Assembly: GCF_964204645.1 (NCBI RefSeq)
Contig: NC_134033.1
Coordinates: forward strand, 4,798,231-4,862,230
Direction: 5' to 3'
DNA from: Tubulanus polymorphus
Taxonomy: Eukaryota > Animalia > Nemertea
Length of the DNA: 64,000 nucleotides
In this document: piece after piece, positions 1-64,000 of the stretch
Layout of the letters: every line of letters starts with the position of its first letter
Numbering within the stretch: the first letter of the stretch is position 1
Made by a program: the position numbers and the translations under genes
The notes under the pieces: model-generated
What the model was told of the DNA's origin: nothing
Seen by the model: only the letters and a program-made list of their open reading frames with translations
The model's database searches: none

Positions 1-639
1 GGTTGTCGATCAGGTGACTCGTCTCGTCGGCCTCCGAGTTGAACTGGTGATCGTGTTTAAGACGCGTCAGCAGTGAATGATTTAAAGAAGTTAAAGAGAA
101 AGGCCGATATCTGCATGTCATGTAGAATTTTTGATTTAAAAAGATTTTAAGATTTGAAAGAAGCCAATGATAAATGAAATAAGAGTTGAACGTTGGAAAA
201 TACCGTGAAGTAAAGCAAACGTTTTCAAACTAGTTTTTTGACCCAAACCCGGGAGTTTCATTTTTGACAACGAAACAACTGTTACAATAATGTTTAACGT
301 ACATTGATATAGTATAAGGGGTTCTGTGTGATTCGATGTGCACTACGTCATCGAAGTAAGCGTTTGAGCATGTTCATTTGTAGTTAGATATTAAGATGCC
401 GGCTTAATCTGGAGCCCTACACTATGATTATATAAACTAGAATCAGGGTTGTCAAGAAGCCTTATGTTAACCTCACAATCAGTAAAACGTAAAACACAGT
501 CACTTTATAGGTTACTCACACATGGACTCGTTTACCCGATGAAGCTACTATACTAGTAGCAAAACTCGTATCTAAATAAGACAAAAATACACTACGCTGT
601 CTTTATACATTTCACTGAATAAACAAAAATGTTGTATGA

Positions 640-1575
640 AACTTGAAATCAGTGGTTATCTGACTGAATCTCGACAGCGGATTTTCATACAGAAATATTC
701 GCAAATTTCTCGTCGTAGTAAAAGATATATGTAGATATTAACCATAAAATTACACATTTGACACTTTGCATTTTTTGAATAAGTCATACTGAAATTATCT
801 GTGTTTCTGAGAGACTTGTAAAAATGTAGTAATAGTGGAAGGAAGTGTAAATATTGCGAATGCGAGTGAAACTGTTACAAGCATTATTGTCGTGCGTTTT
901 GATTTTGTAGATTTCTGATCGGACGAAACCAATTTTCGAACCTCTAAATAACTGATATATTTTAACAGAATTTGATGTTAGTATTAGAATTAAATGTAAA
1001 TATGAATGACAATTATGAGGAAAAAATTTATTTTGGTCAAATAATTCGCGGTAACATCCGAAAAACTGGTCGGTGAAATGTATCGACAAAGTAGGAAGAG
1101 GATATAGAACCAGTGAATTCACTGCAGTAATTATCCACATAGTAAATCTAGCGAATATCGGTGTACATACCAAACGAGATGTGAACGGGAAGAGCACAAC
1201 TGCCGCGCGTTCTAGAGATATCGCTATTATAAGCCACGAACTATTTCTTGCTGCGAGTATCATTACAAATTCATAAATTTGACAACTGATCAGTGAATCC
1301 ATGATGAATTATGTTAATCTTTAACGCGCAAGAGAACAAACTGTAAAACGGGCATCAGTGTAAAACTGATACAGTACATACAATCACTGATTGACAATAC
1401 GATCAGATAGTTAGCTTAAGATAAACGGTGGAATCTGCGACTTATCATTATCATTAGGAAAGTAGCTGAATTTCAAAATGCTCCAAACAAGTGATGCTCC
1501 AAACAAGAACAGTGCACTAGGCAGAATGACCTATGATACAGTACGGTAGACTCCGGACCTGTTCGCTACAGACAT
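640..1575 (-). pseudogene. Degenerate rhodopsin-class (FMRFamide-receptor-like) GPCR
   Basis: ORF 784-1302 has TM3 RNSSWLIIAISLERAAVVLFPF and a TM4. A TM7-like NIYIYLLLRREICE lies near 700-750 in another frame. There are multiple stops and frameshifts, and the boundaries are approximate. Confidence 0.75.
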
Positions 1576-2078
1576 GATGGTAATGATGTAACTGATATAA
1601 GTTCGAGCAATTTGCATTAGAGTAGATTTCATTATTCATGTGGCTCGAAATTAGAATCGAATGGAAGTGTACTAACTATCCTGTAAGATTTATTCTTAAC
1701 AGCGAATAGAAAATCTATTCTCCGAAATCTAGCACAATCTACTGGTATGTTGTGAAACTTACTGCGTGAAATAAAAATTCAACTTAGTCAAATAAAAATA
1801 TACAACGTGCGAGAATTCATCGTAAAATCATTACATGTCAATAGCATCAGTTTATGTTTCAACTAGTTCAACCAGCCACGCAATACAGTAACTAGGAGTT
1901 CTCAAGGGCTCAACTGCTCTAATTCTGCGTTCCTTAAATGCAATTTTTCTATCTTTTGTTCATAAGACAAAGACGTGGAATCAGAACTCGGGATTTGAAC
2001 TTGGGCACCTCTTACCCGCTGCCAAGTTCTGGTGACTGAAACGGTATGTAATCAGTCAAGTGTGATCACTAGTGATTA

Positions 2079-3215
2079 GTGGTGATTTCAGGTGTGGTGA
2101 CTGGTGATTTCAGGTGTGGTGACTGGCGATTTCAGGTGTGGTGACTGGTGACTTCGGGTGTGGTGACTGGTGATTTCGGGTGTGGTGACTGGTGATTTCA
2201 GGTGTGGTGACTGGCGATTTCAGGAGTGGTGACTGGTGATTTCAGGTGTGGTGACTGGTGATTTCAGGAGTGGTGACTGGTGATTTCAGGTGTGGTGACT
2301 GGTGATTTCAGGTGTGGTGAATGGTGATTTCAGGTGTGATGACTGGTGATTTCAGGTGTGGTGACTGGTGATTTCAGGTGTGGTGACTGGTGATTTCAGG
2401 TGTGATGACTGGTGATTTCAGGTGTGGTGACTGGTGACTTCGGGTGTGGTGACTGGTGATTTCGGGTGTGGTGACCGGTGATTTTAGGTGTGGTGACTGG
2501 TGATTTCGGGTGTGGTGACTGGTGATTTCAGGTGTGATGACTGGTGATGTCAGGTGTTGTGACTGGTGATTTCAGGTGTGGTGAATGGTGATATCAGATG
2601 TGGTGACTGGTGATTTCAGGTGTGGTGACTGGTGATTTCAGGTGTGATGACTGGTGACTTCGGGTGTGGTGACTGGTGATTTCGGGTGTGGTGACCGGTG
2701 ATTTCAGGTGTGCTGACTGGTGATTTCAGGTGTGGTGACTGGTGATTTCAGGTGTGGTGAATGGTGATATCAGATGTGGTGACTGGTGATTTCAGGTGTG
2801 GTGACTGGTGATTTCAGGTGTGGTGACTGGTGATTTCAGGTGTGGTGAATGGTGATATCAGATGTGGTGACTGGTGATTTCAGGTGTGGTGACTGGTGAT
2901 GTCAGGTGTTGTGACTGGTGATTTCAGGTGTGGTGACTGGTGATTTCAGGTGTGGTGACTGGTGATTTCAGGTGTGGTGAATGGTGATATCAGATGTGGT
3001 GACTGGTGATTTCAGGTGTGGTGAATGGTGATATCAGATGTGGTGACTGGTGATTTCAGGTGTGGTGACTGGTGATTTCAGGTGTGATGACTGGTGACTT
3101 CGGGTGTGGTGACTGGTGATTTCGGGTGTGGTGACTGGTGATTTCAGGTGTGGTGACTGGTGATTTCAGGTGTGGTGACTGGTGATTTCAGGTGTGGTGA
3201 CTGGTGATTTCAGGT
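2079..3215. repeat. 22-bp minisatellite (CTGGTGATTTCAGGTGTGGTGA)n, about 52 copies
   Basis: Directly visible tandem array with recurring variant units (ACTTCGG, GAATGGTGATATCAGAT). Confidence 0.97.
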
Positions 3216-3307
3216 TCCGTGTTGCGACAGGTAGATAGTTCTAAGATAGTTCTAAGAAATTTCTTCGAATTCAGTGATATTTCGAGTTACAGACAATGAA
3301 GATTTGA

Positions 3308-4283
3308 TTAAGGAGTTAAACGATGCTTCAGGAATCCTCCGACTCCGTTTGTGCTCGGGCGAATCTAAATAGTTATCAATCCGAAGCCTGTAGATCCTGC
3401 CGCTATCAGACCATCTACTGACATCACAAGTATTCGGCACTTCACCTGAGACATTTTGATTGAAGATTAACTACACTGTACGTGCGTTATTTTAAACAAA
3501 CTTTCAAAAACTGATCCTTCACATTGGTCCTTGGAACGATCTAACTAGTGGCAGAGTGTAAACGCACCCGGTGAATACTGTGAAGGTGGTTCTCCCAGAC
3601 TGCAGATTGAACTGAATTAGAATTAAACGATTGAATTTGATCAAATGTCTTATTATCACGTGAAAGACTCAATCGGGTCATATTCGATACTGGGATGTCG
3701 AATACGTACCATAATGGCTATTTTGATCAGAGAGCGGCTTTAGCGTAATCCAGAATTCAGCGATCATTAGTCCGATCTCTGGACAGTTTCAACCTACGTA
3801 CATATGGATACTCAGAAAAATCATTCAACACTAGATTATAACAGACCGGATCACCAGAAGTCCCTCTCCAGGGATTAACTAATGAAAGGCCCGTAGCGTA
3901 CGAAGGTTTCCGATCCGCGCAAAAAAATGGGGCTACACCGAGAGTTAAAACTTACAACTATATCAACATGATACATATCGTTATGAAACCACTGCTGCTA
4001 CACTAACAGTTGAAGATATCAATGATATACATCATTTCACGTTTATATATTTCGTCTTTAAAACGCTTGAATTCATCCATTGTATAAAACTAAACTTGAG
4101 TTGTCTACACGTGTTACAGTTGTTCGATGACTTTTACGCGCGTTGCGATGAAGAAAATACTCGGTACCACCGAATCAATAACGAGTAGCGAATAGCGAAT
4201 AACGTTTAGCGATTGACGAACAGCGTGGCGGTCCAGGAATTCCGTACGGTTGAGGTCTACAAAGAGAGAGAAATCGTGAAAAT
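3308..4283 (+). repeat. ~1-kb dispersed repeat, copy 1 (copy 2 at 61206-62252)
   Basis: Colinear high similarity from TTAAGGAGT..CGATGCTTCAGGAATCC to GAGAGA.ATCGTGAAAATAT. Confidence 0.9.
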
Positions 4284-4432
4284 ATTTAGAATTAAATTGA
4301 AATTAAAAACAAATAATTAACCTTTACTAATTTACATTGTACTTTTTAATATGTGCGATGAACCAATATGGATCTTTATATATAGATACCTAAGGTTCCA
4401 AAGTGTAGTTTGACTGTAGACCTACTGTAAAT

Positions 4433-4636
4433 TACGGAAGCCCCTAGGTGAGATACGAGATATTTTTTCACAATTTCGACTTAATCATGTCGAAATTCGA
4501 GTTGTTTTTATGTCGAATTCCGAGATAATAAGTCTACATGAAAATAACACAAAATTCGTCATAGTTAGTCGAACTTCGACTTGATAAGTCGAAATTGTGA
4601 AAAAATTATCTTGTATGTCACCTAGGGGCTTCCGTA
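4433..4636. mobile_element. Foldback MITE with 6-bp TSD GTAAAT
   Basis: TIR TACGGAAGCCCCTAGGTGA...TCACCTAGGGGCTTCCGTA with longer imperfect inverted arms. GTAAAT occurs at 4427-4432 and 4637-4642. Confidence 0.85.
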
Positions 4637-5880
4637 GTAAATAGCCCGGGTATTTACTCAGAATACGTAGGTATGATAAATAGCCCTTGTATATATGTTA
4701 TCTGGGCCCAGTTTCACAGTTGTGAGTTAGAGTTAAAATCAGTTCTTTTCAATGTTTTAACTGTAGAGTGAAATTGAACTCAGAACTGTAGAACTAGACG
4801 CTGAATACTGAGGTAGATTGAAAAGTGTTAATGTCAGCTCTGTGTTAGCTTATAGCTTCTTTCTTATCGTGTTCAACTTGAAAATAAAATTGTTAATTGA
4901 TACCCTGATTTATAAGATAGAAGTCACGACGACGGCTTGGGATTCGAGAGAAATATTACTCGCACTAAAATAAATCTCATGATTTATTGCGAAAAGCTAA
5001 TCCTTCATTTAGAAGAATTCGCATTAGAATAAAACCGCTGAAATGGAGAGTGGTTTCGACTCGGTGAAATGGTATATCGTTTGCGTTTTAATCCCGAGTT
5101 GACTTTCACTCTAAGTGCCTCGGAATCGAAATCTTTAAATACCGAAATAGATGCCGCAAATCGACGCTAGAAATCGTAACGGTATCTGGTTGTATTTCTA
5201 TACATATTTTATCGCTGTGTTGAACTCATATTGATTGAACCCAGGGAAAAGTTGCTTAGCAGAGATCTTACGCATACGGTTCAAGAGGTTGCATTGCTAT
5301 GCGGCAACGTCACAGCACGTGACGACACGACCAATGCATTTCCGGTCGAATGACCAAAACTTACCCAATAGGTGATTGTTGCACCAAAATGATACATACG
5401 ATACTCAGCAACCTTCTAAATGGCCTTCCAAACGGGTATGTTTCGGCCGAAACTTACTTGCTTTTCATCCGACAAAATGGATATATTATTCTCTGGAGAA
5501 ATGTTTTCTCTGGAGCCATGTGTTCGACCTTTAGGAAAGAAAAAACGCCGAACTTCTTCCCGAATCGTCGACCAGTTTTCACGTCGGTAATTGGAAATAA
5601 CAGCATCTTGACCCCCCCCCCTAACATATCGAGTCACGTAGTCCTTTAGTATTGAATCCTTCAAAATACTCACTATACATATGACTGAAGGCATTATATA
5701 TTTTTCATGAATTGTCGCCGCCTTTGTTATATTTCTATGTAAATTGATATTTTGTGCAAATGTTGAAATCCAAATCTGACCTAACACGAACAAAACTATA
5801 CCTTGAATAGTAATGGAAAGTTGGATAGAAAACCATTTACATTCTTCTAGCAGGAAATAGGTATATAATCATATTAGGCA

Positions 5881-7044
5881 TTGCAGATGTATAGTCGCCA
5901 CATTAAGACTAAATTCAATTTGTCAAATGAATTTGATTCGATCTTCCTGGGACACATTGCGATGGATTCATTTTATGTTGAAACGCTGAATCGAAATGCA
6001 GTATTTGATGCCAAACCAGAAGAGACCAGAATGGCGAACAACAGATCGGTGACGGTATGGTTGTGTCCTGAACCGAAGTTTATACCGATAGAATACGTTC
6101 GTTACCATGTGAAGGTTTACGGTATGGGTCCACTATGCGTTATCGGTATCATTCTGAACGTGATAACGGTTGTTGTATTAGGTCGTCTGCGTAAAGCGCG
6201 CCGTTCCGTTAATGCGTTATGGATCCTGGCTATCATCGAGACCGCGTTCTTAATAAACAAGCTGCCCAGGGCATCACTAAGATTTTTAGCGTTTCGCCTC
6301 AGATACGAAAGACATGTTTTCGGTATACCTGGTAAACTGATTTTTCCACGCATGGAGCGTGCATTAAGGATACCGAACGGTACGCTGCACGCCACTCGTA
6401 ACTGGGTAACCGTTTTAATTCAAATCGAACGCCTGTTTATCATAGCGTTTCCGTTAAAAGCCAGAATCGTTATCACACCGCGCCGTTTAATTATATGTAG
6501 CGCATTGATAAGTTTTGTATTTTTACTGCTGACTATTTTTGCCTGGTTAGTCAACATACCGATACATATCACCACAGGGTGCATCAGTCTGAACTACATG
6601 ATACCGCATGAAAATAAATTTCCATTGATCGTTAAACGTTATTCCTTCACTCTAGTACCGATTCTCGTGACTTTGCTATCGGATTTAATCATGTTAATTT
6701 TTCTCGCCGTTAATACGAGGCGCCGGCGGTCACTACTGAACCAACCGTCGGCAGTGCCGCCTGGTGGCGATGCGAAATCCAACTTCCAAACGAAAGCGAC
6801 TCTTATTGTCATTTATGTTTGTTCGGAGTATGTGATATTAGAATTTCCCCAAATATTCATTGAGACAGCCAGACACGTCGTCGGTGCAAATATCTGGCCG
6901 ACGTTCTTTATTGTAGGAAGTTTTACTACTACGTTAAATTCCTGTATAAACTTCGTAATATACGTCATATTTGATAGAAACTTCAGAAAAACGCTTTCCA
7001 CAATGGCTTCGGCTTGTTTAACGGAAAAGGCCTTAACGCCATGA
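5881..7044 (+). CDS. Intact single-exon rhodopsin-class GPCR (FMRFamide/peptide-receptor-like, possible chemoreceptor); true start probably ATG 5962 or 6031
   Basis: Seven hydrophobic segments: TM1 GIILNVIT, TM3 RNWVTVLIQIERLFIIAFP, TM6 ILEFP, TM7 LNSCINFVIY followed by NFRK. Confidence 0.9.
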   Translation: MQMYSRHIKTKFNLSNEFDSIFLGHIAMDSFYVETLNRNAVFDAKPEETRMANNRSVTVWLCPEPKFIPIEYVRYHVKVYGMGPLCVIGIILNVITVVVLGRLRKARRSVNALWILAIIETAFLINKLPRASLRFLAFRLRYERHVFGIPGKLIFPRMERALRIPNGTLHATRNWVTVLIQIERLFIIAFPLKARIVITPRRLIICSALISFVFLLLTIFAWLVNIPIHITTGCISLNYMIPHENKFPLIVKRYSFTLVPILVTLLSDLIMLIFLAVNTRRRRSLLNQPSAVPPGGDAKSNFQTKATLIVIYVCSEYVILEFPQIFIETARHVVGANIWPTFFIVGSFTTTLNSCINFVIYVIFDRNFRKTLSTMASACLTEKALTP

Positions 7045-7685
7045 AATTAACCTAAAAATGAAAAAACCTTAATTTGCCGTAAAAAATTTATTGAATCAAT
7101 TCAAATAAACGATCGCTACCGTTTACCGTGCAATGAACGTTCGATAACTTAAAATGTTTGTAGTGTCGAAGCCTTTTTCCAATCGGAGGTCCACTGTCGT
7201 CATTTTGTGGACCATCCGTCACAAATTTTCCCTAATAAATTCACCTAACGGTAATTTAAACAAATATGATTTTTTCCCAATTCCGAGGCCCACGACTGAA
7301 TATACTGACGTACATGTTTTCTGCAATATTCACTGAGGCGCCATCTACGTATTCCCCTAGTCCCCGTGGCTAAGCACAGTGGTCAATAGCTCGAGATTGA
7401 AGTTAGATTGGGAAATCTGTCCATATAAAAGATTGAAAATGTACTCTACAACACTCTCTATAACTCTCTACACAGACAGGTGACATGATCTCCAGCTCCA
7501 ACAATGACGTCATTTGTAATTGACAGATCGCCAACTTTGGCGAGATGCTCGTCAAATTAAAATGCAATTGTTTATTATATAAAGTAATTGTACAAATGTT
7601 AGTTGAAAATTTTTTCTTGGTTTGCTGAATATCTGGCAAAGATTGATGGGTTAATGGGTTATTTGTTTTACTGCTTATTTGAATA

Positions 7686-7860
7686 TCTGCAGCGGATTTT
7701 CATACAGAAAAATTCACGAATTTATCGACCCAGTAAAAGATATATGTAGAATTTTACCACAAAGTTACAAACATGGAACTGAGTGCAAATGTCAAATAGA
7801 AGATATCTATGTTCCGGTGAGATTGTGTTACCACGACAACAAGAGGAGATGCAATTCACT
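7686..7860 (-). pseudogene. C-terminal (TM7) fragment of a GPCR paralogous to the 640-1575 pseudogene
   Basis: Nucleotide similarity to 675-765 (CAGCGGATTTTCATACAGAAA...GTAAAAGATATATGTAGA); peptide CNFVVKFYIYLLLGR. Confidence 0.6.
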
Positions 7861-8496
7861 TTACTAACCTTGCAATTCAACTCTAGATTTGTATCGGTTA
7901 AACAGCAACACAATTTCAATACTGGTACGTGCTCTTTTAATGGATCTCATATCAAACCACGTTCGTGATAAATCATATATAATTCTATTTCGGTTGGAAT
8001 ACATTTTGATGACGTAAATTTCCGGTTTTACAAATTAAAACGGGAAAATACTAAAAGGTTCGATGAAATTTCCGATTGAAAAAACTTAGGTTTGATAGAA
8101 AATCTAATTACACAAAATTAGGTTTGAACATATTTCTATATTTCAAAAAATCATATAAAGTTGCTTTAAAACGTACTTCTGCGCGGGTAATGTTTAAGAC
8201 AGTTTTATACAAAATATCGCGGCTACAATTCTACGATATAAATTACTCGACATATCGAGTTCCTGTAAAATCATTTTGAAGCTATTGTTCGACGAAAGTT
8301 TTCACCATACGATTGATATCGTCTAGATAATTTCTAGGTATTAATATCACGTATACGTGAGTCATATCGAATAATCCGTATGATATAAATCTCACAATTT
8401 TTTTCCGTCATCATTATCACCACGCGTTTATAAAGTTCGAGGGCACCGTTTTTATGAGTTAGTCGCGTCTGAGAAGGGCATTTAAAAGAATGTTAG

Positions 8497-8828
8497 TCAG
8501 TACACATCTTGTATCGCTCGTTCATTTCTAGCCCCCGTCAAGATGATCGTTCCACCGTTATGCACGATGCATTTTATTCGATTATCCGCTGTATACACGA
8601 GTCCCGGAAATATTTTCGGTTCGTAACTCGGACTGCTACCAAAGAAATTGTCTAAAGTTTCCAAAGAAATCCGTTTTCCAGTCTTTTTCACGGCCGAAAT
8701 TTGAACGCCGTGCTTTGAAATCGGAAATTTTTACTTTACATCCCAATTTTTGCACTTTTCGACCGAATTGTCTCGCCGCATGTTTGTTCTGAAATATACT
8801 TTTCGAACCCGTGATCACCATTTTTCTG
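8497..8828 (-). pseudogene. Divergent intronless TATA-binding-protein (TBP) family fragment, frameshifted
   Basis: KMVITGSKS...AARQFGRKVQKLGCKVKISDFK matches the end of TBP repeat 1. SYEPKIFPGLVY...GTIILTGARNERAIQDVY matches repeat 2. Confidence 0.8.
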
Positions 8829-8834
8829 ACGATC

Positions 8835-9100
8835 GACGTCAATGGCTGGCACTATTCATTCGCGATTTTTGCCTTGTTTAACGCGGCCATATTGGCTACG
8901 ATAATGATGACGTACGTTCAGATGTATAGACTCGTATCTGGAAGTAGGTCGGGCTCGGGTAGAGCCGATCCTACCGAACTGGTTTTAGCTCGAAGGAGTT
9001 TAGTAATCAATCTTTGTAATCTATTTTGCTGGCTACCGATAATAATCGTTCAGTTTTGCGCCGTATTTTCGGTCGAGATACCGAACCAGGTGGCCGCTTG
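8835..9100 (+). pseudogene. TM5-TM6 fragment of an LGR/relaxin-receptor/GRL101-like GPCR
   Basis: GWHYSFAIFALFN...YVQMY...ELVLARR...NLFCWLPIII...VEIPNQV. Confidence 0.7.
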
Positions 9101-9129
9101 TTATAGAATATAAATTAGAATATTTCGCC

Positions 9130-9357
9130 ATGAATTTTATCTACGCTTACATTCTACCGTTATCTTTCATCATTCTATTGAATTCTGTTATAATAGTTCA
9201 GTTATTCAAGAAATCAAAAATTATTTCAATGAAAAGAAAACTACAAAATCACAGCGTACAAAAAAAGCTGTTTAACTCGCGTTTGCAGTATTTACGCTAC
9301 CATCCACGTCACTGTATTCCTACCAATCTCGACAGAACTAAAAGACGAACGGTGTAA
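9130..9357 (+). pseudogene. TM5 fragment of an FMRFamide-receptor-like GPCR
   Basis: IYAYILPLSFIILLNSVIIVQLFK; the nucleotide sequence resembles the minus strand of 930-1000. Confidence 0.55.
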
Positions 9358-10347
9358 CGAACATAATTAAGTAATTTCTAGAATCAGCCATAGTAAGAAC
9401 AGGATTAATAGTATATTAAATTAAATATTTTCACTAGCGGTTGAACCGGCACTTAGACTTTTTGTCCAGGCGCAACCTCGATTGAAAATATCCGAAATTT
9501 CTTTGTCATCTTTCTCGCATTTTAGTTTTTCGTACTTTCGTTTTCAAAGTGTAGTTAATTTGATAATCATTAACTACAGAAGGTAATAACGATCAGTTAC
9601 CGGTATTAAGGATACGGATTGATTGGACAGTTCATTTTAGGAAAATACCATGTGTGGTATATTTGTGGTTTGCTAAGTAATTAGTTATACGTCCTCGCTG
9701 TTACTGTTGATGGCCTGTCGTCTGCTCAAGTTGTTCGCTCATTGTTCGTCGCCCTTGATTCCCATGCCGTGGGAATTATAAAGGCTTTACATAGTCTTAA
9801 GACGGACACATGGAAATAGAATTTGCAACACCGAAATACATTTATAGTTAGTAGTTTGTACTGAGGACGTGTAGTACGATGTTATACCGTTGTAAAAACC
9901 TCTTTTTCGGATAAACTTGTTACAACCAACCGGGAACCGAATGGCATCACGAATTGGAGGTTAGTGAATTTTGGCTGAGTTTTCTCTGATGACAATTTTA
10001 GATTTTTGGCAGTTGCTGTACGTAGTGTATCAACAGTAAATGATGAAAGAAATTTGATGTTCCGAAGTAATATCGAAATCCATTTTAATGAATGTATATA
10101 TTACCTACTGTTACTATCTGGCGGTTTTATTTTTCTTGTACAAATAGGACAAATTAGTGAAGCGTCATAAACCGCCATAAACATATTAATAATTCACTCC
10201 TGATCTATATAGTAATTGTCACGACACGATATTTAACGCATCACCGGTTTTAATTTCGTTTTCGCACAATGATTTCAACTGTAAATTTAATGATGAAATC
10301 GGAAGTGTTACAGTTATGAAACGTGTACCGGGTTTCGTCCGTGTTTC

Positions 10348-10580
10348 TCACGGGTTGTACTGACATAAAAAGTCGTTGTGATTGTTGCAAGGAATATCAT
10401 TATATCTATCTGTATCGATGTACCACTGAATACAGCGTTCGTGCCGATAGTTCGGTTCCCCGTTGTCCCAGGGTAGGATTGCGATAGTGGTATTATCTGA
10501 TCTCCAAACCCACGGGCCGCGCATTGACCCGGAATTCGTCTGCAAATCATATCCACCTAACATAGGTTTATAAACGACTT
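10348..10580 (-). CDS. Terminal exon of a C-type lectin domain protein
   Basis: WVW...WDNGEPN...ERC...YNDIPC...FLCQ (EPN and WND-like motifs). A pyrimidine-rich TTTCAG acceptor lies at about 10581-10600. Upstream exons were not identified. Confidence 0.75.
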
Positions 10581-12580
10581 CTGAAAAAGAAATATTAATT
10601 TTAGAAATAATTGTGCACTCCATTTTAATCATTTTAAGGGTGGCGCCTTTTGAGCCGGTAACTCAAAAGGATAACTGATATATGGTGTGAAAACTGAAGA
10701 TACGGTATGGCAGTAACTAACCAGAGCAAATGACCTAAGAGCTTCAGATAATAGGTGATGATTTAGACTGCGCGATGTTTCGCAATCCCACATCTAAATC
10801 GACTACCTTGCATTATTACCGAAAAGTTCATTCAAACTCGTTTAATGATAGGAATTTGGCTACAAAAAATGTTTATACTTTGTTTCTTATTTCAGTAGAG
10901 TTGACCCGGCCGGCCAGCCAATCTCCCGTGCATCATTTTTTAAATCATGATCAAACTAACACTAACAGACCCGACAGTTATAGAAATGAACTCATTACAA
11001 ATTTTATAGCAGTTTACAAAACAAAACTTACCCGATCGATTGGGAGAAACAAGGAATGAATTTATTAGGGTTTTCTGTTGCTTCACAGAAAACCCTATTG
11101 AAATTCGCGTGATTATTATTATTTTTTTCCCTTTTCCACACAGTTTTTTTAAAAGTGTAAAGGCTTCCTTACCTTACCGCTGTCGCCGATACCATCAGTA
11201 TGATATCCTTCAGCTCCCTTCAATCTCCAGATACTGCATGGGAATTTTGATAAATCCACGTTATAGGCACTGTCGAGCCGTAAACATCGGAAATTTGGCT
11301 CCGTTCAATTAGTAGCCATGTTGTGTTTTCTTTCCGAAATTTCTCTCTTCTTTATGAGGAAGAGCTATCGAATTATTCCCTCTCTTCTCCACAATCAATT
11401 TCAAAGTCAATTTTATGAATTTATTGCTCAGCGGGTCCGAGTCCAAGAGTTTACGAGTCCGGCGTTCGCGTGTCTGACAGGTTTACGGGCATTTGTTTGT
11501 TACCTCTTTAATATTTTTAATTTCTTGTTATTCCGGTTATTTCATTTAAGTATATTGCTGATCAGTTCATGTAACCAAAAGCGTCAATAAACAGATTTTG
11601 AATTGATCAAGTTTATATCAAGGTCGTTGAGTCGCGGCGGGCTGCTAGAATTACGTTCGTCTCAGAGAGAAAACAAACGACAGAAAAGTATCAGGTGATT
11701 ATCGATAGCCCACTACGGTACACACAGTTGACAAACAGTGTTAGGCCTGTGCCGGTTGGTGCGTACTGAGAATAAATATACTGGTTGGTCAGTTGGTTCG
11801 GTTGTGAAGTGTGGAAGCTAAGAAAGCCTATCCGCAGTAGGCCATCCGGTTGAAAATATCGTAAACAGCTTGGAACCATCAGAAGTAGTAAACACAAGGA
11901 TTCAGATGGTTTTCCGGGCTGCCGAATATGTGAGAAGTTGCGATTTATTTGCTTGCATATGTACATAAATTTTTTACTGTACTTTTGATAATATATACAC
12001 GTATTTGTTGTTAAGAAAAAAATATTTAAATCATTTAAGTTATTACTGTTATTGGCTACGATTATGTATGCATCTCACTATTCTACAGTCATAAGATGTT
12101 TTATAATATTTATTAGCCTACCGGTACCAGTAGGCCTATTTAGTTGTGCTGTTGTTAAGTGTTTTGACTTTAATAGACCTACATACATTCTTAGTTTTCC
12201 ATTTTATTACCTTCTTATCTAACGGTCCTCCTTTCAGGTGTGACGAATTTTAGGATCAATTTCCCAAGCCAAACATTCTTCGTGTTTGCATGATTAAACA
12301 GTCATCTCCCGTCACTTACAGTCTAGGCCAACTACCGTTTGATTTCCAACGTGACAACCATGTAGTTTGTATGACAGTTAAGATACAGTTTTGGTATCTA
12401 AAGCTTAGGTGTGAAAGATAACGGTACATCATATATCTAATCCATCAAAATCCACGTGGAAACACCGTAATCTGGCAATCTTCCAAATCATTTCCGGGTT
12501 TGACTTCTGGGCACATCTATCCATCGCATTGGGGACGCTGGGTAGCGTAAAGCCGAGGGAATATCGAAAATGAAACGCGG

Positions 12581-14725
12581 GTGTACTGTTGTAAATCTCA
12601 TTTGCCATCAGATTGTTTTTATGTTACCGACGTTAGGAAGAGAAAGGACATCGTTCAAAAGGCAGGCTTATGTTTTAATTGCCTTGGAAAGCATAGAGTG
12701 AGTAATTGTCGGTCGGAAGTTTTATGTAAGTTTTGCAAAAAACGACACCACAGTAGTTTGTGTTTTGCCGTATCCCGCATGGGGCCTGGTACCGGAAATC
12801 AGGCTGACATGAGCTTTAGTGAACCGGGTAGAATCGTATCTAATTCAGCAACTCAAACTAATTCAGTGGTTGAAGGTGGAACCTGCCAATCAAACCAAAA
12901 TATATCCTTGATAGAATTTGAAACCACAGCTGTAACCACTAATGCTAAGTTATTAGATACTGTTATGTTAAAAACTGCGGTGACGGAAGTTTCCGGTACT
13001 GATAAAACAATCATTGCTAATTTGCTTTTTGACGATGGGGCGCAACGGACGTTTATTACGTCTCAATTAGCCAAAGATTTAGGGCTTCCAATCACTAGGA
13101 AAGAGACAGTAAGCATGTCTGTTTTTGGTTCTGATAAACGTAGTGTACATCATTTGGATTTGGTTACATTGAATGTCCGTTGCAATGACAGCTGTGTAGT
13201 TGTAAAAGCATTGGTAGTACCCGAAATTACTCAGCCTATATCGGTGAATACTGCATTCAGAGATATTCCAGAATTTAAATCGCTGCAGTTTGCGGACACT
13301 GTAAATTCTGACAAGATTAATGTTCAGGTGTTAATCGGGTCGGATTTTTATTATGATTTTGTGACCGGTCATATTGTTAAGTCGTCTGTTGGTCCTGTAG
13401 CAATTAGTTCGAAATTAGGCTATTTGGTTTGTGGTCCGGTTGGTATTTTTGCTGATCGTCCTGTAGCTGTAATGAGTGTATTAACAAGCGCAGGAAAAAC
13501 GCCGGAATCAGTTGGTGATTTTTGGTCATTGGAGAACATTGGAATTATGCCAAATTCATCGTTTGATAATGATAAAGAATTTGTTACATATTATTGCACG
13601 GATTATATTGAAAAGCATGACAATACATACTACGCTAAATTGCCATGACGTGAAAATCATCCAGTTCTGCCGTCAAATTTTGACGTGATAGTGAATAGAA
13701 CGCATTCAACTATTGATAGATTAAGGAAATCTCCTGAGATGTTGGGAAAGTATTCGGACATCATTGTTGATCAGCTTTCAAAGAATTTCATCGAAAAGGT
13801 TTCCGAATCTGAATTAGATAATTCTAATGTTAAACACTACTTAGCTCATCCCCCAGTATTCAAACAGTCAGTGACGACGCCTGTGCGTATCGTATTCGAC
13901 TGTAGTTTTAGTGTAGGCGATAATCCTAGTTTAAATGACTGTTTGAATAGTGGCCCTTCGTTGTTCAATGAAATAATTCAAATACTCATGAGATTTCGCT
14001 TCGGTAAAATAGGTCTAGCTGCTGATATAGAAAAAGCTTTTCTACAGATTGGGTTACACCCTCGGGATCGTGACGTGACTAGATTTTTTTGGCCTAAAGA
14101 TCCAACCGATCCAAATTCACCCTTGGAGGTATACCGTTTTAAACGGGTTTTGTTTGGTGCGACATGCTCGCCTTTCATTTTAAACAATACAGTTTTGTTC
14201 CATTTACAGAATAATTTGAATTCTGTTACCAACGATTTGATACACAACATTTACATGGATAATGTAGTTTCCTCCGTAGATTATGAGGAACAGGCCTTGG
14301 AATATTATTCACGATCGCGAGATGTGCTCGCTGAAGGTCATTTCAATTTACGTTCCTGGTCTTCGAACTGTTCTCTATTGAGGGAACACGCTCGAAGTGA
14401 TGGCGTCTTAGAGAAGTCATTAACTGTAGACATTTTAGGTGTTACTTGGGATACAGAATCCGATTGTCTATCATTGAAATCTAGATCCATAAATACTCTA
14501 GAACCCGGTACACCTATCACGAAACGCACAGTAACGAGAGACATGAGTAAGATCTATGATCCATTAGGGTTTTTCACCCCAGTAACTGTTAAAATAAAGG
14601 TCTTTGTTCAGAGTCTTTGGAAGGATTCTTACGACTGGGACGATCCCCTGCCAGACGTTTTGTGTTCTCGGTGGAGAGAAATAGCTGGTGACCTAAGCAA
14701 TCTTCCTGAAATCTCGTTAAAATAA
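12581..14725 (+). mobile_element. Truncated BEL/Pao LTR-retrotransposon gag-pol fragment
   Basis: Zinc knuckles CFNCLGKHRVSNC and CKFCKKRHHSSLC; protease LFDDGAQRTFI; RT ADIEKAFLQI...YMDN; IYDPLGFFTPV. An in-frame TGG>TGA stop sits at 13646. No RNase H core or integrase follows. Confidence 0.93.
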
Positions 14726-15672
14726 ACAATTTAAAGCTGCATCTATGTTCAATGTTAAATTCCTCACGTATGAATTCGATTCGTTGAAACGTTTCCTTAT
14801 TCCGAAAAAAATTATATAGTAGTATTATTGTATAATTGTATTATTAATGAGAAAATCTGTTCGATATACCAGTATTTGAAAACTTAACACAATAAACTAT
14901 CCTGACAAGTTTCGAATGAATTAGTCATGCAGCCGTTAATCGGCATAAGGTAATTCACAGGATAGGGCCTCCCTTAGTTGGAAACAATGACAAGGAGTGC
15001 TCGGATGACGATATCTCTCTAGAACGTATCGATGACAATGATCCTGAATCAGGAGAGGATGATCCGGATTCAGGAGATATTTCAGAAGTTTAAGAGACAG
15101 ACACTGATGTCCGTGTCTACCGAAATGTATTCGATGCATTACAGAACCCATGGACCCTATACAACTGAACAAAATAGGCCATAAATTGTTTTAAACCAAT
15201 AGTTTATTATCTCAGTACAGTTACACATTCTTTATAGAGCGACGCAACGCGGTACTGGGAATTTCCCGCCTACGATACCGGGTACATGCATAATAGTGTT
15301 TTACGTTTATTTGAATAAATGTTCTACCTTTTCTTTCTACAATCATGTCTTAAGTTTATTCGCTGATTAAGAAACGTTGCAGAGATCGATGTCTTACGTT
15401 TTGGAGTAAACTGCAGTGATTCATAATATCTAACGTACTCCAATGATCTCAGAAATTATTGAAATACAACAGCAATTAAGCCTATCACCATGTATTAGGA
15501 CAACAGTAACCATGGAAACGTATATATGAAAATAAAATCACACATTCTGAACGAAGAGAAGAGGCGAATTATCCAAATATTAAGGAGTACTAGTTAAACG
15601 AGTCCAAATCCAGCAATCGTAAAGCAGATTTACTATTTATGTTTTCCTCGTTCTTACACAACATTGATTATA

Positions 15673-15847
15673 CAGTCAACCCTCGCTATAACGCCCACAT
15701 TGGTACTTAACACTTTTGGCGGTATAGACAGTATGGTGTTATATCGGGGATGATTTTCATGTATTTAATTACAAATATCCGAGAGAAAAGCATGGCGTTA
15801 AGCAGGAGCGCCTCCTAATCGGATGGCGGTATATCGGGGGTTGACTG
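15673..15847. mobile_element. Tc1/mariner(pogo)-type MITE with TA TSD
   Basis: TA|CAGTCAACCCTCGCTATAACGCC ... GGCGGTATATCGGGGGTTGACTG|TA. Confidence 0.85.
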
Positions 15848-15855
15848 TAATCAGC

Positions 15856-16689
15856 TTATACATGAAATTCGACAGCTTCCATATTGTGAAGATCTCTTGC
15901 CAACAATGCTGCATCAATTCCAATTGATGCCGCAGTTCCTCCGCCTGGAATTGTTGCCGCAATGCCACTCGCCATTTCCATAGCTGCCCCTTGGTAATCG
16001 CCTTCACCCAAACGCCATAGTGCAAAGATACTCCCAAAGATCAGCCCAGCGACTGGGATCTTTTTCAAAACCGCTTCACTGCCCATCTTTCCTAACTCTT
16101 TCGCAGCAACCTGCCCTACTTCCTTGGCGGCAACTTTTGTTGCGATCTTTGCACCTGTCGCAATGAACCGCTCGATTTGTCCATATTGACGTGGTCCTGT
16201 TGTATCTACCCGCATGATCCTCCAAGTGATATCAGTGTAACCACGTCTATGGGCGCTAAACTCTAAACCATCCTGAAGAAACCCCATGATATGATTTATT
16301 GTGAAGCCGAATTCACGATCATCTATTCTTCTGGTGGCTAACTCAGGGCAGTTTTCTGTTGCAGTTGGGAATACTTCGATAATTGTGGCTGCATACGTTG
16401 TGTTCCTTATTTGGTACTGTATGTTTGCTATCCCCGGACTCTGGGAATCAATCCGGCCTCCCTGATTCCGAACAATTGTACCTTGAGTCAAAAGCTGTCC
16501 GACGTCTACGTGTCGTTCATGCATCCGAACAATTAGTGCCCTAAGGTTATGCCTCTGATCGTAGTTTGACTGTGAAATGTCTTGCTCATCTGGCCCACGG
16601 TATGACACTTCCATCACACTGTGATATATGGCATTGGACTTCCGAATTGTCTTATGAATGGTCTTCGGGACAACCGGAACAAACGACAT
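15856..16689 (-). CDS. 277-aa uncharacterised protein with a C-terminal Gly/Ala-rich hydrophobic helical (glycine-zipper-like) domain
   Basis: Uninterrupted ORF with an AAAATG start context and an upstream splice acceptor (TTTTCAG at about 16718-16724). C-terminus: VLKKIPVAGLIFG...GDYQGAAMEMASGIAATIPGGGTAASIGIDAALLARD. Confidence 0.8.
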   Translation of the reverse strand: MSFVPVVPKTIHKTIRKSNAIYHSVMEVSYRGPDEQDISQSNYDQRHNLRALIVRMHERHVDVGQLLTQGTIVRNQGGRIDSQSPGIANIQYQIRNTTYAATIIEVFPTATENCPELATRRIDDREFGFTINHIMGFLQDGLEFSAHRRGYTDITWRIMRVDTTGPRQYGQIERFIATGAKIATKVAAKEVGQVAAKELGKMGSEAVLKKIPVAGLIFGSIFALWRLGEGDYQGAAMEMASGIAATIPGGGTAASIGIDAALLARDLHNMEAVEFHV

Positions 16690-16974
16690 TTTGACAAGAA
16701 CCGTTTTTGGTAAAAGCTGAAAATATAGATAAAATTATATCCGAGATATGTCCGACAAGGGAAAACCATGCTCGAGGCATAAGATCACAATTGAATTTCC
16801 TTGCAAAATAGATTCCGACTAAATTAAATAGTTCCTACCCAGACAAGAATGTCCCTGACAAGAGAAAAAAATTTATCCCCCCAGATAAAATAGTTAACGA
16901 ACAAGTTAAAAATATGACATGACAAATATTGGGTTATTTCCACATAGGCAAACAGTACAAATAAATTATTCTTA

Positions 16975-18401
16975 TATCCTCTGTTGTTCTAAAATCTAAC
17001 CATAATGCATATTTATTGCCGGTATAATAATCAATTTGATTAATATTACAATTTTCAGATGATTTTACTTTTTCATTCATAAAATGTTTTCTAATTTCTG
17101 GCCATTGATCTATCGTTCTCATTCCTTGACAAAATATTTTATTTGCTATTCCTTCGATAGTTATTTCTACTTTTGTTATTTCAGGATTATAATACTTATC
17201 AACCTGTATTTCGCCATTAGAATATGTTGCAATGGTAAAAAATATTAATATACCTATATATTAATAGATCTTCTTGGGAAGTTAATATTCTCATTAATTA
17301 TTTCATCACTTGCATTGATAGTTACAGTTTTAAATTTGTCAATATAATCATATAATAATGAAAATCCTTGATTGTATTGAGTTTGAATTATACTTGAAAT
17401 ATTTTCATCAGTTACTGTATCATATTCTAAACATATATTCGATAATTTATAACCCATATCTTTAACAACGGTAGATAATACAATTTCATTTACAGGAGCA
17501 AATGTTATCTCAAATATAACATCTTCTTGAATTGCATATTTATATAAAGGTGCATTATTATTTATCAATTCAAAGTCTAATGGAATTTTATATTTGCTTC
17601 GATAAATATTTTTTATCAATTTATCCATAGCATTAGTTAATATTGCGCTATTAGCTTCAGATCTTAATTTATTTTGGTTTTCTGATTGGATGCCTTGAAA
17701 TATCATATTCTATTCTTTAGTTAACCATAAATCTTTATAATGCATGAATAAATTATAATCATCTCATGAGAAAACTGTTTCTGGACCAATCTTTATAGTT
17801 AATTTTTTAATCAAATATCTTCCAACGTTATCAACAACATAATTATTATTATTGCCAGTTACTTTTATATCGGCTGAGAAATAAATACTATTTCGAACAT
17901 AAAAAGTATTTTGTGTTAATCTAGGGATTCTAACATATAAAGTTTCATAAGGATTAATATTAGAAGGGTTTTGAGTAATTATATGATGTGATCTTTCTGC
18001 TTTAATAGCCTTAGATATTCTATGATTCTTAGAAGGATTGATATAACTCCCACTCATTTATTTAACAAAAAATTAATTATTTATTTTTTATCATATTCAC
18101 TAACCAAAAAATAATAACACTTACAACTGTAATTAAAAATAAAATAATATGTTCAGCAGCAAAGTTAAGAATATTCCCAGTAGATTTCAATTTAAAACCA
18201 ACAATTGATGCAATAATTCCTGGTAAAGCTGCAGCAGATTTTTTAGATAGTTCCCATAAATATTTTGCTAATTTTTTTAAACCATCCTTAACTTTATCTT
18301 GTATAGAATTATTATCATTCGGGGGTTTATCTGGTTTATTAGGATTTGGTGTAGATTTTAATGAATTTGATATTGCTAAACCAATTGTTGTGAATACCAT
18401 A
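16975..18401 (-). mobile_element. Fragment of a second copy of the same Polinton family (3' end of the coiled-coil/TM gene plus most of the major capsid gene)
   Basis: Peptides are nearly identical to those of 43112-44955 (NKPDKPPNDNNSIQDKVKDGLKKLAKYLW; YVRIPRLTQNTF; KYALWLDFRTTED). No TIRs. Confidence 0.93.
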
Positions 18402-18569
18402 TTAAAATTAGGGACATTATATCTGTTCAGATGATTCGAGTCAAGAAGTATTCGATAGAATTCCATAAAGATTTCCCGGGGTACAAGTGGAGATATGTTA
18501 GGCTTTTAAATTATTAAGATGTTTAATTATTAAAGGTAATTGCAATTTTTATCATTCCTGTTTATCATA

Positions 18570-18820
18570 GATTCGACCTAGGATCTTACAAAAATATAAG
18601 AGCAAATATGGGTTAAAAATCCGAGAAAACTAAAAACCGTACAGTCACGAAGATGCGTTAGACTTGGATGGTAGCAACTAAGACAGGGTTGAATGCACGG
18701 AATTTATTATATAAATTGCGGATGATACTATCCAAACTCGTAAAAAATTTGAAAATATAGTGAGGTAACCACACAATATAAATAACATCGTTAGACACAG
18801 CGCCTCAGGGCTGAACCGAA
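18570..18820 (-). repeat. Dispersed repeat family, inverted copy (others at 20940-21385 and 23480-23870)
   Basis: Reverse complement of AGTCTAACGCATCTTCGTGACTGTACGGTTTTTAGTTTT and TAAGATCCTAGGTCGAATCTA. Confidence 0.75.
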
Positions 18821-18835
18821 ATATACAATGATAAT

Positions 18836-19035
18836 TGACATTTATACAGCGCAGGTATCCAAACTAGAGTCTGTTCAAATGCGCTCCAAACTTGGTATTA
18901 TTACCCGGTACCCCCAGCCTTATAAATCTATTCCATGTATCAGTCGTCGTCTCTCCTTGAGGAGAGGTAACATCCGCTCAGGAGTCATCTATCAGACCAG
19001 GTACCCATTTACTCCTAGGTGGAGAGAGGCAATGA
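18836..19035. mobile_element. SINE/LINE-tail-like fragment
   Basis: CCAGGTACCCATTTACTCCTAGGTGGAGAGAGGCAA resembles a conserved domain of widespread invertebrate SINEs (recognised from memory). Confidence 0.45.
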
Positions 19036-20939
19036 GGATAACATCGCGTTCTGTTCAAACACAATTCCGATTTCACAAAAATGATTAGAATATTTAGAAT
19101 ATCTAAATAAAATACCTCTTGATATGACAAAAACTATAAGATGGACATGTAATCAATCTATTGCGTATTCTCCTAAGCCACTGAACTGCGATCTCCGACT
19201 ACGTGTTAACCGCACCCCTGTCACGTGATATATTTCATGAAGTAATAATCGTCACGTGTCCTGAAAACCCCGTACATTACCTGACATAACGTCATCTGAT
19301 TATGATTATAGTTTTTTTATTTTCTATTGTCCACGATCTTTTTTGGGATATTTCACTTAATTTTGGGTGTGCATACATCAAAGAGGTTTAAATGGAATCA
19401 GTAGAGTTCAAATCGGCAAGACTGGAATTTTGTTTCAGCTTCTTCACTACTTTTTGCAGATGTGTACCATGTGATCCGGGTAACTTTATTCTTTGCGGGG
19501 AGAATACATTGCTCGCACGTGTTTCAGTACACGGCCGCAATGGTTGCGCTATTGTAGGCCTAAATCATTTCCAAACCGCATTGTTCTGATAGCTTTGACA
19601 AAGCCATGTTTATTTACTAAACAGCTTTCTAGGATAATATTGTGAGTGGTTGATTGACTCTTGGTGACAAGAAGCTGCTTCATCCATGACATAATTGACG
19701 CATCATCGCCTCATTGCGCATGTGTGCAATGGCTCATTTGCATAAAGAAATAAACAAATACGAACAAAATGGCGGTCTTTCTCGCCGATTTAAAGCTCAA
19801 TTTTCGAGAATATTCATCAATCCTTCAAAACTAAAAGAATAAATACACTTTGGACACTTGACACCAAAATGACGTTCAACCACATTATGTTCGAAATAAT
19901 TGTCACGAAATAGAGGTGGACCGAGGGCCGATACTTTTCATTGTCTGGGATTTGAATCTGTGTTTGATGTTTGAACTGTCGATCTTGTAAATAAATAGGT
20001 TGATTTGATTCAAAATTTCTCCTATTACACAATTCTTGGTTAGGTTTGAGTTATTATTATTTTCTCTGTACAGCAAAGTGGAATTCGGTCGGGGTTAAGT
20101 ATATTTACTATGGTGGCTGACACTGTTTGTTTTATCTTGTTTATCCAGCCTTTTTATGGACGTTGCCTGTCACATACAATTGATACAGTTCAGCTATGAA
20201 TTCTGATAAGACTATGACTCATTGTAAATGTAAAGAACGACTGATTTTCCTAATGGGATTTTTTTTTGTGCGCAAAACGCTATATACTGAATGAATGCTC
20301 ATTCTGCGGAATATCAGCGGAACAATAAATCTAGCTATAATTACGATCCGTACTGTTCATAATCAGGAATCAAACAGGACTCAGCACCTAGCACCTGAAG
20401 TAGGTCCGGACATACACATTTTTGGCCAAGTCACCACTTAGTCAAAATTTGGATTCCATAAAAATGGAAGTCCATAAAAATGCTGAACGGAGAGTCTCAG
20501 AATCAATTACAGTTCCGACGGTTAAAAATCATCCTCGCTTGCGGGAGGGAATCAAAACCCGGTAAGCGTGAACGGTAAAATTTGATATTGAAATGATGCG
20601 CGTGCGACCAAAAGAATCCGAATTTTGAGACCTGTTGCCCAGTCTGAAGGAGCAACCCTGATGTCTCAGAGACTATCCGAGTTGTGCTCTGTGAATTACA
20701 TTAAATACTAACCGTTGCACGACTATATTTGGTAAATACCTCACTAGAGTTGGTTCCTTCAGCACAGAAAAGGTCCGGGATTTAGCTTTGTCTCGTGAAC
20801 GCAATAATCGGGGTTCTGGATACTCTCCCCTACACAGAAAGATAGGTTCGGCTGTCATTTGGTCTCTGATTTCTTTATTTTATAGTATATTGCGAAGCCT
20901 CGATGTGTATTGGTCATGTTTTCACTGACATTAGGTTTA

Positions 20940-21385
20940 TCATCGTTATCAATGGAATGATTTTTTAGTTTGCATGTCTATATGCCCTACATTTTCTTAT
21001 TGTATGAATTGTTGTAGATAAGAAAAACATCGGTTTATGCATAAAGTTTGACGCGTGACGTTTTCACGATGTACCTTTACGACGGAGATATAGATATAAT
21101 GTAGTATCCCGTGTTCACAGCGTGCTATATATATTTCGGAACAGCCCAGAGGGATGTGAATTGATGTATCTAATGATGTTATTCATATTGTATGGCTACC
21201 TCACTATTTTCAATTCATATCATGAATTCAGTACATTCATTCCTTTTTTAGTTGTTACTTGGATTGATCAGTCTAATCACGCATCTTCGTGTATACGGTT
21301 TTTAGTTTTCCCAGATTTGTTGATTTATATTTGCTCTTGCCATCTGGTTACATATTTTTTTAAGATCCTAGGTCGAATCTATTAT
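20940..21385 (+). repeat. Dispersed repeat family copy
   Basis: Colinear similarity with 23480-23870 and inverted similarity with 18570-18820. Confidence 0.75.
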
Positions 21386-21709
21386 ATCAATTTAACATCT
21401 AAGTAACTGAAAAGCCTAACATGTCTCCACTTGAACCCGGGAATGTTTATGGAAATCTATCGAATAATCTGCATGACTCATCATGAATATATGTGGTAGT
21501 GGGTTATCCCCAAGATGACTCAAATAGACATTCTACACTACTATAGGCTACCAGGATGCTGAATGGTTTACACTGTGAAATTGAAATGAAGTGTGGTAGA
21601 TAATCTGTAATTATAAATTAAACAAAATTCCCATGGCCATGGCCTTACATTTCTGTTTTCCAGAATTTTCCGGTACCACCCCCTACCCTTATTGAAAGCA
21701 TTAAAATAA

Positions 21710-21995
21710 ACTAAACCGTACCCCTCTAAACCCTACCCATTTGAGCTAATGATATCTCTAAACCCCCTCCCTCATAACCTAAACCTACCTAAATGCTCTT
21801 AACCCTAAGTCTGTGGACCTTGTTGAACTCTAAACCAATGTTGACCCTCTAAACCCTTAAACCTCCTTAACCATAAACCGTAATCCTCTAGACCTAAGCC
21901 TCAAAACCCTTACCCCTGGACTCTTAAACCCTATTACCCCTAACTTTCTGAACCATAAAAGCTTATAGACTAAACCCTGGAAACCCTAAATGTAT
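21710..21995. repeat. Degenerate (AACCCT)-rich low-complexity tract
   Basis: Many imperfect TAAACCC/AACCCT words. Confidence 0.6.
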
Positions 21996-23479
21996 TGACT
22001 CTAAAAACCAGTTTTTGTTGATTCATTTCAGGATAAAATCTAAATACAACAAAAAAATGCCGCACCCTTTTGGAGGACACTTAGTTTCCCAAATAACATG
22101 GCAAAATGTTTCATTAAATTACACAACAGCAATGCTGGGATCCAAGAACATCACATCAGAAATTTATGGATTTCGGAATTCTGAATTTTTCTGATTTTCT
22201 ATTCAGAAAATTCCGGAAGTCAGAATTTTCTGTCAAGTGTCATTTCTGGACATGGATGAGTGCACTGGTCAGCAGCTAGAATATATTTGAAAAATTCCAT
22301 AAAGCTTATTGGGATCTCCGATAATCCTATTTGAACATTTGATAGATCATTGGTCAATTCTATCATTTATAATGCAGATATACTTGAATAAAAAAAGATT
22401 TCACATCATTGACTTTGTTTTTTTTTGTGGCGCCGAAATGATCGTTCATCAAATTTCGGACAAATTTACAACAAATAACAGTCATTATGTTGTTAATTGA
22501 CAACTCTGGGAATGAAAGGGTTAACATATAACAAATTAATCAGGTGTTTTATCTTATTTTTATTAGATTGCAAGTTAGGATATTTGATAAAACAGTAGAT
22601 AAACTAAGTGATAAAATATGCTGGGTTGCTTCGATTTATTCAACCGAGGATTGTGAGGGCTGGATACTTGCAACGATGGGCTACAATAGCAATCTAATAT
22701 CTATTGAATATAAAATTTAATCTGTTACTACAAGCTGAATGACTACCATAGGTATTATGGTAATACATCTATAAACAAGTCGACTATTTTTCTATCCGTT
22801 TTGTCAACTGTTGTAAAACGAAATTATTCACTGTCAGATTAAGAGTGAACCGAAACTAAGCACTTACGTAACATTTTATAGAACGGTACTCGATACTGAA
22901 ACCTATGTTTCGTTTAACTTTACTCTCCCTACAATTATTTTGGGCCAGGTCCAGGGCCAGGGGGTCATGAAATTTTCTATCCGTGCATATCCCCTTAGTA
23001 TCCAAACACGATCAGCGTAGTTGCGTATTGGCGCTCTAACCCTAGACATTGGAATCGGTCGATTTAGAAATATCAAATGAGAAAAAAATAGACCCTGTAC
23101 AGCGTGGAATCAGAAATTGTCTTTACTGTTAAATAATCGGTGTATGACCAACAAAGATGCATTCTTTTATCGATAGCTGAGCAAATTAACCAACAATGCG
23201 CTTAGAAATTATGACTTGAAGAACGAAAAATGTATGTATTAAATATTAAACCTTATCAAACGGAAGTTGTTTTGTGTCCGAGGCCTGGTATGAAATACAT
23301 CAAGAAGTTCAGCGCCTGAACTTGTATTCTGTACCTTAATAATTTATTACTCCATAATTATGTAGTGACGTATAAGCACTCCCGCGCATTTCCTGAGTAA
23401 TCCATTTTAGACCTAACAAGTCTAAACTGCCTATTAGTTAATGGTCATTTGAGCTACAAGACCATTGGTCTTTTATTAT

Positions 23480-23870
23480 CATCGTTATCAGAATGATTTT
23501 TTAGTCATTCATGCCCTGCAATTTCTTGTTGTATGAATTTGTAGATGAGATGAATATCTGCCTATGCAAACAGTTTGACGTGTGGCGTTTTTACGATGTG
23601 TGCCTTTACGAGGGAAATATAGATATAATGAAGTAATCGATTTCACGGTGTGCTTTGTATATTTCGGTTCAGCCCTGGGGCGCTGAAATGATGTGTCTAA
23701 TGATGTTATTTATATTGTGTGGTTACCTCACTATATTTTCTATTCTGTACGAGTTTGGATAGTATCATCCGCAATTTATGTAATAAATTCCGTGCATTCA
23801 ACCCTGTTTTAGTTGGTACCAGGATTGATAAGTCTAACGCATCTTCGTGACTGTACGGTTTTTAGTTTTC
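23480..23870 (+). repeat. Dispersed repeat family copy
   Basis: Colinear similarity with 20940-21385. Confidence 0.75.
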
Positions 23871-23949
23871 ATGATGTGCGATTTCATTTATTACATAAAC
23901 TGTGTATGAAATTGAATTGATGTTTGCCAATTTATGAACATTTATTTGA

Positions 23950-24458
23950 GTGATACGTAACCTACGTAAATGCTTACGTCGCATATAAGCCATAGAATAG
24001 AAGATAGGTGAAAGTGACGTAGGTTTCTGAATATAGCAGCAGCCTTGAGCGCTGGTATGTTCAAGTAGTCAACTCGTGACGTATAACATACGTACAAACC
24101 CTTTACAAAGCTCGGTGGAATGGTGTGACGAGAGAATACGTCACAGGCTATGATACCGATCGAGCTATGTGGAAGTAACATTAGAATAGTATAAAAAGGG
24201 AGGGTTTCAGTACAGAAAGGTATCGAGAATGGTGGGAAAGCTTAAGATGGGAGGCCGCAATGTATGCAGGAGTGAGAATTGTATTATAAGCTGATGTTAG
24301 AATAAAAGAAAAACATAGATCCACGGGAAGTCGTTAGTATTATTCTAGAGACAGTGGAATATCTCGAATCGGATCAAACACCCTAGAACGGATTAACCAT
24401 ACCTGCGGAATTAACAAACACAACAACGAGCAGAGAAGCCGACCCCAATACGACAACA
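23950..24458 (+). mobile_element. Possible solo LTR
   Basis: TATAAAA at about 24190, AATAAA at 24301, and an end in CGACAACA. The 5' end and TSD were not resolved. Confidence 0.3.
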
Positions 24459-26400
24459 GATTCATTGCCCTTTTTACATTTCAACATATTTGTTCATTTA
24501 GCCAATTTGTTCATTGAGCCATTTTACTTTCGATAATCATCGTCGGGCCTAGCCAACCGATGTTTGCTTCCGATGTGCGTGTTAGATACGTTTTCACAGG
24601 TGTGTCAACATGTTTCAAATTAACATGTACATATAATGACATGCGCATGTTACAGGATAAAAACCACTCGCAGTGAACGGCTGCTATTTTTGATAATTTC
24701 GCATTAACCCGTCTCATTAATCGAGATAAAACCGATTTAAATACGATTGAATTTAAGATACAAACCAGTTTGAACCGGTTGTTTTCACTGTACGTGATAT
24801 TTTCCATGAATTCCTTTCATGAACTTATAACCGTGTTTTTATATCTATATTTCTTGAAGAATAGATGTTATTATCGGTCAAGCGAAATTAGTCCCATCAT
24901 TGTCCTAGATACGCATTATGTACGTTTGAAGCCTTTAGATTGATTATCAGTGTCGCTGAACAAATGTGGTTCGTTTAAAAAAAACGATTTCACGCAATCT
25001 TGTAAAGCGTTGACAGCCTGTACAGGGAGATAAGCCCGAATCACTAATTTCCTCACATCATTATGATTTTACACGATGATTGTATCGACTAAGACTTTAT
25101 TCTCACAAGATTTGACGAGTTTATACGCAGAAAATCATTGAAAGAGTTTATTCTAGTTTTGGCGAATTTGAAAAATAAATTTTTATGTCCGCTATTCGCT
25201 TTCATTTAAAGGTGATTTTTTCTCATAACGAACAGTTTAAGGTAATACTATACTTTCATTGTGATTTATTTCTTTACTTTTTCAAAGAAGAAATTATGTT
25301 CTGTTAAGAAATATTTCCATGGCCCTAATCAGCCACCAGAGTATATAAGGATCATTCATTCATCACGTTCGCATAAAATTTGAATTTTTCACCCCCCCCT
25401 TTCATGATAAATGAATGACCCCATATGTAATTTCGTCCTGAACAACACCAAAAAATTAAAACAGGTATCGATGAGAAATGAATTCTCATCTTTTATCAAA
25501 ATAAATGATGAGAAACGAATAATAAGCATTATCTGACAGAAAATAAATAAATTGTCTTGTAATGAAGTCTCCAGGTATTAATTTGCAATCACCCGAGAGT
25601 ATTACTGACAATCAATCTCCAGTGTTAGAATAACAGCAAAATCACAGTAAAGAACGAGAAATATTTTATGGATCTACGTATAGAATAATACCCAGTGCAT
25701 TCTATAAGGCGGGGCAAGGTCAAATCTCAAGGTGGTTGTACATGACGTCATGTCGTCAGACTCTGGCCCGGTACAGCAGGGATAACTTTTTAGGCCTAAC
25801 CGTAATCGGTGAATGTCACATAATTATACAAAACATTATCAGGAAATTCATCAAAATACCTTTTTAGTTTTCACTTCGGTCCCTCACTACGTTCAGCTAG
25901 GCGTCAAAGAGAGATTGCAAAAACCGTCTAGTTTCGGATATCTCCTTCTTTAACGCATGCGCATCACGTGATGAAATATATCTATGCAATATGTGTAAAC
26001 ACAGACATTGTCGATGACACGTGATGCAAATCATTGATCTACTTGTCCTTTTTAGAACAGTATAAAGAATACAGGGAGGTCAAATTCAATTATATGTCTA
26101 CTGTGTAATCAATGCTATCAAATGTGGGGTACTCAAATGTTTGGAACAATTTGGGTCATTATTCAAATAGCATTATTCTGGGCATTATTCCTGCGTCTGA
26201 CAGCTATCTGTGTGGATCTCTGGCAAAAGGACATATTAAGATCAAGTGATCATTCCCCTTACAATTTCTATAAAGCAGTTAAGGCTGGTTTTAAGTTAGA
26301 ACAATTATATTTATAAGTGCTAAAAGAAATTAACCTAAAAATGCTGTTGCTAAAGTACCGACGTCAACTCACAGCTTACTAATTGAAAAAGGTAGACACC

Positions 26401-26509
<109 letters not shown>

Positions 26510-28014
26510 GTACCAGGGATACTGGATAATCTAAGCTACAGTTCACAGTTCACCTCCAAACCTCAAATACGAGCCCCTGTGATGGAGACTCAATCCTAAC
26601 TTGGAATACAATGGGAATGAACGTCATTTTAGACTTTACTATCACATATCTTACTCGGAATTAATTCTTTTCAGGTAATCGTAGTTTTCGGGACCTAAAA
26701 ATTGATTTCATTGGACGCTGAAATCAACTGGAGTTGATCACACGGCGGCTGCTGAAAATAACTATTTTACACAAATATTTTCTAATGGATGGCCCGAAGC
26801 AACAGCTAGTCTGTGCGGCGTCGAAAAATAATCTTAGTGTCTAATTCTAGTCGGATGGCGTTATGTCAGGCGATGTACGGGGTTCACAGGACACGTGACG
26901 ATTATTACCTCATATCTAACTATAGAATATATCATGTGTCAGGGGTGGGGTTATACGTAGTCGGAGAAACTTCAACTATCGCAGTTCAGTGGCTCAGCAG
27001 AATACTTATTGTCCCGTAGACTTATTGGATATTCACCTTATAGTTTCTGTAACATCAAGAGGTAATTTATCTAAACATTCTAAATATTGGAGTCATTTTG
27101 TGGAAGCGGAATTGTGTTTGAACAGAATGCGATTATTATTAGACAGGCGGATCAGCTAAAAGGAATGTCCTGCATCCTCTTTGATATCAAAACTATATTT
27201 TTAGGGTACAAAGCAGAACCATTCCAATTTGTTTGGAGGTTTACATCACAGGGACTATTTATAATGTATGCAGGGGTGGATCCAAGAATTTTTGATGGGG
27301 GGAGGGGTGGCGGTCAAGAGAGTTTGTCATTTTCTAAGCATCTGAGAGATTCTAGAACGAATTATTGAGAATAATTTGCCAAAGTAAGTGTAACTTTCTT
27401 TTGGCTGGTCATGAAAATGTTGTCTTGGCAGAAAAGGGTGGAACCTCAAAATCCGCCCCTGATCCAATGATATTCCATGACATGTTTCCCAGAAAAAATA
27501 TTCATCCGAAGTTAATATAAATTATTAAGCGAATTTTTGTGATGGATAAGTAATCAGTAGGATGTCTATTTTACATGCATATGGATTATGAATCATGTAT
27601 AGACCACACCTGGGTCGCTTCACGATTAGTCTTTGAACCCTAGCAAGGTTTGGTCTACATGATTTATTATCCATAGCATGGTAAAGAAGACACCCTTCTA
27701 ATTACTAATCCATCACACGAATTCACCTATAGATTAACTTATAAATATTAGATTAATATTTCTGAGGCACCATTTTCTGTTACATCAGTATAATATGTAA
27801 TGATAATTGGCACGTCACTGGGTTTCCCTCTGGGTAGCCGTGATCGGCGGGATATTTACTGTTGCAGATACAACTGCTATACACAGATACATAGAACAGA
27901 ACCAACGGATGTCGACAGTTTGGGTCGCTGAAATGTAATGTTGTTGTTTTTGACCTTGATCTCCACTAATGTTATGATGGCTGTTTCCACCAGTGCTGTG
28001 GTTCTTCACCACTG

Positions 28015-28401
28015 TGTTGTTGACGAATCTCTACCCGTGATTGTTGATCAGGGTTGGGTTCTCTGGGTTGGGTTCACCAAGTAGCGTTGTAGTAATGAAT
28101 CTATCGGTGATGTTGTGCGGGATCGGTCTCCAGTCCTCGTTCTTGACTTTCTTACAAGGCTCCCGTACATAACGTAACGACTTCTTAAGCCATCTATTCG
28201 TTTATTTTTCTCTTACTTGATGTATACAAGATCATTCCCCGGAACTCTCTCTAAGACCTCTTCTCTCAAGCCTCATTCTATTCTCTCTAGTCCCTTTCTA
28301 AAGCTTTCTTAAACCCTTTTATCTTATGTTTAGTAACGTGTGCAACTCTTCCACACATGGCCTGGAATTCATGGATTGTGATGTATTCATACGTCACAAC
28401 A
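28015..28401 (-). mobile_element. Gypsy-like LTR with a possible primer-binding site
   Basis: Inverted termini TGTTGTTGACG...CGTCACAACA. The minus strand has ATAAAAGGG and AATAAA, and TGG follows the 3' end by 3 nt. Confidence 0.5.
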
Positions 28402-29337
28402 TGTGAATACTATAATAGTGAATACTGTAATACTATAATCTGGATTAAATGTATTCAGTGTATACATTTTCAAGCATGAATTCTCCTTTATGTATGTGAA
28501 AGCAGTTTGTGATTTACACATCATTGAACACAAGTATTTATACTGTTGAGCCCTGTACTGTGAGTGAGAAATAAACTAGAAGTCTTCTAATACAGTCGTT
28601 TCGTCGTTCGTTCTGAGTCTAGCAGGGAAGGCGTTTACACAACATTCCTCCCATCCATGTATGGGTGATGACGTATACGCACACGTCACAATTATCTATA
28701 AATATCCCCTTGAACTCATCAGAGTCCATGGCCGCACCATATTAGGTTTACCTACGAAGACACATACGTCCATTCCAGACTTGTTTATTTATATTACTTC
28801 TATGTATATTTATGTATGACGTACGCATCAACGCAGGTTGTCTGGCAATAGCAACACTGGCCATTAACTCCAGCTTCCGTATATGTATCTAAACTACTAA
28901 ACTATCTCCACAACAGAAACTTATACAATTTTGTTATATATTCTGGGACAAATTCACATTATGTAACAAAAGTCTCAGTTTCTTTTACCGTAATGACCAG
29001 TTTCTACGTAAGGTAATCATTTCTCGTTGAACTATAGCGTATGTATTATCATTTATAATGAAACTTCAGGCAAATTTACTTGTAATTATGAAAAATAAGA
29101 CAGCGTCAATAACGTACGATATGAACAACAAATAAGTGACAAACAGCATGAAACATACAACTATACTGCCGATAAGCGTAGCCTACATTATACGTCTTCG
29201 CTTTCAAAAGATACTTGACTTTGAAACGAAACGGGATTTCAGATTGGATTTATCAAAATAAATTGTTTTGATTGGTCTCTACCGAATCTGTAAAGAATTC
29301 TCTTCTGGCACGTTTGTTTCCACCAGAATACGCTCTA

Positions 29338-29582
29338 TAAACCTGATAGAAGCGGCCGGTAGAGAGTTTGTAATCTGTAAAGCTGATAGAAGCGGCCGGT
29401 AGAGAGTTTGTAATCTGTAAACCTGATAGAAGCGGCCAGCAGAGAGTTTGTAATCTGTAAACCTGATAGAAGCGGCCGGTAGAGAGTTTGTAACCTGTAA
29501 ACCCGATAGAAGCGGCCGTGTAGCGAGTTTGTAATATGTAAACCTGATAGAAAAGGCCGGTAGAGAGTTTGTAATGTGTAAG
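29338..29582. repeat. 40-bp tandem repeat, about 6 copies
   Basis: Unit ACCTGATAGAAGCGGCCGGTAGAGAGTTTGTAATCTGTAA. Confidence 0.95.
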
Positions 29583-29779
29583 ATCTGCCTCACATGTATA
29601 ATAGAAACGAATTGTTTTACTATTTAATGATCAGCAACATGAAAAACTTGTGTCTGAATCAATATGAGTAGAGGCCAATCGTGTAAATACTGGACACACA
29701 AATTAGGTCAGGAAAAATGTTTGCACTTAATGCAATGAAGTGACTGAATTCTAAATTATGTATTTCAGTACACGGTACG

Positions 29780-32700
29780 ATGGCGGAAAGTAGACCATTT
29801 ATAAAGGTAGATAATTCTAAAATGCGTATCGGGGGTGACAAAAATACGGCGACAATAACTACAACTCTCAAAGACATCGACGGATCTGCTAAGAATCTAG
29901 GTAATTATAGAGTTTAACCATCAGAACTCGTGCTTTATTATCACTATTAGTTTTAATTTTTCATAATAAATGTAGACAATTCTGAATTGAATATCGACGG
30001 TGACAATAATACGACGACAATATCTACAGATTTCCAAGGCATCGGTACAGCTTCTGAGAATCCAGGTAATTATAGATTTCAACCAACAGGATTCATTTGT
30101 ACAGTTGTGACTTGAGTTTAGATTTATCTAAGATAATTAAGAAGCCAATAAGAAGATACGTGTCTGAAGATTCTGAAGGCAAAAATGGACCCCCTCACCT
30201 GATTGTTTTTAGGTCTTAATAGATGAAGGACCAATGGTCCAGTGGCTCTCCAAACTTTGCGAAGTAAAAATCTTTCACCATGTACGTAACGATTCATAAG
30301 GAAAAAAGAAAATTTACTCGGTTTTTGTCACCGTCAACTTCTAAAAAATGACCTTTATTAGAACAAGAATAAAATCTTCTTCGAAAGTTTGATTATTGGA
30401 ATTTGCAACAAATGTTCACAGTTTCAATGCAACCCGAGAGAGAGAGAGAATGACATAGGCCTAAAGTTGAAACAAAAATCGAATAAAAATCAACAAGTAT
30501 TATAAATAAGAAATTGAACAATTCAACTAGCTTAAATCTAGTGTACTTTAGCAACATTCAGTTAAATATTAGTTGTAATGGTAGAATCAGAGTTGCCTGA
30601 AAACACAAAATTCCCATTACTATTGTAAATGGTAGTTTGTGTGTTTTGGGCGATTTGAAGTGGTTCTAATGGTATCTGTTAAAATGATCCATCGAACGGA
30701 TGGCTTATTGAAATATTTGGGGGTCTTAGGTTTCATATATAATTGTAACACATATGACCCCCTAAACATGAGACCCAAAAGGTCTTAGGTCTTATGTTTA
30801 GTGAAATCCGGGAGGAAAATTTGCAATTGTTTTTCTTTTCGTATACCCAAGATATGCCGAAATTTTATACAATGCTGACTTTTTGTTGAATCTCATTGTC
30901 ATTTGGTTGCTGGTTTGATCATGGTTACAACGTTACAGTAACGTTAACTCGGATAATGTCCAGTCGGTACAACAGCCTGACTACTTCTGATTACAAATGG
31001 TTTAATAGAATTTCGTCGATGATTGTTTCCCAGGAACAAAGCTGCCACCAATAGGTATATTTTGGGATATTGAAAATTGTCAAGTACCAAAAGGGAAGTC
31101 GGCGTTTGACGTGGCTAACCGTATTCGAGACAAATATTGCGCTGGATCCAGCCTCGTCGAGTTTGTCTGTGTTTGTGATACCAGCAAAGAAAATCGCGAA
31201 GTTGAATATGAACTTGGTGAAGCTCAGGTAAATATCTGCATTACCTCTCAAATAAGGAAAAATCTCACTCAACTTGAATAAAGACTAAAATAACTTCCAT
31301 CCGAGTTTCTGGTAGTTTTTAGTTCACTTATTGACCGTCATCCATCCGTCCATATATGGAATGAAATTATTCTGGGAAGGTTCAAAGACTATTCAATATT
31401 TCGTCTTGATATTTGGTTTGTACATGAATCTACCCCTAGACACGTCTGTAGCCGAAACATGGACTGATCAGAATCATGATCGATAGCCATTGGTATGGTC
31501 GTCACAGAGTAGCGACCGTAAAGCCCTCATTTTGTTAGAATGATAAGTCATTTGTTAGCACGGTTTGTTTTCCATGTAAAACAAAGTTCAAATGTCCGGA
31601 TTAGAGGTTGCAATTAGCACAGATCAAATTTAGAATTTCTCAATTTTAGACAATTAGACAATTTCTTAAACATCATCCATATAAAGTCTTGTGGGACATT
31701 GAAATTCATCGCAGAGCTTTAATTTCTTATCTCTAATACAAGATAGCACACAAAGCTCATTTAGTCTCATCTGACTTGCATTGTTCTCTTTCCGTGGCTC
31801 CAAGTCGGTGCATATATTTCTTTCGCCCATTTAGCGGTCTGCTGGGTGTTTTTGGGCACCAGTAATTGTAAAAGTGGGGTTTCAGATCAGAGGTCGAGAG
31901 GTCGAGACACCACTCATCACCACAAGTAATTTTTTTTCCTTATAAATGGGGGAGAATGAACACCAACCAGAAAATAATAATGTTAATGAAAATCAATATC
32001 ATTGTCCATATTGTAAAAAATACATCGATAAATCCCAAAAATCACGACATGAAAAATCTGCAAATCATATAAAAAATGTAATAGATTTTGAAACTCCAGA
32101 AAATTCCAATGAAAGAAAAGAACGATTAGAAAATACGAATGTGGATGAAATAAAATGTGAAGTTTGTAATGAATTTATAATAAAAAGGAATTATAATAGA
32201 CATCTCGAATCACAAAAACATTATTGAAATTTAAATAAAAATGTTTTAGGATCAGAATATTTTGATAATAAACCTCAACAAGTAAAAAAAAATCAACTTC
32301 AAAAACTAAATCCATTTCAAATAAACCTTACATGGAAAATGTTAGAAATTATATTGATTCACTAGAAATAAAAGATACAATTGAAATTTTAGAAACATTA
32401 CATAGTAAAATTGGTCCTGCAGCTATTCTATTTAGATTTTTTAAAGGTACAACAATAGAAGATTATAGTAAATTTAATGAAATAATAGAAAAAATACTAG
32501 ATTTGATAACAGATGTTGAATATCCAAAAATTAGTATCTCTGGGAAAGTAAGTTTTATAATGTCAGAAGAAAATATGAATTATAATATTCAAACACTCTC
32601 TGAAGAAATAATTTCAAAAACACAAATAAAAGAGAAGTTAGAAAAAATATTAAATGAATTTAAACGTCATATTGAAGAAAGATATTTTGAGGGTTCTGGC

Positions 32701-35700
32701 TTAACGTTGAATGAAATAATATATTTAGATTTAAATGTTTATAATACAAAAAGAAATAAAACATCAAAAAGTAATAAAATGTTTAAAAATGATTCAAACT
32801 TTACAACAGAAAAGGATATTAAAGCATCATCTTATATTAAATTACCATTTATAACAAAAGCAGTAATAAATATTCAAAATGAAGATAATAAATGTTTTCT
32901 ATGGTCAGTTATTAGTTGCTTACATCCATCACAGGAAAATGTTTGTAGAATAACAGATTATCGGAAATATGAAACATTATATAAAATTGATCAATATCCA
33001 GTAACTATAAAAATGATTCCTAAAATAGAAAAAGTTAATAATTTAAAAATAAATGTATTCGAATTAATGCAATTACCAAAGACAAAAGGTGAAAATATTA
33101 AAGATTATACATTGGAAGCTTTATATTTAACAGAATATTATGATGATGAAAATGCTATAGATTTGTTATATTATAAAAAAGATGAAAATGAACATTATAT
33201 GTGGTTAAAACAAATTGATTTATTCTTTAGAACAACAGAAAGTGATCACCATAATAAAATGTATCTATGTAGAAAATGTTTATCTAAATTTATAACTGAG
33301 AATGCGTTACTAAAACATAAAGAATTATGTGATAATAAAGATTTTTGTAAATTAATAATGCCAACAGAACAAGATTATAAATTGAAATTTACTAATCATA
33401 AATTTAAGAATATTGTTCCTTTTGTAATTTATGGGGATTTTGAATCATTGAATAAAGAATTAACTAATCAAGATAGAAAAGAAATATATAACAAAAAGCA
33501 ATTATTAAAATCAATGGATAAAGGAAATGAATTAAATGAAGACACAATGCTGCTTATGGAATTTATATAAAATCAAATTATCCTGAATTATATGAAAGTC
33601 AATATATTTCTTTTAGAGGTGAAAATATAGTTAATGATTTTGGTGATAAAATGATTGAATTAGAAAGTGATTTTGCAAAATTATTAAACAAAAATAAAAG
33701 AATAGTTATGACAAAAGAAGATGAAATTGATTTTAATTATGCAACTCATTGTTGTTATTGTGAAAAACGTTTTTATTCATTTGATAAAAGAGTTTGAGAT
33801 CATGATCATTTGAATTCAAAATATCGTGGAGCTGCTCATGAAGATTGCAATTTACAAGCTAAAAAAGTAAATTTTGTACCAATATTATTTCATAATTTAT
33901 CAGGATATGATACCCATCTATTTATAAAACAATTATTGGGAAAATTGGGCGCAATTATCAAGAAATAGAAGAATATAATGCTATGAATGAAGCAAATGTA
34001 AGAAAATATGATTTTAAACTATTAGCTAAAACATCTGAAAATTATATTTCATTTCAATTTGGTTGCATTAGATTTTTAGATTCTTATAGATTTCTAGCAA
34101 GTTCATTAGATAATTTATCAAAAAATTTAGTTGATAATGATTTTGATCTCGATATTATTATCCAAATGAACAAGATTTTAAATTATTGAGATATAAAGGC
34201 GCAATTCCTTATTCATTTTATAAAACACACAATGATTTTAATGTAACAGAATTATTAAAAGATCAATTTTATGATCAATTAAAAGAGGATTATGTGAAAG
34301 ACGAAGTTTTTAATAGAACATTAAATATTTGGAACCATTTTAAGATGAAAAATCATGTTGAATTAGTTGATTTATATTTAAAATCAGATGTTATGATATT
34401 GGCTGACATATTTGAAAAATTTAGAGAAGTTAATTTGAATCATTTTAATGTTGATCCTTGTTATTGCTACTCTAGTCCTGGTTTAACCTGGCAATGTGGT
34501 TTAAAATATACAAATGTAGAATTAGATTTATTAAAAGAACCAGATATGGTTTTATTATTTGAAAAATCAATTAGGTGGAATTAGTGGTGTTATGGGAGAT
34601 AGATATTTTAAAGCAAATGATGAATATAAATCATTATATATTGACGCCAATAATTTATATGGTTGGGCAATGATGCAACCTCAACCATATAAAAATTTTA
34701 TATTAACAGAAGTTGAAAATGGTGATAAAACTGATTGGGAAAGCGCAATTGCGAGTTTAAAAGATGAAGCACCAATTGGTTATTTCTTTGTAGTTGATTT
34801 AGAATATCCTGAAAATATAAAGTTTAAACAAGAAACTTACCTTATTGCCCAGAACATTTAACTGTAGATGATAGTTATTTAAGTGAATACCAGAAGAAAA
34901 TAAAACCGAAAGATCATGTTTTTACAGAAAAATTAATACTTACTCAAAATAATAAATACAATTATATTGTTCATCATAGAATGTTAAAATTTTATCTAAA
35001 ACAAGGAATGAAATTAAAGAAAGTACATAGATATATTGAATTTAATCAATCGAAGTGGTTAGAAAAATATATAGATTTCAATACTCAACAGAGAACCATA
35101 TCAAAACAGATTTTGAAAAAGATTTCTTCAAATTGATGAATAATAGTTTTTATGGTAAAACATGTGAAAATATTAGAAATAGAAATGATATTGAATTAGT
35201 AAATAATTCTGAAAGATTAAGACATTTACAATTAAGTCCTAGACATTTAGGAAATAAAAGATTTGAAGATTATTTAACAGCAGTTAAATTAAAAAGAACA
35301 TCAATGAAATTTAATAAACCTATATTTATTGGTTCGACTGTTTTAGAAGTATCAAAATTATTAATGTATGATTTTTATTATAATGTTTTACAACCACTTT
35401 TTGGGGAAAAGCATATTGAAATATTATATTTTGATTCTGTAACAGCTGACACCCCAATATTATTAAAATGTAATAATAAAATATTGATAAGAAGAATTTC
35501 AGAAATAATTCCAAAACAAAATGAATGTTATATTTCATATGGAGAAAAAGAATTAATACAAATAAATGGTTTAATGGATGTTTGGACAAGAAATGGATGG
35601 AAAAAATTAAAGAATATTATTAGGCATAAAACAAATAAGAAAATCTATAGAGTTAGAACTAAATTAGGATTTGTAGATGTTACAGAAGATCATAGTTTAA

Positions 35701-38700
35701 TTAAACGAAATGGTGATGAAATAAAACCAACTGATATAAAAATTGGAGATGAATTATTACATAAAAGATTTTTCCAAAGAATGAATCATATGTTATTTGA
35801 TGAAATTATTGATGATATTTATAATATAGAACCCGAAACATTAGAAGAAAAGAATATTTTATCAAAGGATTTTTCATGGGAGATGGTTCAGCAGGTGTGT
35901 ATAATTATGTTAATCGCACTCAATATCGTTGGTATTTATGCAATCAAGATTTGAAATTATTAGAAAGAATAAGGAAATTCTGCGAAGAAGTTTATTCATA
36001 TAAAACATTGAGAATCATGGATCATATGAAATCATCCGCGGTTTATAGAATATTTGTAAATAATCCTAAAGATTTTGCTACAAAATATAATGATGAATTC
36101 TATATTCATGCAATAGTGAAAAGTAATACTTCAACAAAAGAAAAGATAGTTCCAGATTATGTATTGAATGCAAAAAATAATTTAAGAAAGTGGTTCTTCA
36201 TTGGATTCTATGCCGCAGATGGTTTAAAAAGTTTCCAAAACCGCAAAACATATCCTTTGCTCAAAAAGGAAAAGTTGCTATATCAGGATTGAATATATTA
36301 TGCAGTTCATTAGGATTTAATATGAATATAGAATTAATTAAATCTAAACCAAATTGTTTTAATTTAAGGCATGTAGAAAAAGAATTAACAGAAGAAGTTA
36401 AAGATTTATTTGAAATATATAACCCAACTGACTATGTTTATGATTTATCAACAGATGATGGAACATTCAATTCTGGGTTCCCATTAATCCAAAAAAAATA
36501 CCGACAGTTACATACTAAAAATCAAGACAAATGACATAACAAAAGACTTAAAAACATTAAAACATCATTTTGATTTTAGCAATTATCCCAAAGATCATGA
36601 ACTATTTAGCAATGATAATAAAAAGATCCCTGGTAAGTTTAAAGATGAATTAGGGGGTGATGAAATGATTGAATTTGTTGGGATAAGAAGTAAAATGTAT
36701 AGTTACAGAACAAAAGATCATGAAGCTAAAAAGTTAAAAGGAATAACAAAACATGTGGTTGATAAACATATAGAATTTCAAGATTATATAAAGTGTTTAT
36801 ATAAATCAATTGTAATGAAACACAAAATGTTTAAGATCAGAAGATCATGAGATGTACATTAATGAAGTTGAAAAAACTAGTTTAAATCCATTTGATGATA
36901 AAAGGCATAGATTATGGTATAAAAACATTACCTTATGGTCATTAAAACATAAAATCAATATCATCATAATCGAAATCACTATTGGTTTCTTCATTTTCAT
37001 TTAATTGTTTAGGTTCTTCTTCCATTCCATTTTTTTCATTTAAATAAAGTTCTATCTTGTTCCACATTTCATCTCGCTCTCTTTGTTTCTTTTTGTTTGT
37101 TAATTCGTCAAATGGAATTATAATATCTAGGTTTAAATGATTTACAATCTTATTTAAAAAGAATTCATAATTTATTGAATCTGTTATTCTATTTTCCAAA
37201 TGATACATTAATATTTGTTTGAATATTTTTTTTTATATTTTCCGTATCTTCTTCTGTTAATTTAGGTTTTTCATAATAATCGTTAAATAATAAATATAAA
37301 TACATTTTCTTTTGTTTTGTGTTAAATGTTGACGGAATAATTGTATTTATAATATCTTTTTTAGTTATTTCACCATTTTTATTTTCTATTATTTTCATTT
37401 TTTCAAGCCATTGCATATATTCTGGTGTATGATCTTCTATAGAAAATATTTTAGAAATTTCATCTAGATAATTTAATTTTGGTTCTATGAGAAAATCTCT
37501 AGTTTTTTCTTCACCCCATAAATTCCTTTGCCATCCACAATCAACACAAAATAACACAGTACCTTCTTGTCTTAAGGTCGCATAAATACATTGCGGGCAT
37601 TTTTGTTTATAATTTATTGGTAATAGATCTTCATTAAGCTCTTGGTATTTTCTTACGTTTTCTTTATGTTTTATTGTTCTATTATGTAGATTTGAATTAC
37701 TTGTTGTAATAATCAATTTACAATATTTACAATAATATGTTTTTCTTGTTAATTCATTATATTGTTTTTCTAACTTTTCAACTGTTTCTTTATTATCTGG
37801 TAACGTTTTCTCATATTCTATTTTTTCTAATAAATTATCTTTTCTTTCATTGAATTCAGTTTCAAATTTATTAGAAATTTTATCTTTATGTACTTTACGA
37901 AATTGATGATTCTCCCAATCTTCTATATTTTATTCGACAAGGCTCGCAGATATGATCTTTTATATTATCCTTGTCATAGAATAAGAAAGGTCTTTTCCAA
38001 ATAATTTCAGGTTCAACTTCAACAGAATTACTATTACTTTCGTTACTATCAACATTAGACGTTGCGCCATTAATTCTACACTTCTCTGAATGTTTTTTAA
38101 CATAATTTCTTGAGAATAATTTATTACATTTTGGGCAGTTTATTTTAGGGGGTTTATAATTTTCATCATGTTTTTTCATATGTCGAGCCATATTACTTTT
38201 TCTTAGAAGTTCACCACAAATTTCGCATGCTATCTTCTCATCCATTTATTTAGGAAAAATTTTATTAAAATTAATTTTTAGTGATGAGCGGTAATTTTTT
38301 TATGTTATAAATAATGGTAGAATTAAAAGAATACAGAATATTTGTTGATTCTAGAAGACTTACAAATTATAAATCTCATAATTTACTAGTTCAATTAGAT
38401 AGAGAATTTAAGAATTGTGTTGATTTAAAATTAGTAAATATAAGTTTATGTAACTCATTTTACAATATATCAGATAAAACTGATGAACATAGAAGCCTTC
38501 TTATTTTTGATAAACTTGAAAAAAAATGGATTCAACTTATGCTTACACCAGGATTATATAATTTAGAAACATTAGCGCAAGAAATTAATAGAAAAGCTCG
38601 GATTAGATTAGGTAATGGTAATTCCAAATTTAATATTAAATTCATAAAAAGTGAGAGCTCTAATAAAATTAAAATAAAGTTTGATGATGAACTTATTAAA

Positions 38701-41700
38701 CTTGTTAAATCTGATACATTGATGACAAGAAGACATACTTACACGGTAAAAAAACCTTTTGCAAAACTGTTAGGAATTACTCCAAATGATTTTATTGGTG
38801 TAAACATACACGGTAACTCAAATATAATACCTTTTACACACTTTTATATTTATTGCAATTTAATCGATCCTACAAAAACATTTGAAGCAACTAAAGATAC
38901 AACATGTAATTCTAGTATATTAAATATTTTACCATTGAAGAACGTTAAACAATTTGGAACGCAAATAAATTATAATTTAGCTGAATGTGATTTTAAACCT
39001 TGTATTCCTTAATTTAACAATTTTAAATTAGAAATAAGAAATCATAATGGTTATTTAATTGATTTGAATAACTTTCCTGTAATTTATGAATTAGTTATAA
39101 GATGTAAAGAGTAATTTTTTCACTATATAAATGAATATAACTGTTGGACCGAGTATATGTTTTGGGTTTGATTTTAAACGTGAGAAAGAAATGAAATTTA
39201 ACATTAATGATGTAATTACACATATTAAAAATATTGCATTTTCTAATGAAACAACATTTGAGTATAAAACAACAATAGATAAAGAAACTTTAAATGTAGA
39301 AAAGATTACTAATTTAATTAGAGAATCTTTAAGATTTTATGAATTAGATGAAGATTTTATCATCGATGATATTAGAAAAATAATAATTGAAATATATACA
39401 AATGAAACTAGTAATAAAATAAATGTTGAATTAATCATCACTAAAATAACTAAATATTTTGAAGATAGTAATTTTTTTGATAAATAAATGAGTGATAATA
39501 AGTGGATAATAACTGGATTATATAATGGCGCCTTACTATCAGTTGGAACTGTTGGTTATTCAATGGTATTAAAAAAAGTATTCAAAATGGGAAGTGTTAA
39601 TGTTGATAGATTTGATATAAATGATATTTTAAAGTTAACATTAGCAATTACTTTATCTAATTCAACTATTGATTATTTGGAAAAACAAAAATATATTCCT
39701 CCCATATAAATGCATAATTTTTTTGCTAAATAAGTGGCTTCTGCAATTATAACTATTATAGGATCGGCAATTGTTAACGCTTTAGCATTTACTGGTGGTG
39801 GTTATTTATTTAAACATATTGATAAAAATAGTTCATCAGGAGAACAAAGAGGACATAACTTAGCATTAGAGAAATATAATAAAGCTGCAGAAGAATATAG
39901 AGAAAAAAGACCAAAACTATATGGATTACATCAATAAAGAATTATATGATCAGAAGATTTCACATAGAGATTTTCAATCAGTTGATGATGCAATGAGTTT
40001 ATATAACGCGGTAACCAATAAAGAAAAATTACATCTATACAAACCTAAATTATCAGATTATTATACCCCAAGTAATGAACAGAAGAAATATGAAATAATT
40101 TGGATTTTAGGTGGAACTGTTGTTGTTATATTTGTAGCATATAAGTTTACTAATTAGTAATTTTTTTTGCTAAATAAATGGAAGATAATGTTGATAATAT
40201 TGATATTATTCTTCATGATATAAATAAAACTAAATTAGAAATATATTTAGAAAAACAAATATTAGAATTTGAAAGTGACTTTTAAAAGTTAAAAAGAAAA
40301 AATATCTAAAAAGTAAAATTATATATTATTTGATTATAAGTGGTTCGGTTACAATTAGTTCTGTAATAACATTTTTAGCAATATTCAGCCCATTAACCCC
40401 TTTAGCTATATCAATTGGTGTGTTAGGATTAAGTTCAAGTGTTTTAACTGGTATAAGTTCAAAATTGAATATTAAAAGTAATAAAGAAAAAATTAAAACT
40501 AATATAAAAGAAATTAATAAATTAAAGAATACACTAGATTATATAATAAGTTTAAATGGCCATATAACAGTTGAAGAACAAGATAAATTATTAAAAGAAT
40601 TAATAAATTATTAATTTTTTAATTATATAAATGGGGTTTCCAAAAGCTTTCCAATATAATAAATCAATTAAATATAATATTCCTGCAATAGATTTTAAGA
40701 AAAATATTACATATAGAAATGTAGTTTTAAATTCATTAACTAATTTAGAAATTTATGTTACTGAATCACAGTTTTTTATTTCTAAAATGGAAAATATATT
40801 TAATACATATGAAGTTACTTTTACTCGAGATGAATACCATATATATAAAGTAAAATCTAATATGAAATATTGGCAGAACCAATTAGATTTTGCTGTTTAT
40901 TCTGCAACAACAGGATGTGGAATAAGTTGGAATGATCATTTAAATAACTTAGATAAAAATTTGAAGTATTCTGATTTAAAATTAATTCACACAATATTTA
41001 GATTTCACACATATTTTCAAATCAGAATAATATTAAATGAATTAGAATGTCCTTTACCCGGGTCTAAATATTTTAAAGAATTGGATAATAATATTAATAT
41101 ATCTAAGTTTTATAAAATATGTAATGAATTTAATATAAATATTAATTCCGATTTCAGAGCGCATGGTATATTGCAAGGTGTTGGTGAAGAGTTTGAAATA
41201 AAAAGAATTGATTATATGCATAGAATTTCAGCTTATCATAATTATAAAGATGATAATAATAATGGTTGGGTTAATTTCATTTTAGAAAATGGTGAAGGTT
41301 TTACAAAATCAGGTATACGAAGAATAAATCAATCTATTAGAATTTATTTGATATGCATTTTAGGCGCTCAAGTTGAAGCAAGATCCCCAATAATTGGAAA
41401 TGATAACACTTCATTCGATGCGCAGAAACAGTTTAAAGTTTTATTTGAAGATTCAATTCATAATGATAAAAATAGATCGATTCCAGAAAACATTATAAGA
41501 TATCAAAATTATTTAGATAAATCACATATTACATTAAATTATTGTATATGCCCTAATCTTTTAATTATTTCTAATGATTTAGAATTAAAGATGGGAAACA
41601 TAACTGGTTATAATAATCTAATTAAAACTGCTACAATAAATAATTCATTTGGGTTAAATGATATAAATAAAAAGATTATCACTGCTCCAAAATTAATGGA

Positions 41701-44700
41701 AGGTGAAAAAAATAAAAAACATATTCAATCAACAGAAACTAAAACTAAGAATATTAAATTGGATAATGATTCCAAAATAAAAGATTACAATACTACAGAA
41801 AATGGTGCCGTACGGCACCCACATGGTGATATTAAAACTGATAATGGTGCCGTATGGCACCCACACGGTGTTATTCAACATAATATAATTAAAACTGATA
41901 ATGACAATAAATCCCATGAAAATACTAAATTAGCTATAACTTGTATAGGAATTGTTATAGGAGGAATATTATATTTTAAATTTTAATTTTTTTATTATAT
42001 AAATGGATGTAGAAGGTGGAGAAGATATTGGAATGGATCCTTTTGATGAACCTGGTATAAGTGATGAACAACCACCTGATTTTGATGAAACAAGTTTTAA
42101 TGATGGTAATGAGCCAGAATATAATAATAATTTGAATATACCTGATTATATTAGAAATGCAGAATCACAATGAAATCCTGAAAATTTAGACCCAGATTTA
42201 GTAAAACAAGATTTAGATAATTTAAACAAAATACCTAAATTAGAACGTATAATTGAAAAGTCTAAACTTAACATAAATGATGAAGACGTTGGACTTTTAG
42301 CAGATCAATTAAAATTTTTAGATAATGGTAAATGTTATTATCGTTTGAAAGGTGATTATTATATTGATATCACTTATAAAAATAATAAAAATAAAATATT
42401 ATCAGAATCAACTTTAGAAAAATTAAAACCAGATAGAATTAAAATAATAAGTAATAGTAATGAAATAACTGATGTTACACAAAAAGAAATAGATGATAAT
42501 ATAGATGTATTTAAACAAATAATTAATGAATTATTTGAAATAATCAAAAAGAAATCAGAAACAGAAACAACTTCTGAACAGAATATAACTTCCAAAAATA
42601 GTAAACTTAAATCAAATAAAGTTCCAATTGAAAAACTTTTACCGAATGGATTAATTGATGCAACAGATCAAGAATTAGAAGATTTAGATATATTTTCTGA
42701 TAAAGCAATTAGAGAAATTATTAGTATAAGACTTGCATCTAATAAAATTGCGCATGATAAAAGTATAAGAGATTTTAAAATTAGAACTTTAGAAAAAGAA
42801 TTAACTGATAAAAATAAAGAAATAGAACAATTAAAGTCTGATTTAGATCATCAAGTAATTGATGAAATAGAATATAGGCAAAAAGAATTACGTTTAGAAA
42901 AAGAAAAAGATGATTTAGAATATAACATAGAATTACAAAAAGAAGAAATTAAATTATTGTTAAAATCATATGATTATAATATTAATAGATTAAAAGTTAT
43001 TTTTAAAGATTTGTTGATTAAACCAAATTCTGAAATATCATTAAAAGATAGAATAAAGTTATTATTTAAATTAGAAGGAATAACAATTCTTTCAATTCTA
43101 ACAGCTGTAACTATGTTATTTACAACAATTGGTTTAGCAATATCAAATGCTTTGAAATCTACTCCTACTCCCAATAAACCGGATAAACCCCCGAATGATA
43201 ATAATTCTATACAAGATAAAGTTAAGGATGGTTTAAAGAAACTAGCAAAATATTTATGGGAACTATCTAAAAAATCTGCTGCAGCATTGCCAGGAGTTAT
43301 TGCATCAATTGTTGGTTTTATATTGAAATCTGCTGGGAATATTCTTAACTTTGCTGCTGAACATATTATTTTATTTTTAATTACAGTTGTAAGTGCTATT
43401 ATTTTTGGTTTAGTAAACATGATCAAAAATAAATAATTAATTTTTTTTGTTAAATAAATGAGTGGGAGTTATATAAGTCCTTCTAAGATTTCTAGAATAT
43501 CTAATGCTATTAAAGCATAAAGATCACATCATATAATTACTCATAACCCTTCAAATATTAATCCCGATGAAACTTTATATGTTAGAATTCCTAGATTAAC
43601 ACAAAATACTTTTTATGTTCCAAACAGTATTTATTTATCAGCCGATATAAAAGTAACTGGTCATGATAATAATTATGTTGTCGATAATGTTGGGAGATAT
43701 TTGATTAAAAAATTAATTATAAAGATTGGTCCAGAAACAGTTTTCTCATTAGATGATTATAATTTATTTATGCATTATAAAGATTTATGGTTAACTAAAG
43801 AAAATAGAAATAATATGATATTTCAAGGTATCCAATCAGAAAACCAAAATAAATTAAGATCTGAAGCCAATAATGCAGTAGTAACTAATGCTGTAGATAA
43901 TTTGATAAAAAAGATTTATGGAAGCAAATATAAAATTCCATTAGACTTTGAATTGATAAATGATAATGCACCTTTATATAAATATGCAATTCAAGAAGAT
44001 TTTAGCAGATCAATTAAAATTTTTAGATAATGGTAAATGTTATTATCGTTTGAAAGGTGATTATTATATTGATATCACTTATAAAAATAATAAAAATAAA
44101 ATATTATCAGAATCAACTTTAGAAAAATTAAAACCAGATAGAATTAAAATAATAAGTAATAGTAATGAAATAACTGATGTTACACAAAAAGAAATAGATG
44201 ATAATATAGTTCTTTTTATGTTCCAAACAGTATTTATTTATCAGCCGATATAAAAGTAACTGGTCATGATAATAATTATGTTGTCGATAATGTTGGGAGA
44301 TATTTGATTAAAAAATTAATTATAAAGATTGGTCCATGATAATGCACCTTTCCATTAGACTTTGAATTGATAAATGATAATGCACCTTTATATAAATATG
44401 CAATTCAAGAAGATATTATATTTGAGATAACATTTGCTCCTGTAAATGAAATTGTATTATCTAGCGTTGTTAAAGATATGAGTAATAAATTATCGAATAT
44501 ATGTTTAAAATATAACACAGTAACTAATGAAAATATTGCTAGCACAATTCAAACTCAATACAATCAAGGATTTTCATTATTATATGATTATATTGATAAA
44601 TTTAAAACTGTAACTATTAATGCAAATGATGAAATAATTAATGAGAATATTAACTTCCCAAGAAGATCTATTAAAGGTATATTAATATGTTTTACTATTG

Positions 44701-47700
44701 CAACATATTCTAATGGCGCAATAAAGGTAGATAATCATTATAATCCTGAAATAACAAAAGTTGAAATAACTATCGAAGGAATAGCAAATAAAATATTTTG
44801 TCAAGGAATGAGAATGATTGAAGAATGGCCAGAAATTAGAAAACATTTTATGAATGAAAAAGTAAAATCATTTGAAAATTGTAATATTAATCAAATTGAT
44901 TATTATACCGGTAATAAATATGCGTTATGGTTAGATTTTAGAACAACAGAGGATAATTCATTACATGGTTCTGGGAAAAAACTACAGAACACTAAATATG
45001 GAATACAATTATTCATGGCGAAGAAAAGAGGGGACAAAAATTTCAAAATGCATATTTATATTATATCTGACGCACAATTAAATATTGTAAATTCACAATT
45101 AGATAGTATTCAATATTAGAAATATAAAGTTAAAATTAAGGATATATAAATGGGCGGTAAAAAAACTCCTAATACTAAAGAACAATATTTAAGAAACTTA
45201 TTATTACAACCCTGAGAGTTCGGTTGCTTATTCTTCTACTAAAAATATATGGCGTAAAGTAAAACAAGATAAATTAGATAAGATAATCCCACAAAATTTA
45301 GTTAAATATAAAGATATAAATGAATTGAATGGAGCTTCCCACTTTATAGAAAAGATGCTGTACAAACATCAAATGTTTTAAGAAAATTTCTTTCGGGTGA
45401 TAAACTAAAACCAGAAAAAATACAAATACAATTTGATGATGGAAAAGAGTTTGATAATTCACTTGTTCATGAACTCTTAGATAATCATAATATTAAATAT
45501 TTTTCAACAAAATCAGATAAAAAGCAGCAGTTGTTGAACGATTTAATAGAACATTAAGAACAAGAATGTGGAAATATTTTACAGCAAATAATACTTTTAA
45601 ATGGATTGATGTTTTACCAAAATTGACAGAAGGATATAATAATTCTTATCATTCTTCTATTGGAATGAAACCTATTGATGCTAGAAAACCTGAAAATGCT
45701 GAAATTGTTTGGAATAATTTATATGGAGCATTTCTTGTAGATGATTTTGGTGAACCTAAATTTAAAGTTGGTCGAAATGTTAGAATTTCTAAGTATAAAA
45801 AGATATTTGATAATGGATACGATCGAAATTTTACTAGAGAAATATATGAAATAAAAAAGGTAATAACAACAAAACCATATGTCTATAAATTAGAAGATTT
45901 AGATGGTGAAGAAGTTGATGGCTACTTTTACGAAGAAGAATTAAGTTTAACTACTGAAAATCTATAACAAGAATATAAAATTGAAAAAGTATTAAAAACA
46001 AAAACTATTAAAAGAAAAAAATATTCTTTAGTAAAATGGGTTGGATGGCCAGATAAATTCAATGAATGGATATTATCAAGTGAAATTAAAAATATATAAA
46101 TGAATAAAGAATTATTTATATTTGAGCCTCATAATATTTTAATATCTGGCGTAACAAATTGTGGAAAAACTTATTTTATATTCAATTTATTAGAAACTGT
46201 TTATGAAAACTATTTTGATAATATAGTATTATTTTGCCCAACGTATGAATTTAATCAAACTTATGATAGAAACTTTACTAGAAATAATAAATTTATTATA
46301 TTAGATCCTAAAACAGTAAAAGAAAATTTAGATAATTGTATAAAAAAAGCAATTGATATTTATAAAGGATCAAATATATTATTTATCATAGATGATTGCG
46401 CAAATTTACATGATTCAAAAGTTAGAGAAAGTGAGTTATGCTATTTAGCTTTTTCTGGCAGACATTTTGGGATAACAACATGGGTTTTAAATCAAAAATA
46501 TAATTCAATTGTTAAAGACTTTAGAGAAAACATTAGATTTCTAGTTTTATTCTACAATAAAGATAGAAAATCAATGAAAAATGCACTTGAGGAAAATGAT
46601 ATTATTCCACATGATTTACATAATGAATATATGGATAAGTTGAAAAATATTAAAAGATCAAAATTACTATTTAGATTACAACACCCATTTAAATATGAAT
46701 TTATTTAAATTCAATTAGTTTGTTAATCAATTACATATTTAGTTACATTCTAGTTGAATTCTAGTTATTGGTAGTTGTAACAAAAATCAACTAGATTTTA
46801 ACAATATTGTAACTAGCTTGTTAATCTAGTTTAATTCTAGTTACATTCTAGTTGAATTCTAGTTATTGGTAGTTGGAACAAAAATCAACTAGATTTAACA
46901 AGAAATAAACAAAAATAACAATATTTCAACTAGCTTGTTAATCTAGTTGAATTCTAGTTACATTCTAGTTGAATTCTAGTTGCAACATCACAACTAATTT
47001 TTTTGTTATATAAATGGTAGGTGAAAAGAAAATAAAATCTAAAAATGGTGATGTTCCAATTGAAAAAACTTTAGATGATTTAGGAATAAAAGAAACAAAA
47101 TTAATTCCAGATGATGGTGTTTTAAATAATGTTACAACAAATAATAATTATGAATATTATCTTTACTGTAAACATCAATTAGAAATATTAATAGCATCTG
47201 GAAATTGTAAAAATTTTGTCGGTAAAAATTTAACTTATAATGAATTAGATACAATGAAATCAGATGAAATTATTAGATTATTTAAGATTCATGAAGCCGC
47301 GAGAACAGCTAGAATTAATGACGCGATATCAGAAAATGTAGTAAAAGGTTATAATAAATTATGTAATTATATACTACCAATTGAAGATGAAAATAGATTA
47401 TATTCCGATTTAAAAAATGATTATTTAGTTATGACTGAATTAAATAAATTGGATTGGATATTTATCATTTCAATTAGGTGGATTCATGACATTATTATCA
47501 ACTGGGGTTATAACATTTTCAAATATTGAAAGTAAAAATATTTCTATAATAAATGAGCGAGGTGGAAGAAGTGAAGAAAAAACCGAGATCACGGAAACAA
47601 ATTGAATGGTCTCGGCAATTAGGAATTAAATCACAAGAATATAAAAAAGCTGTAAAAGAAAAAATAAGTAATAAAAATGTAAATAAAAATAGTGAAAATA

Positions 47701-50700
47701 TTGTTATTTCTAATCCTTCTAATGATAGAATATTTGATAAATGTCTATATTTTACAGTTGGATTTGTAATTGTATTCATTTTGATTGGGTGTAATTGGTA
47801 TAAGAAATCAAATAAAATTCATGATATTAATAATTCTGAAACAACTGCTATCAAAAATGAAAATGCTTCTGAAATTCCAAAATTGACAATAAAAAAATGG
47901 ATTAATATTTTAGAAAAAAGCAAAAAAAATAATTGAATATCTCACTACTTTTGTCTATCTATGCGGAGCAATTAAATTGTCCAGATAAGTCATTTCGGAT
48001 TCTAGATATTCATTATTTTTATTAATTTATTTTGTTTTTACTTGAATATTGTATTACAGTCGTTTCTTATTATTAGTTTTTTCTTAAATTGAAAGATGGC
48101 AGCACTGGGTGTGATGCTAAAATGAATATTTGAATTTGAATTTGTTAATCAATTAACATAGTAATTGATTACTAATTTGATTAAAAATTATATCATAATT
48201 AAGTCAAAAATCCATAATTCATTTATCGGTTTTCATTCTTATATTCTTTTCATTCGGAATAATTTATAATTTCAAATTTCACATATTTTTTTAGCACCAG
48301 CAACATTTACTTAGGTGTTTTAGCTAAGTATATAAGGCAATTCATTCAACCAGTGGAGTAGCTCTGGCCAGCAGAGGCATTTTGAAAATGCACCTTCGTC
48401 CACTCTCCGGGTTTCTCCTTCGGTTTCGAATTTCGAGATTGGTAGAAATTACATTAGGTGCCTTTAATATAATGTGATTTCTACCAATCATTGAAGGAGA
48501 TCTCGGTTGACGTGGGTCGCCGGGAGTGTAAGTAGAAATGACGGGGGATAAGCGTCCCTTGGCGCCTTTCAATAACGGGATGCTTATCCCCTGAAAACTC
48601 TATAGGTAGAGGATAGGGCAATTTTGCTAAAACTTACCGTAAAAACATTGAAATATTCCTTTTAATCACGAGAGAATGATGACTATCCTCCTGTCGTCAC
48701 GGCCGAGCTAATTTAAATAAACCTCGCTTTCAGCAACCAATGAAAACGTGGTAGTTCAATGCCGGCTAACTGGCTTGTGTGTGTTGTATGTACTGCGTGC
48801 TTATTATAAAACTGCTAGCTATCCAATATAACAACAACGTTGTGCAACACCTGTTTGATTGATCAATATTCAAATGAAGCACTCTCATATAATAACATGT
48901 AACAGATGTTTGACTGTATGATTGTAGTTGTTTATAAAACGACTAAGGTCATTTTGGATTCTAGATATTCATTATTTTTATTTTTATTTAATCAACAATT
49001 TCTAAATCATGATGACCATCTTCATTTTTCCCATGATATATTATTTTAAATCCTACTAAATCTTTCAATTCCTCTGTACTCAATGAAACCCATTTATCGG
49101 GTAAAAACACTTTAAATTCTCGTGATGTACTAACATTACAGTAGCTTAAATTAGCTGATACTTTCTCTCCATATTTAGTTTTTATCTTTTCTAATTTCAA
49201 TATTTTATGTTCAATTTCTTTTGTAACATCAACTAACTTTTTTATTTCAAATTGTTTTTTTGTTGGTTTAATTCTGTTATTTATTGTTGCTAAGAATGCT
49301 TTTCTATCTTCCATTTATAAGGAAAACAAATTACTTGTGGTGATGAGTGGGGATTACTTCCCCTGTATATAACAAACACGCTTTTAACCGTTCTCACCCA
49401 AGCCTCACGGCATCTATTTATCCGGGTACATTTAACACACGCGCAGCTGTTGTTACGCGCACTCACTGTTTATGTGTGTCACAATTCTACTGCGTAATAT
49501 TTCTAAAATTTCAATTGTATCTTTTATTTCTAGTGAATCAATATAATTTCTAACATTTTCCATGTAAGGTTTATTTGATCTATCAATGTATTTTTTACAA
49601 TATGGACAATGATATTGATTTTCATTAACATTATTATTTTCTGGTTGGTGTTCATTCTCCCCCATTTATAAGGAAAAAAAATTACTTGTGGTGATGAGTG
49701 GTGTCTCGACCTCTCGACCTCTGATCTGAAACCCCACTTTTACAATTACTGGCACCCAAGTACTTATTCTCCATCAAATATCCACAAGGCGACATGGCTA
49801 GTATTGATAAACGCCGCGTAAACGCTGTATAAAGTAGAGTGGTATCAGTGAATTATACGGGATGGTCACTTTTCAAACTGTGTGAGATTAGTAGGTTATT
49901 GCACGTCACACATTCACTACCATTAAATATGATAATTATTTTCAGGTAAAAATTCTTCATGTTAGCGCTACTAGTAAGAACGCAGCCGATAACAAATTGG
50001 TTCAACTGTTACGGGATTTTGGTGAAAATCATTCCCAGCCTGGTACTGTTCTTCTTATCTCAGGTAAAACTACAAATAATATGCACCCCAGTAAAATATG
50101 CTACCGACCTCCACCGTTGAACATATTCAAGCCTATGACTGGCGAATTTATCACCAGCGAATTATTTACTCGGTGATTTGAATTGCTTTTCGTCCAATTT
50201 TAGAAAAATTCGCCCTAGTCTGTCACAGGTTTAACTTCTGAAATTGTGGTGCTATATTTGTTTAGGTGATGGTATTTTCAAGCAGGTTTTGTCGGATCTG
50301 AAATATCGCTGTGGTTTTAAAACTGTCGTGTTACATAATAAGACCGTGTCGAAAGAATTGTTAGCGTTTGCTGATGATCACTGCGTGTTCAGTGAACTAT
50401 TCGATGATTTACCTGAAAGACAACCCAAGGTAAGTTACAGCTGTTTCAGTTGGGTCCGCCGGACTGTTAGAGCTTGTGGGAATACTGTCATAACATTCAC
50501 GTATAAGGGTGGTTTATTTCACAGAAATCGTCAAGCAGCCCAGTTGAATTACTGGTTACAAATTTACCGACTCGACCGCCTGATGCAACGCCCGATAAAC
50601 ATGCCCATAACTTACGAAAGCGTTTGAATCAATTATTTGATAACCGCGGTGGTAAAGTCAAGAATTTGGATCCCGACAAATGTTCAGCTATCATGACGCT

Positions 50701-51727
50701 TCCGAATTACGATGATGCTCAAAGGTCAGTTCAATTTTATGAACGCTTTTTTGGAATTTCAGTATTGAATTTCGTTCCCCGCACTTTGATATTAGGTCCA
50801 ACCTCCGCGGACGTATTCATCTTTTAAATTATTATCATATTTGCCGTAGAACTCGACCTCCTTCAGGTTTAAGTGGATATAAGAATTCTTAAAATTTGAC
50901 TGATGAACGAAGACTTTAAAGGGGCTACTTGTAAATTTTAAGGGGTTGGGGTCACTGCACAAATAAAATTATAGTTTTAGTTTAATGAAGTTTAGTGGTG
51001 AATTCTGCGGTCAAAATATTTGCGATGAGATTTAGATGCCGAAGTCAAACTTTCCATTCAGTCTTAACATTTTTATAGCTTCTTTCATTAATTAACTTAC
51101 AAGCTGGCTACAGTAAATGGGATTTATAAACGGTCAGTTATTTTTCTATCACTCTCTCTCAGTTGTATACTTATTACAGAATTACGATGATGCTCAAAGG
51201 TCAGTTCAATTTTATGAACGCTTTTTTGGAATTTCAGTATTGAATTTCGTTCCCCGCACTTTGATATTAGGTCCAACCTCCGCGGACGTATTCATCTTTT
51301 AAATTATTATCATATTTGCCGTAGAACTCGACCTCCTTCAGGTTTAAGTGGATATAAGAATTCTTAAAATTTGACTGATGAACGAAGACTTTAAAGGGGC
51401 TACTTGTAAATTTTAAGGGGTTGGGGTCACTGCACAAATAAAATTATAGTTTTAGTTTAATGAAGTTTAGTGGTGAATTCTGCGGTCAAAATATTTGCGA
51501 TGAGATTTAGATGCCGAAGTCAAACTTTCCATTCAGTCTTAACATTTTTATAGCTTCTTTCATTAATTAACTTACAAGCTGGCTACAGTAAATGGGATTT
51601 ATAAACGGTCAGTTATTTTTCTATCACTCTCTCTCAGTTGTATACTTATTACAGAGCTTGTACAACAATGACAGGTGAAGATGTTTTCAATTCGAAAATT
51701 AATGTGGATTTTGCTCCTGCCGAATAG
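29780..51727 (+). CDS. MARF1: Spliced MARF1/limkain-b1-like gene (NYN RNase + RRM), short form. Exons: 29780-29900, 29976-30065, 31034-31227, 49946-50063, 50266-50429, 50525-50724, 51655-51727
   Basis: [21 protein letters not shown]...[12 protein letters not shown] | VKILHVSATSKNAADNKL...VLLISG | DGIF...LSDLKYRCGF | RRM LLVTNLP...RLNQLFDNRGGKV...GEDVF. All introns are GT-AG and phase-compatible. The exons total 960 nt (319 aa plus stop). Probably a paralog rather than the full-length orthologue. Confidence 0.85.
31034..31227 (+). CDS. MARF1: MARF1-like exon, N-terminal half of the NYN domain (not in the ORF track)
   Basis: [64 protein letters not shown], bounded by CAG and GTA. Confidence 0.9.
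31861..32030 (+). repeat. Left terminal inverted repeat
   Basis: Reverse complement of about 49582-49750; contains a (GAGGTCGA)2 repeat and CACTCATCAC. Confidence 0.95.
33741..33860 (+). other. HNH/endonuclease-VII-like domain inserted in the pPolB exonuclease
   Basis: ATHCCYCEKRF...RV*DHDHLNSKYRGAAHEDCNLQ; the stop replaces the expected R of RDH. Confidence 0.8.
35436..36499 (+). mobile_element. Intein with LAGLIDADG homing endonuclease in pPolB motif C (~355 aa after correcting 3 frameshifts)
   Basis: Block A SVTADTPILL follows YFD; block B VDVTEDHSL; block C GFFMGDGS; blocks D/E KIVPDYVLN...FFIGFYAADG; blocks F/G DYVYDLSTDDGTFNSG..LIQKN, followed by extein TDS. Confidence 0.95.
36942..38245 (-). 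pseudogene. Multi-C2H2 zinc-finger protein fused to a VLTF3/poxvirus-A2-like late transcription factor domain (2 frameshifts)
   Basis: Fingers CEIC..H, CPKC..H, CEPC..H and CKYC..H; Zn ribbon CPQC...CVDCG; C-terminal SINYEFFLNKI...KKQRERDEMWNKI resembles the VLTF3 C-terminus. Confidence 0.65.
38314..39114 (+). pseudogene. Minor capsid protein (penton), in-frame stop at 39010
   Basis: IFVDSR, NSFYNIS, PGLYN, YIYCNLID and ILNILPL. Past the stop it continues LEIRNHNGYLIDLNNFPVIYELVI, typical of a polinton penton C-terminus. Confidence 0.75.
39131..39487 (+). CDS. Polinton hypothetical protein
   Basis: 118-aa ORF with the element's TAAATG start signal. Confidence 0.7.
   Translation: MNITVGPSICFGFDFKREKEMKFNINDVITHIKNIAFSNETTFEYKTTIDKETLNVEKITNLIRESLRFYELDEDFIIDDIRKIIIEIYTNETSNKINVELIITKITKYFEDSNFFDK
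39488..39709 (+). CDS. Small Polinton membrane-associated protein
   Basis: 73 aa, hydrophobic N-terminal helix, TAAATG start. Confidence 0.7.
   Translation: MSDNKWIITGLYNGALLSVGTVGYSMVLKKVFKMGSVNVDRFDINDILKLTLAITLSNSTIDYLEKQKYIPPI
39734..40157 (+). pseudogene. Polinton membrane protein (frameshifted; ATG mutated to GTG)
   Basis: ASAIITIIGSAIVNALAFTGGGYLF...HNLALEK, continuing in ORF 39921 to a C-terminal TM helix. Confidence 0.7.
40178..40614 (+). pseudogene. Polinton protein with two TM helices and a coiled coil (disrupted)
   Basis: TAAATG at 40175-40180, a stop/frameshift near 40285, and a hydrophobic hairpin in ORF 40330. Confidence 0.6.
40631..41986 (+). CDS. 451-aa Polinton protein of unknown function with a C-terminal TM anchor
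   Basis: Intact ORF; motif YWQNQLDFAVYSATTGCGIS; terminal LAITCIGIVIGGILYFKF. Confidence 0.85.
   Translation: MGFPKAFQYNKSIKYNIPAIDFKKNITYRNVVLNSLTNLEIYVTESQFFISKMENIFNTYEVTFTRDEYHIYKVKSNMKYWQNQLDFAVYSATTGCGISWNDHLNNLDKNLKYSDLKLIHTIFRFHTYFQIRIILNELECPLPGSKYFKELDNNINISKFYKICNEFNININSDFRAHGILQGVGEEFEIKRIDYMHRISAYHNYKDDNNNGWVNFILENGEGFTKSGIRRINQSIRIYLICILGAQVEARSPIIGNDNTSFDAQKQFKVLFEDSIHNDKNRSIPENIIRYQNYLDKSHITLNYCICPNLLIISNDLELKMGNITGYNNLIKTATINNSFGLNDINKKIITAPKLMEGEKNKKHIQSTETKTKNIKLDNDSKIKDYNTTENGAVRHPHGDIKTDNGAVWHPHGVIQHNIIKTDNDNKSHENTKLAITCIGIVIGGILYFKF
42003..43436 (+). pseudogene. Acidic N-terminus / coiled-coil / C-terminal TM Polinton protein (in-frame TGA at 42171)
   Basis: TAAATG start in frame with ORF 42345, a heptad-rich middle and three hydrophobic helices. 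Confidence 0.8.
43458..45119 (+). pseudogene. Major capsid protein (double jelly-roll), disrupted by a stop at 43518 and a templated insertion at 44001-44414
   Basis: HNPSNINPDETLYVRIPRL, VVDNVGRYLIKKL, LSNICLKY, INENINFPRRSIKGIL and KYALWLDFRTTEDNSLHGSG; size and position next to the integrase and ATPase. Family recognised from memory. Confidence 0.8.
45150..46099 (+). pseudogene. int: RVE-family integrase with C-terminal chromodomain
   Basis: QFDDGKEFDN, AVVERFNRTL, YNNSYHSSIGMKP and PKFKVG..VRISK. The chromodomain YKIEKVLK...LVKWVGWPDKFNEWI follows the stop at 45965. The first catalytic Asp region appears deleted. Confidence 0.92.
46100..46708 (+). CDS. A32/FtsK-like DNA packaging ATPase
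   Basis: Walker A ISGVTNCGKT, Walker B LFIIDD, and GRHFGITTWVLNQKY. Confidence 0.93.
   Translation: MNKELFIFEPHNILISGVTNCGKTYFIFNLLETVYENYFDNIVLFCPTYEFNQTYDRNFTRNNKFIILDPKTVKENLDNCIKKAIDIYKGSNILFIIDDCANLHDSKVRESELCYLAFSGRHFGITTWVLNQKYNSIVKDFRENIRFLVLFYNKDRKSMKNALEENDIIPHDLHNEYMDKLKNIKRSKLLFRLQHPFKYEFI
46709..46990. repeat. Intergenic iterated CTAGTT/AACTAG repeat region
   Basis: AGTTACATTCTAGTTGAATTCTAGTT occurs three times, with inverted AACTAG words between. Confidence 0.85.
47014..47529 (+). CDS. Polinton hypothetical protein (probable frameshift near the C-terminus)
   Basis: 171-aa ORF with TAAATG start. Confidence 0.7.
   Translation: MVGEKKIKSKNGDVPIEKTLDDLGIKETKLIPDDGVLNNVTTNNNYEYYLYCKHQLEILIASGNCKNFVGKNLTYNELDTMKSDEIIRLFKIHEAARTARINDAISENVVKGYNKLCNYILPIEDENRLYSDLKNDYLVMTELNKLDWIFIISIRWIHDIIINWGYNIFKY
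47553..47936 (+). CDS. Basic Polinton protein with a central TM helix
   Basis: KKKPRSRKQIEWSRQLG and LYFTVGFVIVFILIG; TAAATG start. Confidence 0.7.
   Translation: MSEVEEVKKKPRSRKQIEWSRQLGIKSQEYKKAVKEKISNKNVNKNSENIVISNPSNDRIFDKCLYFTVGFVIVFILIGCNWYKKSNKIHDINNSETTAIKNENASEIPKLTIKKWINILEKSKKNN
48988..49314 (-). CDS. Polinton hypothetical protein transcribed inward from the right end
   Basis: 108-aa ORF preceded by a copy of the TIR promoter module. Confidence 0.7.
   Translation of the reverse strand: MEDRKAFLATINNRIKPTKKQFEIKKLVDVTKEIEHKILKLEKIKTKYGEKVSANLSYCNVSTSREFKVFLPDKWVSLSTEELKDLVGFKIIYHGKNEDGHHDLEIVD
49480..49750 (-). repeat. Right terminal module: inverted copy of the left end with an internal ~290-bp deletion
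   Basis: Matches 31861-32030, then jumps to about 32318-32412 (MGENEH...KYID|..NKPYMENVRNYIDSLEIKDTIEILE). Confidence 0.92.
50705..51654 (+). repeat. Near-perfect 475-bp tandem duplication (exon end plus entire intron)
   Basis: 50705-51179 is repeated at 51180-51654, with GA microhomology at the junction. Confidence 0.95.
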
Positions 51728-51872
51728 AAAAAAGAAGCTCCCAACATTTCAACGATTGAACCAAAACAAGCTTTTTGTAAGTCATCACTCGCCAGAAATG
51801 TTCTTTGTCGTTAGAAACAAGCTTTCTATTCAGTCAACCCCCACTCCAAGGTTTGGCTGTATAGTAAGTATG

Positions 51873-53032
51873 ATGGTGGCTGATTCGGGCCACATTAAGA
51901 AAAGATTTAAATGACACTCGGTCTCCACCAATTTTTTTCTAATATTCCTTTTTTCGTTTTAACGCATCGTTGAAACCAGTTTTTCGTTTTAACGCCGCGT
52001 TAAAACCAGTTTTTCGTTTTACCGCATCGTTAAAACCAGTTTTTCGTTTTACCGCATCGTTAAAACCAGTTTTTAACGCATCGTTAAAATATTGGGGAGT
52101 AACATCTGGGTTATGGATATAGTTTAATTTTTCAAAACTGCAATTAGAATCAAAGGTTTGATGATTTCTTGAACCTAAGCATGACGCTTCGAAATCTTTG
52201 GGTTTGAGTTCTCAATTATGTGGACTACGTAATTTTTAAGATGATTTTTATTAATTTTTATTCCGTTATGGAAAAGCACGTGAAATTTTATGAATACATA
52301 TATGTTTTATGTTATGATACGTGAGGCTACAAACGTGTGGCTTGCGACTTACGAGTTACATACGATCTTCACTCAAGTACGTGTATATATACATACATAC
52401 ATACGTACGTACATACATACGCACATACGCACATACGTACATACGAACATACATACGCACATACGCACGCACGCACATACGCACGCACATACGCACGCAC
52501 GCACGCACGCACGCACACACGCTCACACGTACACACATACATACATGAGGTGATACAATGCCCCGTCTCTGATGAATGAACAGCATTTTAGGAAAATGAA
52601 TAACAACATAGCAGATGTAAATCTAGCCAGCAACGGCAAGGAATTTAATTCAAGAGAGAGAGGTTGACTTGTAGATAATAATTCAAGGCTCTATCACGCT
52701 TACGTGATTTTTCAACAAAGCCCCCTGGTGGCCGTTAATAAAAAAATCGCACGGAACCAATGTACGTAGACACCCTGGTGGCCACATCTGGAACTTGCAA
52801 CAAGAATGTCCCCATACTAAGTTTGAATAACGTTAGTCAAGAATTAAAGGCTCCATAACGAAAAACTGGTTTTAACGATGCGTTAAAACGAAAAACTGGT
52901 TTTAACGCGGCTTTAAAACGAAAAACTGGTTTAACGATGCGTTAAAACGAAAAATGTAGAATTAGAAAAAAATGGTGGAGACCGAGTGTCATTTTAATTT
53001 TATTTTTCATTGTGGCCCGAATCAGCCACCAT
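51873..53032. mobile_element. Non-autonomous TIR DNA transposon with subterminal tandem repeats
   Basis: TIR ATGGTGGCTGATTCGGGCCACA...TGTGGCCCGAATCAGCCACCAT; inverted arrays of AACCAGTTTTTCGTTTTAACGCATCGTT; AAGTATG on both flanks. Confidence 0.85.
52384..52546. repeat. Compound (ACAT/ACGC) microsatellite
   Basis: Directly visible. Confidence 0.95.
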
Positions 53033-55093
53033 AAAGTATGGCGGTAAATTTGTCGGTTGATGTTCACTAGTTCCGAGAAAGAATATAGATGTTCTGCACT
53101 TAGAAAAACCTAGCGTGAGGTGGGGTGGCGGTTCACTAGGAGACGGCAGTATATCGGGGGTTGATTGTACTTGTAATGGGTACTTTTCATTGTAGAGCTT
53201 GGTCTGGCTCAATCGAAGAGACTAGGTAGAGACTAACTGTCTGATTTCTGGCTCTTAAAGCGGGTGCTGAAATAAACTTTCAGATCTTTGAAACAACAAA
53301 TACCTATAAAAAATTGGTCAGAGTAAAATATTCGAGAGTAAAATCTTAGATGATTCAATCAAATTATATTGAAAGTGATTGAAAGTGATTGTAATATAAT
53401 TAGGAATCAGGGGTAAATCCTTGACCTATAGGTTGCGGATCGTGTGGCAAAAGTAAGGAAATGGTCCTTTATTGAAAAGGAACTTCTCCAAAGGTTTGAC
53501 AGGTGATATTTTACAACATTTTCAAGGAGCCACATTTAATTAACCAAACAATCTCCTAATACCATTGAACTGCCAACGGAACTGAATTCAAATGCGTTGA
53601 AGCAATTTCATGATAAATTTAAAAAAAAACAACTTGTCTTTGTCTTTTAATAGAGATGAGGAGCACATTTGGAAAAGTTTAAAGAAGTGCCTTTTTTTTA
53701 CAACTCCATTTTCAAGACGGAGTTCTTTTAAACTACTTTAGGTTACATTGATTAGTGCCAGATTCTTCTTTTTAAATATGACTAGGCGTCTGTCCAAAAT
53801 ATAACTGCATAAATCTTATGTCTTTTTCATATCCATTTTGCCATTACTGTGCACCTCCTTCAACTTTAAGGCTTATTTTTGGTTACTTTTTCCACTTCTT
53901 TCTAAATGAACCGATGCCTATCCCTGCCTTTTTCAAATTGCAACATTTTCTGTTGGCCGCTTTTAGTTGATATCAGTTGTATTACCCGTAAAACGGAAAC
54001 AATCTTAACTGATACTATTTTTACAGATCTTAATCAATTTCAGAAGTGTCTGGAAGAAACGTATAAATAAATGATCGATGTCGAAATTATGAAGTGTTTT
54101 GATGGAGCATCGACGTCTTCACCAAAGCACGCGCGAAATTTCGACCCCAAAAACGAAAACCGTAGAGAAAAAGTCTGTGATTTGCGGTTGATGAACTTTT
54201 CCATACTTGAGGATCCAGTCGTGACGTCGCCGCACAAATACCGCAAACAAACATTATAATGACGCCAGGGCGCGCCTGCAACAAAATATCCACGTAAATT
54301 TGCGAATTAAGCAAATCTTTTGCTCAAAAAGCCACGAACAAGGCTAGGCTGATATTTTGTCAAATTGTGGCTGTTCGAGGCATTGAAATAATAATTTCAC
54401 TAGAATATTGAAGGGTTATATTGATTGTACATCTATAACATTTTGGTTTTTATCTTTATTTTCCACCAAGGTTATAAAATGATTGTAAAAGTTTCAACAT
54501 GTTTTTCTTATGTTTCAATATTCTATCATAGTTAATTTATCTGTTCTCATGAGGGAATAATCAAAACAGGGTGCTGTGTCCCCACTGGAGCTATGAATTG
54601 TATTGTAACTCGATGACAGATTCTCACTTTGAATTTCAATAAATGATATAAAATAGAAATAAACCTGTTTCTCTTCGGTTATGATGAGACTTTACCAATT
54701 AGGTCCGGTAGATAATGAACATTTTTTGGTACTTCATTTTAGCAGCTTGAAGAATTGATCATTTTCATTCTTAACGCAGTCTCAAATGTTTTGTGACTTT
54801 CTCAAAATGTATCAAAAATTTAAGTAATTTTTAGTTCATAAGTCTTCAAATATTCATAAATGAACAGTTAAAAATTGTTGAAACATGTCGACTCAGCCGT
54901 AAGATCAACCCATTCACAGTCCCGAATGTGGGAAAGTGTCGGGCTTTAGAGAACATAATGCCCCCGAGGTCTTCACATTTACAGATAAGATTATGTAAGC
55001 GTGTCGCGCGTTACACCGGATAGGCACACAATAGAAATATGAGCCGCACGTTCATTTGATCATCACCAATTAAGAGGACCGCTATTTTGAAAA

Positions 55094-55385
55094 TTGACTG
55101 CGGGAGGAATATTCCTCCCGAAGTCAATCGATGGAAACTTGACCAAGGGGTCTGATATTCAAACAATTGACTTTGGGAGGAATATTCCTCCCAAGGTCAA
55201 ACGAAGAGAATTTGACCTTCAGTTCTGATATTCAAAGTATCGACTTCGGGAGGAACATTCCTCCCAATGTCAATCGATGGAAACTCGACCAAGGGGTCCG
55301 ATATTCGAACGATTCCTCCAAAAGTCCAACGAAGAGAATTTTACCTTCTGGTCTTATATTCAATTGACTTAGGGAGGAATATTCT
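55094..55385. repeat. Array of ~34-bp palindromes with two alternating linkers
   Basis: Variants of TTGACTTCGGGAGGAATATTCCTCCCGAAGTCAA with a period of about 73 bp. Confidence 0.85.
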
Positions 55386-58272
55386 AAACGTTATAACCTG
55401 AACTTTTAGAATTATAGGTATTGGTGCGTTGGGTGTTAATTGTTTTTCTTTTTAAAAAACAGTACCCAATGAAGCCAGGTAGATTTAGGAATTCCAAATG
55501 TTACGATACACAATATCCTAGAGCATGAGATGGTATGACGCTTACATATAATTTTAGAAAACTTAATAGATTTAGTATTTTCTTTCTCTAACAGTATATT
55601 GCTGTAACTTTTTCGACAATCTGTTGAAATCAGATCTAATCAGTGCGCTTCTCATTATAGAATAAACACGAAGTTGAGAAATCGTTACTAAATCACGTGT
55701 ATAATATAGAAATTGAGTTTAGATTTTACAGGGGACTATATAAAGATTGGTTATAAATTTTCACAAGACAACTGCGATAAATCTAAATAGTAATTATGGC
55801 TCGAGTTTAGCTAATTTCATTTTCAATGGACGTAATTTGATAAATGCATTCTTTAAATGGAAATTTCATTTACCGATCGATACAAATCATTGAAGTTACG
55901 CGTACATAATCATCATTCAATTATAAAGCTGATACATATAATTCGTCTGAAGTTTTCGCTCATTATTAGAGTAATTAGGAGATTCGCGTGTCGCGTGTGA
56001 TAAAAGAAATTCGAGTCTTTCTTTCATTTTTCATTTTAAGGTCGCAAATTAGCCATTGTCCTAGTGTGCATTTTCTCATTTATACAAGTGTATTCGGTAT
56101 AAGGGTTGATGTTTCACTCTTCACTCTTTTATATATAATTCCGAAAGTTAATTAGGAGGTTTATACTGCTAACCGAACTCAGTTTCAATTCAGTTCAGTT
56201 TTAGTTTATATGCATTGTGATTTATGAAATAAGAGAAAATACAATCCAGCCTACTGGCCACTGAACGTTAGCACCCAGAAAACGTCCGGAATTTACAAGA
56301 GAGAGAAGAGAGAAAAACATTGTTATAAAAATATCAGATAAAATTTATTCTAAACATAAGTTACTAAGCCCAGGACTCCGGATATCGGGATGAGATGTCT
56401 GAGGCAGATTTCTCCCATTGTCGCACACCCAATAATTACTCATGTGACCATTGTGTTTAAACAACTCTCACAATCAAGCTTAAGATTAAGTGACCTGCGG
56501 TATACATGCTTTCGTATTGATTCATGTAGCCTTATATAGTCCTTACATTGAAATTAGTGGATAGAATCGTGCACTCTAAACGAATCAATCGTTTTAGAGT
56601 CCATGCTAGAATGCATCTTACTTTTCTAGACGAAGATCTGTCTTGATTGACAAACCATGGGTTCGGAAACTAGTTGACTTAAAAGCACATACACATTAAG
56701 TCGCTATCCTAGTAATTAATTCGACTTAAAAATCGATTGATTATTATTGAAATAAAGAAAGATAAAAAAGAAAATCAACGTTTTTAAGGATAAATGTTTC
56801 GTTGTTCGTGATATTCAGCATACACCAATGTCCAGTTGAATTTGACAATTCAAAGTTATTACAAAAGGAGCAAATTCTAATATTCATTTAGCGGCAATTT
56901 TTCACAATTTTTCCCTAGGCCATTTTTTCCGTTCACCCAAAGATTGATATACTTCATTAATACTAAATTAATACTAAAAGTTATCGCACAGGACAAATAT
57001 ATCGCTAGGAAGTTCAAATATATTACACTAGCTTTGATTTAAGCGATTTCAAATTAAAAGTTTTATTATTTTCAATAATTTTCGCATCGCACAGCGAAAT
57101 ATATTTTTGATTTACGGGTGCCTCGTAGGCCAGTCATCGCTAGTACATTGCTCATCATAATGAATTCTCTTTAATTGAGCAATATTTACTTAGGGCTTAA
57201 TCACTGACTTTCTATAGATAAAGAGCTATACAAAGACTAACCCAATAAAATTCAGTGGCTTGTTATTGTCAGCCTGCTTGTATACCAAGCTTCGCTAACA
57301 TAAACGATAAAGTTGCCCTTTTTACTGAAATATTGACGTATCAAACCATAGATAAATAATACTGAAAAAATTGCTAAAATCATTATTTCGCAATCGGAAT
57401 CTATCCTGATTTGAAAGGCACTTGTTGACATGTGGGGAAAAATTGAAAATTTTCACAGAAATCAATTTAAAACGATTCCAGTTAGTTTGGACTAAATTTT
57501 GCAATACACACGAAAAAACAGGCCAACAGCAGCAAATCATAACCTCTTCAATGGGATTTCTCGGGGGATTCTTAACGGGGAATTTCGACCATTCCCATGT
57601 AAACGAGCCAGTTACAAAAACCCTTTGGAAACATCAATTATTCGCATGTATCAATTTACGCTACTTTTGATTATACTGCCTAATCAAATATTGCAATGGC
57701 AGCTGATGATGTGTGATAGAAATCATGGAGAGGACGAGTTGATTGAGCCCGAGGCGCACAGTCAATAGTAGTTGAATAGAAACTACAAACATAATGCATT
57801 TTCTTTGAAATTGTTTCATCTATAGAGATTTATTACAACTTGTCAACAGTTTAATTTCTATAATGCAATGACCTATGTATGGATATATTTTTTTTTTTTT
57901 TGTTTTACGCGTGAAACTGGAGCATAATACCTCCGCCCAAACATTCCACGCCCATGATACCATTTAATGAATCCGAAATATATCCAGGCCCAACATCTAG
58001 AGTTCATGCTAAATGATGAAGACTAGGAATATCTTAGCAATATAATTTTCGGAAAGAGTTTAGAAAAGCAGGCCAGACTCATTGTTAGGATCCACCATAG
58101 TTCTATAGTGAATTGATTACAAGTAGTTAATTCAACAAAACAAAGTAAATTGTTCATAATTAGTGCATTGCCAAGACCATTATTCAAAATTACAAACTAC
58201 ATCTATGGTTAGCGGCAAAAATCATCTCGGTAAAAATCCCCGATTATTTAGTGTAGGTAGAAATCCCCCTCA

Positions 58273-58452
58273 TTTTGAATGGATTGTAAATACAATCTTG
58301 AGGTCAATTTATTCATATTATTGATACATGTATCCAATTTATTCATATTTTACTGTGAAACACCATAATGATATCATGAGTATACAAACTATAGTATATA
58401 CTATTTGAATTAAAACATAATACAAAATTAACATTGTTCATTACTACTAAAT
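58273..58452 (+). repeat. ~180-bp direct repeat, copy 1 (copy 2 at about 59451-59640)
   Basis: Shared TTTGAATGGATTGTA...CACCATAATGATATCATGAGTATACAAACTATAG...ACTAAAT. Confidence 0.85.
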
Positions 58453-61205
58453 AAAGAAGTTTCCAGTTTCTAGGCGCCATTTTGTGGCGGTCCCTCGAGG
58501 TCCCCATTGTTGCGATGATTTGCGTTCATTTTTAAAACATAAGTTTAGATTGAATATCATATAGTTCTGCAGCCCCTTGCTCGATGAACTTAATTTATAC
58601 ACCATTTTAAAAGAAATGAAATGTAGATATTTGCTGGCGATTCTTGGAATTTTTGAACTCAACAATTGAGAACAGTGACGATGTGAAACCAAGGACCGCT
58701 TAAATTAACCGTGCGTAAAAGAAATCGCAATATTTATTAATTTCAAAATATCTAAGTATCTCTTAAAGCTATATTTCCTATTTTCACAGAGGTTAAAGAG
58801 GGTTATTTGCAGTTTAAGCCTGCGTCGAATTTTTTTGAATATCTTTCCTGACGACTGATCTGTACCCGCTTGAGTTTGAGATTACGTGCAAAAGGGGTCT
58901 CCCACGGCGCACCGCCATTTCACTCAACATTGAGATTTGCGACAAGAAATCTTTAAATGCAATTTGATTTCTTCACATTTTCCATGGGGATATTTGAGAT
59001 GATAATCCATATCTTGTTTGTACCGTATTTTGGCGGGAGCAATTCGTTTAGCTGGTTTCGGGATCCGGTTTGTCCCGCTATTGAAGTTTGAATGGCCCAG
59101 TTGAGGAATTGTCGTATACAGCCCGTCCAGCCTTGCGCCGATTTTGTGTTCGGTGAAATCAAACGTTTTAGAGTCGATGGTGAAATGTGCCAGTCAATTT
59201 AAATGCTTAGGGCATATTTAACACATATCCCTCTCTGGTAATCCCTCATTCTGGGATCATACGATGAATTTACTGAATCTCAACCTTGCTGGAAAACTTC
59301 TACCAGAACACCTTACTGATACAAAATTCCAATATAATTTTTAAAGGGGTTCATATCTGTCCCCCATTTGATATTCTGTTTTAGGGGGTCAACGTCCAGT
59401 TTGGCAACTTTCAGCTGCGCCGCATATTCAAAAATATATAAAAACTTAGATTTTGAATGGATTGTATATACAATCTTAAGGTCAATTAAGGTCAATTAAT
59501 TCATATTATTGATACATATATCCAATTTATTCATATTTTACTGTGAAACACCATAATGATATCATGAGTATACAAACTATAGTATATACTATTTGAATTA
59601 AAACATACTACAAAATTAACATTGTTCATTACCACTAAATTGGTAAATAAAGTGATCGCACAGCTTAATGAAAGGGTTCATCGCACATTTCAAATATATT
59701 ACACGAGCTTGAATCTAAAATATTTCAAATCAAAAGAACATTATTTCTAATAATTTTTGGCACCGCACAGCTGAAATATACCACAGTTAACGAGAGTCCG
59801 CAGTTCAAAAATACTCCTGTTCGAATCTTTAGATATTACAAATAAAAATTTATTATTCTTATCAATTCTAACAATTTACTTTATGCTAAGAGTTTTAATT
59901 AAGAATTTATCGCAACGAAAGATTCATTGCACAGTTCTAACATATTTCAGTCTCATAGCAAATTAATAAAATTGGAGAAACATTTTGCTTTGAAATGTCT
60001 TTGAAAATCACCGAGTGGGGATTTTTACCTACTTTGAATATTTTGGGTTTTACACAGGGGATATTTACCTAGGGGATTTTTACCAGGGAGATTTTTACCT
60101 ACAACCTTATTCCTATGTTTTTTTGAATGGTTGAAGGTTTTTTGAGGGAGATATTTTGGTTCAGATATTCTGGATATGGGACTCATTATCATCTCTAGCT
60201 ACGGTAGACGGGTCAACTGATAAGCAAAGCGGAGAAACAAGGTATCAATTTTTTAGCCTTATTCAATAAGCTTTTGTGAAAATCTTGTCAAAAGTATTTT
60301 AGATTCATGTGATTTGATAAAAACCAACTAATATTTCTCCGGCCCAACAAAAATCACACGTTGAGAGATAAATGTAATGGTACGATTTGTAGGGATGCAA
60401 AGATCCCCAAGTAGGGTACAGAAATTTCACTGACTATTGACCACTATTGACGGCTGACTGAGGGGGGTCTGGGATCACAAAATTCTTTTCAAAAAGAAGT
60501 GTTAAAACCTTTTTTGAGCGAGTCAGTTACAATATTTTATTTCAACCGCCGATCGAACAACTAATTTGATTTCCGATTTCAAAATGAAACCCCCTGTTTC
60601 ACTCCCGGCAGGTGTGGTGGGTTTGTTACGGACACCAAATCAAAGCAAATCAGACGAAATCTACCAATCAAATAAATAACTGGATCGATCCTTATTTTAA
60701 AGATAAGAAAGCGTCGATAGCTCTCTAAAGGGGCTCCGCGGAAATTCTGGCATAATAACCAGGCACTAGATGGCACTCATTGAGAGATTAAAAAAGAAAC
60801 CACCCGGCGTGTTCTTAATATAAGACAAGAGTCAGAGACCCTAATCTATGAACTTTTTCAAAATGACAATTCTAAGCATAGAATTGAGTAACAGGGACCT
60901 GAATGAAAATTTTCTGGTATTTTTTACCTGTTGATAGTTCCAGTTTTCAGTTCATCTGATACGCGACGACTCGAGTTATTAGATTCTGACCGGTGACGCA
61001 AGCGGTGAACGTCTGGAATCCGGCGCACAAACCAAATATCGGGAAATACGTCCCGCCATCGTTCAACTGAAATATCGGCGCAAAAAGAGGAACTGAATGA
61101 ATTATTAAGACCGGAAACAAGGTCGCAGATGATATAGATGTAAATCTTCTAAAATATCAAGAGTAAATTCCCTAGCATGATTTCAATTTTGACAGTCACA
61201 CAGAG

Positions 61206-62252
61206 TTAAGGAGTAAAGCGATGCTTCAGGAATCCTACGACTCAGTTTGTGCTATGGCGAATCTAACTAGTTATCAATCCGAAGCCTGTAGATCCTGCAG
61301 CTCTCAGACCATCTAGTGACGTCACAAGTATTCGGAACTTCACCCGAGACATTTTTGATATAAGATTAACTATACTGTACGTGCGTTATTTTAAACAAAC
61401 TTTCAAAACATGATCCTTCACATTGATCCTTGGAACGGTCTAACCAGCGGTAGAGTGTGAACGCACCCGGTTGAATATTTTGAAGGTGGTTCTCCCAGAC
61501 TGCAGATTGAACTGAATTAGAATGAAACGATTGAATTTGATCGAATGTCTAATTATAACGTGAAAGACTAAATCGGTTCATATTCGAAACTGGGATGTCG
61601 AATACATACCAGAATGGCATTGATCAGTCTGAGAGCGGCTTTAGCGTAGTCCAGAATTCAACGATCATTAGTCCGATCTCTGGACAGTATCAACCTACGT
61701 GCATATGGATACTCAGAAAAATCATTCAACACTAGATTATAACAGACGGGATCATCAGAACTCCCTCTCCAGGGATTAACTATTGAAAGGCCCGTAGCGT
61801 ACGAAGGTTTCCGATCCGCGCAAAAAATGGGCCTACACCGAGAGTTGAAACTTACAACTATATTAACATGATACATATCGTTATGAAACCACTGCTGCTA
61901 CACTAACAGATGGTTTTTTGTAAAACTAGGTTTATAAAATCAAAGGCTTTTGTACCGTTGAAGATATCAATGATATACATCTTTTCACGTTTATATATTT
62001 CGTCTCTAAAACGCTTGAATTCATCCATTGTGTAAAACTAAACTTGAGTCGTCTACACGTGTTACAGTTGTTTGATGATTTTTACGCGCGTTGCGATGAA
62101 GAAAATACTCGGTACCACCGAATCAATAACGAATAGCGAATAGCGTATGACGATTAACGAATAGCGAATAACGTTTAGCGATTGACGAACAGCGTGGCGG
62201 TCCAGGAATTCCGAACGGTTGAGGTTTTCAAAAAGAGAGAGATCGTGAAAAT
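61206..62252 (+). repeat. ~1-kb dispersed repeat, copy 2
   Basis: Matches 3308-4283, with an extra ~50 bp near 61910-61956. Confidence 0.9.
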
Positions 62253-62342
62253 ATATACATACAAGCATTCATAGAATGTGTGCATTTTACGTGACGCATT
62301 GGTAGGTGTTCCATTTCATAGATTACAGGTTTCTCTCTCACG

Positions 62343-63411
62343 ATGAATTTCAGTTCGCAGACGACTTCACTACTCTTTACAACTACTAGAAATCCCTGCT
62401 CACCTTACTTATTCCAAAACGTATTGTCAATCAGCGTAAAACTAGCTGGAGGTTTTCCTATCAGTATCGTCGGAATAATTTTGAATAGTTTCAGCATTGT
62501 GATTTTACGTCGCCAAACTTCAAATCACATATGGCTCTACATTCTGCGATGTCTGGCAGTGGCTGACATAATCTTTCTTACATTTCACATAATTCAAGAG
62601 CCTTTTCGTTTCATTGTCTCCGGTTTGACCCAGGGTAGTCATATGTTCGTGATTCCTACGAGTATGAGTTGGGGTATTCGGCCATGGATCTATCGGGTAG
62701 CTTGGTTACCGAGAAACTCAGCGCAAGTGACAAGGAACTGGATAACTGTACTACTAGTTTTAGAAAGGTCTTTTTCTATCGCTAGGCCATTCTTCGCTAG
62801 AACTCATTTCACAATACCAAGGGTAAGAATTGTAGTTTGTTGTTTCTATATTATTTTTGGTATCTTAGGCTCTCCATTGATTATCGGTACTACAGTAGGT
62901 ATCTGGTTTTATGACGAATGTAATAAAGTCGTCATGAAATCCATCCGCCTGAGCAAGCGATCCCATACGAAGATACTTTCTCATTGAAATATTTACGTCG
63001 ATTGATCACTTTCCTAGTCCTTTGTATAAAGAAATCCTACCTGCTTTATTGCTAATAATTTTCAACAGCCATCTGATATGGACTCTGAAAAAGATTAGTT
63101 CCAGGAGAAAAGAAATGACACACGAAGGCGAACAAAGGCTAGACGTGAAAGCTATCAGGATAGCTGTACCTATTGTTATTTTGTTTGTCGTCTGCGAAAT
63201 CCCTGCTTCGTTCCGATCTTATAACAGTTTCATCGGTCGCTTCGTCAAAATGCCACCTATTAAATACTCTCACACCATCTATACCCTTCAAGAACTGTTT
63301 ACCGATCTTTTACCGACCTTGAACTCGTCTGTAAATTTCTTTATCTATTACATAGCAAACGATAATTTTAGAGGAACTGCAATAAAATTGTTGAGAAGGC
63401 GGCCAATTTAA
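62343..63411 (+). pseudogene. Single-exon FMRFamide-receptor-like GPCR with one frameshift (about 62940-63020)
   Basis: TM1 GIILNSFS, TM2 LAVAD and TM3 RNWITVLLVLER; in a second frame, TM6 FVVCEIP and TM7 LNSSVNFFIYY..NDNFR. Confidence 0.85.
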
Positions 63412-64000
63412 ACTCAGTCGAGCGAAACAGATATATTTTGGATCCGTCCAGGCTTTTTTAGATTTCAGAGCCCTATCCCCTACGCCACATTTGACGAGGA
63501 TTTAAAATGTGTGATTGCCGTTTAATCACTAAACCAGTTAATTACAAAGATGGAACAGAATTTGAAAAAATCACTCTGGATACTTAATCTTCCGCTGGGG
63601 ATATATTTCTTCATTATCCATTCAATGTGGGGAATCAATTTTGGCCTTTATTGTCTTATGATTTCTATGTAAAGTTAGATACATTTCCAGTGTAGAGACC
63701 CTCCTAAAACCAATATCTGTTATGAAGCTAATAGGTATCTCTACCAGAAAATGTTAGTTATAAAAAGTTTGGACCTACGGGTGCAAGGTAGGGGGGTCCT
63801 ACCCCCCAAAACCTGAGGTCAAGTTGAGGTCACGCAACCAAAAACGTCTTTGTATTGCACTTTAGAAGCCAGAATCTTATACAAATAAAATAGTAAATAG
63901 CTATTTTCTTTCATAATATCATAGGACAACGAGAAAACCATCCAGGGCAGTCGTTTTATTCTTTGGGGGGTCAGAAATTTCAAAAAATCCTCAGGGTCTC

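Follow-up and report, generated by a model that had tools for sequence, protein, structure and literature searches.

A decayed Polinton of a nemertean and its relatives share a vaccinia-late-like start motif that suggests transcription by a helper virus

The window (the whole stretch of 64,000 nucleotides that was analysed, from Tubulanus polymorphus contig NC_134033.1) contains a decayed, integrated Polinton/Maverick at 31861-49750, and most genes of this element and of its relatives begin with TAAATG behind an upstream T-tract. Judging from sequence alone, this family probably relies for transcription on an RNA polymerase supplied by a large cytoplasmic DNA virus that infects the same cell. 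That the helper is specifically a poxvirus or a pox-like virus for the TAAATG majority is a weaker claim than the helper reading overall, and we hold it only tentatively.

Results

An earlier sequence-only reading had placed the element at 31911..49690, but its true ends are 31861 and 49750, where terminal inverted repeats, with their first mismatch at position 166, are bordered by a 6-bp target-site duplication as in Polintons/Mavericks. The features are as follows.

31861..49750, no strand: whole Polinton/Maverick, 17,890 bp; termini AGT...ACT; GC 0.246 (flanks 0.374)
31855..31860, +: left copy of the target-site duplication (6 bp, GGCACC)
49751..49756, +: right copy of the target-site duplication (6 bp, GGCACC)
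31861..32041, +: left terminal inverted repeat (TIR), containing a promoter motif and the polymerase gene start; 96% repeat match
49482..49750, -: right TIR, repeating in mirror orientation the promoter and 5' end of the polymerase gene (ATG 49665)
31946..37004, +: gene of a protein-primed family B DNA polymerase, fragmented into many pieces, with zinc fingers at the N-terminus; start TAATTTTTTTTCCTTATAAATG; DNA_pol_B_2 E 7e-6 on one piece
35436..36499, +: broken intein that interrupts polymerase motif C (YxD/TDS, split between D and T) and retains a remnant of a LAGLIDADG endonuclease
36942..38245, -: zinc-finger/VLTF3-like gene, split into three pieces and starting with TAAATG (38245); Pox_VLTF3 E 3e-5, 24.2 bits
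38314..39060, +: candidate minor capsid gene; start TAAATAATG; no Pfam or PHROG match
39131..40614, +: four small membrane-type genes (starts 39131, 39488, 39734, 40178), the last SLATT-like; motif before each
40631..41986, +: intact, family-conserved gene of 451 aa; C-terminal membrane helix
42003..43436, +: coiled-coil and membrane protein gene with a single internal stop; family 7 of the relatives' gene families
43458..45119, +: gene of the major capsid protein (double jelly-roll), broken, with internal duplications; weak Capsid_N match
45150..46099, +: rve integrase with chromodomain, broken; motifs legible and gene order as in relative L001
46100..46708, +: A32-like packaging ATPase, intact; Pox_A32 E 1.9e-11
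47014..47936, +: pair of genes conserved in the family (starts 47014 and 47553); motif before both
48988..49314, -: gene of 108 aa; its promoter duplicates that of the TIR (35/36 nt identical)
16975..18401, -: second-copy fragment (capsid region), 91-94% alike; motif kept at its capsid start (ATG 18057)

Most genes in the window copy are disrupted by stops, frameshifts, and internal duplications. The polymerase gene is broken as well, and its assignment to the protein-primed family B uses the DNA_pol_B_2 match of one piece together with its best full-length relatives, which carry PF03175. For the capsid of the intact relative L001, a double jelly-roll fold was predicted (pTM 0.70) that matches iridovirus and PBCV-1 capsids (E 1e-13), and by way of this predicted model the window gene is the double jelly-roll major capsid gene of a Polinton/Maverick. 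Similarly, the integrase gene of L001 matched the profiles Chromo (E 1.2e-6) and rve (E 1.5e-10). On their own, the pieces from the window did not match rve, and their identity as an rve integrase is read from motifs and from the gene order shared with L001. The A32-like packaging ATPase that belongs to a Polinton/Maverick is present, and an adenain-type cysteine protease found no match among the 36 window pieces or the relatives' proteins. VLTF3-like matches were obtained for the window gene, which falls just below the 25-bit cut-off, and for relative L015; two full-length relatives of this gene gave no Pfam VLTF3 match, and neither the 292-aa protein of L038 nor the 169-aa protein of L015 aligned with the middle piece of the window gene. 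The predicted structure of the 451-aa protein reached a pLDDT of 35, and no function was found for its gene. No longer relatives of the capsid piece were found, and no family members in the viral contig collection or the genome contig collection.

All 13 of the 15 gene starts that had been listed as TAAATG do read TAAATG, and the two variants are TAAATAATG at 38314 and TAAATAAGTG at 39734, as reported. TAA precedes 5.3% of the other ATGs of the element, which gives 13 of 15 a probability of 2e-15, or 4e-14 if the promoter common to 31946 and 49314 is counted once. The enrichment is confined to the starts, as bare TAAATG occurs 51 times over the whole element against 39-44 expected. Exact TAATTTTTT stands before 10 of the 15 starts (the copy at 39715 included); the overlap with the upstream stop codon, which had been called frequent, is exact at two starts only (40612, 41984). 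The intergenic spaces are indeed tiny, 8 of 10 gaps between co-oriented genes measuring 0-30 bp. The compound pattern TAATTT[TG]TT-N3-8-ATAAAT[GA], composed after the sites had been seen, is present 11 times in the element, always at a listed start or at the TIR copy at 49665, against 0.06 expected in Markov simulations and 0 in the 44.5 kb of flank.

The start motif is a property of the family. TAAATG begins 110 of 135 conserved genes (ORFs) on 33 independent related contigs, all of them partial and at most 11.5 kb long, and 99 of 122 once 11 starts overlapping the ATPase head and 2 antisense ORFs are removed; under one and the same rule, relatives have 109/141 such starts and control viral contigs 17/215. 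The sequence-only reading had proposed to check the motif against an AT-rich, Kozak-like background, and it exceeds it. AT-richness is rejected as the cause, as TAAATG starts make up 33/37 at GC below 0.30, 29/34 at 0.30-0.35, and still 48/54 at 0.35-0.47, with backgrounds of 0.055, 0.044, and 0.027 in the same classes. A Kozak context is rejected as well: 84% of the starts have T at -3, the disfavoured base for animal translation starts. The 9th to 12th nucleotides upstream of TAAAT are T in 74, 67, 83, and 58% of cases, compared to about 40% at non-start TAAATG, and at least three of these four are T at 76/109 starts versus 27/144 non-start sites (p 2e-16, a value that overstates independence, since the loci are related by descent). 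Exact TAATTTTTT, found at just 4/109 starts of relatives, is not the family consensus and is local to the window subfamily. Four relatives (L014, L015, L029, L031) are without the TAAATG motif, and two relatives have a TATA-type start in its place. In L009, L011, and L012, head-to-head ATGs lie 4-6 bp apart, and templated leaders therefore have no room outside the neighbour's gene.

In vaccinia late promoters, a T-rich core precedes TAAAT(G/A) by 5-7 bp (PMC5294985), and a conserved T stands at the 10th nucleotide among other Ts (PMC11980589). The motif being family-wide, present at high GC, and accompanied by a T-tract at vaccinia late spacing, the proposal that it is a late-promoter initiator has gained strength. 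The companion proposal, TTTTTNT as an early terminator, did not hold: the element has 131 occurrences against 137-148 expected and gene ends have 8 against 6.7, so that the poxvirus-like enrichment behind genes is absent, and the scarcity within genes reflects generic homopolymer avoidance.

Discussion

The view that a helper's polymerase transcribed these genes is thus borne out in part, by the initiator motif and not by the early terminator, and dependence on a helper is something we infer. Each gene carries a compact two-part signal that matches the vaccinia late promoter, namely a T-tract, a short spacer, and TAAAT overlapping the ATG. The polymerase would initiate at the AAA within TAAAT and slip there, and the resulting 5' poly(A) leader would replace the missing 5' UTR and place an A at -3. 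The VLTF3-like gene may help to recruit or retune the late machinery of the helper. As long as no helper has entered the cell, the integrated element would remain unexpressed; after helper infection it would be expressed, replicate with its own protein-primed polymerase, be packaged, and integrate anew, as Mavirus does. Several observations count against this picture: all genes, including those for replication, share one promoter class, with no early class of the kind that poxviruses have; the integrase and chromodomain require a nuclear phase; and four relatives are without the motif. For the TATA-type sub-lineage, the helper is possibly asfuvirus-like. A motif scan of viral contigs for the helper returned at least 120 stretches with a single match per locus, 15 at an ORF start, and no motif-rich contig among the matches listed. 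A sequencing run presumed to be RNA gave just two matches of 18-21 nt, which says nothing about expression either way.

Host RNA polymerase II might instead read a compact nuclear promoter, activated by the zinc-finger/VLTF3-like protein of the element, with the pox likeness being a convergence on an AT-rich initiator. In favour of this, integration is nuclear, the element encodes a candidate activator of its own, and TATAAA and AATAAA are part of many motif instances. However, the prevalent T at -3 does not fit such a promoter, and a TATA box touching the ATG would, at the usual spacing of 25-30 nt, put the transcription start downstream of the ATG; the head-to-head ATGs only 4 bp apart also stand against it. 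Moreover, the coding strand of the window has one AATAAA per ~160 nt. In comparisons confined to genes of the element and its family, coding strands do not avoid this signal (208 occurrences, with 208 expected; 58 vs 46 in the window), and it is not enriched behind stops (18 vs 18.5 when the sequence from the next start onward is excluded). Gene expression has reportedly been seen in coral polintoviruses (10.64898/2026.06.19.733378), which favours the nuclear promoter and counts against a helper; on balance, we consider transcription by the host unlikely.

Yeast linear plasmids suggest another arrangement, a family that is or was self-sufficient in the cytoplasm, the pox-related RNA polymerase being encoded by certain members, or by a partner element, on behalf of the rest, with no need for a large virus. 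According to the consulted parts of the sources, pGKL1/2 resemble the element in protein-primed polymerase, TIRs, AT-richness, and a TAAAN initiator, and they have 5' poly(A) leaders (PMC6211774) and derive from polintons (PMC11161782); they differ in their own pox-related RNA polymerase and capping enzyme, an early-type upstream element, and the lack of capsid and integrase. In our family, no RNA polymerase, capping, or helicase match came from the 36 pieces of the window or from a set of 36 proteins, most of them relatives', an absence that is weak for the partial contigs. The element itself has no reading frame or piece left over for a large RNA polymerase subunit, and its lack of a polymerase match counts for a helper. 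Self-sufficiency is, in our judgment, distinctly improbable. Least credible is that TAA-ATG has no promoter role and serves the translation of long polycistronic RNAs, either by coupling stop to start or by placing a guarding stop in frame: the short gaps between genes (median 16 bp, n=67) favour it, but the TAA is the upstream gene's stop in just 8/110 starts and not in the other 102, first, divergent, and overlapping genes have the motif too, the equally usable TAG and TGA occur once and never against 99 TAA among 110 starts, and the fixed-distance T-tract is left unexplained.

Transcription by a helper's polymerase can be set beside several known systems. With Mavericks/Polintons (Polintoviricetes; the 'adintoviruses' of PMC8502044; groups 1 and 2 of 10.64898/2026.06.19.733378), the element has in common TIRs, the 6-bp target-site duplication, protein-primed polymerase, rve integrase, A32 ATPase, double jelly-roll capsid, a size of 15-20 kb, and an animal host; unlike them, it has no maturation protease match, and its polymerase holds an intein. 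The consulted parts of the literature place the adenain-type protease in most group 1 members, with variable content in group 2 (10.64898/2026.06.19.733378), and VLTF3 in a Polinton subgroup (PMC11131425). The word 'promoter' is absent from the main text of these three papers, and our literature search found no promoter analysis of animal Polintons. Also comparable are the Polinton-related, entomopoxvirus-associated PLVs (Barth et al. 2024, PMC11296320), described in the sections consulted as putative poxvirus hyperparasites, one lineage being a divergent mavpol2 (maverick-polinton) branch; they differ in coming from insect occlusion bodies and partly lacking the rve integrase, and the main text contains 'promoter', 'TAAAT', and 'transcription' zero times each and no promoter analysis. 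The virophages Mavirus and Sputnik and the PLV Gezel-14T have promoter motifs in common with their giant virus helpers (10.1101/2022.07.28.501842), and Mavirus integrates with an rve integrase. They differ in their protist hosts, mimivirus-type motifs, and demonstrated dependence, the window element having another motif and no helper found for it. Membership in the virophages (Virophaviricetes) was rejected, as no protease match was obtained and the Sputnik and mavirus capsids rank below those of iridovirus and PBCV-1; the likeness is one of lifestyle only. From the vaccinia late promoter, with which the family shares TAAAT(G/A) overlapping the (sequence-predicted) start and the T-tract ~10 nt upstream, it differs in a T peak at the 11th and not the 10th nucleotide and in having no early promoter class or TTTTTNT enrichment.

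No animal Polinton virion has been observed, according to 10.64898/2026.06.19.733378. It is conceivable, although we would not yet call it probable, that a widespread branch of animal Polintons consists of endogenous virophages, each tuned to the late promoter of the particular large cytoplasmic DNA virus on which it is a parasite: TAAATG where the helper is pox-like, and a T-tract with TATA where it is asfuvirus-like. Their start motifs would then predict undiscovered host viruses and explain why virions are unseen in uninfected animals, and hosts may keep the elements as an inducible antiviral defence. If so, the virophage lifestyle would extend to integrated elements of animals, and genome assemblies would point to hidden pox-like viruses of invertebrates. 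A helper-type promoter at every gene makes the mode of Polinton expression sharply and cheaply testable.

The intein bears on the helper reading in two ways. Against it, the one intein-bearing polymerase tested is of the polymerase delta type, and its 60 best chains include no pox polymerase. In its favour, 9 of the best 12 relatives of the intein itself are found within delta-like polymerases or topoisomerases II of eukaryote type, and judging by these sequences, the proteins hosting them are likely giant-virus genes.

A start motif common to the family

The TAAATG start, in which TAAAT overlaps the ATG, is a real and family-wide feature, and base composition does not account for it. In the element, a decayed Polinton/Maverick, each of the 13 TAAATG starts given in the sequence-only reading was confirmed, as were its two variants, and TAA precedes 5.3% of the other ATGs. 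The compound motif, a pattern drawn up after the sites had been seen, occurs 11 times in the element against 0.06 expected, and not once in 44.5 kb of flank. Over the whole element, bare TAAATG is not enriched, nor is TTTTTNT, which had been put forward as a poxvirus-type terminator. One duplicated promoter is common to starts 31946, 49665 and 49314. Separately, CTCATCAC has four occurrences in the window, at 31913, 38288 (-), 49347 (-) and 49698 (-), each 33–43 nt upstream of a polymerase, VLTF3-like or 108-aa start, and may be an additional regulatory element of the replication-side genes.

Relatives were found via an ATPase alignment; 38 metagenome contigs were fetched from at least 602 pattern matches, and removal of 5 near-duplicates left 33 for analysis. 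TAAATG begins 110 of the 135 ORFs that have a relative in another contig (33/37, 29/34 and 48/54 from the low to the high GC class; 0/10 in contig L015), or 99 of 122 when 11 starts overlapping the ATPase head and 2 antisense ORFs are dropped. Under the same rule for both sets, the motif stands at 109/141 family ORFs vs 17/215 control viral ORFs, the controls being 120 viral stretches among the matches listed, chosen by the motif, with the chosen site left out of the count. At the 9th–12th nt upstream of TAAAT, T is found in 74, 67, 83 and 58% of 109 starts, compared with 38–41% at 144 non-start TAAATG of the same contigs, and this excess is seen in every GC class and in each of the ten large gene families. 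The exact upstream sequence TAATTTTTT, which had been read as part of the promoter, proved local, as beyond this element it precedes 4/109 family starts.

The family starts resemble vaccinia late promoters both in TAAAT over ATG and in the T-rich upstream positions. In the vaccinia promoters TAAAT likewise runs into the ATG, and the 10th nt upstream is a conserved T with other Ts around it (PMC11980589); a T-rich core lies 5–7 bp before TAAAT(G/A) (PMC5294985), and slippage at the TAAAT initiator produces a poly(A) leader (PMC6211774).

The element and its copies

Window features:
31861–49750: whole element, 17,890 bp, GC 24.6% vs 37.4% in surrounding DNA
16975–18401: second element fragment
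35436–36499: intein with homing endonuclease, in the Polinton polymerase at motif C

The element is a decayed Polinton/Maverick. It begins with AGTAATTGTA and ends with TACAATTACT, its inverted termini are alike over ~180 bp, and GGCACC is duplicated on both sides. Its pieces match a protein-primed polymerase (Pfam), an intein with a LAGLIDADG domain, the A32 ATPase, weakly a capsid N-terminus, and a VLTF3-like domain slightly below the Pfam cut-off (E 3e-5); VLTF3 is already known in polintoviruses (PMC11131425). The integrase was identified via its own motifs and the gene order common to the close relative L001, whose integrase gene matches rve and Chromo and whose intact capsid protein has a predicted double jelly-roll fold. 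No protease was matched among the element pieces or the relatives' proteins.

The majority of genes are broken in this copy. Read depth in a run labelled as the same species is 91–976 over the element vs 0–14 in the lowest flank bins, which indicates that, at 90% identity, the family numbers roughly tens of copies or more. Many of the reads are unlike this copy, and its decay is therefore at least partly its own. The reads also indicate that other copies in the host carry different DNA before 38313. Repeats of 11-bp units with the core ATTCTAGTT (46701–46992) separate the ATPase from the gene that follows it, and in L001 a deoxynucleoside kinase gene (10343–10981 (-); Pfam dNK, E 2e-31) stands behind TAAATG and adjoins the VLTF3-like gene.

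Mechanism and alternative explanations

Judged from sequence, the most likely mechanism is that each gene would be a separate late-type unit, read by a viral RNA polymerase of the cytoplasm for which the element itself has no gene; we hold this to be probable. No helper virus was found in a scan of motif-bearing viral contigs among the matches listed. Mavirus, Sputnik and Gezel-14T are known to share promoters with their helpers (10.1101/2022.07.28.501842), and Polinton-like elements have been found with entomopoxviruses in a study whose main text does not analyse promoters (PMC11296320). The word 'promoter' has no occurrence in the accessible parts of PMC8502044, 10.64898/2026.06.19.733378, 10.64898/2026.10.13.758929 and 10.1101/2023.08.22.554363, and we found no publication on start motifs of animal Polintons, although subscription journals and supplements, which lay outside the search, could hold one. 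The proposed lifestyle lends itself to direct testing.

Transcription by host polymerase II with an activator of the element's own is unlikely. Across 123 coding sequences AATAAA occurs just as often as expected (208 vs 208, a comparison with expectation and not with nuclear genes), and it shows no enrichment at 120 gene ends with the next start cut off (18 vs 18.5). Head-to-head ATGs are separated by 4–6 bp in three contigs. Animal translation starts prefer a purine at -3, whereas T occupies this position in 84% of 134 starts; a slipped poly(A) leader would place A there. TTTTTNT, the terminator of the earlier proposal, is likewise not enriched at gene ends (8 vs 6.7); it is scarce inside genes, where A-runs are avoided too. 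A polymerase encoded by the family, as in yeast linear plasmids, is somewhat less credible still, and no RNA polymerase was matched among element pieces or relatives' proteins. That the TAAATG start is a translation device is highly improbable: its TAA closes an upstream frame at 8 of the 110 TAAATG starts, and among 110 starts the place of TAA is taken by TAG once and by TGA never.

Family coding sequences also avoid runs of six A (0.62 of expectation) and six T (0.41), more strongly than control viral genes (0.87 and 0.85), which could reflect a slippage-prone polymerase.

Relatives with TATA-type starts

TATA-type starts with a T-tract in place of TAAATG:
L015:1111–8205
L014:532–1125

TAAATG is missing from these two contigs, which form a pair nested in the TAAATG family (support 94/68, unstarred), so that a promoter switch is only a lead. 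In L015, TATAG or GTATA, patterns picked after looking at its starts, lies at most 16 nt from the ATG in 7/10 conserved genes and before ~3% of all ATGs, and several of these starts sit behind a T-tract; of the two starts in L014, one ends with TATAT and the other with TATAGT. Such starts resemble asfuvirus late promoters, and it is possible that this pair changed helper.

The polymerase intein

Intact relatives of the intein are present in protein records P0204, P0207 and P0208. Among its best 12 relatives, three lie in similar protein-primed polymerases, three occupy the same YGD site of family B polymerases, and six are found in type II topoisomerases; the one intein-bearing family B polymerase tested is delta-like and the one topoisomerase II eukaryote-type. 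Long multi-intein versions suggest giant viruses as hosts of the related inteins. Intein homing requires shared compartments, and these relatives therefore fit co-infection. No pox polymerase is among the best matches of the intein-bearing polymerase, so the intein gives no pointer to a poxvirus.

Neighboring sequences

The flanks hold a Pao/BEL retrotransposon remnant (12551–14725), intron-poor receptor-like frames (784–1308, 5878–7044 and 62322–63411) and a tandem array of a 22-bp unit (1940–3100). A 292-aa frame (15856–16734 (-)) in surrounding animal DNA matches phage proteins over its C-terminal 90 residues (PHROG 23178, E 1e-20; 18972; 34252), and may possibly have been acquired by horizontal transfer. 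Family ATPases of the cluster of protein record P0055 are recorded as Bartonella sp. on contigs <2 kb, and are probably host or virus DNA within bacterial assemblies.

Follow-up and report, generated by a model that had tools for sequence, protein, structure and literature searches.

The window, that is, the whole stretch of 64,000 nucleotides that was analysed, contains a Polinton/Maverick element of 17,890 bp (31861..49750, no strand assigned) with a GC content of 24.6%, against 36% in the flanks. It is bounded by terminal inverted repeats that are 96-98% complementary, the left one at 31861..32041 on the plus strand and the right one at 49570..49750 on the minus strand, and it is framed by two identical copies of a 6-bp target-site duplication (31855..31860 and 49751..49756, plus strand). 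The genes named below are all on the plus strand. A protein-primed PolB is present in two parts, both located by tblastn with the intact polymerase P0003: an N-extein (32272..35435), which ends in YFD, is interrupted by several frame changes and matches PF03175 in one piece (E 7.4e-6), and a C-extein (36500..36917), which begins with TDS. Outside the intein that separates these parts, and beyond the three breaks of the intein itself, the polymerase has about eight further frame changes. The PF03175 score is weak for polymerases of the window type and strong for another carrier, P0009; because these scores differ, the labels Beta (window type) and Alpha (P0009) are used here as inferred ones.

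A broken and partly duplicated major capsid protein gene (43521..45119) contains the direct repeats D13 and D19 and has a weak match to Capsid_N (E 0.005), and an A32-type packaging ATPase (46100..46708) scores 44.4 bits with Pox_A32 (cut-off 22.8). A probable integrase, with a putative resemblance to the retrovirus-like type, lies in three pieces at 45193..45967; none of the three gave a match to rve or any other Pfam profile. An adenovirus-like maturation protease gave no Pfam match among the 22 frames of at least 100 aa. Repeats, target duplication, polymerase, capsid and ATPase together bear out the Polinton context that an earlier note on this DNA had recognized.

The Polinton occupies an intron of a host MARF1 gene. 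To its left, a MARF1-like exon (31045..31227, plus strand, left edge approximate) holds the start of the NYN domain (E 4.5e-23 to MARF1 5yaa) and is followed by a GT donor at 31228. To its right, after an AG acceptor, the NYN domain resumes in frame in the next exon (49946..50063, plus strand; E 2.6e-9 to MARF1 6fdl), and a third exon follows at 50266..50429 (plus strand; E 4.4e-4 to 6fdl). The right-hand exons were undetected by Pfam profiles. The window also contains a second, inverted fragment at 16975-18401, and a Srw-type GPCR at 62322-63411 (44.1 bits), whose nearest atlas clusters are animal GPCRs.

The intein in motif C of the polymerase

Motif C is divided, as YFD|TDS, by a segment of 1,064 bases (35436..36499, plus strand) with frame breaks near 35,850, 36,250 and 36,490; its motif blocks are spread over three natural reading frames. 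The N-terminal splicing region (35436..35795, plus strand) starts with Ser1 at 35436, right after YFD, and contains the Thr and His of block B (35670-35696); the first frame scores 34.3 bits with TIGR01445, intein_Nterm (cut-off 24.5). The endonuclease core (35855..36273, plus strand) is made up of blocks C (35855-35887), D (36020-36037), E (36194-36223) and H (36256-36273), and both LAGLIDADG aspartates are kept. In the C-terminal splicing region (36433..36499, plus strand), which is broken near its end, block F with its Asp (36433-36453) precedes the terminal Asn codon (36497-36499), after which the Thr of TDS stands at +1. The nucleophile, the block B residues, the terminal Asn, the +1 residue and the two LAGLIDADG motifs with catalytic Asp and blocks D and H are those of a class 1 intein. 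Such inteins usually, but not obligatorily, have a penultimate His; this residue is Lys in the window and in P0009, Ser in P0003 and His in the other three intact relatives. The earlier note had singled out this Lys, which is indeed present, but 135 of 314 related inteins end in KN, and being common in the clade it was dropped as a special trait.

The broken pieces stay below the Pfam cut-offs (Intein_splicing 19.1 against 35.8, LAGLIDADG_3 20.1 against 22.5), while intact relatives pass them, as P0123 does (Intein_splicing 37.7, Hom_end 31.1, LAGLIDADG_3 24.8). The borders, motifs and three frameshifts in the earlier note were found as described, and its length of about 355 aa compares with 337-354 aa in the intact relatives. 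We regard 35436-36499 as confirmed to be a LAGLIDADG intein in a Polinton protein-primed polymerase, for which splicing and cutting are predicted when it is intact. Its GC content, 0.257, equals that of the extein. A spliceosomal intron was dropped as a reading, since DNA reads contain the joined form and the segment itself encodes protein. An animal Hedgehog Hint domain was dropped as well, in view of the endonuclease core, the terminal Asn and the split catalytic motif; PDB and Pfam searches of the window pieces and of the relatives gave no hedgehog match. The window copy of intein and polymerase is dead.

Copies with and without the intein, which the earlier note had suggested looking for, are both found in raw reads that carry the same species label as the window; a marine metagenome run, X5 (small share, few contigs), was left out of this evidence. 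Sixty reads, with 40 start points, jump exactly the 1,064-base segment and join the empty site, and because they omit precisely that segment the borders of the intein are independently confirmed. A second empty-site variant occurs in 23 reads. Many intein-plus copies are seen alongside the exact intein-minus ones, and read depth within the intein is about half that of the extein. Reads differ in length from the window at the first break in 192 of 233 cases, at the second in 22 of 100 and at the third in 30 of 77. Since few reads differ at the second and third breaks, many plus copies in the species may be dead too.

Carriers and relatives

Five intact Polinton-type polymerases from elsewhere, known from protein sequence, are interrupted by this intein at the identical position, for example at residues 1042-1387 of P0123 and 1184-1537 of P0003. 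All five have the terminal Asn and +1 residue of the window, and both endonuclease aspartates are retained in these five and in the window. Taken as a family, the inteins are precise in-frame insertions relative to intein-free alleles; the window copy is out of frame. The residues before the insertion vary among carriers (YFD, YGD, YLD, YMD, SSD, ASD). The six inteins form a single clade in every tree (support 100, 100/99 and 100/100), and their carriers represent four separate Beta lineages and one Alpha-type polymerase, P0009. Among the 120 Beta polymerases that rank as best relatives, just two have the intein, and the starred branches of the polymerase tree (48 rows) require four changes for five carriers. 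The window polymerase shares 70% identity with one that lacks the intein; with P0003, a carrier, it shares 54% in the polymerase domain, and the two inteins are 61% identical. With blastp, the P0009 extein matched none of the Beta exteins, and its intein is 45-46% identical to the Beta ones and nested among them (98/86). Alignment scans yielded 141 loci and among them 109 motif-complete inteins, 0 of these in a protein-primed PolB, and P0003, P0123 and P0139 as queries gave no match among viral and metagenome contigs.

The P0123 cluster has natural members that differ by the intein (1537 aa with it, 1191 aa without). Among its 15 listed members, seven are intact and intein-plus and six are intein-minus, and the two kinds are about 99% identical except in a tract of 50 residues around the site. 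Three minus members differ from the plus form at four of the last seven and eight of the first 44 flanking residues, but at just 2-5 positions in the stretch of 293 residues that comes before. Such a divergent tract is as homing would leave it. In the ESM Atlas, the features of the P0123 intein fall in viral and bacterial LAGLIDADG/intein clusters and in no eukaryote cluster, an observation of use as a lead only.

The closest relatives outside the Polintons are inteins of RNA-primed PolBs, among whose rows only those labelled GVMAG are established giant-virus contigs; the best non-Polinton matches, 39-44% identical, are such giant-virus MAG contigs. The Polinton clade stands among these inteins, and a split with 100/100 support separates it from five Pol-c inteins of the ordinary archaeal kind, which are 23-28% identical over long alignments. 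Nesting within the giant-virus type is supported by 95/94 with a topoisomerase-intein root, and by only 87/85 and 81/71 when the root is archaeal, a position at which long branches come together; the stem between the Polinton clade and the viral-type rows measures 0.43-0.46 changes per column. The same intein type also occurs in a Promethearchaeota (Asgard) PolB and in a second archaeal contig, both of which group away from the Polinton clade. A phage-like PolB, P0074, fell inside the clade in a quick splicing-domain tree. This was dismissed as a long-branch effect, P0074 being 32-34% identical to everything and outside the clade under a mixture model, and it was excluded from the topoisomerase-rooted and archaeal-rooted trees. 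The Polinton intein lineage probably came from giant viruses; the direction is weakly supported, by branches of 81-95, with no single donor lineage resolved.

Separate intein and extein trees, proposed in the earlier note, answer in two ways: giant-virus-type affinity and the nesting of the Alpha P0009 among Beta inteins go with transfer, but the order of the Beta carriers agrees with the polymerase tree. The homing from giant virus to polintovirus that the note had put forward holds as regards the nearest non-Polinton relatives; a direct jump into the window element is not supported, for its intein is nearer to those of other Polinton-type polymerases (45-61%) than to the giant-virus type (at most 39.5%).

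Origin and spread

With good confidence, though short of certainty, we read the segment as a broken LAGLIDADG intein of a Polinton-borne clade that likely came once from giant-virus polymerases and likely spreads by homing between Polintons. It is not a one-off jump into the window element; it belongs to an intein lineage carried by Polintons, in six of whose polymerases it sits at YxD|TDS. Expression of an intact element would let Ser1, block B, the terminal Asn and the +1 Thr excise the intein, which would rejoin the catalytic aspartates and give a working polymerase. Once released, the endonuclease would cleave vacant sites in further Polinton copies that share its nucleus or virus factory, and repair from a plus copy would transfer the intein with some flanking sequence. 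This could have caused the coexistence of plus and minus copies, the scattered carriers and the short divergent tract in one family; since there are intact relatives as well as copies that lack it, the intein has probably passed from one such element to another. Protein-primed polymerases would first have acquired it by a jump out of the RNA-primed PolB of a giant virus in the same host cell. As the nearest relatives are in other Polintons, any such transfer would be old, with spread among Polintons afterwards. The window copy has meanwhile become a decayed pseudogene.

Several other histories were weighed against this one. A single old entry into Polinton polymerases, followed by vertical descent and many losses, with plus and minus copies as subfamilies and little or no present homing, would suit the common branching order of the Beta carriers in both trees, an AU test in which Beta inteins as a clade without P0009 are not rejected (p 0.08), and the full amelioration of intein GC. 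We think it unlikely, for it demands loss in 118 of the 120 best relatives and sits poorly with endonuclease residues that are nonetheless intact in all carriers, with intein conservation equal to or above that of the polymerase, with the tract centred on the site in near-identical plus and minus copies and with an Alpha-type polymerase among the carriers. It is rather unlikely, too, that the intein came from a phage, from an Asgard archaeon or from the polymerase of a protist, or that the flow ran from Polintons to giant viruses. The archaeal occurrences, the P0074 placement and the weakness of the deep branches could be cited for it; the archaeal rows group away from the Polinton clade, P0074 leaves it under the mixture model, the top outside matches are giant-virus contigs, the N-terminal piece has matches in no more than 2 of 50,697 phage records, and carriers of the RNA-primed kind far exceed the others in number and diversity (226 motif-extracted rows, compared with 12).

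Far less probable is a recent jump from a mimivirus-like virus into the window element alone. The mimivirus intein, according to the available part of PMC549080, has the same site (YGD|TDS) and a similar length, but the clade of six already contradicts such a jump, as do the nearer Polinton relatives and the long stem; moreover, the window insertion site differs at 5-9 of 18 bases from 106 viral-type sites, which makes a single recent homing jump unlikely. Least credible of all is that animal DNA was wrongly joined to a contaminant or to the genome of a free virus, or that the host is no animal. The two matching short-read contigs enter the element by just 26 and 28 bases, under the 31-base rule, and may derive from the window's own sample, and no junction-spanning long read was seen; against this stand the perfect 6-bp duplication at both ends, MARF1 exons whose reading frame is kept on either side of the element and whose intron borders are GT-AG, numerous decay mutations, the inverted second fragment and the Srw-type GPCR nearby. 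The earlier note's placement of the element in an animal chromosome is therefore upheld.

A stronger version of the preferred reading, spread by homing of a lineage from giant viruses, can also be imagined, in which animal germlines hold a working, giant-virus-derived intein that splices, homes and drives among Polinton copies in animal nuclei, has crossed two deep polymerase classes and records animal Polintons and giant viruses in shared cells; we see the chances of this as evenly balanced. Many copies of an intein are here found within an animal chromosome, though inside an endogenous virus and not in a host gene, and the Pol-c allele extends from RNA-primed to protein-primed polymerases. 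The intein may serve as a marker of past encounters between Polintons and giant viruses within a single cell, and so has a bearing on the question whether large DNA viruses are needed by animal Polintons. As intact plus and minus copies are 99% identical, homing is directly testable in a eukaryote with many targets. Annotation of Polinton polymerases should expect an insert of 340-350 aa.

Comparison with known systems

The earlier note had advised a check for previous Maverick or Polinton inteins; no report was found in the literature searched, and reviews, in the parts available, call inteins absent from metazoan genomes (PMC5784728, PMC8529194). The anatomy of the element and the polymerase classes match the Beta and Alpha adintovirus/Polinton PolBs of PMC8502044, in whose accessible text inteins are mentioned 0 times. 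HNH and VSR nuclease inserts (PMC10748475, PMC11071308) are likewise nuclease domains within Polinton pPolBs, and in the accessible portions PMC11071308 proposes that they arose from intein invasions, while the word intein is absent from their source paper. Unlike these inserts, the window intein has a full splicing domain and a LAGLIDADG nuclease, and it splits the catalytic motif. Inteins have also been described in Anaeramoeba and in DNA polymerases of viral type that have become part of the nuclear genomes of algae and protists (PMC10710043, available text). They too are virus-borne and entered the eukaryote nucleus inside integrated viral DNA, but they lie in RNA-primed giant-virus polymerases or host genes of non-animals; polinton, animal and metazoa are words absent from what is available of that main text.

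By sequence, the closest solved structure is PI-PkoII, an archaeal PolB intein endonuclease (PDB 2cw7; E 8.7e-5, for the first frame of the window, and 4e-4), which is distant, archaeal and 537 aa long. The nearest parallel is with the giant-virus Pol-c inteins, as the earlier note had seen from the insertion between YxD and TDS. Mimivirus R322 PolB, as described in the accessible part of PMC549080, has its intein at the same position, after the Asp of YxD and before TDS, and shares Ser1, the terminal Asn, the +1 Thr, the LAGLIDADG blocks and a length of about 350 aa; this likeness is by description. The Polinton intein groups with giant-virus PolB inteins and not with ordinary archaeal ones, but it forms a clade of its own, lies in an animal chromosome and has as its host a protein-primed PolB of the PF03175 type in place of an RNA-primed one (PF00136).

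The intein and the Polinton that carries it

In the window, motif C of the Polinton polymerase is divided, with YFD at 35427-35435 and TDS from 36500. The interval 35436-36499 is a real intein: the allele is a known one, here in a host protein of a new class and on an animal chromosome. Intein blocks A, B, C, D, E, H and F and a terminal Asn codon succeed one another across 1,064 bases in three successive frames. The first frame passes TIGR01445 (34.3 bits against a cut-off of 24.5) and matches PI-PkoII; the broken pieces score under the Pfam cut-off. The split motif, the Asn end and the three frameshifts described in the earlier note are thus confirmed, the breaks lying near 35,850, 36,250 and 36,490. 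Since the remaining polymerase has about eight further frame changes, the window copy is a pseudogene.

The intein sits, in a dead copy, in an endogenous virus and not in a host gene. The Polinton (31861-49750) is bounded by inverted repeats with the same 6 bases beside both ends, has a GC content of 24.6% versus 36% outside, and contains a capsid gene, an A32 ATPase and pieces that we take to be integrase, for which no Pfam match was found. To its left, a host exon matching MARF1, a germline transposon-silencing factor, ends at 31227 (E 4.5e-23); the next two exons lie to its right, and the NYN domain joins in frame across the element via GT and AG ends. Hence, the Polinton is located within the 31227-49946 interval in an intron of a MARF1-like gene, between two NYN nuclease exons. 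MARF1 and an Srw-type peptide GPCR gene (62322-63411, 12 kb from the element, in two frames and possibly broken) point to an animal host. Both flanks were matched without difference in sequencing run X1, which may be the window's own sample; under a 31-base rule no junction-bridging read was shown, matching sequence reaching 26 and 28 bases inside the element.

A further piece of this element family lies inverted 13 kb upstream (16975-18401); it is a capsid region, 91-94% complementary to 43112-44955. The window copy also has internal duplications in its capsid region (42295-42513/44000-44218 and 43592-44418), and its terminal repeat has a rearranged extension (32317-32413/49482-49578).

Relatives and likely origin of the intein

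Of 356 candidate proteins, 164 matched the N-terminal intein piece, which also retrieved 1,885 representatives of clusters; the intact P0003 intein gave 1,302 matches. The best 120 of the latter include five Polinton-type polymerases that have a complete intein in the same position: P0009, apparently Alpha-type, and P0003, P0123, P0133 and P0134, apparently Beta-type. RNA-primed PolBs and one type II topoisomerase make up the remainder of these 120. With X at the breaks, the window intein is 61% identical to that of P0003, 46% to P0123, 45% to P0009 and 40% to both P0133 and P0134; no other intein exceeds 39.5%, the best of these being from a giant-virus MAG contig. Ser1, block B, both endonuclease aspartates, Asn and the +1 Thr are kept in all five intact carriers. 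Motif extraction from 397 proteins yielded 314 inteins, ending in HN (164), KN (135) or SN (15). Polymerase relatives with a named source come from a stony coral and a soft coral.

A quick tree (71 rows after thinning 191 full-length inteins) unites the six Polinton inteins in a single clade (SH-aLRT 100), which lies within a group of 22 rows (96) that also has three giant-virus MAG rows. Hand-picked from it, 30 rows went into a careful tree rooted on topoisomerase inteins, which gave 100/99 for the six and 95/94 for the nesting. A second careful tree, of 41 rows, was rooted on five ordinary archaeal Pol-c inteins and carries a long-branch warning; it gave 100/100 both for the six and for the split from the archaeal rows, and only 87/85 and 81/71 for the nesting. 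The giant-virus affinity expected in the earlier note is borne out as regards grouping with viral rows apart from archaeal ones; the nesting is less firm and no single sister group emerged in the trees.

Other members of the family were encountered. P0004 and related type II topoisomerases have up to three inteins, two of the same family as the window's, which is a non-allelic spread of that family. A divergent member lies at MD|TDG in a phage-like PolB on a 347-kb contig (P0074, residues 633-991); it fell within the Polinton clade in a fast splicing-domain tree and outside it in the 71-row tree, and was left out of the 30-row and 41-row trees. A Promethearchaeota (Asgard) PolB (L142, 685-4677) and a second archaeal contig (L143) have a giant-virus-type Pol-c intein, unlike ordinary archaeal ones, 34-38% identical to the Polinton inteins and grouping apart from them in the 41-row tree. 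Two contigs filed under Bacteroidales MAGs (L144, 238-5130, and L145) encode a giant-virus-like PolB with intein and are probably mis-binned viral contigs.

Presence, absence and probable movement among Polintons

Both plus and minus copies, which the earlier note proposed to look for, occur in the species. Run X6 consists of raw DNA reads under the same species label, of which about 12 in 100 were read at 85% likeness; 60 reads with 40 start points skip the exact intein and 23 show a second empty variant, alongside intein-bearing reads. Summed depth is 139-261 in bins wholly within the intein, 284-504 in complete extein bins upstream of it and in the pair directly downstream, and, at 90% likeness, 4.5-25 in unique flank, which suggests something between about ten and some tens of plus copies, a rough figure. 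Reads differing in length from the window number 192 of 233, 22 of 100 and 30 of 77 at the first, second and third break, so the breaks are not common to all copies; the last two may be common to many plus copies, short reads being unable to tell whether any single copy is whole.

Signs of spread among Polintons may be read from several comparisons. Of the 120 Beta-type polymerases ranked as best relatives, only 2 have the intein, and the polymerase closest to the window's (70%) is intein-free. In a polymerase tree of 48 rows (41 minus relatives left of 118 by thinning, two additional minus rows and five with the intein), four changes are required by the starred branches, and 59 of 500 shuffles were as low; carriers are no more clustered than shuffles. 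The Beta carriers share one branching order across intein and polymerase trees, which also fits one old gain followed by many losses. P0009 is of the other polymerase class (110.9 bits on PF03175 versus 52-62) and has no blastp match to Beta exteins, yet its intein is placed among those of Beta carriers (97/88 in the 30-row tree; 98/86 and 96/71 in the 41-row tree); an AU test leaves the alternative to this nesting unrejected (p 0.08).

Movement between Polintons might also be recorded in the P0123 cluster (136 members), where the 15 listed members include seven intact plus copies (98-99% identity) and six minus copies. Between three minus members and the plus ones, the last 7 flanking residues show 4 differences, the first 44 show 8, and the 293 residues before that tract just 2-5; in the other three the same tract differs, with somewhat more differences elsewhere and, in one, an indel. 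Such a local divergent tract would be left by co-conversion from another Polinton or by survival of cut-resistant sites. In two intein-free members, P0242 and P0244, the catalytic motif is YTD|CDS, Cys standing for the usual Thr.

A possible course and known systems

By the class 1 intein chemistry described in PMC7765530, Ser1 and block B would start the acyl shift, after which the +1 Thr would take the extein and Asn would cyclise; splicing would restore the catalytic motif of the polymerase. The endonuclease could cut empty sites in other copies, repair then copying the intein. Because the site is the catalytic motif, escape would be confined to exact loss or to synonymous and conservative change. 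The window site differs from 106 viral-type sites in 5-9 of 18 bases, so first entry from a giant-virus PolB would probably have passed through intermediate sites. The same argument is made for mimivirus and archaea in PMC549080.

In the literature searched, a check that the earlier note called for, an intein is nowhere reported from a Polinton, from any protein-primed PolB or from an animal genome; annotation may exist in supplements, Repbase, InBase and subscription journals, which lie outside that search. A comparison can be made with the HNH/VSR inserts of Polinton polymerases, which PMC11071308 suggests to come from inteins; in the available portion of that paper no splicing domain is named for them.

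Follow-up and report, generated by a model that had tools for sequence, protein, structure and literature searches.

How are the genes of a Polinton that carries no RNA polymerase gene transcribed, and does a gene resembling the viral late transcription factor VLTF3 take part? The question is raised by a broken gene in a 64,000-nt stretch of the Tubulanus polymorphus genome (NC_134033.1:4,798,231-4,862,230, forward strand; GCF_964204645.1), which is called the window here. The replication strategy of animal Polintons is named a key unknown in passages of Stephens et al. 2024 (PMC11131425). The element in the window is a Polinton (Table 1), as defined by terminal inverted repeats of ~197 bp (95% alike), a 6-bp target-site duplication and a core gene set of pPolB, an integrase-like gene, an A32 ATPase and a major capsid protein. 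An RNA polymerase gene is absent. No Peptidase_C5 match, as expected for the adenovirus-like cysteine protease of Group 1 Maverick-Polintons, was obtained among the element ORFs scanned, and no unassigned ORF of this kind was seen in the syntenic relative L136. The copy is decayed; comparison with L136 revealed a stop or frame change in 7 of the 13 other genes. An intein had been mentioned; it lies in the polymerase and is supported by matches to Pfam Intein_splicing (E 0.0012) and LAGLIDADG_3 (E 0.0008), both weak and under the cut-off. No tblastn match to the intein was found in 80 related loci, few of which include the polymerase. Passages of PMC11161782 note homing-endonuclease insertions in polinton polymerases as likely intein invasions.

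Table 1. Features of the window, in coordinates of the 64,000-nt stretch.
Feature	Position	Strand	Description
Polinton (Maverick)	31861..49750	.	17,890 bp, low-GC island, ~23% GC over genes
Broken VLTF3-like gene	36942..38245	-	four zinc fingers, Zn ribbon, VLTF3-like helical domain, acidic tail
Piece 1	37895..38245	-	116 aa; C2H2 and C2HC fingers, first half of finger 3
Piece 2	37189..37929	-	246 aa; second half of finger 3, U1/matrin-type finger, ribbon, most of helical domain
Piece 3	36942..37232	-	96 aa; VLTF3 C-terminal motif and acidic tail
Break 1	37923..37933	-	frame change inside finger 3
Break 2	37226..37234	-	frame change in A9 run
Divergent intergenic region	38243..38316	.	T-run and TAAATG start of VLTF3-like gene (minus)
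Strict start-motif copies	31927..49684	.	nine copies at element gene starts
Protein-primed DNA polymerase B	31946..36850	+	many pieces; N-terminal U1-type zinc fingers; DNA_pol_B_2 E 7e-6
Intein	35436..36499	+	LAGLIDADG-like domain; broken by frame changes; splits polymerase YxD-TDS motif
Probable minor capsid protein	38314..39108	+	name inferred from position and size; no family match; one internal stop
SLATT-like two-transmembrane gene	40178-40614		broken; Pfam E 0.003
Major capsid protein	43458..45119	+	broken, partly duplicated; Pfam Capsid_N E 0.005
Integrase-like gene with chromodomain	45150..46096	+	broken; integrase name inferred from motifs and position
A32-like packaging ATPase	46100..46708	+	intact; Pfam Pox_A32 E 2e-11
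BEL/Pao retrotransposon remains	12551-14725		flank
Srw-type 7TM receptor gene	62322-63411		flank; single-exon, in two frames

Several other features were observed. An 11-bp repeat array occupies 46701-46992, between the ATPase and the next gene. Positions 48000-48990 resemble host DNA and may have been inserted. At the right end of the Polinton (49311-49750), a promoter block that occurs in repeat drives an ORF of 108 aa (49314-48991), and part of the polymerase 5´ end recurs there in inverted orientation. A fragment of a second element copy from the capsid region, 92-94% identical, is located on the minus strand at 16975-18401 and is without the internal duplication present at 43936-44349. 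The SLATT-like gene is kept in relatives with TAAATG starts. The retrotransposon remains and the receptor exon in the flanks would point to an animal host.

The preliminary description had joined three minus-strand pieces into one gene, and the homologs agree. When the tail of piece 2 was compared by HMMER with 1.84 billion proteins, it matched two: P0123, which was dropped as a repeat artefact, and P0122 (E 4e-19), an uninterrupted homolog of 697 aa. In tblastn, P0122 is colinear with all three frames, matching frame -1 with residues 10-89 and 127-221, frame -2 with residues 227-477 and frame -3 with residues 454-546, at 30-48% identity over the matched segments. The three pieces, read through with X at both breaks, yield 433 residues, and the fingers, ribbon and tail are common to this gene and P0122 (43% identity). 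Sequencing noise joining unrelated ORFs is ruled out by the colinearity of P0122 over all pieces. Programmed frameshifting is also ruled out, since the homologs run without interruption and the majority of reads depart from this sequence at break 2. The first break was placed correctly, at about 37932 (near 37925-37933), whereas the second lies not at 37205 but in the A9 run ~25 nt upstream; the match of frame 3 to P0122 and to giant-virus VLTF3 begins as early as 37232. At 37226, 134 of 214 same-species reads of run X5 have another length, and at 37931 the sequence of 32 reads diverges, so the breaks belong to this copy or to a minority of copies. The family is multi-copy, with 4180 reads from ~12% of the run, most of them 90-99% alike. 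Decay is favoured over assembly error as the source of the breaks, because many stops occur elsewhere in the element. The VLTF3-like gene is broken, like seven of the 13 other genes compared, and this copy supplies nothing itself, contrary to the suggestion that the element provides its own factor.

The N-terminal part contains four zinc fingers, as described, but these are of mixed types and only one is a classical C2H2 finger (Pfam zf-C2H2, 4e-5). It is accompanied by a C2HC finger, a CxxC..H..H finger, interrupted here by break 1 but complete in P0122, and a U1/matrin-type finger (zf-U1, 2e-7). The last resembles the fingers at the N-terminus of the polymerase of the same element (E 3e-5, pairwise), so the fingers look like a module shuffled within the clade. 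Word-index protein searches with the VLTF3-like region gave no match, and no relatives of the region were found among the viral contigs, genome contigs or phage records searched.

On sequence profiles, the C-terminal ~190 residues are assigned to a divergent VLTF3, with homology from the ribbon to the C-terminus; the proposed relationship is supported by profile searches and hhalign. Piece 3 alone matches positions 102-164 of the 168 in Pfam PF04947 (Pox_VLTF3) with 24.2 bits (E 3e-5; curated cut-off 25 bits), and neither P0122 nor the X read-through matched this family. Against a giant-virus VLTF3 profile, piece 3 ranks best of 1035 window ORFs (E 3e-5; next 0.19), and its score of 21.9 bits lies above all of 2000 shuffles (best 16.7). 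Alignment to VLTF3 by hhalign, which includes the ribbon, reached a probability of 93.5 (E 2.3e-7, pairwise) over 180 columns, with 0 of 1000 in the shuffle control. The ribbon and C-terminal motif that had been pointed out are both present, as CxxC-x13-CxxC and F...NYxYxLxK...DxxWxKI with its spacing. The ribbon loop is 13 residues long (14-15 in VLTF3), and the distance from the ribbon to the NY motif is 142 (158-166 in VLTF3). The first half of the helical domain is strongly diverged, being 16 residues shorter and not keeping a conserved His. The protein is predicted to fold into a Zn ribbon and one cyclin-like helical repeat; the top Foldseek matches of the structure model are VLTF3 models of poxviruses, entomopoxviruses and giant viruses, but the alignment behind that model included VLTF3 rows. 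The anticipated cyclin/TFIIB-like fold received support as well, at modest scores. Foldseek against the PDB gave no significant match, and single-sequence folding reached a pLDDT of 37. The VLTF3 profile itself matches the TFIIB ribbon 1pft (E 0.004). A motif scan for polinton-type VLTF3 returned 15 loci, all set aside as ordinary giant-virus VLTF3 (4) or chance (11).

The second part of the question concerns the gene starts. TAAATG was confirmed at 15 of the 16 gene starts of the element. The window contains the strict form of the motif (TAA, T-run, spacer, TAAATG) 10 times, where chance alone would give 0.02, and every copy is at a polinton gene start. A T-rich element spans -13 to -7, with T at -11 in 14/14 starts and at -10 in 12/14. 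The divergent intergenic region upstream of the VLTF3-like gene also holds the start of the neighbouring plus-strand gene, where the motif is shifted. Only 8 of 71 giant-virus VLTF3 genes in the compared set start at TAA-ATG. In the late promoters of vaccinia, TAAAT(G) covers the start codon and T is conserved at -10, according to passages of PMC11980589. Since no gene for an RNA polymerase is present and an initiator joined directly to the ATG would suit late transcription of the poxvirus kind, we infer that a viral polymerase recognises the element motif as a promoter.

Relatives were collected as 80 metagenomic loci (L136-L215) fetched by the ATPase. Three or more starts could be scored in 37 of them. 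TAA-ATG stands at 121 of 124 starts in 25 of these loci (21 clusters) and at 1 of 56 in nine (5 clusters), and three are intermediate. The motif persists across 20-40% GC, and the start-motif classes follow the clades of an ATPase tree (63 rows; backbone unresolved; 18 loci with no long ATPase match or scored start left out). Three classes were distinguished: TAAATG with T at -11 (25 loci), start-proximal TATA (L155, L157/158, L175 and L188) and no evident motif (L199-L202, GC 52-54%). In the syntenic L136, 13/14 starts are TAAATG, and the last gene present, the P0122/P0125 gene, is represented by its first 143 codons. Next to its VLTF3-like gene, L136 has a deoxynucleoside kinase gene on the minus strand (10343-10981; Pfam dNK E 2e-31), also with a TAAATG start. 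Clade-specific accessory ORFs beside the ATPase (L138:3171-4001, L140:3695-4918 and L140:1299-1811), with matrin/BED-like fingers or an HNH-like domain, all have TAAATG starts.

TAAATG might instead be a translation-start context, or a by-product of AT-richness or of coupling between stop and start codons, with the VLTF3-like gene as unrelated passive cargo. The 23% GC of the element is in keeping with this, as is the uncoupling of gene and motif across relatives. However, divergent starts and first genes have the motif too, and it persists at 34-40% GC; in 20 distant loci, 91% of 92 starts retain T at -11. The nine related loci of the second group have TAA-ATG at just 1/56 starts. The TAA of the motif ends an upstream gene in only 2 of 14 starts, on which ground stop-start coupling was rejected as its origin. 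This explanation is considered very unlikely.

Co-occurrence of VLTF3 and TAAATG across polinton families had been put forward as a test, and its outcome was negative: some related elements have VLTF3 without TAAATG, and others TAAATG without a detected VLTF3. The comparison was made on the loci named here, most others being too short to judge. Both are present in the window, L136 and L181, the last of which carries a VLTF3-like tail. VLTF3 without TAAATG was found in L188 (61 bits; TAAATG at 1/6 starts) and, in ribbon-less form, in L155 (E 4e-5; 0/7) and L157/L158 (E 7e-4; 0/6). VLTF3 was not detected in ~12.5 kb of L160/L162, from the polymerase start to the non-coding end, where TAAATG is found at 9/9 and 8/8 starts; with no clear TIR pair, these two loci are possibly incomplete. 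L199-L202 have neither. Strict coupling therefore fails, and the distribution of VLTF3 among related polintons is patchy. A looser link stands, on small numbers: VLTF3 elements without TAAATG have start-proximal TATA. A TATA word lies 4-25 nt before 5/7 starts in L155, 5/6 in L157 and 6/6 in L188 (background 8-19%), as against 1/7 and 0/7 in L200 and L202, which have neither VLTF3 nor TAAATG. The L188 gene (5749-6387, minus strand) encodes a compact VLTF3 of 213 aa with a ribbon, and its polinton polymerase is intact (1394 aa). Since BLASTP gave no match between this protein and the zinc-finger-fused form, polintons may have gained VLTF3 more than once. The ribbon-less genes (L155:5082-5576 and L157:6543-7049; 165-169 aa) keep an NFLSY motif.

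We consider that intact copies of the VLTF3-like gene are predicted to encode a TFIIB-like initiation factor that likely helps the RNA polymerase of a co-infecting large DNA virus to read Polinton genes, a reading to which we give a probability of about 0.5. The Polinton is likely read by a helper because nearly all of its genes start at a poxvirus-style late-promoter motif. The T-run and TAAATG would serve as a poxvirus-late-like promoter for the helper polymerase, which would transcribe the element, and the intact factor would bias initiation towards Polinton genes. The factor would be an optional aid and not the sole determinant of the motif, and the added fingers may contribute nucleic-acid binding. 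The helper need not be a poxvirus.

The same architecture could serve a nuclear TFIIB-like adaptor for host RNA polymerase II, with TAAATG as the core promoter or initiator of the element and no helper. The predicted ribbon and cyclin-like repeat resemble TFIIB, the Polinton integrates and has a chromodomain, and mriyaviruses retain VLTF3 without an RNA polymerase and probably replicate in nuclei. A TATA-like word is contained in TATATAAATG and TAAATAAATG, one or the other of which is found at many starts, and polintovirus genes are expressed in corals, as stated in passages of PMC11131425. On the other side, L160/L162, with the motif and no detected VLTF3, would be left without an adaptor, and the T-run position agrees with the poxvirus late promoter. 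With an initiator fused to the ATG of every gene, the arrangement suits a cytoplasmic polymerase of the poxvirus type and is at odds with the TATA geometry of Pol II; by that textbook geometry, a TATA box touching the ATG would place the Pol II start inside the coding sequence. On balance we doubt that a host adaptor is the explanation. It is less probable still that the protein is a decoy or competitor, a diverged VLTF3 that binds the late-transcription machinery of the helper and diverts or blocks it, to the benefit of the element or in defence of the host, as endogenous virophages do. The diverged first half of the helical domain (shortened, His lost) would suit a decoy, the patchy presence and the ribbon-less forms in L155 and L157 fit an accessory conflict gene, and the family is multi-copy in the host. 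However, the gene and the capsid genes have the late-type motif in common, the ribbon and the C-terminal motif are both kept, and no direct sign of inhibition was seen.

Extending the helper reading to the lineage, we tentatively propose that a large branch of animal Polintons consists of integrated satellites of poxvirus-like cytoplasmic viruses, with a poxvirus late promoter on each gene and, in some lineages, their own zinc-finger VLTF3 recruiting the helper polymerase. If so, animal Polintons would have a virophage-like life cycle, and from the start motif in the sequence the helper could be predicted. As the TAAATG/T-run signature is lineage-wide, helper dependence is open to testing, and the promoter classes that split related Polintons could point to different helpers. 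This clade-wide late-promoter signature is a more valuable lead than the VLTF3 gene itself.

The VLTF3-like gene had been presented as a third link between the element and large DNA viruses, and this link is not new. VLTF3 in a subgroup of polintoviruses is reported in passages of Stephens et al. 2024 (PMC11131425), citing Krupovic and Koonin 2016, and it appears in figure legends of Starrett et al. 2021 for non-animal MELD viruses (PMC8502044), of 10.64898/2026.06.19.733378 and of 10.1101/2025.10.09.676808; it is still called confined to Nucleocytoviricota in PMC11253617. The open-access literature searched contained no zinc-finger-fused polinton VLTF3, and no paper was found joining VLTF3, TFIIB and the zinc ribbon. 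Nor was a paper found in it tying polintons to TAAATG or poxvirus late promoters, and a term search of the main text of PMC11296320 gave no mention of promoter, TAAAT or VLTF. The zinc-finger-fused VLTF3 is a variant of a known polinton accessory gene. Like the reported polintovirus and PLV genes, it is a patchy accessory gene of polinton-type elements; the passages on those genes give no architecture, promoter link or function, whereas the form here is fused to zinc fingers.

Compared with VLTF3 of Nucleocytoviricota (poxvirus A2; PF04947 and A2L Zn ribbon PF08792), the gene has the same order of ribbon, helical domain and NYxYxLxK...DxxWxKI end, colinear over 180 columns at only 16-25% identity. 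It differs in four N-terminal zinc fingers of the kind found on the polymerase of its clade, in a ribbon-to-NY segment ~16 residues shorter, in an acidic tail, and in its location in a polinton without RNA polymerase, where this copy is broken. Like the poxvirus late promoter, the putative promoter motif of the element combines TAAATG overlapping the start codon with a T-rich upstream element. Unlike it, the motif is placed on all genes including replication genes and has an extra TAA before the T-run; no early-type promoter class was seen. Endogenous virophages (mavirus/EMALE; passages of 10.1101/2025.10.09.676808) are likewise integrated and capsid-coding, with no RNA polymerase and with helper-type promoters. 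The entomopoxvirus-associated PLVs described in parts of PMC11296320 also encode capsids and no RNA polymerase, and are associated with a poxvirus. The element differs from both in its capsid lineage and its animal germline location, and neither RNA nor a helper of it was seen. With TFIIB and cyclin-box proteins, the encoded protein would share a B-ribbon-like Zn ribbon followed by a predicted cyclin-like helical repeat.
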